DNA from: Selaginella moellendorffii
Lineage: Eukaryota; Plantae; Lycopodiophyta
Reading direction: 5' to 3'
DNA: 64,000 bases
Assembly (NCBI RefSeq): GCF_000143415.4
Contig: NW_003314282.1
Location: 1,631,374 to 1,695,373 of the forward strand
Made by a program: the position numbers and the translations under genes. Of this stretch, positions 1-64,000 are shown piece after piece. Numbering within the stretch: position 1 is the first letter of the stretch; every line of letters begins with the position of its first letter. The notes beneath the pieces were generated by a model. That model was given only the letters and a program-made list of their open reading frames with translations. It was not told where the DNA came from and did no database searches.

Positions 1-157
1 CAGTCTGGACATAAGGTCACCGTGCTAGTCACCATGCCCCAGATATGTCTAGCCCCTGGACAAAAAACATATAATTTCACGTCATTTTCAAATACTTGAA
101 AATTTGTACCTAGTCCCATTTTACTGAATAAATCCCACTTTAACGAAATAGAGCTTT

Positions 158-280
158 GAAAGCCCAAAGCATGCGTCTCCCAAGGAGGGGGGGGGGGGGT
201 TGCAGGGGGTTCCAAAAGTATAGTAGGGATAGTGAGGTCTAGGAACCAGTCTTAAAGGAACTCTCTAGTGGTGCTTCCAA
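158..280 (+). mobile_element. Fragment of family-B LTR (G-rich promoter cassette)
   Basis: GAAAGCCCAAAGCATG...poly-G...GGTTCCAAAAGTATAGTAGGGATAGTGAGGTC...AAGGAACTCTCTA is the reverse complement of about 1530-1655 in the LTR at 878-1979. Confidence 0.75.
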
Positions 281-339
281 GTATGGTTTATTATCTACTA
301 AGTATGGTTTTGCACATGGGACCTTCTCCGAGCCTGGTA

Positions 340-818
340 ACCGCAACGTTGGAAGTAGTCCTCCATATCATAAAACCAATCCTCCACCACCTTATAGTCA
401 TTCACTCCCTTGAAGACCAGTGGGGGCTTTGGTTTGTACTTGGGAACTGCTTGAGGGACTGATTCCACTTCGGTCTATTTGACATTTTTTAGTTCTGCCT
501 CAATCTCTACCGAAGGGTCCGCACCTTCTGCACTGCTAGCATCTGCAGTCTCTTTTTTTTCTTCCGCTTCTCTTCACACTTTAGCTTGTATATGAAAGTC
601 TCCAACAAAGCATTGGTCTATGCCAATTGTCCTTCTAGAATGTCCAATTGAGCCTTGGACGACCGAACCTCACCACCGGACTTCTATTTGAAAGTTTCCT
701 CACTGGAGTCCTCTTCATGCAAGGATTCCTCATCCATAGCCTCTTGTTCAACCAGAGGCTCCAACTCTAAAGGAGGTTCTTTCTCTGCCTTGGTTCGTTT
801 ATGCCCTACTTTTGCCAT
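340..818 (-). pseudogene. Degenerate Ty3/gypsy gag (5' part)
   Basis: ATG at 818 just downstream of the PBS gives MAKVGHKRTKAEKE.... After stops and a frameshift it reads KPKPPLVFKGVNDYKVVEDWFYDMEDYF, homologous to KPLKPPNFRGMRDYQVLEDWVYDMENYF in the gag at 4706. Confidence 0.75.
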
Positions 819-877
819 CTCCTAGCAATCTGTCTCTATCCTTCGCTAGAACTGAGGAAAAGGCTTTAATACCAAAT

Positions 878-1979
878 TGTAAGCCACAAATTTTTCCTTT
901 CCAATTTGCCAGCTTACCTCATTTATCCGTCCAACACTGCCTTGGCCTTTGTTAAGTTCGCTTACCAAGGTTCCTACCTATTGTACCAACTCCTACTTGG
1001 TTCTACTTGGTTTCAACTACTCACTGCACGAGCAATAAAATGTTAACCATCCATCCACGGATTCCCAAGTCTCTCTCAATCCCCCTCCCCAGGTTAGACT
1101 AGACTTAATGTTTGGCTACACTCCCCGCAAGCACAAGTAGCCAAGCACACCAAGCCTCCAGGTTCTTAACATCCGTTGATATAACAAAGCTTGACCATGG
1201 GACCCTCTAAATCCCAAGCCTTAGGTGCAACACTTGCTCCGGGATGCCAAGGGGAAACACTATGGCCTAACGGCCCGGTATGGGTACTTTTATCCCCCCA
1301 CTTGCATCTCAAAGGAAAGGCCTAAGCCTTTAGGAAGGGCAAGGACTAATGAGCCGCAAGGTACTCAAGTGGGGCACCTCCACATAAGCTAGGAGCACCG
1401 CAATTGATTTCCCTTATGGGAGTGGGAGTTGCTCTTGAGCACTTCCTTGGGTGGCCCCTCCAGCACCACCCGAGTCCATACTCACTCCCACCCAAGGCCC
1501 CTTGGCCCTAATCTCAACCTCAAGTCAGTTTGGAAACACCATTAGAGAGTTCCTTCAAGACTGGTTCTTGGACCTCACTATCCCTACTGCTATACTTTTG
1601 GAACCCTCTTCAACCCCCCCCCCCTTAGGGAGATACATGCTTTGGGCTTTCACCCCTCGACTTGTATTAGTACTTAGACTCAGTCTCGGACTCGGTCTTG
1701 GACTCGACCTCGGACTCGGTCTCAGACTCGATCTCAGACTTGACCTCGGACTCGGTCTTAGACCCGATCTCGGATCTTGGACTCTGTCTCGAACTCGGTC
1801 TCGAACTCAATCTCGAAGTCGGCCTCGGACTCAATCCCGGACTCTATCTCAAACTCAGTTTCAGAGTCGGTCTTGGACTCGATCTCAGACTCGGTCCCAT
1901 CCGATGAACTCTTTATCATTTCGGTCGTGCTTTCAGGGATCCTTTAGCCTATGACACCTCGGGGAGTTGGTTCCTTACA
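878..1979 (-). mobile_element. 5' LTR (family B) of a gypsy element, followed by a tRNA-Met PBS (862-876)
   Basis: Minus-strand termini TGTAAGGAACCAA...GGCTTACA. Next come A-TTTGGTATTAAAGCC (degenerate TGGTATCAGAGC) and gag. Confidence 0.8.
1676..1895. repeat. Degenerate 6/12-bp tandem array (GACTCG/GTCTCG) inside LTR B
   Basis: Directly visible run of ctcggactcggtct-type units. A related array lies in the opposite orientation at about 27040-27160. Confidence 0.85.
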
Positions 1980-2710
1980 AACATACTGGTGGCCTAACGC
2001 GAGGATATAAGTACTCCATCAACTAGCATGGTGTGGAACTTGAGCTTAGACCCAAGGTAGACGCAAAATAAACACATGCACGCAAGCGGGAGCTAAATTA
2101 TGCATTAGGTTGGTCAACCATGCCCAACCTACCCACTATCCCTACTATATATTACCCACTACACCCCCGCCCCCCCAAGGAATACACACTTTAGCCATCT
2201 TTAGTACCAGAAGATTAACTCGAAACTTACTAAATATGGGGAATGGCACTAGATTGTGAATTTGGACATGGGACTAACACTATTGTGTTCAAGACAATCT
2301 CTAATTCCATAAATATGCTAAATTAGCAAATCTAGACACTTTCCATAAATAGGAATTAGGACCAAATGGAACTAACACAAGGTGCATGATAGCAAGGGTG
2401 TTTAGCAAACATAGTAACCTATCATTTTGCAAATATTGAAGGACCAAACTCGTTCCTAACACTAGCAAGTGCAAGTCAATGAATGAGTTTTTCTAACCAG
2501 GTCAAGTATACTTGATTGATAGCACTTAGAAATTCTGTCCTTATACACATTTGGTCAAGTGCACATGTAAAGATCAGTTTCTCAATTGGTTTAGGTGGAG
2601 ATTGAAAAAGGGACCAGCAATACCGACCTCCTATCATCATGGCAATAAAAAAAGAATATCCAAAAGGACTAGCCGACACATAATTTTTAATACCTACAGT
2701 CATATTTGGG
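1980..2710 (-). mobile_element. Truncated family-A LTR (inverted copy)
   Basis: Reverse complement of most of the LTR at 31322-32466, e.g. ggcctaacgcgaggatat versus atatcctcgcgttaggcc. Confidence 0.8.
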
Positions 2711-2714
2711 ATAA

Positions 2715-2859
2715 TAAGGGTTCAAATATAAAGAAAAAGCCCATGAATAAGAGTGCATCCCTTTTTTTAATTGGTTAAGGGTCTTAGGATACTTAGGGTT
2801 AAGCATCCTTAAGACTGGGTTGGGTGACCTTTCAGGAAATCTAAAGTCAAGAGCTTACA
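2715..2859 (+). mobile_element. Partial Cassandra-type LTR
   Basis: GGGTTCAAATATA...GCCCATGAATAAGAGTGCA...GGTTAAGCATCC...GGTTGGGTGACC...GAGCTTACA matches the TRIM LTR at 44065-44259. Confidence 0.75.
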
Positions 2860-3678
2860 CCAAGGCCTTGAAACTCAAGTTTTACTTCACTATCCTTAAA
2901 CATTTGACATATGGCATATGGCATATGGTATGTGACATGTGGCACATAGATGGTTTAGGTTTTACTTCAGGCATTTTGGTTCATTAACTTTGATATTGAA
3001 GTTAATATTTGCATTTGGCAATCATTGGTGATGATTGGCTGTCATATAAAATAGTTGATTATTTTTATCAAAGGTTTTGCTTGATTATTGTTGATCTAAA
3101 ATGATTTGCCATTCTTCAAGATGGCAGATTCCTTCTTTGACAATGATTATGTATCTCTTCATTGATAGGATGATTGATGATCTTTTATAATAGTTAGTTA
3201 TTTTCTTTTATAGCTTATGGCTTTTCGCATTACCATATATTCTTTATAATATGTTTTGGATTGGTCTCTTAGGTTTAAGATATTGATAGGATGTTGCCAA
3301 CGCTTGCTTAAGCAACTTAAGTTCCTTTGTATTATTAACTGATATTTATTTAAATTAGTTAGTGTGATAGTTGGTATGAATGCTATATTTGTTAGTTTTG
3401 CAACATTCATTCTATTCTGTTGATTGTTGTTATAGTTGGTTCTGATAGATTGGATGTTATTTCCTTTAAGTGATACATTCACAAGGGTTTTGTTTGCTAG
3501 TCAATGATACTTTGTGTTCTTTGAGTTATCTTATGTAAGTTGTGTAGTATGTTATTTGAAACCTTTGGTAGTTAAGTTTTATCCTTAAGTTTCTTGATGA
3601 TACAATAGTTATTAAATTTTGTTGGATAGTGAATCCTATGTTTTCCAATTATCATGATCTTGGTGATTCCTATACTAT
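2860..3678 (+). mobile_element. Family-A LTR 3' remnant plus an internal fragment of the non-coding LARD-like element
   Basis: 2860-2970 resembles the family-A LTR 3' part. 2970-3678 is colinear with about 36095-36800. Confidence 0.75.
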
Positions 3679-4533
3679 TGTCGCGATTAAAAGATATTGA
3701 AAGATATTGATAGATATTGAAGATATTTGTCGGCCAGTCCTTACAGACACTCTTTCCTTACTACTATGACGGCAGGAGGTCGATACAGTTGGATCCCTTT
3801 GGTAGCCCCTCTTGTGCTAGTGGAGTTAACTGGGCATTTCGAGTGTACTTAGACCAGATGAGCATAAGGATGGAATTCTTACATGCTATTAGCTAAGCAT
3901 GCTTAGCCTGGTAAGGAGTTCCCGTCTCGTTTTGTTTTGCACTTACTAGTGACAAGAATGCCCTTTGTGTTAGTCTCATTTTAGTCCCAAATTATATTTA
4001 TGGAAAGTGTCTAAATTTGCTCATTTGGCATATCTACAAAATGTAGAGGTCTGCCTGAACACAATGGTGTTCGTCCCGTGTCCAAATTCACAATCTATGG
4101 ACATTCCATATTTAATAAGTTTTGAGCTTGTCCTAGAGACTAACTCCTGATACTAAGGGAGGCTTGGGGTGAAAGCCCAATGCGTGTGTTCCTCAAGGGG
4201 GGGGATACAGGGGGTTCCAAATGTATAGTAGGGATAATGGTTAGAATGTATGTCCGACCACCTGAGACATTAGTTTGGCTCCCACTTGGGTGTGTCACTC
4301 CTTGTTCTATGTCCAGCTTGGGTCTAAGCCCAAGCTCCACGCTGCTCTAGTTGGTGCGGTACACTCCTCCTCGCGTTAGGCCACCGGTATACCAAAATTG
4401 TGCCAGATTCTGTTTGACACCATTTTGTGTGCAGGTGCTAAATACGGGAAGCTGGTGCTCGTGGGATTGTACCGGACCCTCATTTCGTAGTGCAACGGAC
4501 TTGGAGTTTGGCTCCAAATTCAGATGTGCTATA
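3679..4533 (+). mobile_element. 5' LTR (family A2) with tRNA-Met PBS at 4534-4546
   Basis: Starts TGTCGCGA, contains a short AAGATATTGA tandem, and ends GTGCTATA followed by TTTGGTATTAGAG. It is colinear with the solo LTR at 50122-51031. Confidence 0.8.
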
Positions 4534-4705
4534 TTTGGTATTAGAGGAATTGTTTTAGCGATTCCTATCCAACTTTTGTCTGATTTTCTAACTCAAGTTG
4601 CATTCGCAGAGACTTTTCTAGTAGATCCGAGTGACCTATATAGGATTAGGTTGATTGCACCATTTGGTAAGAACGTTGTAAGCATGTTCAGTTATTGATA
4701 AAGAC

Positions 4706-7700
4706 ATGCATGCAGCTAGCGAGATGGTGAAAAGGAACCATGCTGATGATGCTAAAACCTCTAGACAGGCAAATCAAGAAGAGGAAACTCCTGCTAGAGA
4801 TGCTATGGAAGAGGCTGAGGCCAAGTCAGAAGAGGAAGAGCCAAATGCTGCGGCGTTGCAACGTACGGCTCAGGAAGTCGAGATCGAGAATTTGCGAAGG
4901 GAGATTCACAAATTCAAGAAGGAGAACAAGAAGAGGAAGAAAGAAGCTAAGGCAGTTAAACCAGCTAAGCCTAAGCAACCAGACTCCTCTTCAAGTTCTG
5001 CAGTCACACGAGTTTCAATGTTCAAGCCTCTGAAACCACCCAACTTCAGAGGCATGCGAGACTATCAAGTTTTAGAAGACTGGGTCTACGATATGGAAAA
5101 TTATTTCATAGCAGTAGATGTAGATGATCGTACGAAAGTTGTGTGCGTGCAATCCTTTCTCACCGATCATGCCAAAACTTGGTGGCGCCAGGTGTGTGCT
5201 GAAAAAGGGCAGACTAGAAGTTCGACCAAGATATGGTCTCGTATCCATAAGAAATACTTGCCGGATGATCTTGGTTTGAGACTTCGTGCGAAGCTACAAC
5301 GGTTAAAGCAGCGAGGGGACCTCATGCATTACGTTAATGTGTTTGCTCAAAAGCTCATTATGATTGCAAATATGAGTGACGAAGATGCTCAGAATTATTT
5401 CCTGAAGGGTTTAAGTTCACTTTGTCATAATGAGATTTTGAAGTTTAAGCCGAAGACGTACCTGGAGTGTAAGGAGGCAGCACAGCAAGTTGCCTTTAGC
5501 CATTCACTCATGGAACAATATCAGCATCCATATACTGGTACCTCGGACAAGAATAAGAATTCTAGGAATAAACAAGGTGATCAGAAATAGAGGGTGGAAG
5601 GCAAGTTCCACTCTGGGGGCTCACAAACAATGGTTAACAAAGGTGGTGGTGGTGATTGGAGACCACCAGCATCTTCTTCTGGTCCTAGGCCCTCTGTTCC
5701 TCCTCCTAGTAGGTACAAGCTGTAATAACCTGCAAAACCTGCCTCCTAGTGGAAAGGGTAGTATGGGTCATTGCTTCCATTGTGGAGAGCCAAGACATAA
5801 GTCTTTGGAATGTCCTAACAAGCATAAGACAAGGTCTCGTATTAATGTTATGAGGGAAGACAGTGGTGGTGAAGCTGAAGGGGTTGACGAGTTGGTCAAT
5901 ATAGACTATGAGGAAGAAAAGGTGAGTTACTTTCGTTGCTTTCCTCAAGCTTTTCTCGCAATCAATGCAAACACTGATCCGTTGATGTATCTGGTAGGCT
6001 TTGTCCATGGACACTGAATCCGAATGATGATTGACACGGGAGCTACCCATAGTGTGATATCCGAATACTTAGTTAAGTTGTTAGGATTGAATGCTGAGAA
6101 AATGTCGCCTATGCACTTCTGATTTGCGGAAGGTGGGCAAGTAGCCAGAAAATTTGTGAGTGATATTCCAATAAAAATATCCAAGTGGAAAGAAAGAGTG
6201 GACTTGGTAATGTTGAAGATACCAGATTTTCAAATGGTGTTTGGTATGGACTTCTTCAATAAATATATAAAAGGGATTTATGGTGTTGGACAAAGTCATA
6301 TCATGTTGAAGTCCGAAGAACGTCCCAATGTGTCCTTCTGGTTCCAAAAGCATTCCCAAAAGATTGGGATGCAAAGTTCCTAATTGCGAGGGCCGCTCAA
6401 AAAGTAGCTAAGAGGGGATGTTAGACCTTTTGGGTTCAAGTAATGGAGGCTGAGGGTGTTGGTGACTCAATTCAAATCGGCGACGGGGTTGATCATGTAC
6501 CAAAGAAGATATTGGAGTTGTTGGCGAAGAATCGGGATATCTTCCCAAAGGATTTACCACCAGGGCTACCTCCTAACTGTGAGGTTGATCATCGGATTGA
6601 GGTTATTCTGAGTTCTAAACCACCTATGAAAGCTCTGTATTGATTGAACATCAAGGAGATGGTTGAACTCAAGAAGAGCAAGTCATCTTATGGAGCGCCG
6701 GTCCTTTTTGTTATGAAAAAGGATGGAACCATGAGGATGTGTATTGACTATCGGGCACTCAACAAGATCACGATTAAAAATAGTTATCCTTTGCCACGCA
6801 TTGATGACTTGTTTGACTAACTCTTAAAGGCTAAGTATTTTACGCAACTTGATTTGCAATCCAGGTATCATCAGATACAGGTGGCAGATTAGGATGTGGA
6901 GAAGACAGCATTTAAGACACAATACGGATCTTATGAGTTCCTTGTCATGCCATTCGGGTTATGCAATGCTCCAGCAACGTTCAACACTATGATGGATAGA
7001 ATATTTGGAGATTATTTGGATCCATTTGTTGTCTTGTATATTGACGATGTTTTAGTCTTTAGTGAAACGTTGGAGGATCATTTGAAACACTTGGAGCTGG
7101 TGTTTTAGAAGTTGCACAAACACAAACTATATGCTAAGGAAAGTAAATGCGCTTTTAGTCAATTGCGCGTAGACTTTCTCAGACATATAGTTGGTGGTGG
7201 CATGATTGAAGTTGATCCAAAGAAGGTGGAAGCGGTGAAGTCTTGGGAAGTTTCGACCACTGTATCAGATGTTCGTTCCTTTCTTGGATTGGTGGGATAT
7301 TGTTGCAAGTTTGTCCACAATTTTGCAAGAATTGCTCTTCTGTTAACTGAGTTGACAAAGAGTAGTATTCTATTTCATTGGACACCAGCTTGTTAGCGTG
7401 CTTTTGTACAGTTGAAGGAGATCTTGACTACGTTTCCTGTTCTTAGGATCCCAGATCTTGAGAAACCCTTCAAAGTGCATTATGATGCATCGGGTTATGC
7501 TATTGGTGCTGTGTTGCAGCAAGATTGTGACAAAGCGGCTGGTGTTACGCTAAGGCGATATGGTTGTCCCGTTGCGTTCTATTCCAAGAAATTGGATGAA
7601 ACTCAACGAAGATGGCCAACACATGAGAAAGAGATGTTTGCTATAGTGTCGGCCCTGGAACACTGGAGACACTACTTGGGTGGAAACACCAAGGTTTATA

Positions 7701-8720
7701 TAGATAGTAACACATTGAGCTACTTTACTACGCAGCCTAAGCTTATGCCAAAGCAGGCTCGTTGGCAAGAGAAGCTTGCTAGATATATGATTGAAATCAT
7801 ATAAAAACTTGGTAAAGACAATATTGTTCCGGATGCATTGAGTCGTCAAGTTTAGTTCCGGGCAATATCGACAGTCAGTTCAGACTGGTTAGAGGATGTT
7901 CGGGCTTCATATGGAAGTGATCCATTAACGAAGGCAATCTTACATCGTGCGGAGTTGTCAAAGCAGGATGCTGGTAGCGAAGCGGCAAAAGTTGCTAATC
8001 GAACTAATGTGAAGCTTCACTTCTCAGTTCGGGATGGGCTTATATTTTATAAGCTAGAAAGATTGTATCTTCCCTCTAAGGATCTGCAGCAGTTGTTTCT
8101 AAAGGAACATCATGATGTTCCAGCAGTGGGACATGGTGGGAAGCGAAAGACTCTAACTTCATTGAAAAAGTGATTTTTCTAATCTAATATGGAAGGTGAT
8201 GTAGCGGACTATGTCTGTTCCTGCCCTGAAATGCCAGAAATGTAAGCGCAAAACTGAGAAGCAGGCTGGAAAGTTGCAATGCATTCCAGCACCATGGCTA
8301 TTTGAAAGTGTGACACTTGAATTTGTCACTTGTTTGCCGAAATCTAAGGGTTATGATACTTTGATGGTGGTTGTGGATAAGTTGTCAAAGATTGCACACT
8401 TCATTCTAACTGTGGGAATAGTGAATGCAAAACAAGTAGCAAAGCTCTTTTTCCATGAAGTAGTGTGGGTTTGTGGTCTTCCCAAAGAGATGATCTCAAA
8501 TAGAGATTCAAGATTTACGGGGAATTTTTGGAGCACACTGTTCCAGCTGTTTGGTACCAAGCTGAAATTTAGTATGGCTTATCACCCTCAAACTGATGGC
8601 AGACCGAATGCATGAATGCTCAAGTTAAGGATTAACTGCGGTACTATGTCGCGGCAAACCAACACGATTGGGTTGAGCATTTAGACACAGCAAAAATTTG
8701 TTATAACAACACATTTCACA
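4706..8720 (+). pseudogene. Ty3/gypsy (chromovirus-like) gag-pol with multiple stops: gag, CCHC knuckle, protease, RT, RNase H, integrase
   Basis: Gag ORF 4706-5590. Motifs in gypsy order: CFHCGEPRHKSLEC; DTGATHS; [17 protein letters not shown] and YIDDVL; YDASGYAIGAVL and EHWRHYL; HHDVPAVGH...CPKC; RDSRFTGNFW and YHPQTDG. Confidence 0.93.
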
Positions 8721-8729
8721 GCACAAGCT

Positions 8730-9035
8730 TCAACACTGTACTACCCTCAAGGCAACAGTTAAGCAAAGTCTACAAACAAGACACTCAAAAACATCCTCAT
8801 GAAAATTGTGAAAATAAATCAGAAAAACTAGGACGATCACATCTACAAGGCCCTGTAGGCATATCGACCCGCATATAAGGTTTCAACAAATTCAACACTA
8901 TTCAAGCTCACCTACGGCCTTGAAGCTTTGACACCACTTGAGTACATTGTTCTATCACTATGAATGGCAATACAATACGAAATCAACTAAGAAGAATCGA
9001 TCAAAAGAAAACTAGCCATGCTAGAACAACTTATT
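8730..9035 (+). pseudogene. Integrase C-terminal fragment of a different (Tat/Athila-like) gypsy element
   Basis: Reads YYPQGNS*AKSTNKTLKNIL...KAL*AYR...LFKLTYGLEA, similar to the integrase at 46241-46840. Confidence 0.6.
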
Positions 9036-9049
9036 GCTAGTTGAGATCC

Positions 9050-10880
9050 TTTGACTATCTCATTTTGAAGCTTTGGAATGCTTAAGGAGTCTTTTCTAAC
9101 TCAGCAAAGATGTTGCTTCATATGATAGCCGAGGCTGACTATTATCACAGTTCTTTTGATAGAGTTATGCAATCTCATATGCGAGGCACTACTTTGATGA
9201 TGTCCTATGACTAAGGAGGAACATGAGATGTATATGTGAGGCAAATTTTGCCACTATTGAGGGAGAACAAGCTGTATTCTAAACTGTCAAAGCGTGAGTT
9301 CTTCTTGGAGGAGATCACCTATCTCGGACATGTGGTGCCACGAGATGGTGTGTGGGAAGATCCTCAAAAGACTCAGATAGTCGTTGACTAGCTTGTTCCC
9401 CCACTGTGCATGGGTTTCCTTGGTATGGTGGGAGTCTTTTGCCGGTTTGTGAAGGACTTCTCCTTGATTGCTGCTCCTTTGATGGATATTCTTTGAAACA
9501 CCACCAAGCATGCTAAATTGGCGTGGGGTGAAAGTGTCAAGAAGCGTTTGAGCAGTTAAAGCAATCATGTATATTCTACAGATATTTGCTTGTGATAAGC
9601 CACTTGTGGTAGAAGGCTAAGGCTCACACTATGGAGTCTATGCATTCAGAGGGTATGGCTTATGAGTCCTTTTCTCTTTCTGATCCTAGTGAGGCCATGG
9701 GTGTCAGTGTGGACCAAGGAGAGAATGTATCTACTCATGTTCTAGCTGACACTGCTGTCACTAAGATTTCTGAAGGAGTGAAGAAGAATTGCATCAACTC
9801 ATCTGAGCTGTACGGTTGTTTGTGCAATGAGTTGTGCATAGCCAAATGCTCAATGTCCTCTTTGACTCTGGTGCTACACATACTTTCATTAACAAGGTGA
9901 GTGATGAGGGTATAGGAGCTGTCTTGGTGCAAGACTGCTGTCCTATTGCCTACATAAGCCACAAGTTTGACACAACTTAGCTGAACTGCCAACTCGGGAT
10001 AGGAAGTTGTATGTTGTAGTTGTTGCGGTCAAAGAGTGGAGGCATTATCTGTACGCACGTTCACTTTGGAGTTCTGGTAGATGGTGTTCCAGAAGCTTGA
10101 GACAAAGCTGAGCATGAGCATCCATAGTCAGATGGACAAACAAAACAAGTTAATTAGGTGCTGGAAGAGATGCTGAGATCATTTGTTGGTCATCTGAAAA
10201 GGCAAGGTATTGGGAGAAGTACCTGCCTTTGTTAGAGTTTGCCCATAACTGTGCCTTCCATTTGGCTATTGAGATGGCTCCGTTTATGGCAATGTATGGC
10301 TTTCAACCTTGGTCCCCTGTTCGTATGAACTTGGCTGCACCAGGCAAAGGAGTTGGCTGATGAGCATCGTCAGCACAAGCAGTTTCAGGTTGGAGACAAG
10401 GTTTTCCTTCGGTTGTCTGAAGCTCAGTGAGCTCTTCAAGGTGGAGGTAGTTCTAAGTTGTCACCACAGTACTGTGGGCCTTGGATTATTCTCAAACGAG
10501 TTGGAGACCTTGCCTATCAACTAGACTTGCCTAGTGGTGTGAAGATTCATCCCGTCTTCTATGTAGGAAGTTGAAGGCATGTTTGCATTCTGGTAATATC
10601 TTGGACCAGTCTGTAATCAAGATTCCAGAGATAGATGTTTGAAGGTTGGCCCTACTTGTGTGTTATTGCAACAGCTAGCGTGCACACATCGTAAGACTTG
10701 GAGAGAGTTACTTGTTCAGTGAAATGGTTATTTTCCATATGATGCTACATGGGAAGCTGAGGATGATGTTGTTTCCTAATTTTGAGTATGACTTGGATGA
10801 CATTCCAGAGGAAGAGGAGAAGTAGTCACTTGCTCCTATCCTTTCTTTCTTTTCTGACCCCGTTGATGGCTGGAGGTGTT
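9050..10880 (+). pseudogene. Heavily degraded gypsy pol (RT end, RNase H, integrase, chromodomain)
   Basis: Remnants AVKEWRHYL; WEKYLPLLEFAHN; KLSPQYCGPW...VGDLAYQLDLPSGVKIHPVF; chromodomain-like LLVQ*NGYFPYDATWE. Confidence 0.7.
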
Positions 10881-10924
10881 GTGTCACGTGAGACAGTTAG
10901 TGGTTTTGTTAGCGGGATGCTTTG

Positions 10925-13690
10925 CTAGCTTCTACTGTTCATCATAGTTGGAGCAGAGGGAAAAATGTCACTGTATTTCGTGATGAACCAGCTGATTCTG
11001 GACCTAGGTCTCTGATCAAAGAGCCAAATACCAACTGCAAATTTGCATGTGAAGAGGTGTTCAAGCATCTCCACGGGGTTTTCATTGCATAGAATACACA
11101 GAGTTTTGTGAACTGTGAGCCAATCACCAACAGGGATGCTGTCCTGCACAAGAAGCCAGCTTACCTTAGCTTCCACCAGTGTCTTCCACATGTTCACAAT
11201 GTACTTCCAATTCTTCAACTTTCACATAAGGTTGGTGTCAATTTTATCCATCAAAAGCTCTCTGCCATGCTTAGACCTGTACATAAAAAAGACACACTGA
11301 ACTCATCACCTTCCCAGGATAACTGAGCCGGATCCTATATAAGATCAGATATAGGTACTCCCCAAACTAGTGTATTGCAGAGCATTCTCCCAGTTGAACC
11401 TTAGGATCCAGTTCAGTGTATTTCCCTCTCTGATGTATCGTCCTGATCCTTTTACCGAAGGCCATCCTGGGAACTGGGACCTCCTCGGGAACTATACATG
11501 GAAACAGTGCACCACTGTTATGGGGATAAAAAACAATACTTTGAGGTGATGGAGTTGTTTCCATAACAAAGATGATTTGAGTCTCAGCACCATCAAGCAT
11601 TATCCAATCACGAACCTCAATAACTTCAGTTTGTAAAGCAAGATGAAGGCAATCACAAGCGATGCTTGAAGAGAAGAAGAGCGAAAGCTACGATGGTGGA
11701 TGACTCTAAGGATAGTCGTATATAATATCAAAGATATATATACATGATGAAGAGACATGCCTCTAGCCTACACCTGGATCAGTGAAGTGGCACTCCTGCC
11801 ACCTACGATCATGTCATAGAGAGTGTATACCTCAACACTCCCTCTCGATCTCAATGACATGAATCTGAGATCACTCTCCCTCTGCATCCAAGCACTCTAT
11901 CGTATCCATGACAGAAATCTGTCTCTGCTTGGTGCCTCCTCTCAGTGCCTTTGCCAGCGCCTTCTCACAGCAGCGCCTCACTCAACGCTCCAGTGGAGTC
12001 TCTGCTCAGCCAGCCCTCGGTGCCTCGTGCCTCTACGCCCAACACTCACCTCTGGTGAGTCTCTGTGGGGTCTCGCATGCCCTAGCGCCTCATTCATGGC
12101 CTCTGATCACAGTCTCTCCTCTCTTAGTGCCTCTGCCAGCACCTCTCTGCTCGTGCCTTGCACCACTCTCTCAGGGTCGCTCTCTCACACCAGCACGTCA
12201 CTCAGCGCTCTGGTGCCTCAAGCCAGCCCTCATCGTCTCATCCTCGATCAAGCCTCCTCGGCCAGAGTCCTAATGGCTCTCTCCCTCTGCTATGGAGCCC
12301 TCTCACAGCCCAGCACTTAGCATCGCCTCTGCCTGCTTGCCTCTAGACAGCACCTCTGTCCAGTCCACTAGCGCCCCAGCACTCCAATCCCTCGCACCTC
12401 TGCCTGCAGCCCTTGGTGTCTTGTGCCTCTACCCTACAGGGTGCCCAGCACTCACCTCTGCTCGGTGCCTCGTGCCAGCCCTCTCTCAGCACCTCTGCCA
12501 GCGCCTCCGGGTCAGTCTCTGCTCGATCACGCCCTAGCACCTTGCTCAGCTGTTATCTTGGCGCTCAGTACAGTGCAGTGCCAAATCTTGGCACCTCTCA
12601 GCCACATCTGGTGGCTCATTGTCATCCTCACTGGCCTCCTCCTCGGCCAGCACCATCTTCCCAGGATCTGAAGCCCTTAGGGCTCCGATACCACAAAGAG
12701 AAGAAGAGCGGAAGCTAGATGGTGGATGACTTTAAGGATAGTCATATATAATACCAAAGATATATATACATGATGAAGAGACACGCCTCTAGCCTACACC
12801 TGGATCAGTGAAGTGGCACTCCTGCCACCTAGGATCATGTTATAGAGAGTGTATACCTCAACAATGCTGCCTTAAGCTTTGATGTGGAGTTTTCATCCTG
12901 GGTTGTAATGGGTTGTCATGAGGCCATGTTTGCTCCAAGCAGACGTTAAACAAATACCTGACTTTACTTTTTTCATTGTATCATACCTTGTCCACTGCTG
13001 AGGAAGAAAAACAAGATCCCAACAAGAACTTTGCTGTAAGTGATGGCTTGCTAGCTCTTGTAGATCCAATAAGTCTTTGATCAAAGCCTATGCCACCTAG
13101 GCCAAAGACCTATAGCTGAACAGTCACCTATATACTGTTGATTACTGTTCTTATGCACTAAGTTGAAGAACAAGCGATCAGCTAATGCCTTTGTCAGATG
13201 GTCTGGTTCTTTTTGACTTAACCTGGGTAGGAGTGACTTCCATATCTTCAACATCTCTTTTGCTATTCCATCCTGGACCTTCTTTGTGTTGAGAGGAGTA
13301 GTGCCAATCGATTCCTTGTTTCTAGTTACCACCCTGTCTAGGCAAGATCTTCTGCAGCTAAGCTCTGAAGAGGAGGTGCCAACTTTGGTTTTGTGGATAT
13401 AAACCTGACACAAGCACTTTGAAGAGAAGAGCTTTGGATTGAATTCCTGGGTGTGGCACATTCCGAATAACTGAATTCCACTCTACTTTTGCCCGGACTT
13501 TGCACTTGCTGGAGTTTCTAAAGTTTCTACATATGTCGTTGGTGATCAAGTGTTGGTGAGTTATCGGGTGTTGCAGATCCAAGGTTTTTGCTGCGTAGGT
13601 CCTTATCACATCGTCCAACAAGTTGGTCCACAAATCTATGTGGTGACACTTAATGCACAACATCAAGAGAAGATCCATGTGAAGCGGTTA
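10925..13690 (-). mobile_element. Probable LINE (L1-like) ORF2 3' remnant, interrupted by the mini LTR element
   Basis: zf-RVT-like C-terminus WLLVQDSIPVGDWL...CILCNENPVEMLEHLFTCKFAVGIW (10925-11218), with broken minus-strand ORFs upstream. No RT core was recognised. Confidence 0.55.
11667..12863 (-). mobile_element. Non-autonomous miniature LTR retroelement (TRIM-like, copia-type ends), about 170-bp LTRs
   Basis: LTRs at 11667-11837 and 12694-12863 (minus-strand TGTTGAG...). PBS TGGTATCGGAGCC at 12681-12693, PPT AGATCGAGAGGGAG, and 5-bp TSD ATGCT (11662-11666 and 12864-12868). Confidence 0.9.
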
Positions 13691-13714
13691 GCTCGATATT
13701 GTGTGTGAACGGAT

Positions 13715-14194
13715 TGATGTAAGGATTCTACCATATATTCTATGGTAGATATAACAAGATTGGAATACACTAAATTTTTAATAATAATAAATTAACAATT
13801 TTTAATGTGTATTTATGGAGCCCACAAGAGTAGGAGTGAGGTATTATCATATTATGAATCCCACAAGATCAAGAGTGAGACGTGTTAATCACATGCTCCA
13901 TATGATCCTGACGTTTAGGGGGCCCAGGTAAGTTAGAGGAAGGAAAAAAAAGAATTAATTAGAGTGAAAATGCGAGTTATTGTGAAATTAGAGTATAAAT
14001 GTGAGTTAAGAGTAGCTAAGAGTAAAAACGTGATGTAGCAGCTTAAAAGAGGGAAGTAGGAATGCTGGGATGGAGTTCCACCAAGTAGAAAAGACAAGTC
14101 ATACCTCAAGCCTCGGATTGCTCCCAACCCCCTGCCTCCACCCGGTTGCCTACTTTAACCAAGCCCCGAACCACCCAGCACAGGGATGACATCA
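13715..14194 (-). mobile_element. Possible LTR with TGATG...CATCA termini
   Basis: Inverted termini TGATGT/ACATCA and a purine-rich tract 5' of it on the minus strand. No TSD or partner LTR was found. Confidence 0.35.
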
Positions 14195-16152
14195 GCCCTA
14201 ACCTCTTGCTCCACTGCTCTTATTTCTGCTTCTCCCCTCCTTAAAAAAAAAGGTCTGTTGTTCTCTTGGAGTTCAAGAGGCATCCTCTTCACCGTCTCCT
14301 CTGTTTTTGCTAGCTAGTTAGCTCTTACAAGAAGGAGCACAAGCCAAGTTCAGCTCCATGCTCAGCTCTATCATCTCCTCTTTAAGACACCTCACCTCTT
14401 TGAAGCCATTCAGGAGAGCTAGCACGCTTCACGTCTAGACTTCCCCCCCCCCCCCTTTTTTTTTGCGATTGTCTCTTCAAACTCATCATACTTATTTAAC
14501 TCACCAAACCTTACCAAGCCGAGTGCAGGCTTTGAAACCCCATGAGTCACCTTGGCCTTTTTCCATCTTCCAGTTGAGCTCTCCAACAATCTTGACGTGC
14601 GGATGTGTGCAAACTGCTCCTTGAGCCAGGACCATTTCTCCAGGAGATAACTTATGCTACAACACTCTCCGCTCGACGATCTCAATGTGGAAAGATCCAC
14701 AAAGCTGTCCCACTCATCATAGTTGTAGAAGAAATCATCCTCATACTGCATCTGCAACCTTGCTCGAGCCCAAGCCTCTGCCATCGCAAGCTTCTCCCTC
14801 ATCTTGATCAGCTCACACTTGAGGCGGCAAAACAAGTCCAGGTCCTGAGGAACAACAATGGAATACACCTTTCCCGGGTACCTGTCTCGAAACCTGTGAA
14901 AGTACAGTGGACGATGTGGTGTTTTAGATCGCAGCGGAATGATAACTTGATGAAAGCAACAAAACCATCAAGTGCATTAGTATCTTGCATGTTTAAATTA
15001 AACCATTGTGTAAGCATTATTCCATTTTGCTTGCTCTTTGGGGATCAATTATCATCTCCTCCTTTGAAGCAATGAGCAGTAGGCCTTGATCGCATCCAGA
15101 AGTACTAGAGATAGTCTGCAAAAGCAAGTTTGACACCAGTTATTTTGGCAACACAGAAGAAAAAGAAGAAAAATAAACTCAAGTTTCAAAATTTATAGAG
15201 ATCCATACAATCCAAATCAAGATCAATCCTCCGTGAACTTAATGCCGCTTTCAGGACCTCCAAGCTCTGCCAAAAAACGTAGCCATGGTATGCCACAATC
15301 GTTCGCTTGAAAATCTGAAGATGTCAATTGAAGCATGCAAGCAAAAACATGAAGTAAAGATGGACAACAAAGGAGATGAACTGAGCGAGGCCAAGAACCC
15401 ATATAAGGACTAAATGTAAGCACGTGAGGCCTCGCTCGGTTTTTTCCTCCGTGCGTGGCTTCATGTGCGAAGAGTTTGGTGTGGTAATGTATGTTGCGGA
15501 GCAGCCAGAAGCCCAGGGTGAATATAATTACGTGAGTCCTTGTGAGGTTTTACCACCGCCCGAGGACTCCTGTGCATGGGCCCCGGGCGAGAGTCATTTG
15601 CGAAAGTGTTCTGCATGAAACTGGAGCCCTGAGGTTTCTGGCCAAAGAGCATTTTTTATTTAATTTGTGTAGAGTGTGGTTTATTTTTGCATATTGAGTG
15701 TATCGATATCTTTTAGCTAGCAGATTATATTGAAGAACTGAAGACTACCTACAGTTAAGTGCATGCAGCAACAGATCATATAAAAAATGAATGCAGAGAA
15801 TAACAAATCGGGATTTCTAGGAAGTTTGTGCGTGTTGTTAGTAATAATAATAATAATCATAAAAACCTGATGTTCAGCCAGTTAGAAGATTGTCTGAAAA
15901 TTATGCATGTACTGATTCTTCAGCTCTTGAGCAACTGATTGCTGCTGGCTCACTTTCTATATATATCAAAGAGATTTTTTTTTAACAATAAACATCTAAG
16001 CTGCTGCAGTTAAGCTGTGACATTGTAAAGTTTAAAAAGGAAAAGAATTAGAAAAAGAAAAAACAGAAAACACTACTACAGTTAAGTAATAACAAATCGG
16101 GATTTCTAGGGTATGCGTGCGGCGCTAGGGTTTGTGTGGTGTGTGTCATTTC

Positions 16153-19100
16153 ATGGAGTGGAAAACGTTTTTCAGGGATCCCACTTTCTGGTGGGACGAC
16201 AGGTTCAAGAAGAAAAACAAGTTCTTCTCAGAGTCCTACCCGGATTTCAAACATGTGTCTACCGGAGAGAGCCTGTGGATCCCCAACAGGAAAACACCAA
16301 CCTGGGTCTCTGCAAAACTCGAGTCGCTCGCTGACCCAGCTGTAGGTAAGGCCACCACGGCCCGCTACAAATCTCCACATACCCCACCTGTAGCTGGTGA
16401 TGAACCGGTGAGTTTAGGGAGGCTGATACACCGCGTGAGAGACTCAGCTGAGAGCAGATCCCTTTCTTTGGGAAAACAAGCCCATGAAGCTGTGCTCAAG
16501 AGTGATGAGCACAAAAGCAACATCTACCTGTTGACGGGATTGATCGATATGTACTGCAAGTGTGGCGAGCTTGAGGAGGCTCGCAAGATTTTCGACTCCA
16601 TGGGAACCCGGAGTGTTGTGTCCTACAACGCGATCATCCAGGGCTGCGGCTCGAACGGGCAAGCTGAACTTGCTCTGGAGTACTACTCTGCCCTGAGAGC
16701 TTGTACCACCATTCAACCCAACGATCGGACACATGTCGCGGTGATCAGCGCCTGCTCCAGACTTGCTACCGAATCCAGCGAGAAGAGGGAGAGAGCTCTA
16801 CGGATCGGGATGGAGATCCATTCAATGCTGAGCAAGGAGATGAAACAGGTAGATCTGTTCGTGGCGACTTGCCTGGTAGACATGTACTGCAAGTGTGGCG
16901 AGCTTGAGGAGGCTCGCAAGATTTTCCACTCCATGGGAACTCGGAGTGTTGTGTCCTACACTGCGATCATCCAGGGCTGCAACACGAACGGGCGAGCTGA
17001 ACTTGCTCTGGAGTACTACTCTGCCCTGAGAGCTTGTACCACCATTCAACCCAACAATCGGACTCATGTCGCGGTGATCAGCGCCTGCTCCAGACTTGCT
17101 ACCGAATCCAGCGAGAAGAGGGAGAGAGCTCTACGCATCGGGATGGAGATCCATTCAATGCTGAGCAAGGAGAAGAAACAGGTAGATCTGTTCGCGGCGA
17201 CTTGCCTGGTAGACATGTACTGCAAGTGTGGCAAGCTTGAGGAGGCTCGCAAGATTTTCCACTCCATGGGAACTCGGAGTGTTGTGTCCTACACCGCGAT
17301 CATCCAGGGCTGCAACACGAACGGGCAAGCTGAACTTGCTCTGGAGTACTACTCTGCCCTGAGAGCTTGTACCACCATTCAACCCAACAATCGGACACAT
17401 GTCGCGGTGATCAGCGCCTGCTCCACAGTTGCTACCGAATCCAGCGAGAAGAGGGAGAGAGCTCTACGCATCGGGATGGAGATCCATTCAATGCTGAGCA
17501 AGGAGAAGAAACAGCTAGATCTGTTCGTTGCGAATTGCCTGGTAGAAATGTACTGCAAGTGTGGCGAGCTTGAGGAGGCTTGCAAGATTTTCCACTCCAT
17601 GGGAACTCGGAGTGTTGTGTCCTACACCGCGATCATCCAAGGCTGCAACACGAACGGGCGAGCTGAACTTGCTCTGGAGTACTACTCTGCCCTGAGAGCT
17701 TGTACCACCATCCAACCCAACAATCGGACTCATGTCGCGGTGATCAGCGCCTGCTCCACAGTTGCTACCGAATCCAGCGAGAAGAGGGAGAGAGCTCTAC
17801 GCATCGGGATGGAGATCCATTCAATGCTGAGCAAGGAGAAGAAACAGGTAGATCTGTTCGTGGCGAATTGCCTGGTAGACATGTACTGCAAGTGTGGCGA
17901 GCTTGAGGAGGCTCGCAAGATTTTCCACTCCATGGGAACTCGGAGTGTTGTGTCCTACACCGCGATCATCCAGGGCTGCAACACGAACGGGCGAGCTGAA
18001 CTTGCTCTGGAGTACTACTCTGCCCTGAGAGCTGATAACACCATTCAAGCTGATGCTTGCACCTACACCTGCGTCCTTGTTGCTTGCGGGAGTGTGATGG
18101 CGATCAAGCTCGGGAGGGAGATTCACCAGCTGGCGAAGCATAAAGGGCTGCTGAAAAACGATCCAGTTCTGGGCTCCAGCCTGGTGAGCTTCTACGGCAA
18201 ATGCGGCGATGTTGATTCTGCTCAGGAAGCGTTTGACGAGTGCCGAGCTCGGGACAACACGGGTCTCTGGAACTCTCTCATACAGGCTTACACTCTCCAG
18301 GGCCGATCGATCGAGGCCTTGGAGCGTTTCTATTCCATGACTCAGGAGGAGGGCTGTAAAGCTGACGATGTGAGTTTTGTCTCGGTGTTGAACGCTTGCA
18401 GCCATGGTGGTCTGGTCGGGAAAGGAAGGCAGCTTCTGGATGAAATGCCCAAGCAGTATGGAGTCAAGCCACGTCTGGAGCATTATGTGTGCCTGATCGA
18501 TATGCTCGGGCGAGCTAACCTCCTCGACGAAGCTGTGAGAGTTCTCAGAGCCATGCCTTTTGAACCGGATGCAGTGGTTTGGACGTCCCTGCTCGGAGCC
18601 TGCCGGAAGTGGAAGAATTACACGATCGGCAAACTCGCGTTTGAGCATCTTGTGGAGATGGATCCCAAGAGCGGCACGCCCTATGCATTGATGGCCAATA
18701 TATTTGGAAACCTGGGGATGCTCAGTGAAATGGCCGCTGTTGTGGAGAGAATGAGAGGTGAAGGCAGCTTCAGGGAGCCCGGGAGAAGCTGGTGGACGGA
18801 TATTAGCTCAGGAAAAGTGCATTCTTTTTCTGTCGGGGATAGGAGTCACTCACAGAGCGACGAGATTGCGGCCAAGCTCAAGCAATTGTTGTTGAGAATG
18901 AAAGAGGAGGGGTACGCAAGCGATGTGATCAACGTTCTAAAAGACATACCCAAGAAAGAGAAAGAGGATCACCTGTGCGGCCACAGTGAGAAGCTTGCGC
19001 TGGGGTGTGCTCTGGTGAACTCGCACCAGAAGGAGACCATCAGAATTGTGAAAAATCTCCGAGTTTGTGACGATTGCCATGCGGCCACTGCTCTCATCTC

Positions 19101-19191
19101 TAAGCTGGAAAAAAGGGTAATCATCTGCAAAGATGCCAGTCGGGTTCATGTGTTCCAGGATGGCAGATGTTCCTGTGACAACTACTTTTGA
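16153..19191 (+). CDS. PLS-E-DYW (WW-type) pentatricopeptide repeat RNA-editing factor with N-terminal OSB-type PDF motif
   Basis: Intronless ORF of about 1012 aa from the first in-frame ATG. Contains P-L-S triplets, P2-L2-S2, E1/E2, the box PGRSWWTD, HSEKLA and CDDC zinc ligands, and C-terminal CSCDNYF. N-terminus is WKTFFRDPTFWWDDR...YPDFKH..TGESLWI...PTWV. Confidence 0.95.
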   Translation: MEWKTFFRDPTFWWDDRFKKKNKFFSESYPDFKHVSTGESLWIPNRKTPTWVSAKLESLADPAVGKATTARYKSPHTPPVAGDEPVSLGRLIHRVRDSAESRSLSLGKQAHEAVLKSDEHKSNIYLLTGLIDMYCKCGELEEARKIFDSMGTRSVVSYNAIIQGCGSNGQAELALEYYSALRACTTIQPNDRTHVAVISACSRLATESSEKRERALRIGMEIHSMLSKEMKQVDLFVATCLVDMYCKCGELEEARKIFHSMGTRSVVSYTAIIQGCNTNGRAELALEYYSALRACTTIQPNNRTHVAVISACSRLATESSEKRERALRIGMEIHSMLSKEKKQVDLFAATCLVDMYCKCGKLEEARKIFHSMGTRSVVSYTAIIQGCNTNGQAELALEYYSALRACTTIQPNNRTHVAVISACSTVATESSEKRERALRIGMEIHSMLSKEKKQLDLFVANCLVEMYCKCGELEEACKIFHSMGTRSVVSYTAIIQGCNTNGRAELALEYYSALRACTTIQPNNRTHVAVISACSTVATESSEKRERALRIGMEIHSMLSKEKKQVDLFVANCLVDMYCKCGELEEARKIFHSMGTRSVVSYTAIIQGCNTNGRAELALEYYSALRADNTIQADACTYTCVLVACGSVMAIKLGREIHQLAKHKGLLKNDPVLGSSLVSFYGKCGDVDSAQEAFDECRARDNTGLWNSLIQAYTLQGRSIEALERFYSMTQEEGCKADDVSFVSVLNACSHGGLVGKGRQLLDEMPKQYGVKPRLEHYVCLIDMLGRANLLDEAVRVLRAMPFEPDAVVWTSLLGACRKWKNYTIGKLAFEHLVEMDPKSGTPYALMANIFGNLGMLSEMAAVVERMRGEGSFREPGRSWWTDISSGKVHSFSVGDRSHSQSDEIAAKLKQLLLRMKEEGYASDVINVLKDIPKKEKEDHLCGHSEKLALGCALVNSHQKETIRIVKNLRVCDDCHAATALISKLEKRVIICKDASRVHVFQDGRCSCDNYF
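16549..18033 (+). repeat. About 4.5 near-identical 333-bp tandem repeats (S-P-L triplet, 111 aa)
   Basis: ATGTACTGCAAGTGTGGC recurs at 16549, 16882, 17215, 17548 and 17881, exactly 333 bp apart. Confidence 0.97.
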
Positions 19192-19779
19192 AAACATGTC
19201 AGTGCTCTTTCTTGCAGTTATCCCTGGTTTTAAACCCTCCATGAGTCAAGCAGAAACATGGGCCGCTGAGTGAGCATGCCTCGTCAAAGTACCGCTGTCA
19301 ACCTGAACTTCACGGAGAAAAAATTAACATTTAAAAGTTAAAACTATGCAAAAGGAGGATGACACGTTGTCTTAAATTTAAATTTCTTTTTGGTAGCAGA
19401 ATCGGGAAATGCTGACTAAACCTGCCAACAGGTGCCCCAAAACGGAGCGCCCAGATTCAGATAATAAGCCTTAGTATGAAGGCTTGCCAGGCGAAGAGAA
19501 CCTGGAGAAAGAACTGGAACCAAACTCATTGATGATTATGCACAAGAGAAAAAGAGAGAAGCAAAAAGGTGAGAGAGAAGAAGAAAGCAACTTAATTCTT
19601 CTATTGCTGAGACCATGCTCCTGATTGATCTCGTTCAGGAAAACCATCTCGCGGGAGGGGGGGGAGAGCAGCCAGCATGTTCTCATGATGAAGACACAGC
19701 GCTGGAATCTCATCTTTCACCCTTTTGCTTTAGGGTTTAAATGCACATTGCGGATGACAAGAGCCCAGTGCTGCCTGAG

Positions 19780-21100
19780 AAGAAGACCGTGAACTTGAGG
19801 TTCGTCGGGCTGTGATTGGGAGGAGGTTTTGCATCGGCCTGTGGTGGGTGAAGCCTCGAAATGTCACCACCTGGAGTAAGTTTTCTTTGGAGTATTACGA
19901 TGTGGGGAGGTGGAAGAGGAAACTTCAGATGGAGAGGAGGACCTTCTTCACCATTTGTGGCATGCTGGAGAGCGAGATCCAGAATCAAGATACCGGTTGG
20001 AGGAGTGCAGTGCTGGTGGATGTTCGACTGGGGGTGACTTTGTACAAGCTTTTCAAGAACACAGATTACTTGGATCTGGTGGACAAGTTCGGCATCGGGG
20101 AGTCCACAGCTCATGAGATTGTCATGGACACTACTGCGGCGATTGTCAAGTGTCTCAGGTACAAGATTCATTTTCCTTCAACCGCCAAGGAGGTTCTAGC
20201 TGTTACTGCTGACTTTCGACAAGTGACAGGTACATTTTCTTATGTTTTTTGGATTGTTATAAGTTTTGATGACCAATAGGAACCCGACTGCCTAATGTTG
20301 CTGGGGCGATCGACTACTAGACTGGACGGCGAGAGCTACTACGACCAGAAGCAGCAGTACTCAGTCATCTTGCAAGGGGTTTGTGATGCCCAGAAGAGAT
20401 TCCTCAGTGTCTACGCTGGGTGGCCAGGTGTGTTTCTTTGTGTGTTGTGGATGGTTCTAAAATGTTCTTTTTGCTTTCAGGACGCGTCCCTGACACGAGG
20501 GTTTTTCGTAATTCAACCCTCAGGAACAAGATTGTAGCAAGGGAGCTGCTGACATCGCCCGCGGTGTTAGCATATGATGATAGGATCAAGCCATACCTGG
20601 ACAAAGGGTACCAACTCCAGCAGCATCTGATGATTCCACACACAAGTAAGTCTTCTTCATTCTACTTTCTTTTGTTCACTTGTTTTGGTTGTTGCTCACC
20701 TCCGAAGCCGACACCATCCAAGGCAGCTTTCAACCTTCATCACCACCTTGCTCAGATTGTTATTGAGCAAGCATTTGGACTTCTTAAAATGAATTTCAGA
20801 TGCTTGGATAAAAAACAAAGGATCCAGCCAAAGTACCTTCCCAACATCATCAAGAGTTGTTGCATCTTGCACAATTTCTTGATTGATGTTGGGGAGACTG
20901 ATCTTTTGGTGGAGATCCAAGCTTGGAGGAAAGAGGTGAAAAGGCTCAAGGACCAGGACCTCTTTGTCGATTACGGTGATCCCGAGCAAGTTGAAGGGGA
21001 GCCTCGTGAGGAGTTGCACAGTCCAGAGGATGCGAAAGAGGTTAGAGAGAACCTCACGTTTTCCCTCTGTCTTTGCCAGTGGCATTCGTGTTTGCTTTGA
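19780..21100 (+). mobile_element. PIF/Harbinger DDE transposase (HARBI1-like), intron-containing, probably defective
   Basis: MERRTFFTIC; LGVTLYKL...DKFGIGESTAHEI; GAID; YYDQKQQYSVILQGVCD...YAGWPG/RVPD; DKGY; FNLHH...IEQAFGLLK..FRCL; CCILHNF. Short GT-AG introns at about 20230-20279 and 20428-20480. There is a deletion after GAID. No TIRs were identified. Confidence 0.85.
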
Positions 21101-21249
21101 AATTTGCCGGGATATAATTCGAATTTGAATTTGAAATTTGAAATTTTGAATTAAGTGAATTTTAAGTGTTCGAATGCATTGTTTTTAAGTGCGAATCCGA
21201 GGGTGTTTTTAACTGAAAAATCCAAGAGTAGGATTGGCAAAAGTACAAT

Positions 21250-21500
21250 GTGGAAGAGAGTTGTTGCAGGAGGAGCACTAGAGGACATGGAGGAGAGTTG
21301 CTACAGGTTTTTTTTATTTTCATCAAATCATTCTTTCTCACCCTCTAGCTCCTCCAAAACCCCTTGTCTCCTCCAGCTCCTCCAGCACTCCTCCTATAGC
21401 AGCTCTCCAGCTCCTCCAACACTTCTCCTGCAACAGCTCTCCTCCAACTCCTCTAGCACTCCTCCTACAACAGCTCTCCTCTAGCTCCTCTAGTAGATGG
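21250..21500. repeat. Low-complexity GGAG/CTCC imperfect inverted repeat
   Basis: gagagttgttgcaggaggag...ggaggagagttg (21255-21305) is complementary to ctcctgcaacagctctcctcc and ctcctcctacaacagctctcc (21425-21485). Confidence 0.55.
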
Positions 21501-22349
21501 CTATGCCACGGCTAAGGCCAGCCAAGGTAGTGCTAGCCATGGCCGAGACCTTGTGCCACCATGGCTGTGCTTGCTATGGGCCATTGGTGGTGTAACTTTG
21601 GCCCTAGCTGTATGACAGCCAAGGACAACATCATTGGCAATCAAGGTTGCCAATGGTTGTGGTAAGCTTGGCAAAACATTATCTTTTATGTTGAGAAAGG
21701 ACCAATTCGCACATTTATTTAGTGAAAAAAAACTTAAGCGACCCACTTTAAAAATTAAGAAAGTTGGGTTCGCACATTGAAAAAATTTGTGTTGCAAAGT
21801 AAACTTATAAGGACTTTTGCATTCACACATGTCTTAGATTTAAGTGAGGGAGGAGATATGTTGCATTGGAGGAAAGTAAGAGCCACTAGAGGAGTTGGGC
21901 ACTAGAGGAAAATAAGAGTTGCTAGGTGGAGAGTTGGGCATTATACACAATACCATCTACACTAACTAACCTAACCGAACTCAAATAGATATAATTTTCT
22001 GGTTTGCTTTGATATTGTCAATTTTTACATAAATAAAAAATTTATATGATGTACTCATTTTAATACATTTTTTTTATTCATATGTACTTCTTGTTTATCT
22101 CTCAAAGAGTTCAACTAATGTTTTTTTTATCAATTTTATTCTTCCTATAGCAAGCTTAAAGCAAATAGTGAAGAGTATAAGGAAGAAGTCCTACACTCTT
22201 GCAATAATAAAATCTTGCAAACTTTCCTTTAAGAACATTATTACTAGTAAAAAAGTTCACTTTTTTTGAGTAGTCTGATGTGTTTGTCTTTATAGCATGT
22301 CCATAAACAGAAAACAAGGAACTTTTTACTTGCTTCTCATAGTAGAGTA

Positions 22350-25005
22350 TCACAGTGATAGAAGAAGTTTGAGCTTATTCTCCATGCAATGGGCAACAAT
22401 ATAATCAAGTGGCTGTAGTGATTGATACAAAAGTTCTCCTGGATCTTGCTTGTTAGGCTGGTGTGGCTAAGACACTGATAAAGGTAAGTTCTGCAAAGAT
22501 TTAATAAGGTTTTGCTGGATTGTCCTTACTGGGCTTACAGTTAGATCATGGGTGATCAGGAGCTCACAGTTTTGCACAAGATTTGATCAAACATGTTTCT
22601 TGCTTGAGCTAGGATCCTTGATCTGCCATGGGTGGTGATCAATGCATTCACAAAAGGTGCCGGAATGAAATCCAACAGCTTAAGCACTTTCAAAGACACC
22701 CATTCTAGGCATTTGCAGTGATCATTGCATTCCAAGAGACCAAGGTCCTCTTGCTCAAAACTTCCTGCTATGCTCATGATCACATTTCCAAGATTGAGCT
22801 CCATGTTTCTAGAATTCTTCTGTGAATCGTCACTTCTTTCTCATACTGCACAGGACCCAAGAAATCGCCTCATGGAGGCTGCAACACTCAATACTTCTAG
22901 GACTGGCAGACAAGCCCTGTCCCATGGACAGCCACTGCTCCTTACGTGGGGAATGTGCACATTACAGAGGTTCGTTTCTGTTTTCCAGTCTGTCTTTTAA
23001 CTCCTCAAATGTCTTGATCATTATGAAGAAGAGTTCGAGCTAAAATCCTTTCAAAACGCAAAACCAGCAGAAAGCACAGAAATGCTGCCACTTTGGATTT
23101 ATCTCTACGTCCATCTGAGCTTGCAGGTCTGTATGGTGGCCCTTTGAATTAGCTTACTTATCATGACTTGCAGGAAACGATGCTGCATGCTCAGTGATTA
23201 CTTTCGAGACCGGAATCATTGAACAGTCGGTTATCAGATACGTTCAAGAAGTAAAGGACAAATGGGCATGGCTAGTCCTCTCGCCCCATCTTAAAGGCTG
23301 CCTTTTTATACTGGACACGTCTGACGATCCCTCGGAGCTTGAACGTTTTAAAGAGCGCTTCAAAGTCGGTGACCCGTTCCAGTGCCATATAAGAAGTGTT
23401 AACCACGAAAGGAAGCAAGTGGATTTGTCTCTACACCTGAAAACAAGTGACGAACAATTCAAGAAAGGCGACCTGTTAGGCCGACGAATGACACGAGTTT
23501 TTGCTGGTGTTGGCGGACATACTGTGCAAGGCAGATGGGAAAGTTATGGAAAAGTTCATGTAACGATACATGGATTGATGACCCAGCCAGTTTATTTACA
23601 AAGGGACAGTTCGTAAGGTCTTGGATTTAAAACGACCAGGGAGGGGAAAGATGGGCTTGGAACTTTCAGTAAGTTGGTGGACGTGGTGGTTTTGAGTCCC
23701 TTCCGAGCTATCAAACACTTGAAAGGTAACTTCCGAGATTTGCATTAAATTTTTTTGACTCTGCATTCAATGCTTGTATTGTCAATTCCATGTTGGAACT
23801 TAAGCAAGATATGAAGTGCAAGTAAGCAGAAACCTTGCATGCTCTGGTCGTGACTTGTTTTTGTGTTGCAGGGTTTTGTCAAGAATGTGACGAAGAAAGG
23901 TTGTTTTGTGGGCTAGAATTCAACTGAAGAACCTATCGAACTCGTTTGTACAAAACCCTGCAGAAATGTTTCCACCAGGCAAGGTGATATCGGGAAGGTA
24001 TGAACTTTTCTCCGTATGGAAGTGTTTGCTGATATCCTCTTCTTCGTCAGAATTTTAAGCATCAAGCCATTGTCTGGGCACATTGAAATGTCTTTGACGG
24101 CAACAACATCACAAGATTCAAGTGGCTGGAAGAACTTTGGTGCTGGAGAGATCGTTAGTGGCTGCATACACAACATTGAAGCATTTGGGATCTTCATCAG
24201 CCTTGCCGAGAGCGATGTGGCAAGCTCTCTCTCTATCTTGGTTTCAAGTTCTTGGTCTGTGCTCCAGGTTGCTTGTGTCATGTCTCTGAAGTATCTTACG
24301 ATTTTATTAAGACTTGTCAACACTTTACAAAGTCGGCCAATGGGTTCAAGTAAAGATTCTAAAGGTGAGAACGAAAGCTTTAGTAAAACCACATGATTTC
24401 CCTCTACAGGTTGATGCGGAAACCAAACGTATATCTCTTGGAATGAAAGCGTCATATCTGACCCCTGAGGATGGGATCGAGCCGATGGAGGAAGAAGCTA
24501 TAAATGAAGAGCCTTCGAACACAAATGTGCTCATGGATAATGATGAGAGGGAGGAGGAGGACTACTTGGATCTGGCATCAAAACGATTCCCACAGCTATG
24601 CATGTCGATCCACTCTCAACAAAGACGTTGAGGATATAGTGCCAATTGACTTGAAAGAGCAGAGTTACTTCTTGTTTATATTTACTCTTCTCATGTCCTG
24701 CTTCTCAACAGGGAGGCTGCAGCAAAAGAGAAGTTATTACAGAAGGACCAGCCTCCAGAGACCAAGGACGACTTTGAAAGGCTTGTAGCAGCGTCACAAA
24801 ATAGTAGCTACATGTGAATCAAATGCATGGCTTATTGGTTGTGTCTTGCGGACCTGGACAAGGTGCGAGCAGTGGCTGAAGGGTAACACTCTACTCGCAT
24901 TTGATTCTATTTTTCTTTAGGTGTTACAATCCAAGCTAGGGCATAATTTATCGAGAAGAAATGGAAAAGATGAACATATGGATGGCTTATCTCAACCTAG
25001 AGAAG
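22350..25005 (+). pseudogene. RRP5: RRP5 (rRNA biogenesis, S1 repeats plus HAT) fragment, spliced, with stops, truncated at the 3' end
   Basis: S1 domains YVQEVKDKWAWLVLSPHLKG, GFVKNVTKKGCFV, GEIVSGCIHNIEAFGIFI and VKILKVDAETKRISLGMK. HAT start DFERLVAASQNSSYM*IKCMAY...NYREE...NIWMAYLNLE. In-frame TGA and frameshifts. Confidence 0.85.
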
Positions 25006-25479
25006 CATTTGAAGAGCAAATGGCAATTACTTTAGGTGGTTATAATGATCATGGAAACTACTATAGTAAGCATGCTTGTGTTTGGGGATGGAGATCAAAG
25101 GTATGGTAGAAGACCTCAATGTTTTGAGTGCTAATGTTGGGGATATATTACAACAAAGTGTGGCAATTTGTTAAGTGCCAGCTTTGACCATATGGTCAAC
25201 ATCAGTCAAAGGGAGGTTCAAGGGTTTATGAAGGCATGTTAGGGTAAAGAACTAGTGTAGAGGAGCTTTTGAGGTAGTTTGGGGGTGGTTGGGTTCAAGA
25301 GGAGGTGTAGTCTAATCTAGGAAGATTAGATTGTTGATTTTTTGTACCGGGTCATAACATTAGTACCAACAGTGTTAGTTGTGATGGCTGACCAAGTTGA
25401 ATGTTGGAATCCTATTATCGATAGTGGTGCCGACGGAGCTACGGAGGTTTGGACCATGGAAGATGTTGTTCACAAATTG

Positions 25480-27040
25480 CGAGCCCTTAATAAAAATTAG
25501 CAAGAGATGCAAGACAAGATGTATGGCATGATGAGTACCTTGCGTGAGCATGTTGAGGCACTCGAGGCTGGTCATGGTGGCACTCCAAATAAACCTTCTT
25601 TGGTAGATTGACTCAAGATTCCAACCTTTTTCGGTGATGGTGGTGTGAATGAGTGTTTAGCTTGGCTAGCCAATGTGAAGAAGTTCTTGGTTGCTAGAGG
25701 AATTCCAGATGCAGAGGCTTTAATGGCTATTCTAATGGTTTTGTGTAATGCGGGTCTTCAGTGGTGGAATTGGCTTAAGAAGTCTTGTGCTGCGGATAAA
25801 AAACCATTAGTGTCTATGATGGATTAGTTTGAGGCTGCTTTCCATTTACATTTTGCCCTTCACTATGACATGGAGAATGCTCACACTGAACTTTGACATT
25901 TTCAGCAAGGGAAAATGAAGCTTGGGGACTATATTGAGAAGTTGACTCATTTGATTAGTCATGTTCCAACGAAGGATCCAAATCAAAACAAGTCCTACTT
26001 CATTGATGGCCTTCATAGTGAAATGTGCTGGCAGGGCCCTTGATCTTGNNNNNNNNNNNNNNNNNNNNNNNNNNNNNNNNNNNNNNNNNNNNNNNNNNNN
26101 NNNNNNNNNNNNNNNNNNNNNNNNNNNNNNNNNNNNNNNNNNNNNNNNNNNNNNNNNNNNNNNNNNNNNNNNNNNNNNNNNNNNNNNNNNNNNNNNNNNN
26201 NNNNNNNNNNNNNNNNNNNNNNNNNNNNNNNNNNNNNNNNNNNNNNNNNNNNNNNNNNNNNNNNNNNNNNNNNNNNNNNNNNNNNNNNNNNNNNNNNNNN
26301 NNNNNNNNNNNNNNNNNNNNNNNNNNNNNNNNNNNNNNNNNNNNNNNNNNNNNNNNNNNNNNNNNNNNNNNNNNNNNNNNNNNNNNNNNNNNNNNNNNNN
26401 NNNNNNNNNNNNNNNNNNNNNNNNNNNNNNNNNNNNNNNNNNNNNNNNNNNNNNNNNNNNNNNNNNNNNNNNNNNNNNNNNNNNNNNNNNNNNNNNNNNN
26501 NNNNNNNNNNNNNNNNNNNNNNNNNNNNNNNNNNNNNNNNNNNNNNNNNNNNNNNNNNNNNNNNNNNNNNNNNNNNNNNNNNNNNNNNNNNNNNNNNNNN
26601 NNNNNNNNNNNNNNNNNNNNNNNNNNNNNNNNNNNNNNNNNNNNNNNNNNNNNNNNNNNNNNNNNNNNNNNNNNNNNNNNNNNNNNNNNNNNNNNNNNNN
26701 NNNNNNNNNNNNNNNNNNNNNNNNNNNNNNNNNNNNNNNNNNNNNNNNNNNNNNNNNNNNNNNNNNNNNNNNNNNNNNNNNNNNNNNNNNNNNNNNNNNN
26801 NNNNNNNNNNNNNNNNNNNNNNNNNNNNNNNNNNNNNNNNNNNNNNNNNNNNNNNNNNNNNNNNNNNNNNNNNNTTTATGCTAGAGGGCATATTCTGTAG
26901 TGGTCTAATGTGGATTTTACTGGACAATGGGAGTGATGATAACTTTGTTTCCATAAAGTTTGTTAAGGAGCATGGCCTGGTGACACGAGAAGTTCTTCCA
27001 TACACAATGGAGTTTGAGGTGGAGTTCAAGATGGATTCCA
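25480..27040 (+). pseudogene. Degenerate gypsy gag plus aspartic protease, spanning an assembly gap
   Basis: WLANVKKFL...GLQWWNWL; FQQGKMKLGDYIEK; YFIDGL; protease ILLDNGSDDNFVS after the N-gap. Confidence 0.7.
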
Positions 27041-27300
27041 AGATGGAGTGTAGATGGAGTCTAGATGAAAACCTAGATTGGATCTCAAATAAAGCCTAAG
27101 ACCAGGTTAGAGACTAAGACCAAGATTAAGTCTGAGTTTGAGATCAAGTTTGAATACTAATACAAGTCGTGGGGTGAAAGCCCAAAGTGATTATCCCTCA
27201 GGGGGAGGGGGGGTGGTGTGGGGTTGTGGGGGGTTCCAAAAGTATAATAGGGAGAGTGTGAAAGTTGGACTCTTGTGGAACTAGTTTGGTTAGGAAAAGC
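27040..27300 (+). mobile_element. Family-B-like LTR fragment
   Basis: Short tandem array followed by TACTAATACAAGTCG..GGGGTGAAAGCCCAAAG...GGTTCCAAAAGTATAATAGGG, the reverse complement of about 1580-1700. Confidence 0.65.
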
Positions 27301-30300
27301 CAATAAGGCTACATTTATATGGTGGGTGATGATATAATCATTAAAGAGTCCAAGGCTAGAGTGAACATGGATGGACAAGTGGGGTAGATTGGTGAAGTGT
27401 TTAAGAGCCAACTCTAGCTCCCTTAGAAAATTATATTGTTGATGCTCCCAATCCAAGTGTGGGTGGCACAACTTACTTGGATACCTGGTGAAACCTTACT
27501 CTAGCCATATGGCTAGCACACCTAGGAGTACCATGAGGTTCGTATAAAGTTGTAGTGTTTTGAAATGTCATCCCAAATGTTGTGAATATGATTGTGGGTA
27601 TAGAAAGTTACTTATCGGCTACTCCTTTCAGATATTCTTTCCTTACTGCCACAACAATAAAAGGTCAATATTGCTAAACCCTTTATCAGTCCTTTTTGTT
27701 TAAGTATTAGTAAATTAGACTTTGCATCTATACTTGGCCGAATGAATATAAGGAAGGAATTCCTAAGTGTCTATTTAGCCAAGCATACTTGGCTAAACAG
27801 TTCGGCTTGTTAGTTCTCTTTAACTCTATTTTGCATTGGCTTGAAAAGAACCTTGTGTATTGAAACTAGTCCCTGATGATAACTTATCATGTTTGCTAAA
27901 CACCCTCGCTATCAGACCCTTTGTGTTAGTCTCATTTTGGTCCTAAATGCTATTTATGGAAACTGTCTAGATTTGCTTATTTGGCATATCTATAGAATGT
28001 AGAGATTGTCTTGAATAGAATAGTGTTCATTCTGTGTCCAAATTCGCAATCTAAGAATATTCCATATTTAGTAAGTTTTAAATTTGTCCCAAAGACTAAC
28101 TCTTGGTACTAAAGGCTCTTGGTATTAAGGGTGGCTAAGGTTGAAAGCTTAAAGTGTGTGTTCTTCAAGAGGGGTGGGGCTGTGGGGGGTTTTCTATGGT
28201 AAATCACCATAGGATGAAAGGTGAAAACCATGTGCATTACATTTGGTATCAGAGGATACATCTTAGTGAGTACTATCCAATGAGATTGGGCAACTAGTCT
28301 TGTTGCATATACAGAGATGAAAACGATGATCCGAGTGGGTACATATTTAAGTGCTAAAACTTCACATTTGTTCTTTGGGATGGATTACCTTTTGTACCAT
28401 ATTGTGTGAGCTTACGCTTGGGCTCATAGGATAAAATAAGATGTTCCATTTACACGAGTTTGCATTTAGGGTTGTGAGTGAGACACATTAACAACTTAAG
28501 GTTTTACTTTTGAGTTAGCATCATTAATGTTAGCCTATTGGTGGTTCCATGAGTTATTCTATGTATTATGGGTAAAAATAAACTTTTTCTAGGTTTGCTA
28601 TGAGTGGTAAATAGGTTGGTCCATATCTGTTTAGCATGGCACTAGTGAATCCTTCCTATGCATGATTATAAATGGATCAATCAAAATTGTAAAGATTAGT
28701 CTATTAGTTCAAGTAGTCATTGTCGCGCTCTCTTATAAACTTTTCTTGGATTAGACTGAAGGTAGTGTAAATGCAAGTTTGAGGTTTAGTCTAGTCAAAG
28801 TAGAGTCCAAAAAGAGAATTATCAGAGATGAAGGATCAAACATATAAATCATTTTTTCTTTTTGGAGAGATGATTTGCAACAAAGTGTTAACTTATTGCA
28901 TGTGTTCACATTATGTAATCAAGAGTCCTTATTTTGATACATGTTAGTTATAATGGTTTTATAAGTGGAGTCATAAGATGGATAACGATGAAGTGTGAAA
29001 CCATTTTGTCTAGGCTTGCTATTGAAGGCTTAGGTTACAATGCTCAATTATTTTCCAGAGAACCTTACTATTGCCCCTTGAGGAGCTTGGTGTTAGATTA
29101 GTTTTGAGTTTGGTCAGAAAGAGAATAACATGAGCTTGTCTGTGTTATGAACAAAAGTTAATGGTGTTAGATGTTATAAATCTCTATCAGTGGGGTGTGG
29201 CATTTATATTGCATTTTGTCGAATAGAGTTGGCATTTAATATTCATGTGAACTTTTGAAGTAATAATGTAGCTTGCTCGTGGTGTTGCTCAATTGATGAT
29301 CAAGTCATTGTGATACTTATATAATATCCATGTGAAGTTACTTGGTCAAATGATGATCAAGCCTAAAGTGGTTGATGATGAAGCTAGTCTACTTACATGT
29401 AGTAGCATTGTAGTAGCTTTGACTAAGTTTTCAATAGTGATCTATGATATACTAAGCTTACGTTGGTACTTTATTTCCTTGAGGGTTTGCCCATGTGGTG
29501 TTGGAAAGAGTTATAGCATTCACTTATTATGGCTTGTTTGTTTATTCATTAGCACTTAGTAAATTATTGGAAGGAGAAAGTATGTAGTTGAGGCATTGAT
29601 ATCGTTAGCACTTGTGTTAGTGAAAGTGGTATTATTATTTAGAGTAATAAGGAATTTTCCTTGAAACTTGATTTTCATGTTATTTTTCTTGTTAATGTTT
29701 AAGCTTCACATTGGATCTTGAAGGTGGTTGAAAAAGAGTATTAATGTAATATGAATATCCAAAAATATGGTCTTCATGATTAAAGCTTAGATATTCATTT
29801 TGTAGTTTGGCGGATGTCAGTGTTGAATATCGAAAATATGGGCATAATGTTCGAGGATGGGTTGAGGTGAACTTATGTGAAGTTGTTAGTAGGAGGAAGT
29901 TGGTTGAGTTTTGAAAGTTTGTATTTCTAGATTGAAAGTTATTATTTCTCTAGGATGGAAAGTTTTCACAAATTTTTTTAGGTAGTTGATCTATTAATCA
30001 CTTTGCTCAAAAACCATTCCTTTTTCGTAAGCTAGTATAAACTAGTGAAGGGATTGGAGTTAACTTTGGTTGGGTTAAACCTTAGTAAGTAGTTTGTATG
30101 ATGTGGCCAAAAGGGATGTTAACTTCTTTGAGTTAAAATAATTGAGTTGGATAAAGTCTGAAGTTGGTTTAGAAAAGTGGTTGTTGCGCTTTTCTAGAAA
30201 GGTGACCTTTGTGCCTTTCTTCTGTAGCATTATGTTTGCTGCCAAGTTGCACCTTGCATTTCGTTAGACTTAGTTGTTTGAAATTAAGATGTTAGTACCC

Positions 30301-31321
30301 ATACTATAGCTTTGTCTATAAGAAGGTTGTGTACTAATATGAGTCGATCTCATGATCTTCACTTTAGTTTCGATTAAATGTTGATCATGCATAGCTAGCC
30401 TCTTTAAAGCATGCTCAGAGCTATTGGTTAGACGTGTTAGTGAACGTATTGCGGTTTGATTGGATTTGAATTGTTATTTAATTTGTGCTTGTCTATATTT
30501 CTATATCTCATACCTAGGGTATTACGTTATATTGGATAAGTATATAACTCGATGACATGAGTTTAATGTTTGGGTCTTGTGAAACGCAAGTTGAAAAGTG
30601 ATTACTGGCAGCTTGGCGACTAGTGATTTCTTGTAGATTTTTGACACTTGCTTTGCTTAATGATGATTTAGCAATAATAAACTTACTTTATCAAATAGTA
30701 TTGCGGAGGATCATGTTGTTAGACTTATATGGTTATCCCATCTTGGCATATTAACTTTATCTCTGTTAATATCATTTGGTTGCATATAGTTTGTGATGTT
30801 AGATTATATTGAGTCTTGGATGTAATGGATCACTCTTTAATGATGTGTTATTTATAATTGAGTTTAGTTGAAGGATTGGTCTTGGATACTAGGTATAGTA
30901 TTTTTGACTTTGGTTAGTTTGGTTGCTAAAGAGTTTTAAGTGGTGATTTACTTTTGCTTTCATCAGCTCTGTTATGGTGTTGATGGCATTGAAGTGATGC
31001 CATGTCGTTGAAATTCAAGTGAGATGAAATGTCTCTTCGTATGATTGATATTGAGTTTCAGATAGTGTTGATGATTTGGTTATAGCTTTGTGTTATTAAT
31101 ATTCATACATTTGCTAATTAGTAACTATGTTGACATTCAAATGAGCTAAGTGGCAAGTTGAGTGTTATGTTCTAGATGAAATTGCTTAGTAGGGGTTGAG
31201 TTTTAGCTTTTCCTTCAAAAGTGATTTAGTCGTGGACTATGCTAGTTTTACGAGAAGAAGGATTAATGATTGATATTAGAATGTTTGAGTCTTTATTGGA
31301 TTTGAGTTGGGGATATATTAA

Positions 31322-34300
31322 TGTCGCGCATGTGACTTCGGGTATCGAAAGTTACCTGTCGACTAGTCCTTACGGACACTCTTACCTTACTGCCACGATG
31401 GCAGGAGGTCGGTATTGCTGGACCCGTTATCAGTTTCCCACTTGAGCTAGTTGAGAAACTGGTCAATGACCGTGTACTTAGATCGGATAAACATAAGGTA
31501 GGAACCCTATGTGTTTCTTGCTGAGCATACTCGGCCTGGTTTGAGAAACTCCTGTCATTGGCTTGCACTTGCTAGTATCAAGAACCCCCGCGATATTGAG
31601 ATTGGTCCCTCAATATCGCTAGATGATAGCTTACCGTGTCTGCCAAACACCCTCGCTATCATGCCCTTTGTGTTAGTCTCATTTCGGTCCCAAATGCTAT
31701 TTATGGAAAGTGTCTAGATTTGCTCATTTGGCATATCTACGGAATGTAGAGATCGGCCTGAACACAATGGTGTTCGTCCCGTGTCCAAATTCGCAATCTA
31801 AGGACATTCCATATTTAGTAAGTTTCGAGCTTGTCCCAGAAACTAACTCCTGATACTAAGGGAGGCTTGGGGTGAAAGCCCAAAGCGTGTGTTCCTCAAG
31901 GGGGGGGGGCTATGGGGGGTTCCAAATGTATAGTAGGGATAGTGGGTAGGTCGGGCATGGCCGACCAACCTGAGGCATAGTCTAGCTCCCGCTTGCGTGC
32001 CTGTCCTTGTTCTGCGTCCGGCTTGGGTCTAAGCCCAAGTTCCATTCCATGCTAGTTGGTGGAGTACCCATATCCTCGCGTTAGGCCACCGGTATGCCGA
32101 AATAGCGCCAGACTCTGTTTGGCTCCGTTTTGCGTGCTGGTCCTGGCATTGGGATGCTGGTTGCTCTAGGACTGTTCCAAGTCGCTCCGGGCTCCTGTCC
32201 CTTCGCTCCTTGGGCTATATGCTCGGGAGTTGCTCCGTGGTCCGGTTTCATCACTCCTTGGCGTCACGCTTGGGAGTTTGGCACCGTTCCTTCGTTCAGT
32301 GGCCCAAGGCCCTGAACCTCGGGTTCCTATGGACACGTGGCATGGACACGTGGTATGTGACATGTGGCATCTGTCACGTGGCACAAAGAGGGTTTAGGTT
32401 CCGCTTCGTGGTGTTATCCTATGGTAAATCACCATAGGATAAAGGGTCAAAACCAGGTGCGCTACATTTGGTATCAGAGGATGAGTCTCAGCGAGTACTA
32501 TTCAATGAGATTGGGCAACTAGTCTCGTTGCATACGCAGAGATGAAAACGATGATCCGAGTGGGTACACGTTTTGGTGCAAAGACTTCGCATTGGTTCCT
32601 TGGGATAGGTTTTGGGTTACCTTGTTGTACCTTATGATGTGAGCTTGCGCTTGGGCTCATAGGATGGATTGGAGATGTTCCATTTGCACGAGTTTGAGCT
32701 TGGGCTCGTGAGTGAGGCGCATTAGCAACTTGAGGTTACACTTTAAGTTGGCAGGATTAATGTAAGCCTATCGATGGTTCCAGTGGTTCCATGAGTTGTT
32801 CCATGTACCATGGGTGAAAGTAAACTTTCCCTGAGTTTGCTATGAGTGGCAAATAGGCTGGTCCGTAGCTGTTTAGCACGGCACTAGTGGATCCTTCCTA
32901 GGCATGATTATAATTGGATCAGTCAAGACTGTAGGGAATAGTCTATTGGTTCAAGTAATCATTGCCGTGCTCTCTCATAAACTTTTCTTCGATTGAACTG
33001 AAGGCAGTGCGAAAGCAAGCTTGAGGTTTGGTCAAAGATGAGACCGAAAAGAGAGTCATCGAGGACGGAGGATCAAATACGTAAATCATTTTCTCTTCTT
33101 GGAGAGATGATTTGCAACGAGGTGTTAACTCATTGCTTGTGTTCACATTATGCAAGCAAGAGTCCCTACCTTGATGCATGTTGGAAGTGATGGTCTTACA
33201 AGTGGTGAGTTATGGGATGGATAGTGGTGAAACACTAAACCATTTTGTCTAGGCTCGCTATTGAAAGACTTGGGTTGCAATGCTCAATTCTTTTCCGGGG
33301 AACCTTGCTATTGCTCCTTGAGTAGCTTGGTGTTGGATTAGTGTTGAGTTTGGTCGGAAAGAGAGTGGCATGAGCTTGTCCGTGTTGTGAACAAAAGTTA
33401 GTGGTGTTGGGTGTCGTAAACCTCTATTGGTGGAGTGTGGCATTTATGTTGCATTTGGTCGAATCGAGTTGACACTTGATACTCACATAAACATTTGTAG
33501 TAATGACATTGGCATTGCTCGTGGTGTTGCTCAATTGATGATCAAGTCATTGTGATGCTTATATCATATCCATGTGATAAAGAGTAATGCGTTTACGAAG
33601 TTGCTTGGGTAAATGATGATCAACCCCAAAGTGGTTGATGGACAAGCTAGTCTACTTACACGAAGTAGCATTGTAGTAGCTTTGATTGGATTCTCTATAG
33701 TGGTCCATTATGCTAAGCTTAAGTAGGTACCTTGTTTCCTTAAGTTTGCCCACTAAGGTGTTGGAAAAGGGTTGTAGCATTCATTTGCTATAGCTTGTCG
33801 GTTGATCCGTTAGCACTTGGAGTAGATTGTTGGATGGAGAAGATGTGGAGTTGGGGCATTGACGTCACTAGCACTTGTGTTAGTGGAAGTGGCATTGTTA
33901 TTTCAAGTGATGAGGAATTTTCCTTGGACCTTGATTTTTCCATGTCATTTTTCTTGTTAGTGTTTTGGCTTCACATTGGATCTTGAAGATGATTGAAGAA
34001 GAGTGTTAGTGCAATGTGGATATCCGAAGATGTGGTCTTCGTGATCAAGCCTTGGATGTTCATTTTGCACTTTGCGGATGTCGGAGTTGGATGTCAGGAA
34101 AATGGGCAAAGATGTTCGATGCTTAAGCATGCTATTGGGTCATGAGAATTTGTGTTGAGGTGAATCTATGTGAAGTTGTTGGTAGGAGGAAGTTGGTTGA
34201 GTCCTGAAAGTTTGCATTCCTGGATTGAGAGTCATTCTTTCTCTAGGATGGAAAATTTTCCACAAATTTTCTTAGACTTTTCCAATGGCTGATCTATTGA

Positions 34301-37300
34301 TCACTTTGCTCGAAAACCATTCCATTTTCGAAAGCCAGTACAAACTAGTGAAGGGGTTGGAGTTGACTTCGGTTGGCTTAGATCTTAGTAGGTAGTTTGT
34401 ATGATGTGACCCGAAAGGGATGCTAACTTTTGGGGCTAAAGCAATTGAGTTGGATAGAGTCTGGAGTTGGTGTAGAAAAGTGGCCGCTGCACTTTTCTAA
34501 GAAAGGTGACTCTTATGCCTTTCTTTTGTAGCATTATGCTCGGTGGCAGGTTGCACCTTGCATTTCGCTAAGACTCTATGAGAGTAGTGAGCTCTCACTG
34601 ATCTTGACTTAGTCTTGGCAGCCCTGCACCTTGGCTAAGGATGGTGATGTCCAACTTAGTTGTTTGAGGTTGAGATGTTGGTACCCGTACTATAGCTTTG
34701 TCTATGAGGAGGTTGTGTACCGATGTGAGTTCATCTCATGGTCTTCACTTTAGTTTCGACTGAGTGTTGATCATGCATAGCTAGCCTCTTCAAGGCATGC
34801 TCAGAGCTAGTGGCTAAATGTTTTAGTGAGCTTATTACGGTTGAGTTGGATTCGAGTGGTCATTTAGTTTGTGCTTGTCCATGAACTTTTATCTCATGTT
34901 TGAGGTATTATGTTTATGCTAGATAAGTATATAACTTGATGACAAGAGTTGGTGTTTGAGTCTTGTGAACGCAAGTTGAGGAGTGATTGTTAGTTGCTTT
35001 GCGACTAGTGATTACTTGTAGACTTCATCAAGGACCGTTGACACTTGCTTTGCTCGATGATGATTTAGCAGTGGTGGGCTTGCTTTACCGAATAGTGTTG
35101 CGGAGGATCGTGTCGTTAGACATACATGGGTTTTCCATGTTGACATGTCGACTCTACCTCTGTCGATATCATTTGGTTACATTTAGTCCGTAGTGTTGGA
35201 TTTCATTGAGTCTTGGACGTGGTGAATCACTCCTTGATGATGTGTTATCTGTAACTGAGTATTGTTAGAGGATTGGTCTCGGTTACTAATTAAAGTATCT
35301 TCGACCTTGGTTAGCTTGGTTGCTGGAAAGCTCCGAGTGGTGATTCACTCATGCTTTCTTCTAGCTTTGTTTTGGTGTTGATGGCATTAAAGTGATGTTT
35401 TGTCATTGACATTGTTGATATTGAGATCTGAGTGAAATGAGATATCCTTCCTAGGATTGATATTGAGTTTCATTAGTCTTGATGAATATAGTGTTGATGA
35501 TTTGGTTATAGCTTTGTGTTGTTGGCATTCGTGCATTTGCTAGTTAGCAACTGTGTTGACGTTCAAACGAACTGAGTGGCAAGTTGAGTTAGTTGTGTTC
35601 TAGACGAGATTATTTAGTAGAGGGTTGAGCTTTAGCTTTTCCTTGAAAAGTGATTTAGTCGTGGACTATGCTAACTCTACGAGAAGAAGAGTTAGTGATC
35701 GATATTAGAATGTTGAGTCCTTGCTGGATTTGAGTTCGGAATATAGCAATCATTAATGATTCTTTTTGAGCTTGTTATGAAGTGAGTTACGTCTTGCTAT
35801 AGATGGATTCATGGAGGATCGTTTGATGATCACTTGTTAAGCATAGCTTCGTTATGCTTAGCTTTTGGATTGATGCAGAAATGCTCTTCATTAGCTTTGG
35901 CATTATGAAGTTTGGCTTATGGATGTGTTGAGGAAGATATTGTGGGTTGCACCATGATTTCTTCTTTAGCATTGAAGTTAGCTTCTATGAAACTCGTGAT
36001 CATTATTAGGCAAGACTTAGTTATAGGCTTCTTCGAGCTTTTAGTTCTTGAGTTTTGTGCTCATTGTTCCATTTGTTAGAAGTTGTTGGGGAAGGCATTT
36101 TGGCTCATTAGCTTCGATGTTGAAGTTGGTTTTTGCATCTGGCAATCATTGGTGATGATTGACTATCATCTAGGGTAGTTGATTATCCTTATCACAAGTT
36201 TTGCTTGATTATTGTTGGTTTGGAATTATTTGCTATTCTTCGGGATGGTAGATTCTTTCTTCAACGATGATTATACATCACTACATTGATGGGCTGATTG
36301 ACGATCTTTCATGATAGTTAGTTGTTCTCTTTGATGGCTTTTGGCTTTTCGCAATACCACATGTTCTTTGTGGTTTGCTCTGGATTGGTCTCTTGGGTTT
36401 GAGACATCAGTAGGATGTTGCTAACACTTGCTTAGGCAACTTGAGTTCCTTGGTGTTATTGGCTGGGATCTATCTGGATTGGCTAGTGCGATGATTGGCA
36501 TGAACACTATATTTGTTTGCTTTGCAACATTCATTTTGTTCTGTTGATTATTGCTTGAGTTAGTTTTGATAGATTTGGATGTTATTTCCTTTGGGTGATA
36601 CATTCGCGAGCATTTTGCTTGTCAATCAATGATACTTTGTGTTCTTTGAGTTATCTTTCGTAAGTTGTTTGGCATTCTATCTGCAATCTTTGATAGTTAC
36701 GTTTGGTCATTAAGTTTTCTTGATGATACACTTGCTATTGAATTTTGTTGGATGGTCATTCCTATGTTTTCCAATGATAGTGATCTTGGTGGTTCTTATA
36801 CTATAATACTAGTTTATCGGATGATAACTTATTTGGAATACATTTGTGTTCTCATCTAAGCTTTATTCACTGATAATTACATATCTAAGATATCATTGTC
36901 TATGATTTTGATATTGTCCATCTATTGATCTTTGAGTTTGGGCCAGTATAGGCAGACTGGCTTCGGCACTTCGTGTGCATGTTGAAATCTCTAGTCATGG
37001 GGTAGCTACTGTCGACTGGTCACATAACCCGCCTCTCTGTCGATGTTCCTTGTTCCGTGAAAGGGCGTGACCGTGTAAACAACTCTAAACTGCCTGTTGA
37101 CAGTAGTCTATCTAAACCTTACCGACGGGTTTGGTTTCTTTGCTTAGGAGGGTTGGGGCCTCTGGCTTCTCTCTCTATGTCCCTGCGGGCAGGGGCATAT
37201 CACACTTTTGTAAGCTGGGTGACTCCCAGAGCAGCAAGGGTGGCTGACTCCGTTGGTCATTTCCTTGTCGGCGACGGCCGGAAGGTGTCTGAGCTGGTAG

Positions 37301-38607
37301 CGCATCCGCGTTAGACAAAGAGGTTCCCCCTAACTCATTTAAGTTGGTGCATTTCTCACATAGTGTGAGTACCGTGAACTTTTTATGGAGTTGTTTCCTT
37401 GGCGGTATTCTAGACTGGAGTATGCATCGACGAGGACGTCGATCTTCCCAAGGGGGGGAGAGTGTCGCGCATGTGACTTCGGGTATCGAAAGTTACCTGT
37501 CGACTAGTCCTTACGGACACTCTTACCTTACTGCCACGATGGCAGGAGGTCGGTATTGCTGGACCCGTTATCAGTTTCCCACTTGAGCTAGTTGAGAAAC
37601 TGGTCAATGACCGTGTACTTAGATCGGATAAACATAAGGTAGGAACCCTATGTGTTTCTTGCTGAGCATACTCGGCCTGGTTTGAGAAACTCCTGTCATT
37701 GGCTTGCACTTGCTAGTATCAAGAACCCCCGCGATATTGAGATTGGTCCCTCAATATCGCTAGATGATAGCTTACCGTGTCTGCCAAACACCCTCGCTAT
37801 CATGCCCTTTGTGTTAGTCTCATTTCGGTCCCAAATGCTATTTATGGAAAGTGTCTAGATTTGCTCATTTGGCATATCTACGGAATGTAGAGATCGGCCT
37901 GAACACAATGGTGTTCGTCCCGTGTCCAAATTCGCAATCTAAGGACATTCCATATTTAGTAAGTTTCGAGCTTGTCCCAGAAACTAACTCCTGATACTAA
38001 GGGAGGCTTGGGGTGAAAGCCCAAAGCGTGTGTTCCTCAAGGGGGGGGGGCTATGGGGGGTTCCAAATGTATAGTAGGGATAGTGGGTAGGTCGGGCATG
38101 GCCGACCAACCTGAGGCATAGTCTAGCTCCCGCTTGCGTGCCTGTCCTTGTTCTGCGTCCGGCTTGGGTCTAAGCCCAAGTTCCATTCCATGCTAGTTGG
38201 TGGAGTACCCATATCCTCGCGTTAGGCCACCGGTATGCCGAAATAGCGCCAGACTCTGTTTGGCTCCGTTTTGCGTGCTGGTCCTGGCATTGGGATGCTG
38301 GTTGCTCTAGGACTGTTCCAAGTCGCTCCGGGCTCCTGTCCCTTCGCTCCTTGGGCTATATGCTCGGGAGTTGCTCCGTGGTCCGGTTTCATCACTCCTT
38401 GGCGTCACGCTTGGGAGTTTGGCACCGTTCCTTCGTTCAGTGGCCCAAGGCCCTGAACCTCGGGTTCCTATGGACACGTGGCATGGACACGTGGTATGTG
38501 ACATGTGGCATCTGTCACGTGGCACAAAGAGGGTTTAGGTTCCGCTTCGTGGTGTTATCCTATGGTAAATCACCATAGGATAAAGGGTCAAAACCAGGTG
38601 CGCTACA
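31322..38607 (+). mobile_element. Young, intact, non-coding LTR retroelement (LARD-like, family A1), 7286 bp
   Basis: 1145-bp LTRs at 31322-32466 and 37463-38607 appear identical (TGT...ACA). PBS TTTGGTATCAGAG at 32467, PPT AAGGGGGGGAGAG at 37450-37462, TSD ATTAA. No ORF over 100 aa in the 5-kb interior. Confidence 0.96.
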
Positions 38608-39010
38608 ATTAATCATTGATGATTCTTTTCATGCTTGTTATGAAGTGAGTTACATTTTGCTATAGATGGATTCATAAAGGATCATTTAGTGATCACTTGT
38701 TGAGTATAGCTCTATTGTGCTTTGCATTTATATTGATGCACATATACTCTTTATTAGCTTTGTATTATAAAGTTTAGCTTATGGATGTGTTGAGGAGGAT
38801 ATTGTGGATTGTATCATGATTCCTTCTTTAGCATTAAAGTTAGTTCATGTGGAACTCGTGATCTTTGTTAGGCAAGACTTAGCTATATACTTCTTTAAAC
38901 TTTTGGTTCTTTGAGTTTTCATGCTCATTGTTCCATTTGTTAAGAGTTGTTAGGGAAGGCATTTTGGTTCATTAACTTTGATATTTAAGTTAATATTTGC
39001 ATTTGGCAAT

Positions 39011-42000
39011 ACGTGGTTTTCACCCTTTATCCTATGGTGTTTTACCATAGAATAACCACAAAGAGTGGAATTTAAACCCTTTATATGCTATGTGTCATAT
39101 GCCACATGGCATATGCCACGTGTCCAAAGGACAATGGTGCGGAACCCAAATTTTAGGGCCTTGGGCCACTGAATGAAGGAAAGATGCCAAACTCCCAAGC
39201 ATGGAGCCAAGGAGCAATGGCATTGGAGCATGGAACAACTCTCAAGCATACAGCCCAAGAAGCGAAAGGATAGGAGCATAGAGCAATTTGGAATAGTCTT
39301 AGAGCATCTAACATCCCAATGTCAAGACTAGCACACAAAACAAAGCCAAATGGAGTTTGGTACTATTTTAGCATACTTGTGACCAATTGACAATAGCTTA
39401 CCCATGACTAAAGATTTCACTATGCACATAATGTGGCAAAGCCAATCTGCCTATACTGGCCAAACTCAAAGATCAATAGATGAACAATATTAAAGTCATA
39501 GACAATGATATCTTAGAGACTTAAGTATTAGTGATTAAATTTCAGATTAGAACACAAAAGTATTCCAAGTAAGTTATTATCCAATAAATCAGTATTAGAG
39601 TATAGGAACCACCAAGATCACAATAGTTGGAAATATAAGATTCACCATCCAACAAAATTCAATAGCTAATGTATCATCAAGGAAATTCAATGATAAAATT
39701 TAACTATTAAATATTTCAGATAGCATGCTACAACTTACGAAAGATAACTCAAAGAACACAAAGTATCATTGACTAGTAAGCAAAATGCTCGCGAATGTAT
39801 CACCAAAGGAAATAACATCTAAATCAATTAGAACTAACTTGAGCAATAATTAGCAGAACAAAATGAATGTTGTAAAGTAAACAAACATTCAGTCATGCCA
39901 ACTATCGCACTAGCCAATATGAATAGATTCCAGTCAACAATACAAAGGAACTCAAGTTTCTTAAACAAGTGTCAGCAACATCCTATTGATGTTTCAAACC
40001 CAAAGACCAATTCAGAGCAAACCACAAAGAACATGTGGTAATGCAAAAACACAGAAGCTATCAAAGATAACAATTAACCATTATGAAATATCATTAATCC
40101 TCTCATCAAAAGAGAGATGCATAATCATTGTCAAAGAAGGAATCTACCATCCCGAAGAATGGTAACTCATTCTATATCAATAACAATCAAGCAAAACCTT
40201 TGACAAGGATAATCAATTATCCTAGATGATGGTCAATCATCACCAATGATTGTTAAATGCAAGTACTAACTTCAACATGGAAGCTATGAGCTAGAATGCC
40301 TTCCCCAACAATTTTTAACAAATGGAATAATGAGCATAAAAACTCAAGGAACTAAAAGTTCAAAGAAGTTTATATCCAAGTTGTGCCTAACAATGATCAC
40401 AAGTTTTGTATGAACTAACTTTAATGCTAAAGAAAAAATCATGGTATAATCAATATCCTTCTCAACACATCTATAAGCCAAACTTCATAATGTCAAAGTT
40501 AATGAAGAGCATATCTGCATCAATCTAAAAGCCAAGCACAATGAAGCTATACTTAACAAGTGATCATTAAACAATCCTCCATGAATTCATCTATAGCAAA
40601 AAGTAATTCACTTCATAACAAGCTCAAAAAGAATCATCAATGATTGATATATTCCAACTCAAATCCAATAAGGATTCAAACATTCCAATACCAATCACTA
40701 ACTCTTCCTCTTGTAAAGATAGCATTGTCCATGACTAAATCACTTTTCAAGGAAAAGCTTAAAGATCAACCCCTACTAAACAATCTCGTCTAGAACACAA
40801 CTAACACAACTTGCCACTCAGCTCGTTTAATAAGGCTATAGTATAGGTACTAACATCTTAACTTCAAACAACTAAGTTGGATATCACTATCCTCAGTTAA
40901 GGTGTAGGGCTATCAAGACCAAGTTAAGATCAATGAGAACTCATTACTTTCATAAAGTTTAACAAAATGCAAAGTGCAACCTACCACCAAACACAATGCT
41001 ATAGAAGAAAGGCACAAGGGTCACCTTTCTAGAGAAGTGTAATGGCCATTTTTCTACACCAACTCCAGATTCTATCCAACTCAATTGCTTTAGCCCCAAA
41101 AGTCAGCATCCCTTTTTAGGTCGCAACTACCTATTAAAGTCTAAGCTAACAAAAGTTCACTCTAAACCCTTCACTAGTTGTATTGGCTTACAAAAACGGA
41201 ATGGTTTTCGGGCAAAATAATCAACAAATCAACTATTGGAAAAGTTTAAGAAAAATTTATGGAAAATTTTCCATCCTAGAGAAAAAATGACTCTTAGTCT
41301 AAGAATATATACTTTCAAGACTCAACCAACTTCCTCCTACCAACAACTTCACATATGTTCACCTCAACATAAATCCTCAAAACCCATAGTATGCTTAAGC
41401 CTCAAACATCATACCCATTTTTCAACATCTAACACCGATATTCATAAAATGCAAAATGAACATCTAAAGCTTGATCATGAAGGCCACATTTTTGGATATC
41501 CACATTGCACTAACACTTTTTTTTAACCATTTTCAAGATTCAATGTAAAGCCAAAACACTAACAAGAAAAATGACATGAAAAAACAAGCTTTAAGGAAAA
41601 TTTCTCACCACTCAAAATAACAATGTCATCTCCACTAGCACAAGTGCTAGCAATGCTAATACCTCAACTTTACACTTTCACCATCCAATAATCTACTCCA
41701 AGTGCTAACGGATAAACCAACAAACCATAGCAAGTGAATGTTATGCCCTTTTCCAACACTTAATGAGCAAACCCTCAAGGAAATAAAGTACTAAATTAAG
41801 CTTAGCATAATGGACCATCATTGAGAATTCAGTTAAAGCTACTACAATGCTATTATATGTNNNNNNNNNNNNNNNNNNNNNNNNNNNNNNNNNNNNNNNN
41901 NNNNNNNNNNNNNNNNNNNNNNNNNNNNNNNNNNNNNNNNNNNNNNNNNNNNNNNNNNNNNNNNNNNNNNNNNNNNNNNNNNNNNNNNNNNNNNNNNNNN

Positions 42001-44770
42001 NNNNNNNNNNNNNNNNNNNNNNNNNNNNNNNNNNNNNNNNNNNNNNNNNNNNNNNNNNNNNNNNNNNNNNNNNNNNNNNNNNNNNNNNNNNNNNNNNNNN
42101 NNNNNNNNNNNNNNNNNNNNNNNNNNNNNNNNNNNNNNNNNNNNNNNNNNNNNNNNNNNNNNNNNNNNNNNNNNNNNNNNNNNNNNNNNNNNNNNNNNNN
42201 NNNNNNNNNNNNNNNNNNNNNNNNNNNNNNNNNNNNNNNNNNNNNNNNNNNNNNNNNNNNNNNNNNNNNNNNNNNNNNNNNNNNNNNNNNNNNNNNNNNN
42301 NNNNNNNNNNNNNNNNNNNNNNNNNNNNNNNNNNNNNNNNNNNNNNNNNNNNNNNNNNNNNNNNNNNNNNNNNNNNNNNNNNNNNNNNNNNNNNNNNNNN
42401 NNNNNNNNNNNNNNNNNNNNNNNNNNNNNNNNNNNNNNNNNNNNNNNNNNNNNNNNNNNNNNNNNNNNNNNNNNNNNNNNNNNNNNNNNNNNNNNNNNNN
42501 NNNNNNNNNNNNNNNNNNNNNNNNNNNNNNNNNNNNNNNNNNNNNNNNNNNNNNNNNNNNNNNNNNNNNNNNNNNNNNNNNNNNNNNNNNNNNNNNNNNN
42601 NNNNNNNNNNNNNNNNNNNNNNNNNNNNNNNNNNNNNNNNNNNNNNNNNNNNNNNNNNNNNNNNNNNNNNNNNNNNNNNNNNNNNNNNNNNNNNNNNNNN
42701 NNNNNNNNNNNNNNNNNNNNNNNNNNNNNNNNNNNNNNNNNNNNNNNNNNNNNNNNNNNNNNNNNNNNNNNNNNNNNNNNNNNNNNNNNNNNNNNNNNNN
42801 NNNNNNNNNNNNNNNNNNNNNNNTCACAACATAGACAAACTCCTGCCACCTTTTTCCAACTAAACTCAAAACTAATCTAACACCAAGCTACTCAAGGAGC
42901 AATAGCAAGGTTCTCCGGAAAAGAATTGAGCATTGTAACCTAAGTCTTTTAATAACAAGTTTAGACAAAATGGTTTAGCACTTCACCGCTATCCATCCCA
43001 TAATTCACCATTTATAAGACCATCATTTCCAAATGCATCAAGGTAGAGACTCTTTATTGCATGACATGTGTATGAGCAATGTGTAAACACCTTATTGCAA
43101 ATCATCTCTCCAAGAAGAAAAAATGATTTACGTGTTTGATCTTTTGTCTTTGATAACTCTCTTTTCGATCTCATCTTTAACTAAGCTTTCTTTCACACTG
43201 CCTTCAGTCCAATCCAAGAAAAGTTTATAAGAGAGCATGGCAATGATTACTTGAACCAATAGACTAATCCCTATAGTCTTGATTGATCCACTTGTAATCA
43301 TGTCTAGGAAGGATCCACTAGTGCCGTGCTAAACAGCTACAGACCAGTCTATTTGCCACTCATAACAAACCCAGGGAGGTTTGCTTTCACCCACAGTACA
43401 TGGAACAACTCATGAAACCACCGATAGGCTAACATTAATCCTGCCAACTCAAAGTGTAACCTCGAGTTGCTAATATGCTTCACTCACAAGCGCAAGTGCA
43501 AACTGCTGCAAACAGAATAACTAAGTCCATCTTATGAGCCCAAGAGCAAGCTCACATAATAGGTACAAAAAGTAACCAAAATCCATACCTAAAGAACAAA
43601 TGCGAAGCCTTTACACCTAAATGTATACCCACTTGGATCATTGTTTTCATCTCTGTATCAGCAACGAGACTAGTTGCCCAATCTCATTGGATAATACTTG
43701 CTGAGAAATATCCTCTGATACCACGTGCCACATGCCATGTGTCCAAAGGATAGTGGTGTGGAGCCTGAGTTTCAGAGTCTTGGGCCATTGAATGAAGGAA
43801 CAGTGCCAAACTCCCAAGCATGGAGCCAAGGAGCAATGACACTGAAGCACGGAATGACTCCTGAGCATCCAGCCCAAGGAATGAAGGGACAGGAGCACGG
43901 AGTAACTTGGAACAGTCCTAGAGCATTTAGCATCCCAATGCTAGGACTAGCACACAAAACGGAGCCAAATAGAGTCTAGTGCTATTTTAGCATACAAGTG
44001 GCATAACGCGAGGATATGGGTACTATACCAACTAGCATGTTATGGAACTTGGGCTTAAACCCAATATAAGCAACCAAAGGGAACGATTCGAGAGACGATC
44101 CATAGGGGTTCAAATATAGAGGGAAAGGGCCCATGAATAAGAGTGCACCCCCTTTTCCAATCGATCAAGGGTCTTGGGATAGTTGAAGTTAAGTGTCCTT
44201 GGGTTTGAATAGTATTGGGCTGAATGACCTCCTGGGAAGTCCAAAATCAGGAGCTTACATTTGGTATCAGAGGGGTCTCGGGTCCGACTCTGTTGGTTGG
44301 CTAGGGGAATCGCACCACATGTTGATTGACATCTGGCTGGTCTAGTTTGCTCCCGCTGGGCTCGACCCGAGGGGTAGGGTGTCAAGAGAGCGGGGCTTTC
44401 GGGAGAGCTGCGGCTCTCAGCTTCCGTTCACGAGGGCGTGAACTTGCAGGGAAGCGTGGTGGATTGTAAGCAACCAAAGGGAACGATTCAAGAGACGATC
44501 CATGGGGTTCAAATATAGAGGGAAAGGGCCCATGAATAAGAGTGCACCCCCTTTTCCAATCGGTCAAGGGTCTTGGGATAGTTGGAGTTAAATGTCCTTG
44601 GGTTTGAATAGTACTGGGTTGGATGACCTCTCGGGAAGTCCAAACTCAGGAGCTTACACCCAAGTCAAACGCATAACAAAGACAGACACACAAGCAGGAG
44701 CTAGACTATGCCTCAGGTTGGTCAGCCATGCCCAACCCACTATCCTTACTATACATTTGGAGACCCTGAA
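39011..44770 (-). mobile_element. Inverted, older, deleted copy of the family-A LARD-like element
   Basis: 39011-39385 is reverse-complement LTR. 39386-43723 is reverse-complement internal region with deletions and a gap, and PBS complement CTCTGATACCA at about 43713-43723. 43724-44770 is reverse-complement LTR interrupted by the TRIM. Confidence 0.88.
44065..44658 (+). mobile_element. Cassandra-type TRIM with 5S rRNA-derived LTR segment
   Basis: LTRs 44065-44259 and 44465-44658 (T[G/A]TAAG...CTTACA), PBS TTTGGTATCAGAG at 44260, a 205-bp interior and TSD CCCAA. 5S-like AGTTAAG...GACCTCCTGGGAAGTCC at 44187-44242 and 44586-44641. Confidence 0.93.
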
Positions 44771-47700
44771 ATTGAGGAAAAGTGTAGAAAAAAGTGTGAA
44801 AAGAGGAGGAAAATAGAGGAAAAAGAGTGAGCACCCAAAAAACTTAACCCATACTTGGATTTTGGCTCAGAAAAGTGTAATATGCAAATGCAGCCTCTTG
44901 ATGACTTCCGGTATGCTCCAAGGATTGGCTGAAATCAAGAAAGAAAGTGAGGTAGAAGAGGGGATGCGTTGCCCAAGGGTGGTAAGTGTGGAAATGATGA
45001 AAGATGGAGTGATATGGTGGAGCGCTGAGATGGTGGTGGCACTCTAAAAAGGTGGCCATTGATAACCGTTGGCTTGTAGAGTAAGCACTGACCACTCGGA
45101 GTAGCCAGTAACCAGTAACCAGTAACTGGGGACCTGTAACCTGTAATCGGTAACCACCTGCTCTTGCTCTTACTCCTGCACCTGCTCCAGCACCGATATG
45201 GTGGAGCACTGAAATAGGGCGGCACTTTGAGAAGGTGGTCAGTCTGATGTGTCGGACTGAAGAAGTCAGCAGCTGAAAAGGATGTTGTAGTCACTAGGTT
45301 GCCGATAAAGGGAGGTGGCATGTGTCCACTGAGTGCTGGAGCAGAAGAAAGTGGCTTCGGCTTCTGTGGCCTAGCCTAAAGATCCATCTAGGTGCTTCGA
45401 GTGAACAGGTTCATCTGGTTGGAAGAAAGTCGCTCCAGAAAAGCTAGTGCATTATCGGTAAATGGTCGTAAGGATATCTCGGAAACGGCAAGTCCAAATG
45501 AGGTGGTGTCATTTGCTGCTGGTGCACATATGTGTGTCTGTGGTATGGTGTAAATGTGACCTCAAATGGAGATGTGAATGATGGTGAAAGAATGAAAGAT
45601 GCAAGACGGGCATCTAGAGATAAGTGTGGGTAATACTGCTGGAAGTGATTGGTGATGGAACTGTGAGTGTAGATGATATGGAATGAGTGAAGGAATGTGT
45701 GGGGTGTAGTAATGGTAAGGGAAGGGCCAAAGAACCTGGAATATAAACCGAGCCAAGCGAGGAACCTCTATACAAATGGCAATGCAGCTTGAGCGTGAAA
45801 TCCAAGGCATGGGTATGGTCTAATGGAGAAACACCCTCTGAAAGTAAGAAAAGTAGCCATGAAAGTAAAGTGAAAGAAAGGAAGAAAAAGAAAAAGAAGA
45901 GAATAGGAATGACTCACTGGATGAAGCATTTGAGATGAGAGTGGTTGTGAGTGTGTGGGAGCTCACGTCCCTCAGCATCAACTAGCACGTATGCTCCACC
46001 CCTGATGTGTCGCTGGACAAAGTAGGGGCCAGTTCAGTGAGGGGAGAACTTCGAAGGTGGCATGAACTCCTTGAGTAGAACCAGATTGCCATCCTCGAAT
46101 GGTTCGGTAGACTGCTAGTGATCAATGACAGACTTGATCTTCTGCTTGCCTCAAAGGAGATGTTCCGATGTGGATTGTCGCTGTTCTTCCAAGGCAAGAA
46201 CCTCCAAGTCACGTGCATGAAGCTTGTCCTAATCACTAAGCTACATCGCTGCTGCGTATCGAAGTGAAAGTGAGAGTGATGGCACTTGGATCTCCACTAG
46301 AGGCACGGCCTCTGTCCCATAAACAAGGGAGAATGGGGTCGCAGAGATGGATGTTTTGAAGGACGTCCGAAAGGCCCACAATGCCGTAACCAAGTGCTCA
46401 TGCCAACGCCTTGGGTGATCCTCCACAAGCTTTGAGATGACTGTCTTCAATATCTTGTTGCTGGACTCTGTCTGGCCATTGCACTCAGGATAATAGCTGC
46501 TGCTCTTCACTTGCTTGACCTGCAGCTGCTGGAGAAGATGCTGCATCACCTGTCCAAGGAAGCACGATCGGAAACCAAAACAATAGGAACTCCGAATCGG
46601 CAAATGATGTACTCGTAGACAAACTTTGCTGTAGAGTGTTGATCTGCCTATCGCAGAAAGGGTGGCCTCGACCCACTTTGTGAAATAGTTCGTTGCCACA
46701 ATGATGTATCGCTGTCCTTTTGAGCTTGGTGGGTTGATTTGGCCAACGAAGTCAAGTCCCCACTGGAAAAAGGGACCCAAAGAAGTGATGAGCTGGAAAG
46801 GAAGACGTGGAACATGGTCCAGGGGTTGAACCGTTGGCACTGCTTACATGCCTTTGCATAGGCCAAGCTGACCTGGTGAATTCGAGGCCAAAAGTAGCCA
46901 TGGCGCAAGAGGAGCTGTGCTATGACCCGTCTCGAGAAATGCCCCGCACAAGAGTGGAAAGCGCAAAGGAGCTCAGGGACCTCATGTTCCCCCACACAGC
47001 ACAACAAAACTTCCTAAGAAGTCCTCTTGTAAAGGTCTCTATCGAGAAGGCAAAACCCCCGTGCTCGGATCTCCAATACCTTTTGTTGTATTGGTGAGGA
47101 ATCGACTGGGAACTGACCTGAATCTAGGTACACTACAACATCCTGTAATGCTGCTGGGACCACAAAGGAAGTAGCTTCAGCAACCAGGAACTTGCTCGAA
47201 TCCATCATATGCTTCTGCCGCATGTGAAAAGTTGGTTGGAACTCTTGAATAGTCACAATCCAAGATAAAGTACGACAACTGTGAACCAGTCACTGTAAAA
47301 GGAAGGTCAGCACATTAAAATAAATGTGGAAATGGATACGGGCTCTAGCGAGAAAGTGACGAAATCGCTCCAAGGTGTAAACAACAGGCACTGCTTCTTT
47401 TTCCGCATCCACGTATTTCTTCTCAGTCTTCTTGAACGAATGTGATGCATAGTATGTTGCATGTGGTGGCTTGCCGGGCTGTGAACATTGGCAAAGGCAT
47501 ACTCCAAAAGCCTTTGTACCCGTTGTGATATAAATGTCGAAAGGAAGTTGTCGTTCTGGTGGTTGGAGTACCGAGGCCCTACGGAGTGACTGCTTTAGTG
47601 ATTCAAAGGCTTGTTGCTGGGACTCACCCCAGACAAATGGAACGTTGTGTTGTAGTAGAGCTATCAGAGGCCATGAACGTGCAGCATAGTTGTGGAGAAA

Positions 47701-47892
47701 ATGGCAAAAGAAACCCGTTTGCTCGAGGAAGCTGTGTAGTTGCTTCACATTGGTTGGTGGGTTCCGATCCAAAATCTCTTGAGCCTTGGCTACCTGGGGC
47801 TTGATCCCATCCTGCGAGACATCAAAGCCTAGCAACCGGCCTTCAGTCACCTCGAATTTACACTTCGCCGGGTTCAATGAAAACCTGTGTTG

Positions 47893-49173
47893 TCAACAGC
47901 GAGTGAAGATTTTCTCCAAGTGCACAAGGTGGTTCTCAAAGGAGTCAGAGGTCGTGCACAGATCTTCCATATACACCCTCAAAGCACCTCCAATCAAGTC
48001 GTGAAAGGCATGGGTCATAAAGCGCTGAAAAGTAGCTCCGGCATTACATAAGCCAAACGAGAGGACGTTGAAAGCGAAGACGCCCCAAGGTGTCCAGAAG
48101 GCCGTAAGATCTCGATGATCAGGATGAATGAATATCTGGTTGTACCCTAAAAAGCCATCCATGAAAGAGTAGTAACAGTGTCCAGCCATTTCATCCACAA
48201 TCGCATCAATAAATGGAGTTGGAAAGTGATCTTTCGCAGTTGCCTTGCTCAAGTCTTGAAAGTCAACACAGAGGTGGAGTTTTCCATTTGCCTTGCGTGC
48301 AGGGATGATATTGGCCACCCACTCTGAGCTCCCCAAAGGGTAAATAAAGCCGGCTGCCAAAAGTCGCTTGATCTCCAACTTCATCTCTAAGTGAGCTGCC
48401 GGGCTGAAACGCCGCATCTTTTGACAGATTGGTTTGGCTGCCTCTAAAAGCACAATACTGTGCATGATTGTGTCCATGGGAACTCCTAAAAGCTGGCTGT
48501 AGTCCCAAGCAAACACATCCTTGAAACAGTGAAGGAGATCCAAGAGCTTTGTTGCGTTTGTTGGAGCAAGCGATGTGGCGATAAAGAACGGGTCCTTGTC
48601 ATCACCTAGGAAAATGGCATGAACCCTAGAGTCTGGAGAAACCTTTGGCTCATCTATCTTTGATTCCTCCCTAACCCTGGAAACCAAAGAGTAGGGAGTG
48701 CCTTTTGCCTCTCGCATCATGGTGATTGCTTGATATGATAACCTGTCTACCCAAAAGTTTTCTTCATGAGGAACACTTTGAAAAGTCACTTGAGAGAACT
48801 CATCCTTCAAGTTGACTACCCACTGCCATAGCTCTTTTAGGTTCTCTTTGTAGACTTGGTATTCTCCAGTAAGTTGGCGTATGATGAGTTGCGCATCTCC
48901 AACGAAAGTGACTTGCCTAAACTTGAGACATGTGACCAACTTCATGGCATTGATGGCTGCCAAGTACTCTGCTTCATTAGCTAATGTTGCTGGCAAAGTG
49001 ATAGAGAGGTCGGCTACTTTGTTCTCCGCAGAATTAATCATCCAAACTCCAATGCCGGCAACCTGGTTTTTGGGGCAGAAAGCAGCATCAAAATAAGCTG
49101 TAATCATAGGAGTGTCCTCTTCCTTAAATAAAGATGCTAAGAACACCACATCCAGCAAGACCCTTTCTGGCAA
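47893..49173 (-). pseudogene. Additional (archaeal-type) RNase H plus reverse transcriptase of the Tat element
   Basis: YFDAAF...GIGV...NEAEYLAAI...GDAQLIIRQL..EY...VPHEENFWVDRLS precedes DVFAWD...LCVDFQDL...MDGFLGYNQI...FGLCNAGATFQR...YMEDL. Confidence 0.9.
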
Positions 49174-50121
49174 GTCTGGTAAGAATGTTGTTGTTAGATC
49201 TGGAGTCTTTGTTTGTTGTTCTCATTGCTTCTAATGCTTTAAGTGCTCAATGTCCAATGCAAGGACTGTAGCCAAGTACTCTGCAAGTGAAGGAAGATCC
49301 TCCACCGAAGTCCAGTCCAAGTCGGGTGCTGAAGTTTCAGTGTAATACACTTGGATCTGTACCAAGAGCTCCATGGTAGGAAATTTTGAACTCAAAGAGC
49401 TATAACTTGTATGCAGCACGTTCGATTGGCTTGATGCTTTTTGCCAATTGTGTGTCTGGATGTCATCTTCCGTCTCCAAGAAACGGCATGACAAAATACA
49501 CTCGGAGTCGTTAGCTATCACAATTTTAGTAGGAAGACACGGGCTGTGTGACACCTCAAATAGTTGTTGAGGAGAATTGAGTTCAGCTGTGTCCTGTGAA
49601 AGATGAACCTAGTCTGGAGTGACTATGTCATCAAGCTCCATAAGAGAGAGTTGGTCCCATGTAAGAAATGAATAAAAAAGCCCTTCCTCTATCAAGAAAC
49701 ACTCTGGAAAGTTGGATATAGGAGCCCGTACCCTATAAGCCCTGCTATCAAATAAAAAGGGTGTGGCGAGGGGCTTGGCCTTACTCTCAAATAAAGAGAG
49801 TGAAGTTGAGAGATGTCTCAAGCTATCTGACCCACCTCCAACCATGTCAATCACATTGCATGAGAAAGCATTAGTCATATAGATGGTTGATTCCACTGCC
49901 AACTCAAGAAAAACCTTTGTGAGTTCAGAAGGAAAGTATGGTGTGGAAGCCATCTTAGTCCGAGCTTGCTGGGCTTGCTGAGAAAGAGCTCTGCCGTGGT
50001 TGTTGAGAAAGGTGGCGCTATGGGTTCCATCCCTAATTTCCAGCTTGCCTTGTGTGCTATCAATGGTGCAATGGGCTCTGACTTGCCATGAGCGGACAAG
50101 GATGACAAAGTCTTTCAAAGA

Positions 50122-51031
50122 TGTTGCAAATGTCACTTCGGGTATCGAAAGATACTTGTCGGCCAATCCTTACGGACACTCTTTCCTTACTACCACGACG
50201 GCAGGAGGTCAGTACTGCTGGTTTCGTTTATTAGCCCCTCTTGTCTAAGTGTTAGTAAACTGGACTTAGCATCTGTACTTGGCCGGATGACTATAAGGAA
50301 GGAATTCTTAAGTGTCTATTTAGCCAAGCATACTTGGCCCGGCTTGTTAGTTCTCTTTTGCTTTGTCTTGCACTGGCTTGGCAAGAACCCTCGCGTGTTG
50401 AGACTAGTCCCTCAATATCGCTGGATGATAGCTTACCGTGTCTGCCAAACACCCTCGCTATCACGCCCTTTGTGTTAGTCTCATTTCAGTCCCAAATGCT
50501 ATTTATGGAAAGTGTCTAGATTAGCTCATTTGGCATATCTACGGAATGTAGAGATCGGCCCGAACACAATGGTGTTCGTCCCATGTTCAAATTTGCAATC
50601 TAGCGCATTCCATATTTAGTAAGTTTCGAACTTATCCCAGAGACTAACTCCTAGTATTAAGGGTGGCTTGGAGTGAAAGCCCAAAGCGTGTGTTCGTAAG
50701 GGGGGGGGGGGGTTCCAAATATATAATAGGGATAGTGGTTGGAATGCATGTCTGACCACTTGAGACATTAGTTTAGCTCCCGCTGGGCTGTGTCGCTCCT
50801 TGTTTTGCATCCGGCTTGGGTCTTAGCCCAAGCTCCATGCTGCTCTAGTTGGTGGGGTACCTTCCTCCTCGCATTAGGCCACCGGTATGCCAAAATTGTG
50901 CCAAACTCCATCTGAGACCATTTTGCGTGTAGGTGTTGGATACGGGGAGCTGGTGCTCGTGGGATTGTACCAGACCCTTGTTTTGTAGCGCAATGGGCTT
51001 GGAGTTCGGCTCCAAATTCAGGTGCGTTACA
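50122..51031 (+). mobile_element. Solo LTR (family A2) inserted in the Tat protease region
   Basis: TGTTGC...GCGTTACA, 910 bp, flanked by TSD AAAGA (50117-50121 and 51032-51036). Confidence 0.92.
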
Positions 51032-54000
51032 AAAGAGGACGTTCCAAGATGTTGGTAGTCAACCACAAGGAAATCTACCTCAGAAATAACACCTTGCACT
51101 AAGACCTTGACACCACAGCAAATGCCCACTTGAGGAACAGTATGGTTAGTGAAGGTTTTGAGCATGATGGAGGAGCTCTCAGTGATCTATAGCTATGCTG
51201 AAAGGGCAGCCTCGAGAGAGATAATGTTACTTCCCAAACCGGAGTCAACCAAAGCATCCATCTTACAAGAGGAAGTACCAATCTGCATCGGGACAAAGAA
51301 TGGACCAGGATCTCCACAATATCTTATCATGTCAACAATGTGCACCTCTTAAGGAGTCCTTTTGAGAGTGTTCTCTGGTGTTCCTGACCGTGCAAACTCC
51401 TCTAAACGCTGGCCGAATCCTGGGACAAGACACAACATGTCTCGGAGCGAAAAGGTGACAGGAGTGTCAACCAGCTGTTGAAGAACTGGTTCCAGAACAG
51501 GAATAGCTGTTGGTGAGATCTCAGGAGGAGAAGAGAGTAGTTACTTGAAGGGGAGTTTACAAGCCACCCTCTGTGTCACTGGGCCTGATGCCAATGGAGA
51601 TTCGCTCTCAACTGGCGCTAGGGGATCTATGGCAGGCTCAACGGCTACCTTCTTCTTCGCTTGGCCTCGAGTGGCTGCGGTTTGCTGCTGTTGCCTATAG
51701 AGTTCCTCGGCTACCAAAATCGTGTTAACCGATGAGGCTGGTGCCTTGCCTTTGCTTGACGAAGGGGCTGCCTCAATTGCTTATCGTTCCAATTGCTCCT
51801 GATATGTCTCTAGACCCCGAGATAATGTGGAATTATCAGCGAAAGGATGTTGTTGGACACGTTGAGAAGATGGAGGTCGAAGCTCTGGGTGAAGCTTGAA
51901 GCAGTGCTGCGTGTTATATGTGTTTCATCTCGCAGTGAGTGCACCAATGGGACTTAAACCTGCATTCCCAAATTGTAGCAGCCTCTTTCCTGGACTCCAC
52001 CAGCTCTTGGAACAATTTTTCATGGTGTGATTGTTGCTGAAGAATGATCTCCTTCAGCTGCCGCATCTCATTGGCAAAGTTCTCAATAGCCGAAGGTGTA
52101 TGCTCGATAGCGACAAGCTTTGTTGTGGACGAGTGAACAGCCGCACAAGGTGACTTTGATGGGGTGATGGCTTGGTCGAAATCAACTCTAGCAATCCCTA
52201 GGTCGAGAAGAAGTTCTCTTTCCAGCTTCATGGCAAATGAAAATGCCTTCCGGCAAGACCTGAATGTCTTCTTGAGAAGTTTCCTTTGCAAGTTCCCATG
52301 TAGACCTGCTGTGAATGCCATGATCCCTTGTTGCTCATCTTGGAATACTCTGCAATCCCAACATTGCTTCCAGTAAGCTCAAAACCGTGTGATGTAGTCA
52401 GGAACAGACTCGTGAGCACCCTGTCGGAACGAAAAGAGGTCGACAAGTAGCCAATTTGTGGGTTTTTCTTCAACAAAGCGTTCTCTGAAAGAAGCAAGTA
52501 GTGTCTAGAAGTCTGTCTGGTCCTCTGGGAGGAGAGAATCTACCCAAATTGCTGCTTTGCCTTCAAGAGATTGCAAGAAGTTGCGGCACATACGATCATC
52601 GTCAACGATCATATTTGTGGTGCAGTAGTAATCAAAGCAACTGATATGCAATGTTGGAGAGACTGTTTCAACATTTGAGAAGGTCGGTAAATCACTCCAC
52701 TTCTACAGAATATGGAGCTGAGGTCGAGCTAAAGGTGGCTGTGCCATAGCTCGTAGATCTAAGTCACTAGAATCTACCAAGGATGAAGAGGACTCGGCCC
52801 GAGAAGGTGTAATGTCGTACCTAAGCTGCCTTTGGATGTTAGAAAGTTTACTTCGTACCTTAAAGCCTTGAGGTATGGTAAAAGGGTGCTAATTTGTCGC
52901 ACGTCTAGTTTGTACCGGCATCAAATACCTTGAACATTGCAAATGCCCGGTCAAGGCAACTGGGTTGACAGGAGGAAGAAGACTATAGGCTAGTGCTCAA
53001 GGTGCTCAAAGTTGCCCAAAATGCCTGTGATGAAGAGAAGGATCAAAATGGAAGGAGATGTAGGCCTCAAGCACACATAACCATAGACCTGTAGGGTAAC
53101 TGCCGAAGTAGCTGCTGGAGTAGCCGGTAACTGGTAACTAGTAACCAGTAACCGGGGATCTATGACTTGTAACCGGTAACCCCCGCTCTCGCTCCTACTC
53201 TTGCGCCTACTCCAACACCAACTCCTATCCCTGTGCTTGTTCCTACCATCCTTGTTCCTGCTCCTTCTGTTCCTGTTCCTACAGCTACCTATTCCTTGAA
53301 GATTGCTTCGTTCCCAAGGAACCCCCAACAAAGTTTAACCCAAAAGAGAAAAATGAGTCCTCTAGTCTTGATCCTTCTCCATTTTTACTGTTGGTGGGCT
53401 TGTTGGAAAGGGCTCAGCCTCGTCTACCCTCTATCGTAGGAATTTGGGAAGAAGCCGCCTCAATATTCCCTGAAATCCACAAAGAGGTAGCCCAGAAGGC
53501 CAACATTGTGGAAAAACATATACATGTCCATGATGTAGATCGATATTGAGGTGCCGTTGGTACTTCTAGAAAGCCTAGGACCAAGAGCACCTATAGAAAT
53601 AAACGGCATCCAAAACAAAGCCCGGAGGAGCACAAATTCTTGCTACAAAGATTACCCAATTTAGCTGGAGAAGAAAATCCTTTTGCATGCCGTTAATTTG
53701 CCCAAATCTAGTGCCAAGAATCACCACTACTTGAAGATCTAGATCAGATCTACAAACCCAAATGCACTACCTTGGGAAATTGGGCCAAGGATCCAGACGA
53801 GAAAGTGAAAACCCCAAAATGTTAATCTGACCAAGCCAAGAAATGTTGTATCTCTTCAAATATTGCACGGCTTGATGAGATCCATACCTTGTTGGAAAGA
53901 GGAGCTCCAGACCTATCTAACACGCCCAAGATCAAACAAAACCACTGCAAGACAAACAAGAAATTGATTCCTAAAGTCTACGGCCAAAAGAAAAAGAGAG

Positions 54001-55867
54001 AAATGATGCCTCTGAAAGTGCTGTGCGTCATGCCAAGTTCACCATTTGTTGGGGGAAGGAGGGGCACCTTCCCCAACGCTCACTCAAACACGAGAAATGC
54101 TTCAATGCTCTTTGCAAAATGCCCCCCTTGCCCTTTGGGGCAAGGGTTTTATACAAGGAAGATGGGGAATATTCCAAGGACCAAAATATTCTCTCTCTCT
54201 CTCACTCTCTTGGTGGCCACGCCCTAACACCTTTAGCTTCTCTCTCTATATCCCTGCGGGTAGGGGCGTATCACACTTTTGTAAGCTTGATGACACCCAG
54301 AGTAGTAAAGGTGGTTAATTCCATTGGTCATTTCCTTGTCGGCGATGGCCAAAAGGTATTTGAGTTGGTAGCGCATCTAGGTTAAACAAAAAAGTTACCT
54401 TAACTCATTTAAGTTGGTGCATTTCTCATATAGTGTGATCACCGTAACCTTTTTCTAGAGTTATTTCCTTGCCAGTGGTCTAGACTTGAGTATACATTGA
54501 AGAGGATGTTGATCTTCCTTAAGGGAGGGAGAGTGTCGCGAATGTGACTGTAGGTATCAAAAGTTACTTATCAGCTAGTCCTTTCAGATATTCTTTCCTT
54601 ACTGCCACAATAACAGGAGGTTAATATTCCTAGACCTTTTATTAGTCCCTCTTGTTCAAATATTAATAAATTGGACTTTGCATCTATACTTAGCTGGACG
54701 AGTATAAGAAAGGAATACCTAAGTGTCTATTTAGCCAAGCATATTTGGCCCGACTTGTTAGTTTTTTTTTTCTCTGTCTTGCACTAGCTTGACAAGAACC
54801 CTTGCATATTAAAACTAGTTTCTCAATATTGCCAGATGATAGCTTACCATGTCTACCAAACACACTCGCTATCATACCCTTTGTGTTAGTCTCATTCTGG
54901 TCCCAAATGCTATTATGAAAATTATCTAAATTTGCTCATTTGGCATATTTACAGAATGTAGAGATTGTCCTGAACACAATAGTGTTTGTCTTGTGTCCAA
55001 ATTTGCAATCTAGAGATATTCCATATTAGTAAGTTTCAAGCTTGTCCCAAAGACTAACTCCTGGTACTAAGGGCTCCTAATACTAAGGGTGGTTAAGGGT
55101 GAAAGCCCAAAACATGTGTTTCTCAAGGGGGGTGGGACTATGAAGGGTTTCAAATGTATAGTAGGGATAGTGGGTAGGTCGGGTATGGCCGACAAACCTA
55201 AAGTATAGTTTAGCTCCCACTTGCATGTTTGTCCTTGTTTTACATCTAACTTGGGTTTAAGCCCAAATTTCGTTCCATGTTAGCTAGTGGAGTACCCATA
55301 TCCTTGTGTTAGGCCATTGGTATGCTAAAATAGTTTCAGATTCCATCTAGCTCCATTTTGCGTGCTAGCCCTAGCATTAGGATGTTGGATGCTCTAACAC
55401 TATTCCAAGTTGCTATGTGCTCCTATCCCTTCACTTCTTAGGCTGTACGCTCAAGAGTCACTCCATATTTCAATTTTATCGCTTTTTGGCTCCATACTTA
55501 GGAGTTTGGCTCTGTTCCTTCATTCAGTGGCCCAAGGCCCTGAAACTTGAGTACCACTCCACTGTCTTTTGGACACGTGGCATATGACATATGGCATATA
55601 GATGATTTAGGTTTTGCTTCATGGTTATCCTATGGTAAATCACCATAGGATGAAGGGTGAAAACCACGTGCACTACACCAAAGTCCCAGACTGTGGAATG
55701 GAATAGGAATAGTCCTCTTGGGTAGTGACTAAGGATACAATCATATGATAAGGAAGTTTTAAAGGTCTATGGGACTTAGTGCTTGGGCCTTTGGGCTCTA
55801 ACCCAATGGTGGTGTTGGTGAGCACAGCTGCGAACAAAGAGGGACTCGATGGGGACCAAAGAAGGGA

Positions 55868-56553
55868 TATTGAGGAGGGTGTTCTCTATGTCTTTAGGCA
55901 TCTTAAGGATGCCAAGGTGTGGTTAAGGGATGATGACTCATGGATGAATGGCTCAATCTTTGGAAGATAGAATTGTGGTATGGGTAGTATTGGACTGCCA
56001 ATGAGACAAAGATGAATATGCATAACCTTAGTGTAACGAGTTGGTATATCAATGGTACTTTTAGATGTCTGTAATGGGATCAAACACTTGGAACAATTGG
56101 ACTAAATGCAAAAGTAGAGTGGCATAGAGCCCATTCAAGAGGCTAGCAAGTCCTCAAGTCAGGAATAAACTTTGGAGGTTGTGAGTGAGACTTTTTCAAA
56201 TGGTTAAAAGTATTGAGGAGGGTGTTCTCTATGTCTTTAGGCATCTTAAGGATACCAAGGTGTGGTTAAGGGATGATGACTCATGGATGAATGGCTCAAT
56301 CTTTGGAAGATAGAATTGTGGTATGGGTAGTATTGGATTGCCAATGAGACAAAGATGAATATGCATAACCTTAGTGTAACGAGTTGATATATCAATGGTA
56401 CCTTTAGATGTCTGTAATGGGATCAAACACTTGGAACAATTGGACTAAATGCAAAAGTAGAGTGGCATAGAGCCCATTCAAGAGGCTAGCAAGTCCTCAA
56501 GTCAGGAATAAACTTTGGAGGTTGTGAGTGAGACTCTTTCAAATGGTTAAAAG
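55868..56553. repeat. 343-bp tandem duplication (two near-identical copies)
   Basis: TATTGAGGAGGGTGTTCTC starts at 55868 and 56211, and the ORF track shows near-identical ORFs offset by 343. Confidence 0.95.
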
Positions 56554-58599
56554 TATGGTTAAGTGACTAAAGTAAAATGGAAAAATTAGTCGCTTACAAC
56601 TTTATATTAAAGTTGTTCTTTAATCCAACTCTTATTGGTGGTCAAGTATATCACCATTTGATGTTGATATATGATGGTTTCGGAAGTGGGGTGATACTCG
56701 AGGAATTGCATATCTAGAGGGCATAGCTCTCCACTTTAGTTCACATATGAATTTATAGACAATGTGGTGGATAGAAAAGGGCCATTAAGGGAACAACTTT
56801 AGAATTTTAGGAATAATAGAAGGTTCTCCTTAAAGATCAATGGAGATTTGATCCATATAAGCATTTGACTTAGCAAATTGGCTAATATAGTTGTGATAAA
56901 CAACTATAGTTGGGATCACAGGAAGGATAAAAACTCTAAGACAGTAAAAGAGTTATAAGATTATCTTCATATGATTATAAATAGTACTTATGAATTTGGA
57001 CTAAAGTTAATGATTGTGAGAGGTCAAATATGGATAAGGACATAGATCCTTGAAATGGTAATGGGAGCCACTTCTAATACATGCTAGAACAACCCAAGGC
57101 ATTAAGGGTGTACTCAAAGGATGAGTTAATGTTTTCATCATATGGAAGGATAGTTTTAAGAGGCAAAAACAACCCTGTAGAACAAAGGATAATCAAGTGT
57201 TAGAGTAATACTTGCAAATATAGTTTTTATGAATATGATGTGAATACAAGAAGTTATATTTAAGTGTGGTGGGACCTCAAAAGTAGCTAGGAGGCTAAAA
57301 CATTATGAAACATCAAAAGTTGGATAATTTAGTAAAGTCAAAGGATGGTCCTAAAAGCTTAGAGGAAACCTATTTGGATAGAGGTCTATTATACCTTATG
57401 AAGGACTAAGAGGATCATGAGATCCAGGTATGAGAACAGTGAACATTTTGTTAATGGTAGAAAGTGCCATTCTAAAGTTGTAAAAAGATGTTTATGGAAA
57501 AAAATCAATTTTAGCAAAGAGTTATATATGAATATTATAGAGTAGTGCTAACCAATAGTTGGAATAAAAAGCAATTATTATAATCTTGGCAAGACCTAGA
57601 TATAAGTGGAAAGTATTATGAGGGTAGACTTGTGAAGCCGATGGTATAGAAACTCCAAATATCTCAAGGGATTACCCCAATAGAAATGGAGTTAGCATAT
57701 CTTGGATATGGTTGGATTTGTGTGTTTGTACTAAATATTGATGGAAGTGTGGAAGCACACTGGCAATTAGTTGTAGGACATAATAACTATGAGGCAACTA
57801 AATAAAATAATTGGTTGAAATGGTGGGAGCTAACTTTCTAAAACTTCTTGGCTAGATAAGAAAAAGGTTAAATACATCCCTTAAAGGATGTTGTGTGTAT
57901 ATTGCAATATAGTGGGTCAATATCAATAAAAAAAGCTCATTGCCTAGGAAGTTCATCACTGAAATATATAAACACTTTAAAACACCAAAGAGGTTGGTTC
58001 CTTTTAAGCATTTTGGCATCTTAGTTCATGATTTTGATTTTATTCTCTTTGTTTGAGTTTAGGTTTTCTAACAAGTTTATCCTCACTCAATTTCATGCAC
58101 AAAGTCAAGAAATTTCTAGAAAAATATTTTCCTTTTGAGGCATTTTGAGTGCTAGAGCTTGATTTCATTTCTTTTCTCCATTGTTTTTGCATGACAATAT
58201 GTATCCACATCCTACCAAGTGATTCCATAACATCCTTTATATTTTTCCCCTTTTCTTTACTAGATTTTTCTTTTCTTTGTGAGAAATTGGCATTTGTGGG
58301 AGTGACATTAATTTTGGTTAGGGAAATCTATGTTAAGATACTTTTTTATTTGGAGTTATCCCATTTGGATACTCTATTCTCACACAACTTAGAGTTTTTA
58401 GTGTGTTGCATTTTCTATGACTCGGCATCTACTGCACATTGGACATTTTATGCTGGTTCATACTTGTTCCAATTAGAGACAGCAACCAAAAATCTTCCAT
58501 GCAATGCCTAGAGTATGAAGACACTTTTCACACCTATGCAAGCTAAATTATCAAACTGCTCTTTTTAGAGAGGAGGATTTATCGTTCACCATAGATACC

Positions 58600-60400
58600 G
58601 AGTCTACCGGCTCTTCCCACATTCTACAATGAGGCACTAACTTGCTATAATTCTTTGGCAATGGTGACATCTCTACCAAGACAACATCACTCACTTCAAA
58701 CAATATTGCACATCAAACAACATCGTCGAGGATGATCACAAGCTTCGCAACTTCTCATGATCGCTCACTGGCTAAGCACTAGTATGGTCAGAGACGCTCT
58801 TGGAGGTAGACATGGCTGACTACTTCACATTCAAAACATCTTTCCAGGGTCACTTTGATCAGCAGCAACCAACAAATCACTTACTCATGGATTTGTTCAC
58901 TTTTCAGCAAGAAGCACGTGAGTCTGTGCTAGAGTATATGATGTAATTTAGGTCTTAGTAGAAGGAGTGTGTCTAGCACAAGGTCATCACAAATGAACCT
59001 CATGGCATTACTACATTCACCTCTAGCCTCAAGGGAAATCTCGAATGCAAGATGCTTAAGCAAAGGTTTCGGACGTGTCATGAGGCATTCACTGCAGTAG
59101 AGACTCTAGAGCAAGATCTTCTTCAAGATCTCGAGATTTCCAGAGTAGAAGCTTTCCTCCCACCCTCAAATGAGAGCTCGTGTGCTGCCATGGTCCGTTC
59201 TTCTCCAGCCCCACACAGTGATGATAGCGTTCCCTTGGCAATCAAAAAGGTGTTGCCAGAGCTCGCGGGATACAAGGAGCAACAAATGCAAGAGAAATTA
59301 CTTGAGGATTTTAGAGCATATTGCTTACAATAGGTAGAGAGACCGAGATGTCCTCCTTGTTCTTGGTACTACTTGCATTGTGATGTTACAACGCACAACA
59401 TGGAAAGATGTTAGAAGTTTCACCTAGAACATCAACCACCTTTGTTCAGCAACAGCCTCTAGTGGATAATACATCTCTTCCATGGCTAGCAGATAAGATA
59501 CCAGCAACAACTAGAGCAGAAAGTGATCAAAGACACCCCTTCGTCGAGCCATAGGAAGACACCAATGCACATTAGCAGGGTTTACATTGCAAAGGATGGT
59601 CATAGGGAGGCTGCTATGACTAGAGGGCACAAGAAGGTTTCCCCTCCATTCCCAGATATTGATGGTGAGCAGAATCCAGCATCAGTTTCCAAAACTTCAC
59701 CATCTCTCATGGTGTGCAAGTTACTCCATGCTTTAGTATTTGCAGTGCCACCCACATCTTTAGCAACAACTAAGGATCCATGTCCAAGACAACCTCTAGC
59801 CTTTCAGAGTGGGACCTTCCAACCGCCCTCTACTCTCTCTCAGGTACCACAGAAGTTCTTGCTCAAGTTGTTGGCACTCCAATCTGAATCACACTTGGTG
59901 ACCTTTTGTAATGCATACTAGGTTTTACTTCAACTGGAGACTTTTGCCAAGTCCACAAGCATCCCTGTGGAACTTTAGCATGACATGCATATCATCAACA
60001 CTCAGACCATTCATGATCCCAGAGCATTCTTTATGGAGGTCCAAATCAGCAATAAATCCTTGACAACACGAGCATTACTTGATTTTGGATACCAGAGCAA
60101 CATCATATCCCTTGACTTGGCATACTCTAGTGGCTTGGAAGTGTCTAGCAACAAAGCCATCATCCTCAAAACATTTACTAATCACTCAATGGTTCTTGCA
60201 AGCATCTGTTGCAATGTCAAGAGTGTAGGGAGTGGTTTCCATGCTAGGGTTTCTTGTAGTGGACTACCAGCAGCTCAGATCTGGGAAGCTGAAGGACTCC
60301 ATCATCCTAGGATAGCCGTGGCACCTCGCTTAGCAACTTAGGTTAAGGGAGAATCAATGATCACCAATAGTGTCCATATAGCGACTCTTCTCAATACCTA
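58600..60400 (+). pseudogene. Degenerate Tat-like gag plus protease
   Basis: MLKQRFRTCHEAFTAVETLEQDLLQDLEISRV parallels LLKKTFRSCRKAFSFAMKLERELLLDLGIARV (52321-). Knuckle remnant LHCDVTTHNMERC; protease ALLDFGYQSNIISL...ILKTFTNH. Confidence 0.8.
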
Positions 60401-61426
60401 TAGCCATCATCTACTTCCATCTAGCTTGTCTCAAGTGGATGCTTCTTCCATCATTGAAGTTGACTAGACTCTCAAGGTTCTTTTCCCATAACTCATTAAG
60501 GATGACACACTGCCAAAGATCCAAGTTGTTGAGTACAATATGCTTGACTTCTTCAACACGGATTGGATTATATCAACACTTGACTTCTCTACCACCACTA
60601 CACAAGTCTAGAAATTCCTTGGCTTTAGCAAATCTAGAGATTTCACATCAATTCCTTTGCTGCAACACAATGAGGAATCTATCCAAGTGGTGGTTTCTCC
60701 AAGCACTTTTCTAACTCTAGCACCACTTGAGGAGTCACAATGGACCCCTACCAAGGATCCCTCAGCACCAACACAGAGTTTGGGTCCACATTGCATGTGA
60801 GCTTGGATGTTGACAATCACAAGATGAGAGTTTGTGACACACTTGTTGCTGTGGGGATCCAGAAGCAATTCCTACAAATGAAGTTGATGAGTTGGTGGCT
60901 ATTGGGATTGAAAAACCATTATTTGACCACTCTCTTATAAGCAAGGAGCAACATCTAATTGCCTCTAATGAATACCTAGGAGTGGTATCCACCACAGCCA
61001 TGGAGTTTTTGACTTGTTCTTATAGTTTGGAGCTTACATCTAGAGCTTATATCCACCCCCAAGTCTCTTGTTGTATGCTGACTCTACCTTTATAAGGAAT
61101 TCCCCAAGATGTATATACTTTACCATGCAACCTTGGAAGCTTGCCAGCCAACATCCTCACACCTTCTCAAAGGATGATTTTTGATCTTGGACTTCTTCAT
61201 AACCTTCTCTAGAGTCCTTTACATGATCTCAACAGTAAGACTAAGCCTTTTCACGTGGTATATAGTAGTTTTGGAGCTGTCAACAAAACACTAGGGAAAA
61301 ATTGAGATGCTGCTAGAAAATGCCTACCACCTTCGCGTCATGGTCATATCCTAAGTGAGTGGCAAGAGAGTGAAGAAGTTATATTCTCCAAAGTGTTGTT
61401 GATGCTTTGTGACCCAGTTTCTCCTA

Positions 61427-62100
61427 ACTTGGCACCTCGTCTCAACTCTTCCCAAATTCAAATTCATGGTTGGATTGTGACTTCATCCTATTATAGCATT
61501 TGAGGCATTTTCTGATGCTATCGACACTTCACCTAGCCACCAAATCTTTATCAACAACAAACAACAACTTCTTTAGCACTTTGGAGACAGTTTCTACCAT
61601 CCCAAGAAGGTTCCTATCCTTCTAGGTAGCAATTGAGCCTGATTCTTTTTGCAATGACACTATTCACCACCTCGGGCATTCTCGGTGCAATCCAACACTT
61701 GGATTCTCTTTCAATGACACTATTTGCCACCTCAAGCATTCTTGATGCAATCCAATACTTGAGACTTGGCACCTCGTCTCAACTCTTCCCAGACTTAAAT
61801 TCATGGCTGGATTGTGACTTCATCCTACTATAGCACTCTAGGCATTCTCCCGATGCTGTCGACACTTTACGCAGCCACTAGATCTTTATCAACAATAAAC
61901 AACGACTTCTTCAACACTCTAGAGGTATTTTCTACCATCCCAAGAAGGCTCCCATCCTTCTAGGCAGTAGTTGAACCTAGGATTCTCTTGCAATGACACT
62001 ATTTGCCACCTCAAGCATTCTTGATGCAATCTAGCACTTGGATTCTCTTCCAATGACATTATTGCCACCTTAGGCATTCTTGATGTGATCCAGCACTTGA
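61427..62100. repeat. Higher-order tandem repeat: two ~337-bp units, each ending in two ~60-bp subunits
   Basis: ACTTGGCACCTCGTCTCAACTCTTCCCA at 61427 and 61764. GATTCT...CAATGACACTATT..CCACCT...GCAATC units at 61641, 61702, 61981 and 62041. Confidence 0.85.
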
Positions 62101-62204
62101 GGGTGACTCAGCCAGTTTTAGAGGCATTTCAGGCCTTCTATTGCATCCTCTTGGCATTCCAGTACTATTTAACCCAGTTGGAGGTAAATTGGATTTGCGA
62201 GATG

Positions 62205-62382
62205 TCAAAGTTTTTGAATTTAGACTTCCAAGGAGGTTAAACAGCCCAATATTACTCAAACCTAATTGTCTCAAAACCTTAACTGATTGGAAAAGAGGGT
62301 GCACTCTTATTCATATGCTTTTTCCCTTTATATTTGAACCCTTATAAATTATCTTTTTAATCATTCTCTTTGGTTGTTTACA
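62205..62382 (-). mobile_element. Degenerate Cassandra-type single LTR
   Basis: Reverse complement reads TGTAAACAACCAAAGAGAATGATT...GGGTTCAAATATAAAGGG...GAATAAGAGTGCACCC...CCTCCTTGGAAGTCT. Confidence 0.75.
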
Positions 62383-62399
62383 TTATCATTATCACCGAT

Positions 62400-63400
62400 C
62401 ATAGAAATTACTTCCATAACTCTCTCTTTCGGTAGTGAAATCTTTCCATTTTCACTCATTTTTCTACTTTCTTTCTTTTTTCTTGCTTTTCTTTTTTCTC
62501 TCATTCTTTTTCCATCTTTCTTTAGACTAGAAAGCAAGTTTTTTTCTATGGTAATGACACTTTGGCTGCATTACTAATTGTATAAAGACTCCTCAACTCT
62601 TGTTGGTTTGTGCTCTAATTCTTTGGTTTCTTTCCTTACATCAGTTCCATCCTCACATTCCCATCATCACTTTACATCATCCACACTCTAAAATTCAATT
62701 CCACACACTCACACCATTGTTGCCTAGCTCTCACTACACATACCTAATCATCTTTTTCACATTTTCCACCATTCATCATCCATTCATATTAGACATTTGG
62801 GAATAACACTTCATCACAAAGGCTCTTCCAGAATAGTAGCAAAAGAAATCAAGACATTCTCATGCACAACATACAAGATATTTAATGGACCAATCACATG
62901 CCACAACTTTCTTCTCTTTGGAGCTGCCTTAACTGCAGTGGACATCTAAGTGCTTTCAGAGGTGTGGAAAACAAAGTCAACACCCTTTTCTTCCAACTCA
63001 AATCACAGGTGAAATAATTTACCACCTTTCAAATAGTGGTCTATCAATTTTTGTGAGAGTAGTAGCTGCAACTTCACATTTCACTACATCATATCAAAGC
63101 CCATCCTTGGACATACTCACTCATATCATCCATCCACCAAGATCCTTTATCATCACTCTCTTCTATTACAATTTATCCCACACCTCATAGTTACCACCAC
63201 TAGGCAACACATTCCTTATGTTTTCTTCTCCATTCTCAGCCAAATTTTTTAGTATGGACTACATGAGCTTGAAGCTGCATTAGCATATTCACTTCTAGAG
63301 CATGGAAGCCAAGTTTGAGCTTGTTCCCATTTAGTTTTCTTACTTTTTCTCCTTATTTTTTTTTCCACTTTTCCCACTTTCTTAAGTTTTTAGTTCATCT
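62400..63400 (+). mobile_element. Tat-like 3' non-coding region, homologous to 44770-45960 (reverse complement)
   Basis: Shared blocks, e.g. cagcca...gaagctgcattagcatattcact versus cagcca...gaggctgcatttgcatattacact, and cattcatcatccattcatatt versus cattctttcaccatcattcacatct. Confidence 0.55.
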
Positions 63401-64000
63401 ACATAGTTTCCCACTAGGTTTTCTTTGCATCCTTGAACTTTAAACTCCTCTCCTATCTTTTACTTTCATTCTTTCTTTTTTTTTAACTCTCATTTTCAAC
63501 TTTCTTTCTCTTGTTTTCTTTGCCATTTCTCTTTGTTTTAACAGTTACCCTCTCTAGACACTACATTCTAGCATATGGGAGCATCTCAATTATGGGTTCT
63601 TGTGTGCTAGAGTTTTGTGCATACCACTAGTGGTTGCCTGTTGCAGAGCTAGCTCATTGTTGCCTTCTCCTCACATCACGGCTTAGATTTTAGCTTAAAA
63701 GAGCACAAAAAATATTTGATACCCTTGGAATATTCTTTCATATTTGTATATAAGCCCATAAGAAACTTTTCCTCCCCATTTTCTCTTGTGCTTGAGTTTG
63801 GAGTTGTGAGTTTGCAAGTGTGTATGTGAGGGATGGATCCACAGTTTGGGCTGAGAGATGCCTCAACAAAGAAAAGCCATACAATCTAAATAAAGGAGAT
63901 AAAAGTATAAAATAAAATAAAATAGAAAAGAAATGAAGAAAAAGAAAAGGAAAGATCTCACCACTGTGCAAGTTTAAGATGGTGATGGTTGTGAGCATAT

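Follow-up and report, generated by a model that had tools for sequence, protein, structure and literature searches.

The window analyzed here is a 64,000-nucleotide stretch of the Selaginella moellendorffii genome (contig NW_003314282.1, positions 1,631,374 to 1,695,373). It contains a long open reading frame (ORF) that runs from an ATG at 16153 to a TGA stop at 19189 to 19191 with neither an internal stop nor an intron (Table 1). A preliminary description of this locus had claimed that a PDF motif, as found in organellar single-stranded DNA (ssDNA)-binding proteins, continues in one uninterrupted frame into a full PLS-E-DYW protein that retains HxE and CxxC. This claim holds for the 1012-codon ORF, which keeps both HSEK and CDDCH, and the N-terminal peptide quoted at the time was right except that its first two residues (M and E) were omitted. 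An artifact of the gene model or the reading frame was ruled out, as the window copy and the paralogues L001, L005, L006, and L007 each form one open PDF-PPR-DYW ORF. The surroundings of the gene are transposon rich, with a Ty3 gag fragment, a Harbinger-type transposase, and RT/RNase H fragments. A poly(A) remnant, sought 3′ of the gene as a mark of a retrocopy, was not seen.

Table 1. Features of the PDF-PPR-DYW locus in window coordinates
Feature	Position	Strand	Content or basis
Main ORF	16153..19191	+	1012 codons + stop; PDF, linker, PLS PPR array, E, E+, DYW
Upstream ORF, 73 aa, out of frame with main ORF	16113..16334	+	ORF list; six-copy alignment
PDF motif, OSB type (aa 2-59)	16156..16329	+	phmmer, non-PPR PDF profile, conserved columns, AlphaFold2
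Linker (aa 61-83), Pro/Thr/Ala-rich, predicted disordered	16333..16401	+	AlphaFold2 model of aa 1-270, pLDDT <50
PLS-class PPR array	16414..18615	+	Pfam PPR families, model helices, motif parsing
Tandem 333-bp (111-aa) S-P-L modules, 4.5 copies, 96% identity	16549..18048	+	Tandem Repeats Finder
E (E1/E2) and E+ motifs	18616..18900	+	Pfam PF20431, PF20430
DYW cytidine deaminase domain	18910..19188	+	Pfam PF14432, E = 1.6e-30
DYW motifs: HSEK, CDDCH, C-terminal CSC..NYF	18982-18993, 19066-19080, 19168-19188	+	Motif coordinates

Arabidopsis OSB1 to OSB4 are plant organellar ssDNA-binding proteins (OSB2 is pTAC9), and the PDF motif was reportedly defined in 2006, by Zaegel et al., as an OSB-type ssDNA-binding motif of ~50 amino acids, recognizable by its P-D-F signature with W/WW, K/R, LW, and P.WV positions on either side. 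A phmmer search with the N-terminal 61 residues of the window protein against 1.84 billion representatives gave 407 matches at an E value of ≤1e-3, among them named OSB proteins (OSB1 of Populus, with an E value of 8e-15, and OSB3 of Euphorbia). A profile of 343 PDF instances from non-PPR proteins, whose members were themselves gathered by similarity to the window, matched amino acids 2 to 59 across profile positions 2 to 59 of 60 (65.1 bits; E = 2e-22). A 141-sequence PDF alignment has 13 columns that are invariant or nearly so, and the window protein keeps all of them (W3, P10, W13, D15, R17, K20, P30, D31, F32, L41, W42, P49, and W51), with the P-D-F signature itself at amino acids 30 to 32; inside the conserved WWDNR there is an N-to-D change. 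The phmmer matches, the profile score, and the conserved columns together rule out a chance resemblance. At the sequence level, residues 2 to 59 are confirmed as a true OSB-type PDF motif, in frame with a complete PLS-E-DYW protein.

A Pfam search gave no match in the first 117 residues of the window protein because Pfam has no PDF model, and a word-index search with the N terminus returned two Selaginella paralogues only, reflecting the limited sensitivity of that method. AlphaFold2 predicted the PDF alone with a pLDDT of 92.6 and produced the same fold within a model of amino acids 1 to 270, and on these models the PDF is a genuine small domain of alpha/beta type that folds independently. 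No known fold was matched: the best Foldseek E value against the PDB was 4.9, VIA-align against 48,161 chains gave Z scores of at most 2.3, and the PDB sequences retrieved with the window protein matched only its PPR part.

In the model of amino acids 1 to 270, PPR helices begin at about amino acid 88. The array comprises about 20 motifs in all, including five near-identical S-P-L units followed by P2-L2-S2, and the succession of a P-L-S array, P2-L2-S2, and E1/E2 (Pfam PPR, PPR_1, PPR_2, E_motif, and Eplus_motif) places the protein in the PLS class. The S-P-L unit variants are shuffled among paralogues, and paralogues also differ in their P-motif code residues, which read NN, TN, TN, TN, and TD across the five P motifs in the window copy. 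A restriction of this variation to PPR code positions proved only partly true, as P12, P13, L13, and L43 vary besides P5 and P-last; the pattern fits a mosaic made up of two or three types of unit. The signature residues of the DYW domain are intact, including the PG box PGRSWW (amino acids 876 to 881), HSEK (944 to 947), CDDCH (972 to 976), and the terminal CSC..NYF. PLS-E-DYW proteins carry out site-specific C-to-U RNA editing in plant organelles.

S. moellendorffii has at least seven near-identical intronless copies of the gene, and the six copies besides the window copy keep ORFs of 800 to 1053 codons. The unique coding parts are 98 to 99% identical among copies, compared with 90 to 92% for the flanks; gene conversion could be an alternative account of the high identity of the coding parts. 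The pairwise ratio of nonsynonymous to synonymous substitution rates (dN/dS) ranges from 0.2 to 0.9 and reaches 0.95, values that very few changes underlie, and for the PDF alone the ratio is uninformative, with 0 to 2 changes per pair. In two of the six other copies (L005 and L008), compensated indels put the first half of the PDF out of frame while the PPR-DYW frame is kept, so the PDF is dispensable or decaying in part of the Selaginella subfamily. The window copy has roughly 8 to 9 private amino acid changes. The RefSeq models of five aligned Selaginella copies, at roughly 500 amino acids, wrongly splice tandem PPR repeats away, a systematic error that we flag here. A more distant Selaginella relative, P0095, shares 37% identity with the window protein and is colinear with it from the PDF to the E motif. 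Its PDF is the closest to that of the window (58 to 62% identity) and contains an intron, at a position common to both Adiantum PDFs and absent from one Populus OSB gene.

In an alignment of six copies, the window copy shows a deletion of 11 nucleotides within its leader. As a result, the first ATG (16113), which is the in-frame start codon in L001 and L006, is out of frame and opens an overlapping upstream ORF of 73 codons. Translation of the window copy must therefore begin at 16153, and L007 likewise starts at this inner ATG. The stretch ahead of the PDF is just 2 residues long in the window copy, compared with 19 in L001, and with almost no presequence ahead of the PDF, organellar import of the window protein is not evident.

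Transcript evidence came from Logan contigs, which break at tandem repeats. No contig covered positions 14500 to 16470 at ≥97% likeness. This gap is no proof that the 5′ part is absent from transcripts, as the same RNA-like runs contain 62% of the 31-mers of positions 16113 to 16548 (the PDF and linker region). Contigs over positions 18019 to 19488 differ from the window at 14 to 15 sites, where they carry family-consensus alleles; at 10 to 13 of 14 differing sites, the paralogues share the contig base, and a G or C of the contigs is replaced by A or T in the window at 10 of the 14. A single transcript joining the PDF to the DYW domain in the window copy was not obtained from the Logan contigs.

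Nonexhaustive searches yielded 88 checked PDF-PPR proteins, which belong to Sphagnum, Calypogeia, Diphasiastrum, Selaginella, Adiantum, Ceratopteris, and transcriptome records. A DYW match was present in 47 of the 88, and 40 keep HxE and CxxCH; seed plants were absent from the proteins that these searches found. The PDF is N terminal to the PPR array in every protein checked. It lies roughly 6 to 10 residues from the first PPR in most of nine homologues (the exception being Diphasiastrum P0260), and in most homologues it is preceded by a Ser/Arg-rich presequence of 40 to 110 residues. Mean pairwise identities among PDF-PPR proteins are 0.73 for the PDF, 0.77 for the DYW domain, and 0.64 for the PPR and E region; judged by these values, the conservation of the PDF in the PPR context equals that of the catalytic DYW domain. 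On a tree of PDF sequences, the PPR-linked PDFs cluster, with 4 label changes compared with 16.7 in shuffles (none of 500 shuffles was as low). One ORF covers both the PDF and the PPRs in EukProt P0188 (a Trinity-named sequence) and in a 4.7-kb Logan contig. A look-up of the Diphasiastrum proteins P0147 and P0149 gave no locus. The PDF-PPR architecture is old, and it is widespread among liverworts, peat mosses, lycophytes, and ferns.

No account of the fusion was found in the literature that could be searched. The preliminary description was right that canonical editing factors lack such a module, insofar as characterized factors are not described with one, and a functional description of the architecture was likewise not found in that literature. 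The fusion is not rare: annotated but nameless homologues are plentiful in Selaginella, Diphasiastrum, Sphagnum, and Calypogeia as well as in ferns.

PPR arrays align in parallel with the RNA that they bind: the most N-terminal motif takes the 5′ nucleotide, and the site of DYW action lies just 3′ of the footprint. The account that we favor, with moderate confidence, is that the window gene is a young, intronless member of a multicopy Selaginella PLS-E-DYW group whose inherited OSB-type PDF serves as a 5′ anchor for single strands. The PDF would have been inherited from an old land plant lineage of PDF-PPR proteins. Because the array binds RNA in parallel and the PDF is N terminal, the motif would be placed at the 5′ side of the RNA footprint, where it may be an accessory anchor that holds single-stranded nucleic acid, irrespective of sequence, upstream of the PPR footprint. 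Such anchoring would increase affinity for the transcript or residence time on it, and the PDF would not present the substrate to the deaminase. In the Selaginella subfamily, the anchor would hang on a flexible linker of ~25 residues, while in bryophytes and Diphasiastrum, it adjoins the first PPR. The ssDNA binding of OSB proteins has been attributed to the PDF motif (PMC4166229, PMC6963530), and OSB1 and OSB2 favor ssDNA over RNA (PMC4166229), which makes an RNA-anchoring role an extrapolation.

A considerably bolder reading, which we regard as rather doubtful, is that PDF-capped PPR(-DYW) proteins form an ancient, unrecognized class of land plant organellar RNA-editing factors in which the OSB-derived PDF supplies the generic single-strand affinity, or the nucleoid or R-loop tether, that MORF/RIP-type cofactors provide in seed plants. 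Seed plants have such cofactors as separate proteins, and their lack of representation among the 88 proteins from the nonexhaustive searches agrees with the idea of a PDF in place of MORF.

The anchor account has to be weighed against the possibility that the family architecture is real and the window copy itself is a silent or decaying duplicate, its ORF being open owing to youth or gene conversion. We consider this less likely than the anchor reading, although plausible. The leader deletion, with its out-of-frame ATG at 16113 and overlapping 73-codon ORF, is consistent with silencing, as are the differences from the contigs (with which the paralogues mostly side, the window having A or T at 10 of 14 sites), the private amino acid changes (the N-to-D change in WWDNR among them), pairwise dN/dS values of up to 0.95, and the transposon-derived neighbors. 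However, all 1012 codons are open, the PDF and DYW signatures are complete but for that N-to-D change, and the coding parts are much more conserved than the flanks. Furthermore, contigs lose rare variants, so missing window alleles do not prove silence, and L007 also begins at the inner ATG.

The remaining alternatives concern what the PDF does. The preliminary description had put forward three possible roles, namely tethering to nucleoids or transcription bubbles, substitution for MORF-type cofactors, and deamination of ssDNA. The PDF may retain an OSB-like preference for ssDNA and tether the editor to nucleoids, R-loops, or the nontemplate strand for cotranscriptional editing, as the binding preference of OSB proteins would suggest (PMC4166229, PMC6963530, PMC6451138) and as the predicted flexibility of the linker in the window protein would permit. 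In most homologues, however, the PDF adjoins the first PPR and resembles an extended RNA-binding surface rather than a free tether, and we think this role unlikely. That the PDF of PPR proteins binds no nucleic acid at all, being instead a module for protein-protein contacts or oligomerization or part of an uncleaved import signal, seems more improbable still: AtOSB2 is tetrameric (PMC6963530, PMC6451138) and the basic PDF occupies the presequence position in the Selaginella copies, but oligomerization of OSB proteins may or may not involve the PDF, most homologues have a separate presequence ahead of the PDF, and the conserved W, F, K, and R residues are typical of single-strand binders. Deamination of ssDNA by the DYW domain, as a mutator or DNA editor, is suggested only by the fact that one ORF encodes both an ssDNA-binding motif and a cytidine deaminase, and we regard it as very improbable. 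The two domains sit at opposite ends of the array of about 20 motifs, with the PDF on a linker predicted to be disordered, the target is chosen by the PPR array on RNA (the established PPR-RNA polarity), and the PG box, HxE, and CxxCH mark the DYW domain as one of the canonical type for C-to-U RNA editing.

The PDF may bear on how PPR-DYW editors in early-diverging land plants function without the MORF/RIP helpers of seed plants, and heterologous assays of editing are available for proteins of this kind, as established in E. coli for moss PPR56 and PPR65. Deletion or swapping of the PDF therein offers a directly testable handle on binding and editing. If the PDF does replace cofactors, its loss or gain should alter editing efficiency or cofactor dependence, and the module could serve engineered PPR editors. 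The PDF is a conserved accessory domain that is invisible to Pfam and has probably been overlooked by domain surveys; dozens of DYW proteins carry it, in lineages ranging from liverworts to ferns. The motif now extends beyond the OSB proteins, the sole context in which we found it described, and has a confident structure prediction in spite of lacking a solved relative.

Compared with OSB proteins, the window protein has a PDF of ~55 residues with all of the conserved W, P, D, F, K, and R positions, but unlike them, it has no OB-fold or SSB-like domain according to Pfam. The motif lies N terminally, ahead of an RNA-binding array, whereas in OSB proteins it follows the OB fold. The PPR-linked PDFs also stand apart from OSB PDFs on the tree, and two of their lineages share an intron absent from the one OSB gene checked. 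By these features, the window protein is not an OSB protein, having only the PDF module in common with that family.

With PLS-E-DYW editors such as moss PPR56 and PPR65 and the Arabidopsis DYW-type factors, the window protein shares the PLS triplets, P2-L2-S2, E1/E2, E+, and a DYW domain with a PG box, HxE, CxxCH, and a C-terminal CSC..(D/N)Y(W/F). It differs from them in its N-terminal PDF, which we have not found described for characterized factors, its five near-identical tandem S-P-L units, and its almost complete lack of a presequence. The PDF-PPR-E proteins of Selaginella (XP_024517303, P0095), other lycophytes, and ferns have the same colinear PDF, PLS array, and E motif but lack a DYW domain, the E motif being their last. 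Some bear one to three PDFs, and an intron lies within the PDF of P0095 and of the Adiantum gene, whereas the window family is intronless. The order PDF-PLS-E-DYW, with the active site intact, recurs in unnamed or hypothetical proteins of Sphagnum, Calypogeia fissa, and Diphasiastrum complanatum. In these homologues, a presequence of 40 to 110 residues precedes the PDF and a gap of about 6 to 10 residues separates it from the PPRs in most of those examined, whereas the window protein has a 2-residue N terminus and a linker of ~25 residues that is predicted to be disordered.

The plus-strand ORF in the window opens with an ATG at 16153, ends with a TGA at 19189-19191, and runs for 1012 codons without an internal stop. 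The uninterrupted frame that the preliminary description had read from the PDF motif through PLS-E-DYW is therefore present, and its coordinates and peptide were also correct, save for the initial M-E missing from the quoted peptide. In the protein, Pfam identified multiple PPR families, the E and E+ motifs, and a DYW_deaminase domain (E = 1.6e-30). This domain keeps the PG box, HSEK, CDDCH, and the CSC..NYF end, in agreement with the earlier claim that HxE and CxxC are retained. Residues 1 to 117 gave no Pfam domain because the PDF motif has no Pfam model.

The 50-amino-acid PDF motif is described as the element through which OSB proteins bind ssDNA, and OSB1 and OSB2 prefer ssDNA over dsDNA or RNA (PMC4166229, PMC6963530, PMC6451138). 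The proposed OSB-type PDF at the N terminus was borne out by three analyses. Using phmmer with window residues 1 to 61 against 1.84 billion representative proteins, we obtained 407 hits with E ≤ 1e-3, of which 112 had E ≤ 1e-10; in many of the hits, the motif matched 2 to 13 times in tandem. Proteins named OSB1 (Populus) and OSB3 (Euphorbia) were among them. A profile of 343 PDF instances, taken only from proteins without PPRs and gathered by similarity to the window, aligned residues 2 to 59 with profile positions 2 to 59 of 60 (65.1 bits; E = 2e-22). Finally, the window PDF has all the invariant or nearly invariant columns of a 141-sequence alignment (W3, P10, W13, D15, R17, K20, P30, D31, F32, L41, W42, P49, and W51).

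With the same alignment, AlphaFold2 modeled window residues 1 to 61 (model madc0db5fca04) at a mean pLDDT of 92.6 and a pTM of 0.77. The PDF is thus predicted with high confidence to be a small alpha/beta domain, consisting of a helix (residues 2 to 8), a strand (13 to 15), a helix (17 to 21), a strand (32 to 34), a short strand at about residue 40, and a helix (50 to 59). The model found no relative in the PDB by Foldseek (best E = 4.9) or among 48,161 chains by VIA-align (best Z = 2.3), and a PDB sequence search with the window protein matched the PPR part only. This lack of a detectable solved-structure relative holds equally for the PDF motif of OSB proteins. In a model of residues 1 to 270, the PDF adopted the same fold as alone, residues 61 to 83 had a pLDDT of <50, and PPR helices began at residue 88; the PDF is therefore predicted to form its own module, joined to the array by ~25 flexible residues.

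We surveyed the co-occurrence of PDF, PPR, and DYW, as the preliminary description had proposed, and found PDF-PPR proteins in lycophytes and ferns and also in Sphagnum and the liverwort Calypogeia fissa. They occur in Diphasiastrum, two Adiantum species, Ceratopteris, and many Sphagnum species, as well as on transcriptome or metagenome contigs; no seed plant was among the fusions found in these nonexhaustive searches. One or more PDFs lie N-terminal to the array in all 88 PDF-PPR proteins checked, of which 47 match DYW and 40 retain both HxE and CxxCH. Three PDFs and a PPR array share one ORF in each of two sequences from other species: the EukProt record P0188, which has a Trinity-type name, and the Logan contig L004 (4.7 kb). 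Most homologues carry a presequence of 40 to 110 residues, and in most of nine examined, roughly 6 to 10 residues separate the PDF from the first PPR motif, the exception being the Diphasiastrum protein P0260. Among 35 PDF-PPR-DYW proteins, mean pairwise identity was 0.73 for the PDF, 0.77 for the DYW domain, and 0.64 for PPR+E (0.49, 0.49, and 0.34, respectively, in the most divergent pairs). On the PDF tree, PPR-linked PDFs cluster, with 4 label changes versus 16.7 in shuffles (0 of 500 shuffles were as low), and may have a single origin.

The PDF nearest to that of the window on this tree belongs to a second Selaginella gene, P0095. Its 910-amino-acid product aligns colinearly with the window protein (37% identity) over the PDF, the entire array, and the E motif, where it ends, unlike the window protein with its DYW domain. 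In the P0095 gene, an intron interrupts the PDF immediately behind the conserved basic residues, and an Adiantum PDF-PPR gene has one at the same position in both of its PDFs, unlike a Populus OSB1-like gene (L009), whose PDFs are uninterrupted. In the window family, this intron is missing, consistent with an origin by retrocopying; at the window gene, no poly(A) remnant that would mark a retrocopy is visible.

The closest database proteins are five S. moellendorffii RefSeq models of ~495 amino acids, annotated as generic PPR proteins. In these models (XP_024536012 and relatives), the tandem PPR repeats and part of S2 are removed as "introns," while the underlying loci (L001:6001-9090, L005, L006, and L007; GCA_000143415.2) hold uninterrupted ORFs of 800 to 1050 codons. 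The splicing is probably a systematic annotation artifact on repeat-rich PPR genes. Counting an inverted copy in L007, S. moellendorffii has at least seven copies of the PDF-PPR-DYW gene. Between the copies compared, unique coding parts are 98 to 99% identical and flanks 90 to 92%, with many gaps, a pattern that purifying selection or gene conversion, or the two together, could produce; pairwise dN/dS, calculated from few changes, was 0.2 to 0.9.

Positions 16549-18048 of the window comprise 4.5 copies of a 333-bp S-P-L PPR unit at 96% identity. In the window, the five P motifs have NN, TN, TN, TN, and TD as their fifth and last residues; the corresponding pairs are ND, ND, TD, TD, and ND in L001 and NN, TN, ND, TD, and TD in L007. 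Given these code residues (N or T at the fifth position, N or D at the last), the paralogues would be predicted to read different RNA sequences. Among 21 units compared, P5 and P-last were among the most variable columns, and P12, P13, L13, and L43 were equally so, consistent with a mosaic assembled from a few types of unit, as opposed to change restricted to the code positions.

The (GT)n-like leader tract carries indels in every copy. L001 and L006 have an in-frame upstream ATG, which adds 17 residues; in L007 and in the window, where an 11-nt deletion is present, that ATG is out of frame. Translation of the window copy must therefore begin at 16153. Indels that compensate each other keep the upstream ATG in the PPR-DYW frame in L005 and L008, and the first half of the PDF is read out of frame there. 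Four of the six copies compared thus retain an intact PDF.

All expression data were Logan contigs. Four runs from four studies were RNA-like, with no contig over intergenic positions 14500-16075, and two of them had GT..AG-skipping contigs in the neighboring gene. Logan contigs cover 16564-19490. At 14 to 15 sites, a 1.4-kb 3′ contig departs from the window and has paralogue-common alleles; among 14 such sites, 10 have A or T in the window and G or C in the contigs. No contig matched 16076-16469 at ≥97% likeness. Of the 31-mers sampled from 16113-16548, 62% are present in the RNA-like runs, which therefore contain the PDF-coding region of the family. Activity of the window copy, one of several, is uncertain.

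The surrounding region is transposon rich. GT..AG joints at 20227-20278 and 20227-20319 were seen in the downstream transposase region, in contigs of two runs (X3 and X13). ORFs listed across either of the two N runs, which are assembly gaps, are artifacts.

Features of the window and of related PDF-PPR loci
Feature	Location	Strand	Remarks
Window uORF	16113-16334	+	73 codons, opened by out-of-frame upstream ATG
Ty3-type gag, LTR retrotransposon fragment	4682-5587	+	
Harbinger/PIF-type DDE transposase (DDE_Tnp_4) fragment	20387-21097 (region 19779-21097)		Directly downstream of PPR gene
RT and RNase H fragments, LTR retrotransposon	47293-49221	-	
Assembly gap	26049-26874		N run, 826 bases
Assembly gap	41861-42823		N run, 963 bases
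L001 ORF			1029 codons
L005 ORF			1028 codons
L006 ORF			801 codons, fewer repeats
L007 ORF			1053 open codons
L008 ORF			About 1021 codons, C terminus changed
Second PDF-PPR-DYW copy in L007	8206-9201	-	Inverted, ~2 kb downstream of first, scaffold GL377722.1
PDF motif split by intron, P0095 gene	L002:3078-3149		
PDF motifs split by intron, Adiantum gene	L003:3078-3172 and 3516-3577		

The preliminary description was thus right on the identity of the parts, while the role of the fusion is unproven. The PDF is a conserved domain, predicted to fold independently, that forms the N terminus of an otherwise complete protein of the editing-factor type. PPR proteins bind RNA with the N-terminal motif on the 5′ nucleotide, and the DYW domain acts just 3′ of the footprint. 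From this polarity, the PDF would lie at least ~20 nucleotides 5′ of any cytidine to be edited, where it would most plausibly add sequence-nonspecific single-strand affinity. The same geometry argues against PDF-guided deamination of ssDNA, which we consider unlikely. The main rivals to an added single-strand affinity are tethering of the protein to the nucleoid or ssDNA by the PDF, which fits OSB biochemistry, and a role of the PDF in protein interaction or import.

We found no description of a PDF combined with PPRs in the searchable literature, and the PDF-PPR-DYW architecture is apparently both widespread and undescribed. Neither OSB nor PDF is mentioned in a survey of editing-factor domain fusions from 2026 (PMC13386178), and an OSB survey from the same year accepted only proteins with an OB fold as well as a PDF (PMC13393729). 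By Pfam, the window protein has no OB fold and so differs from OSB proteins; in every testable respect, it has the features of a PLS-E-DYW PPR protein together with those of a PDF motif.
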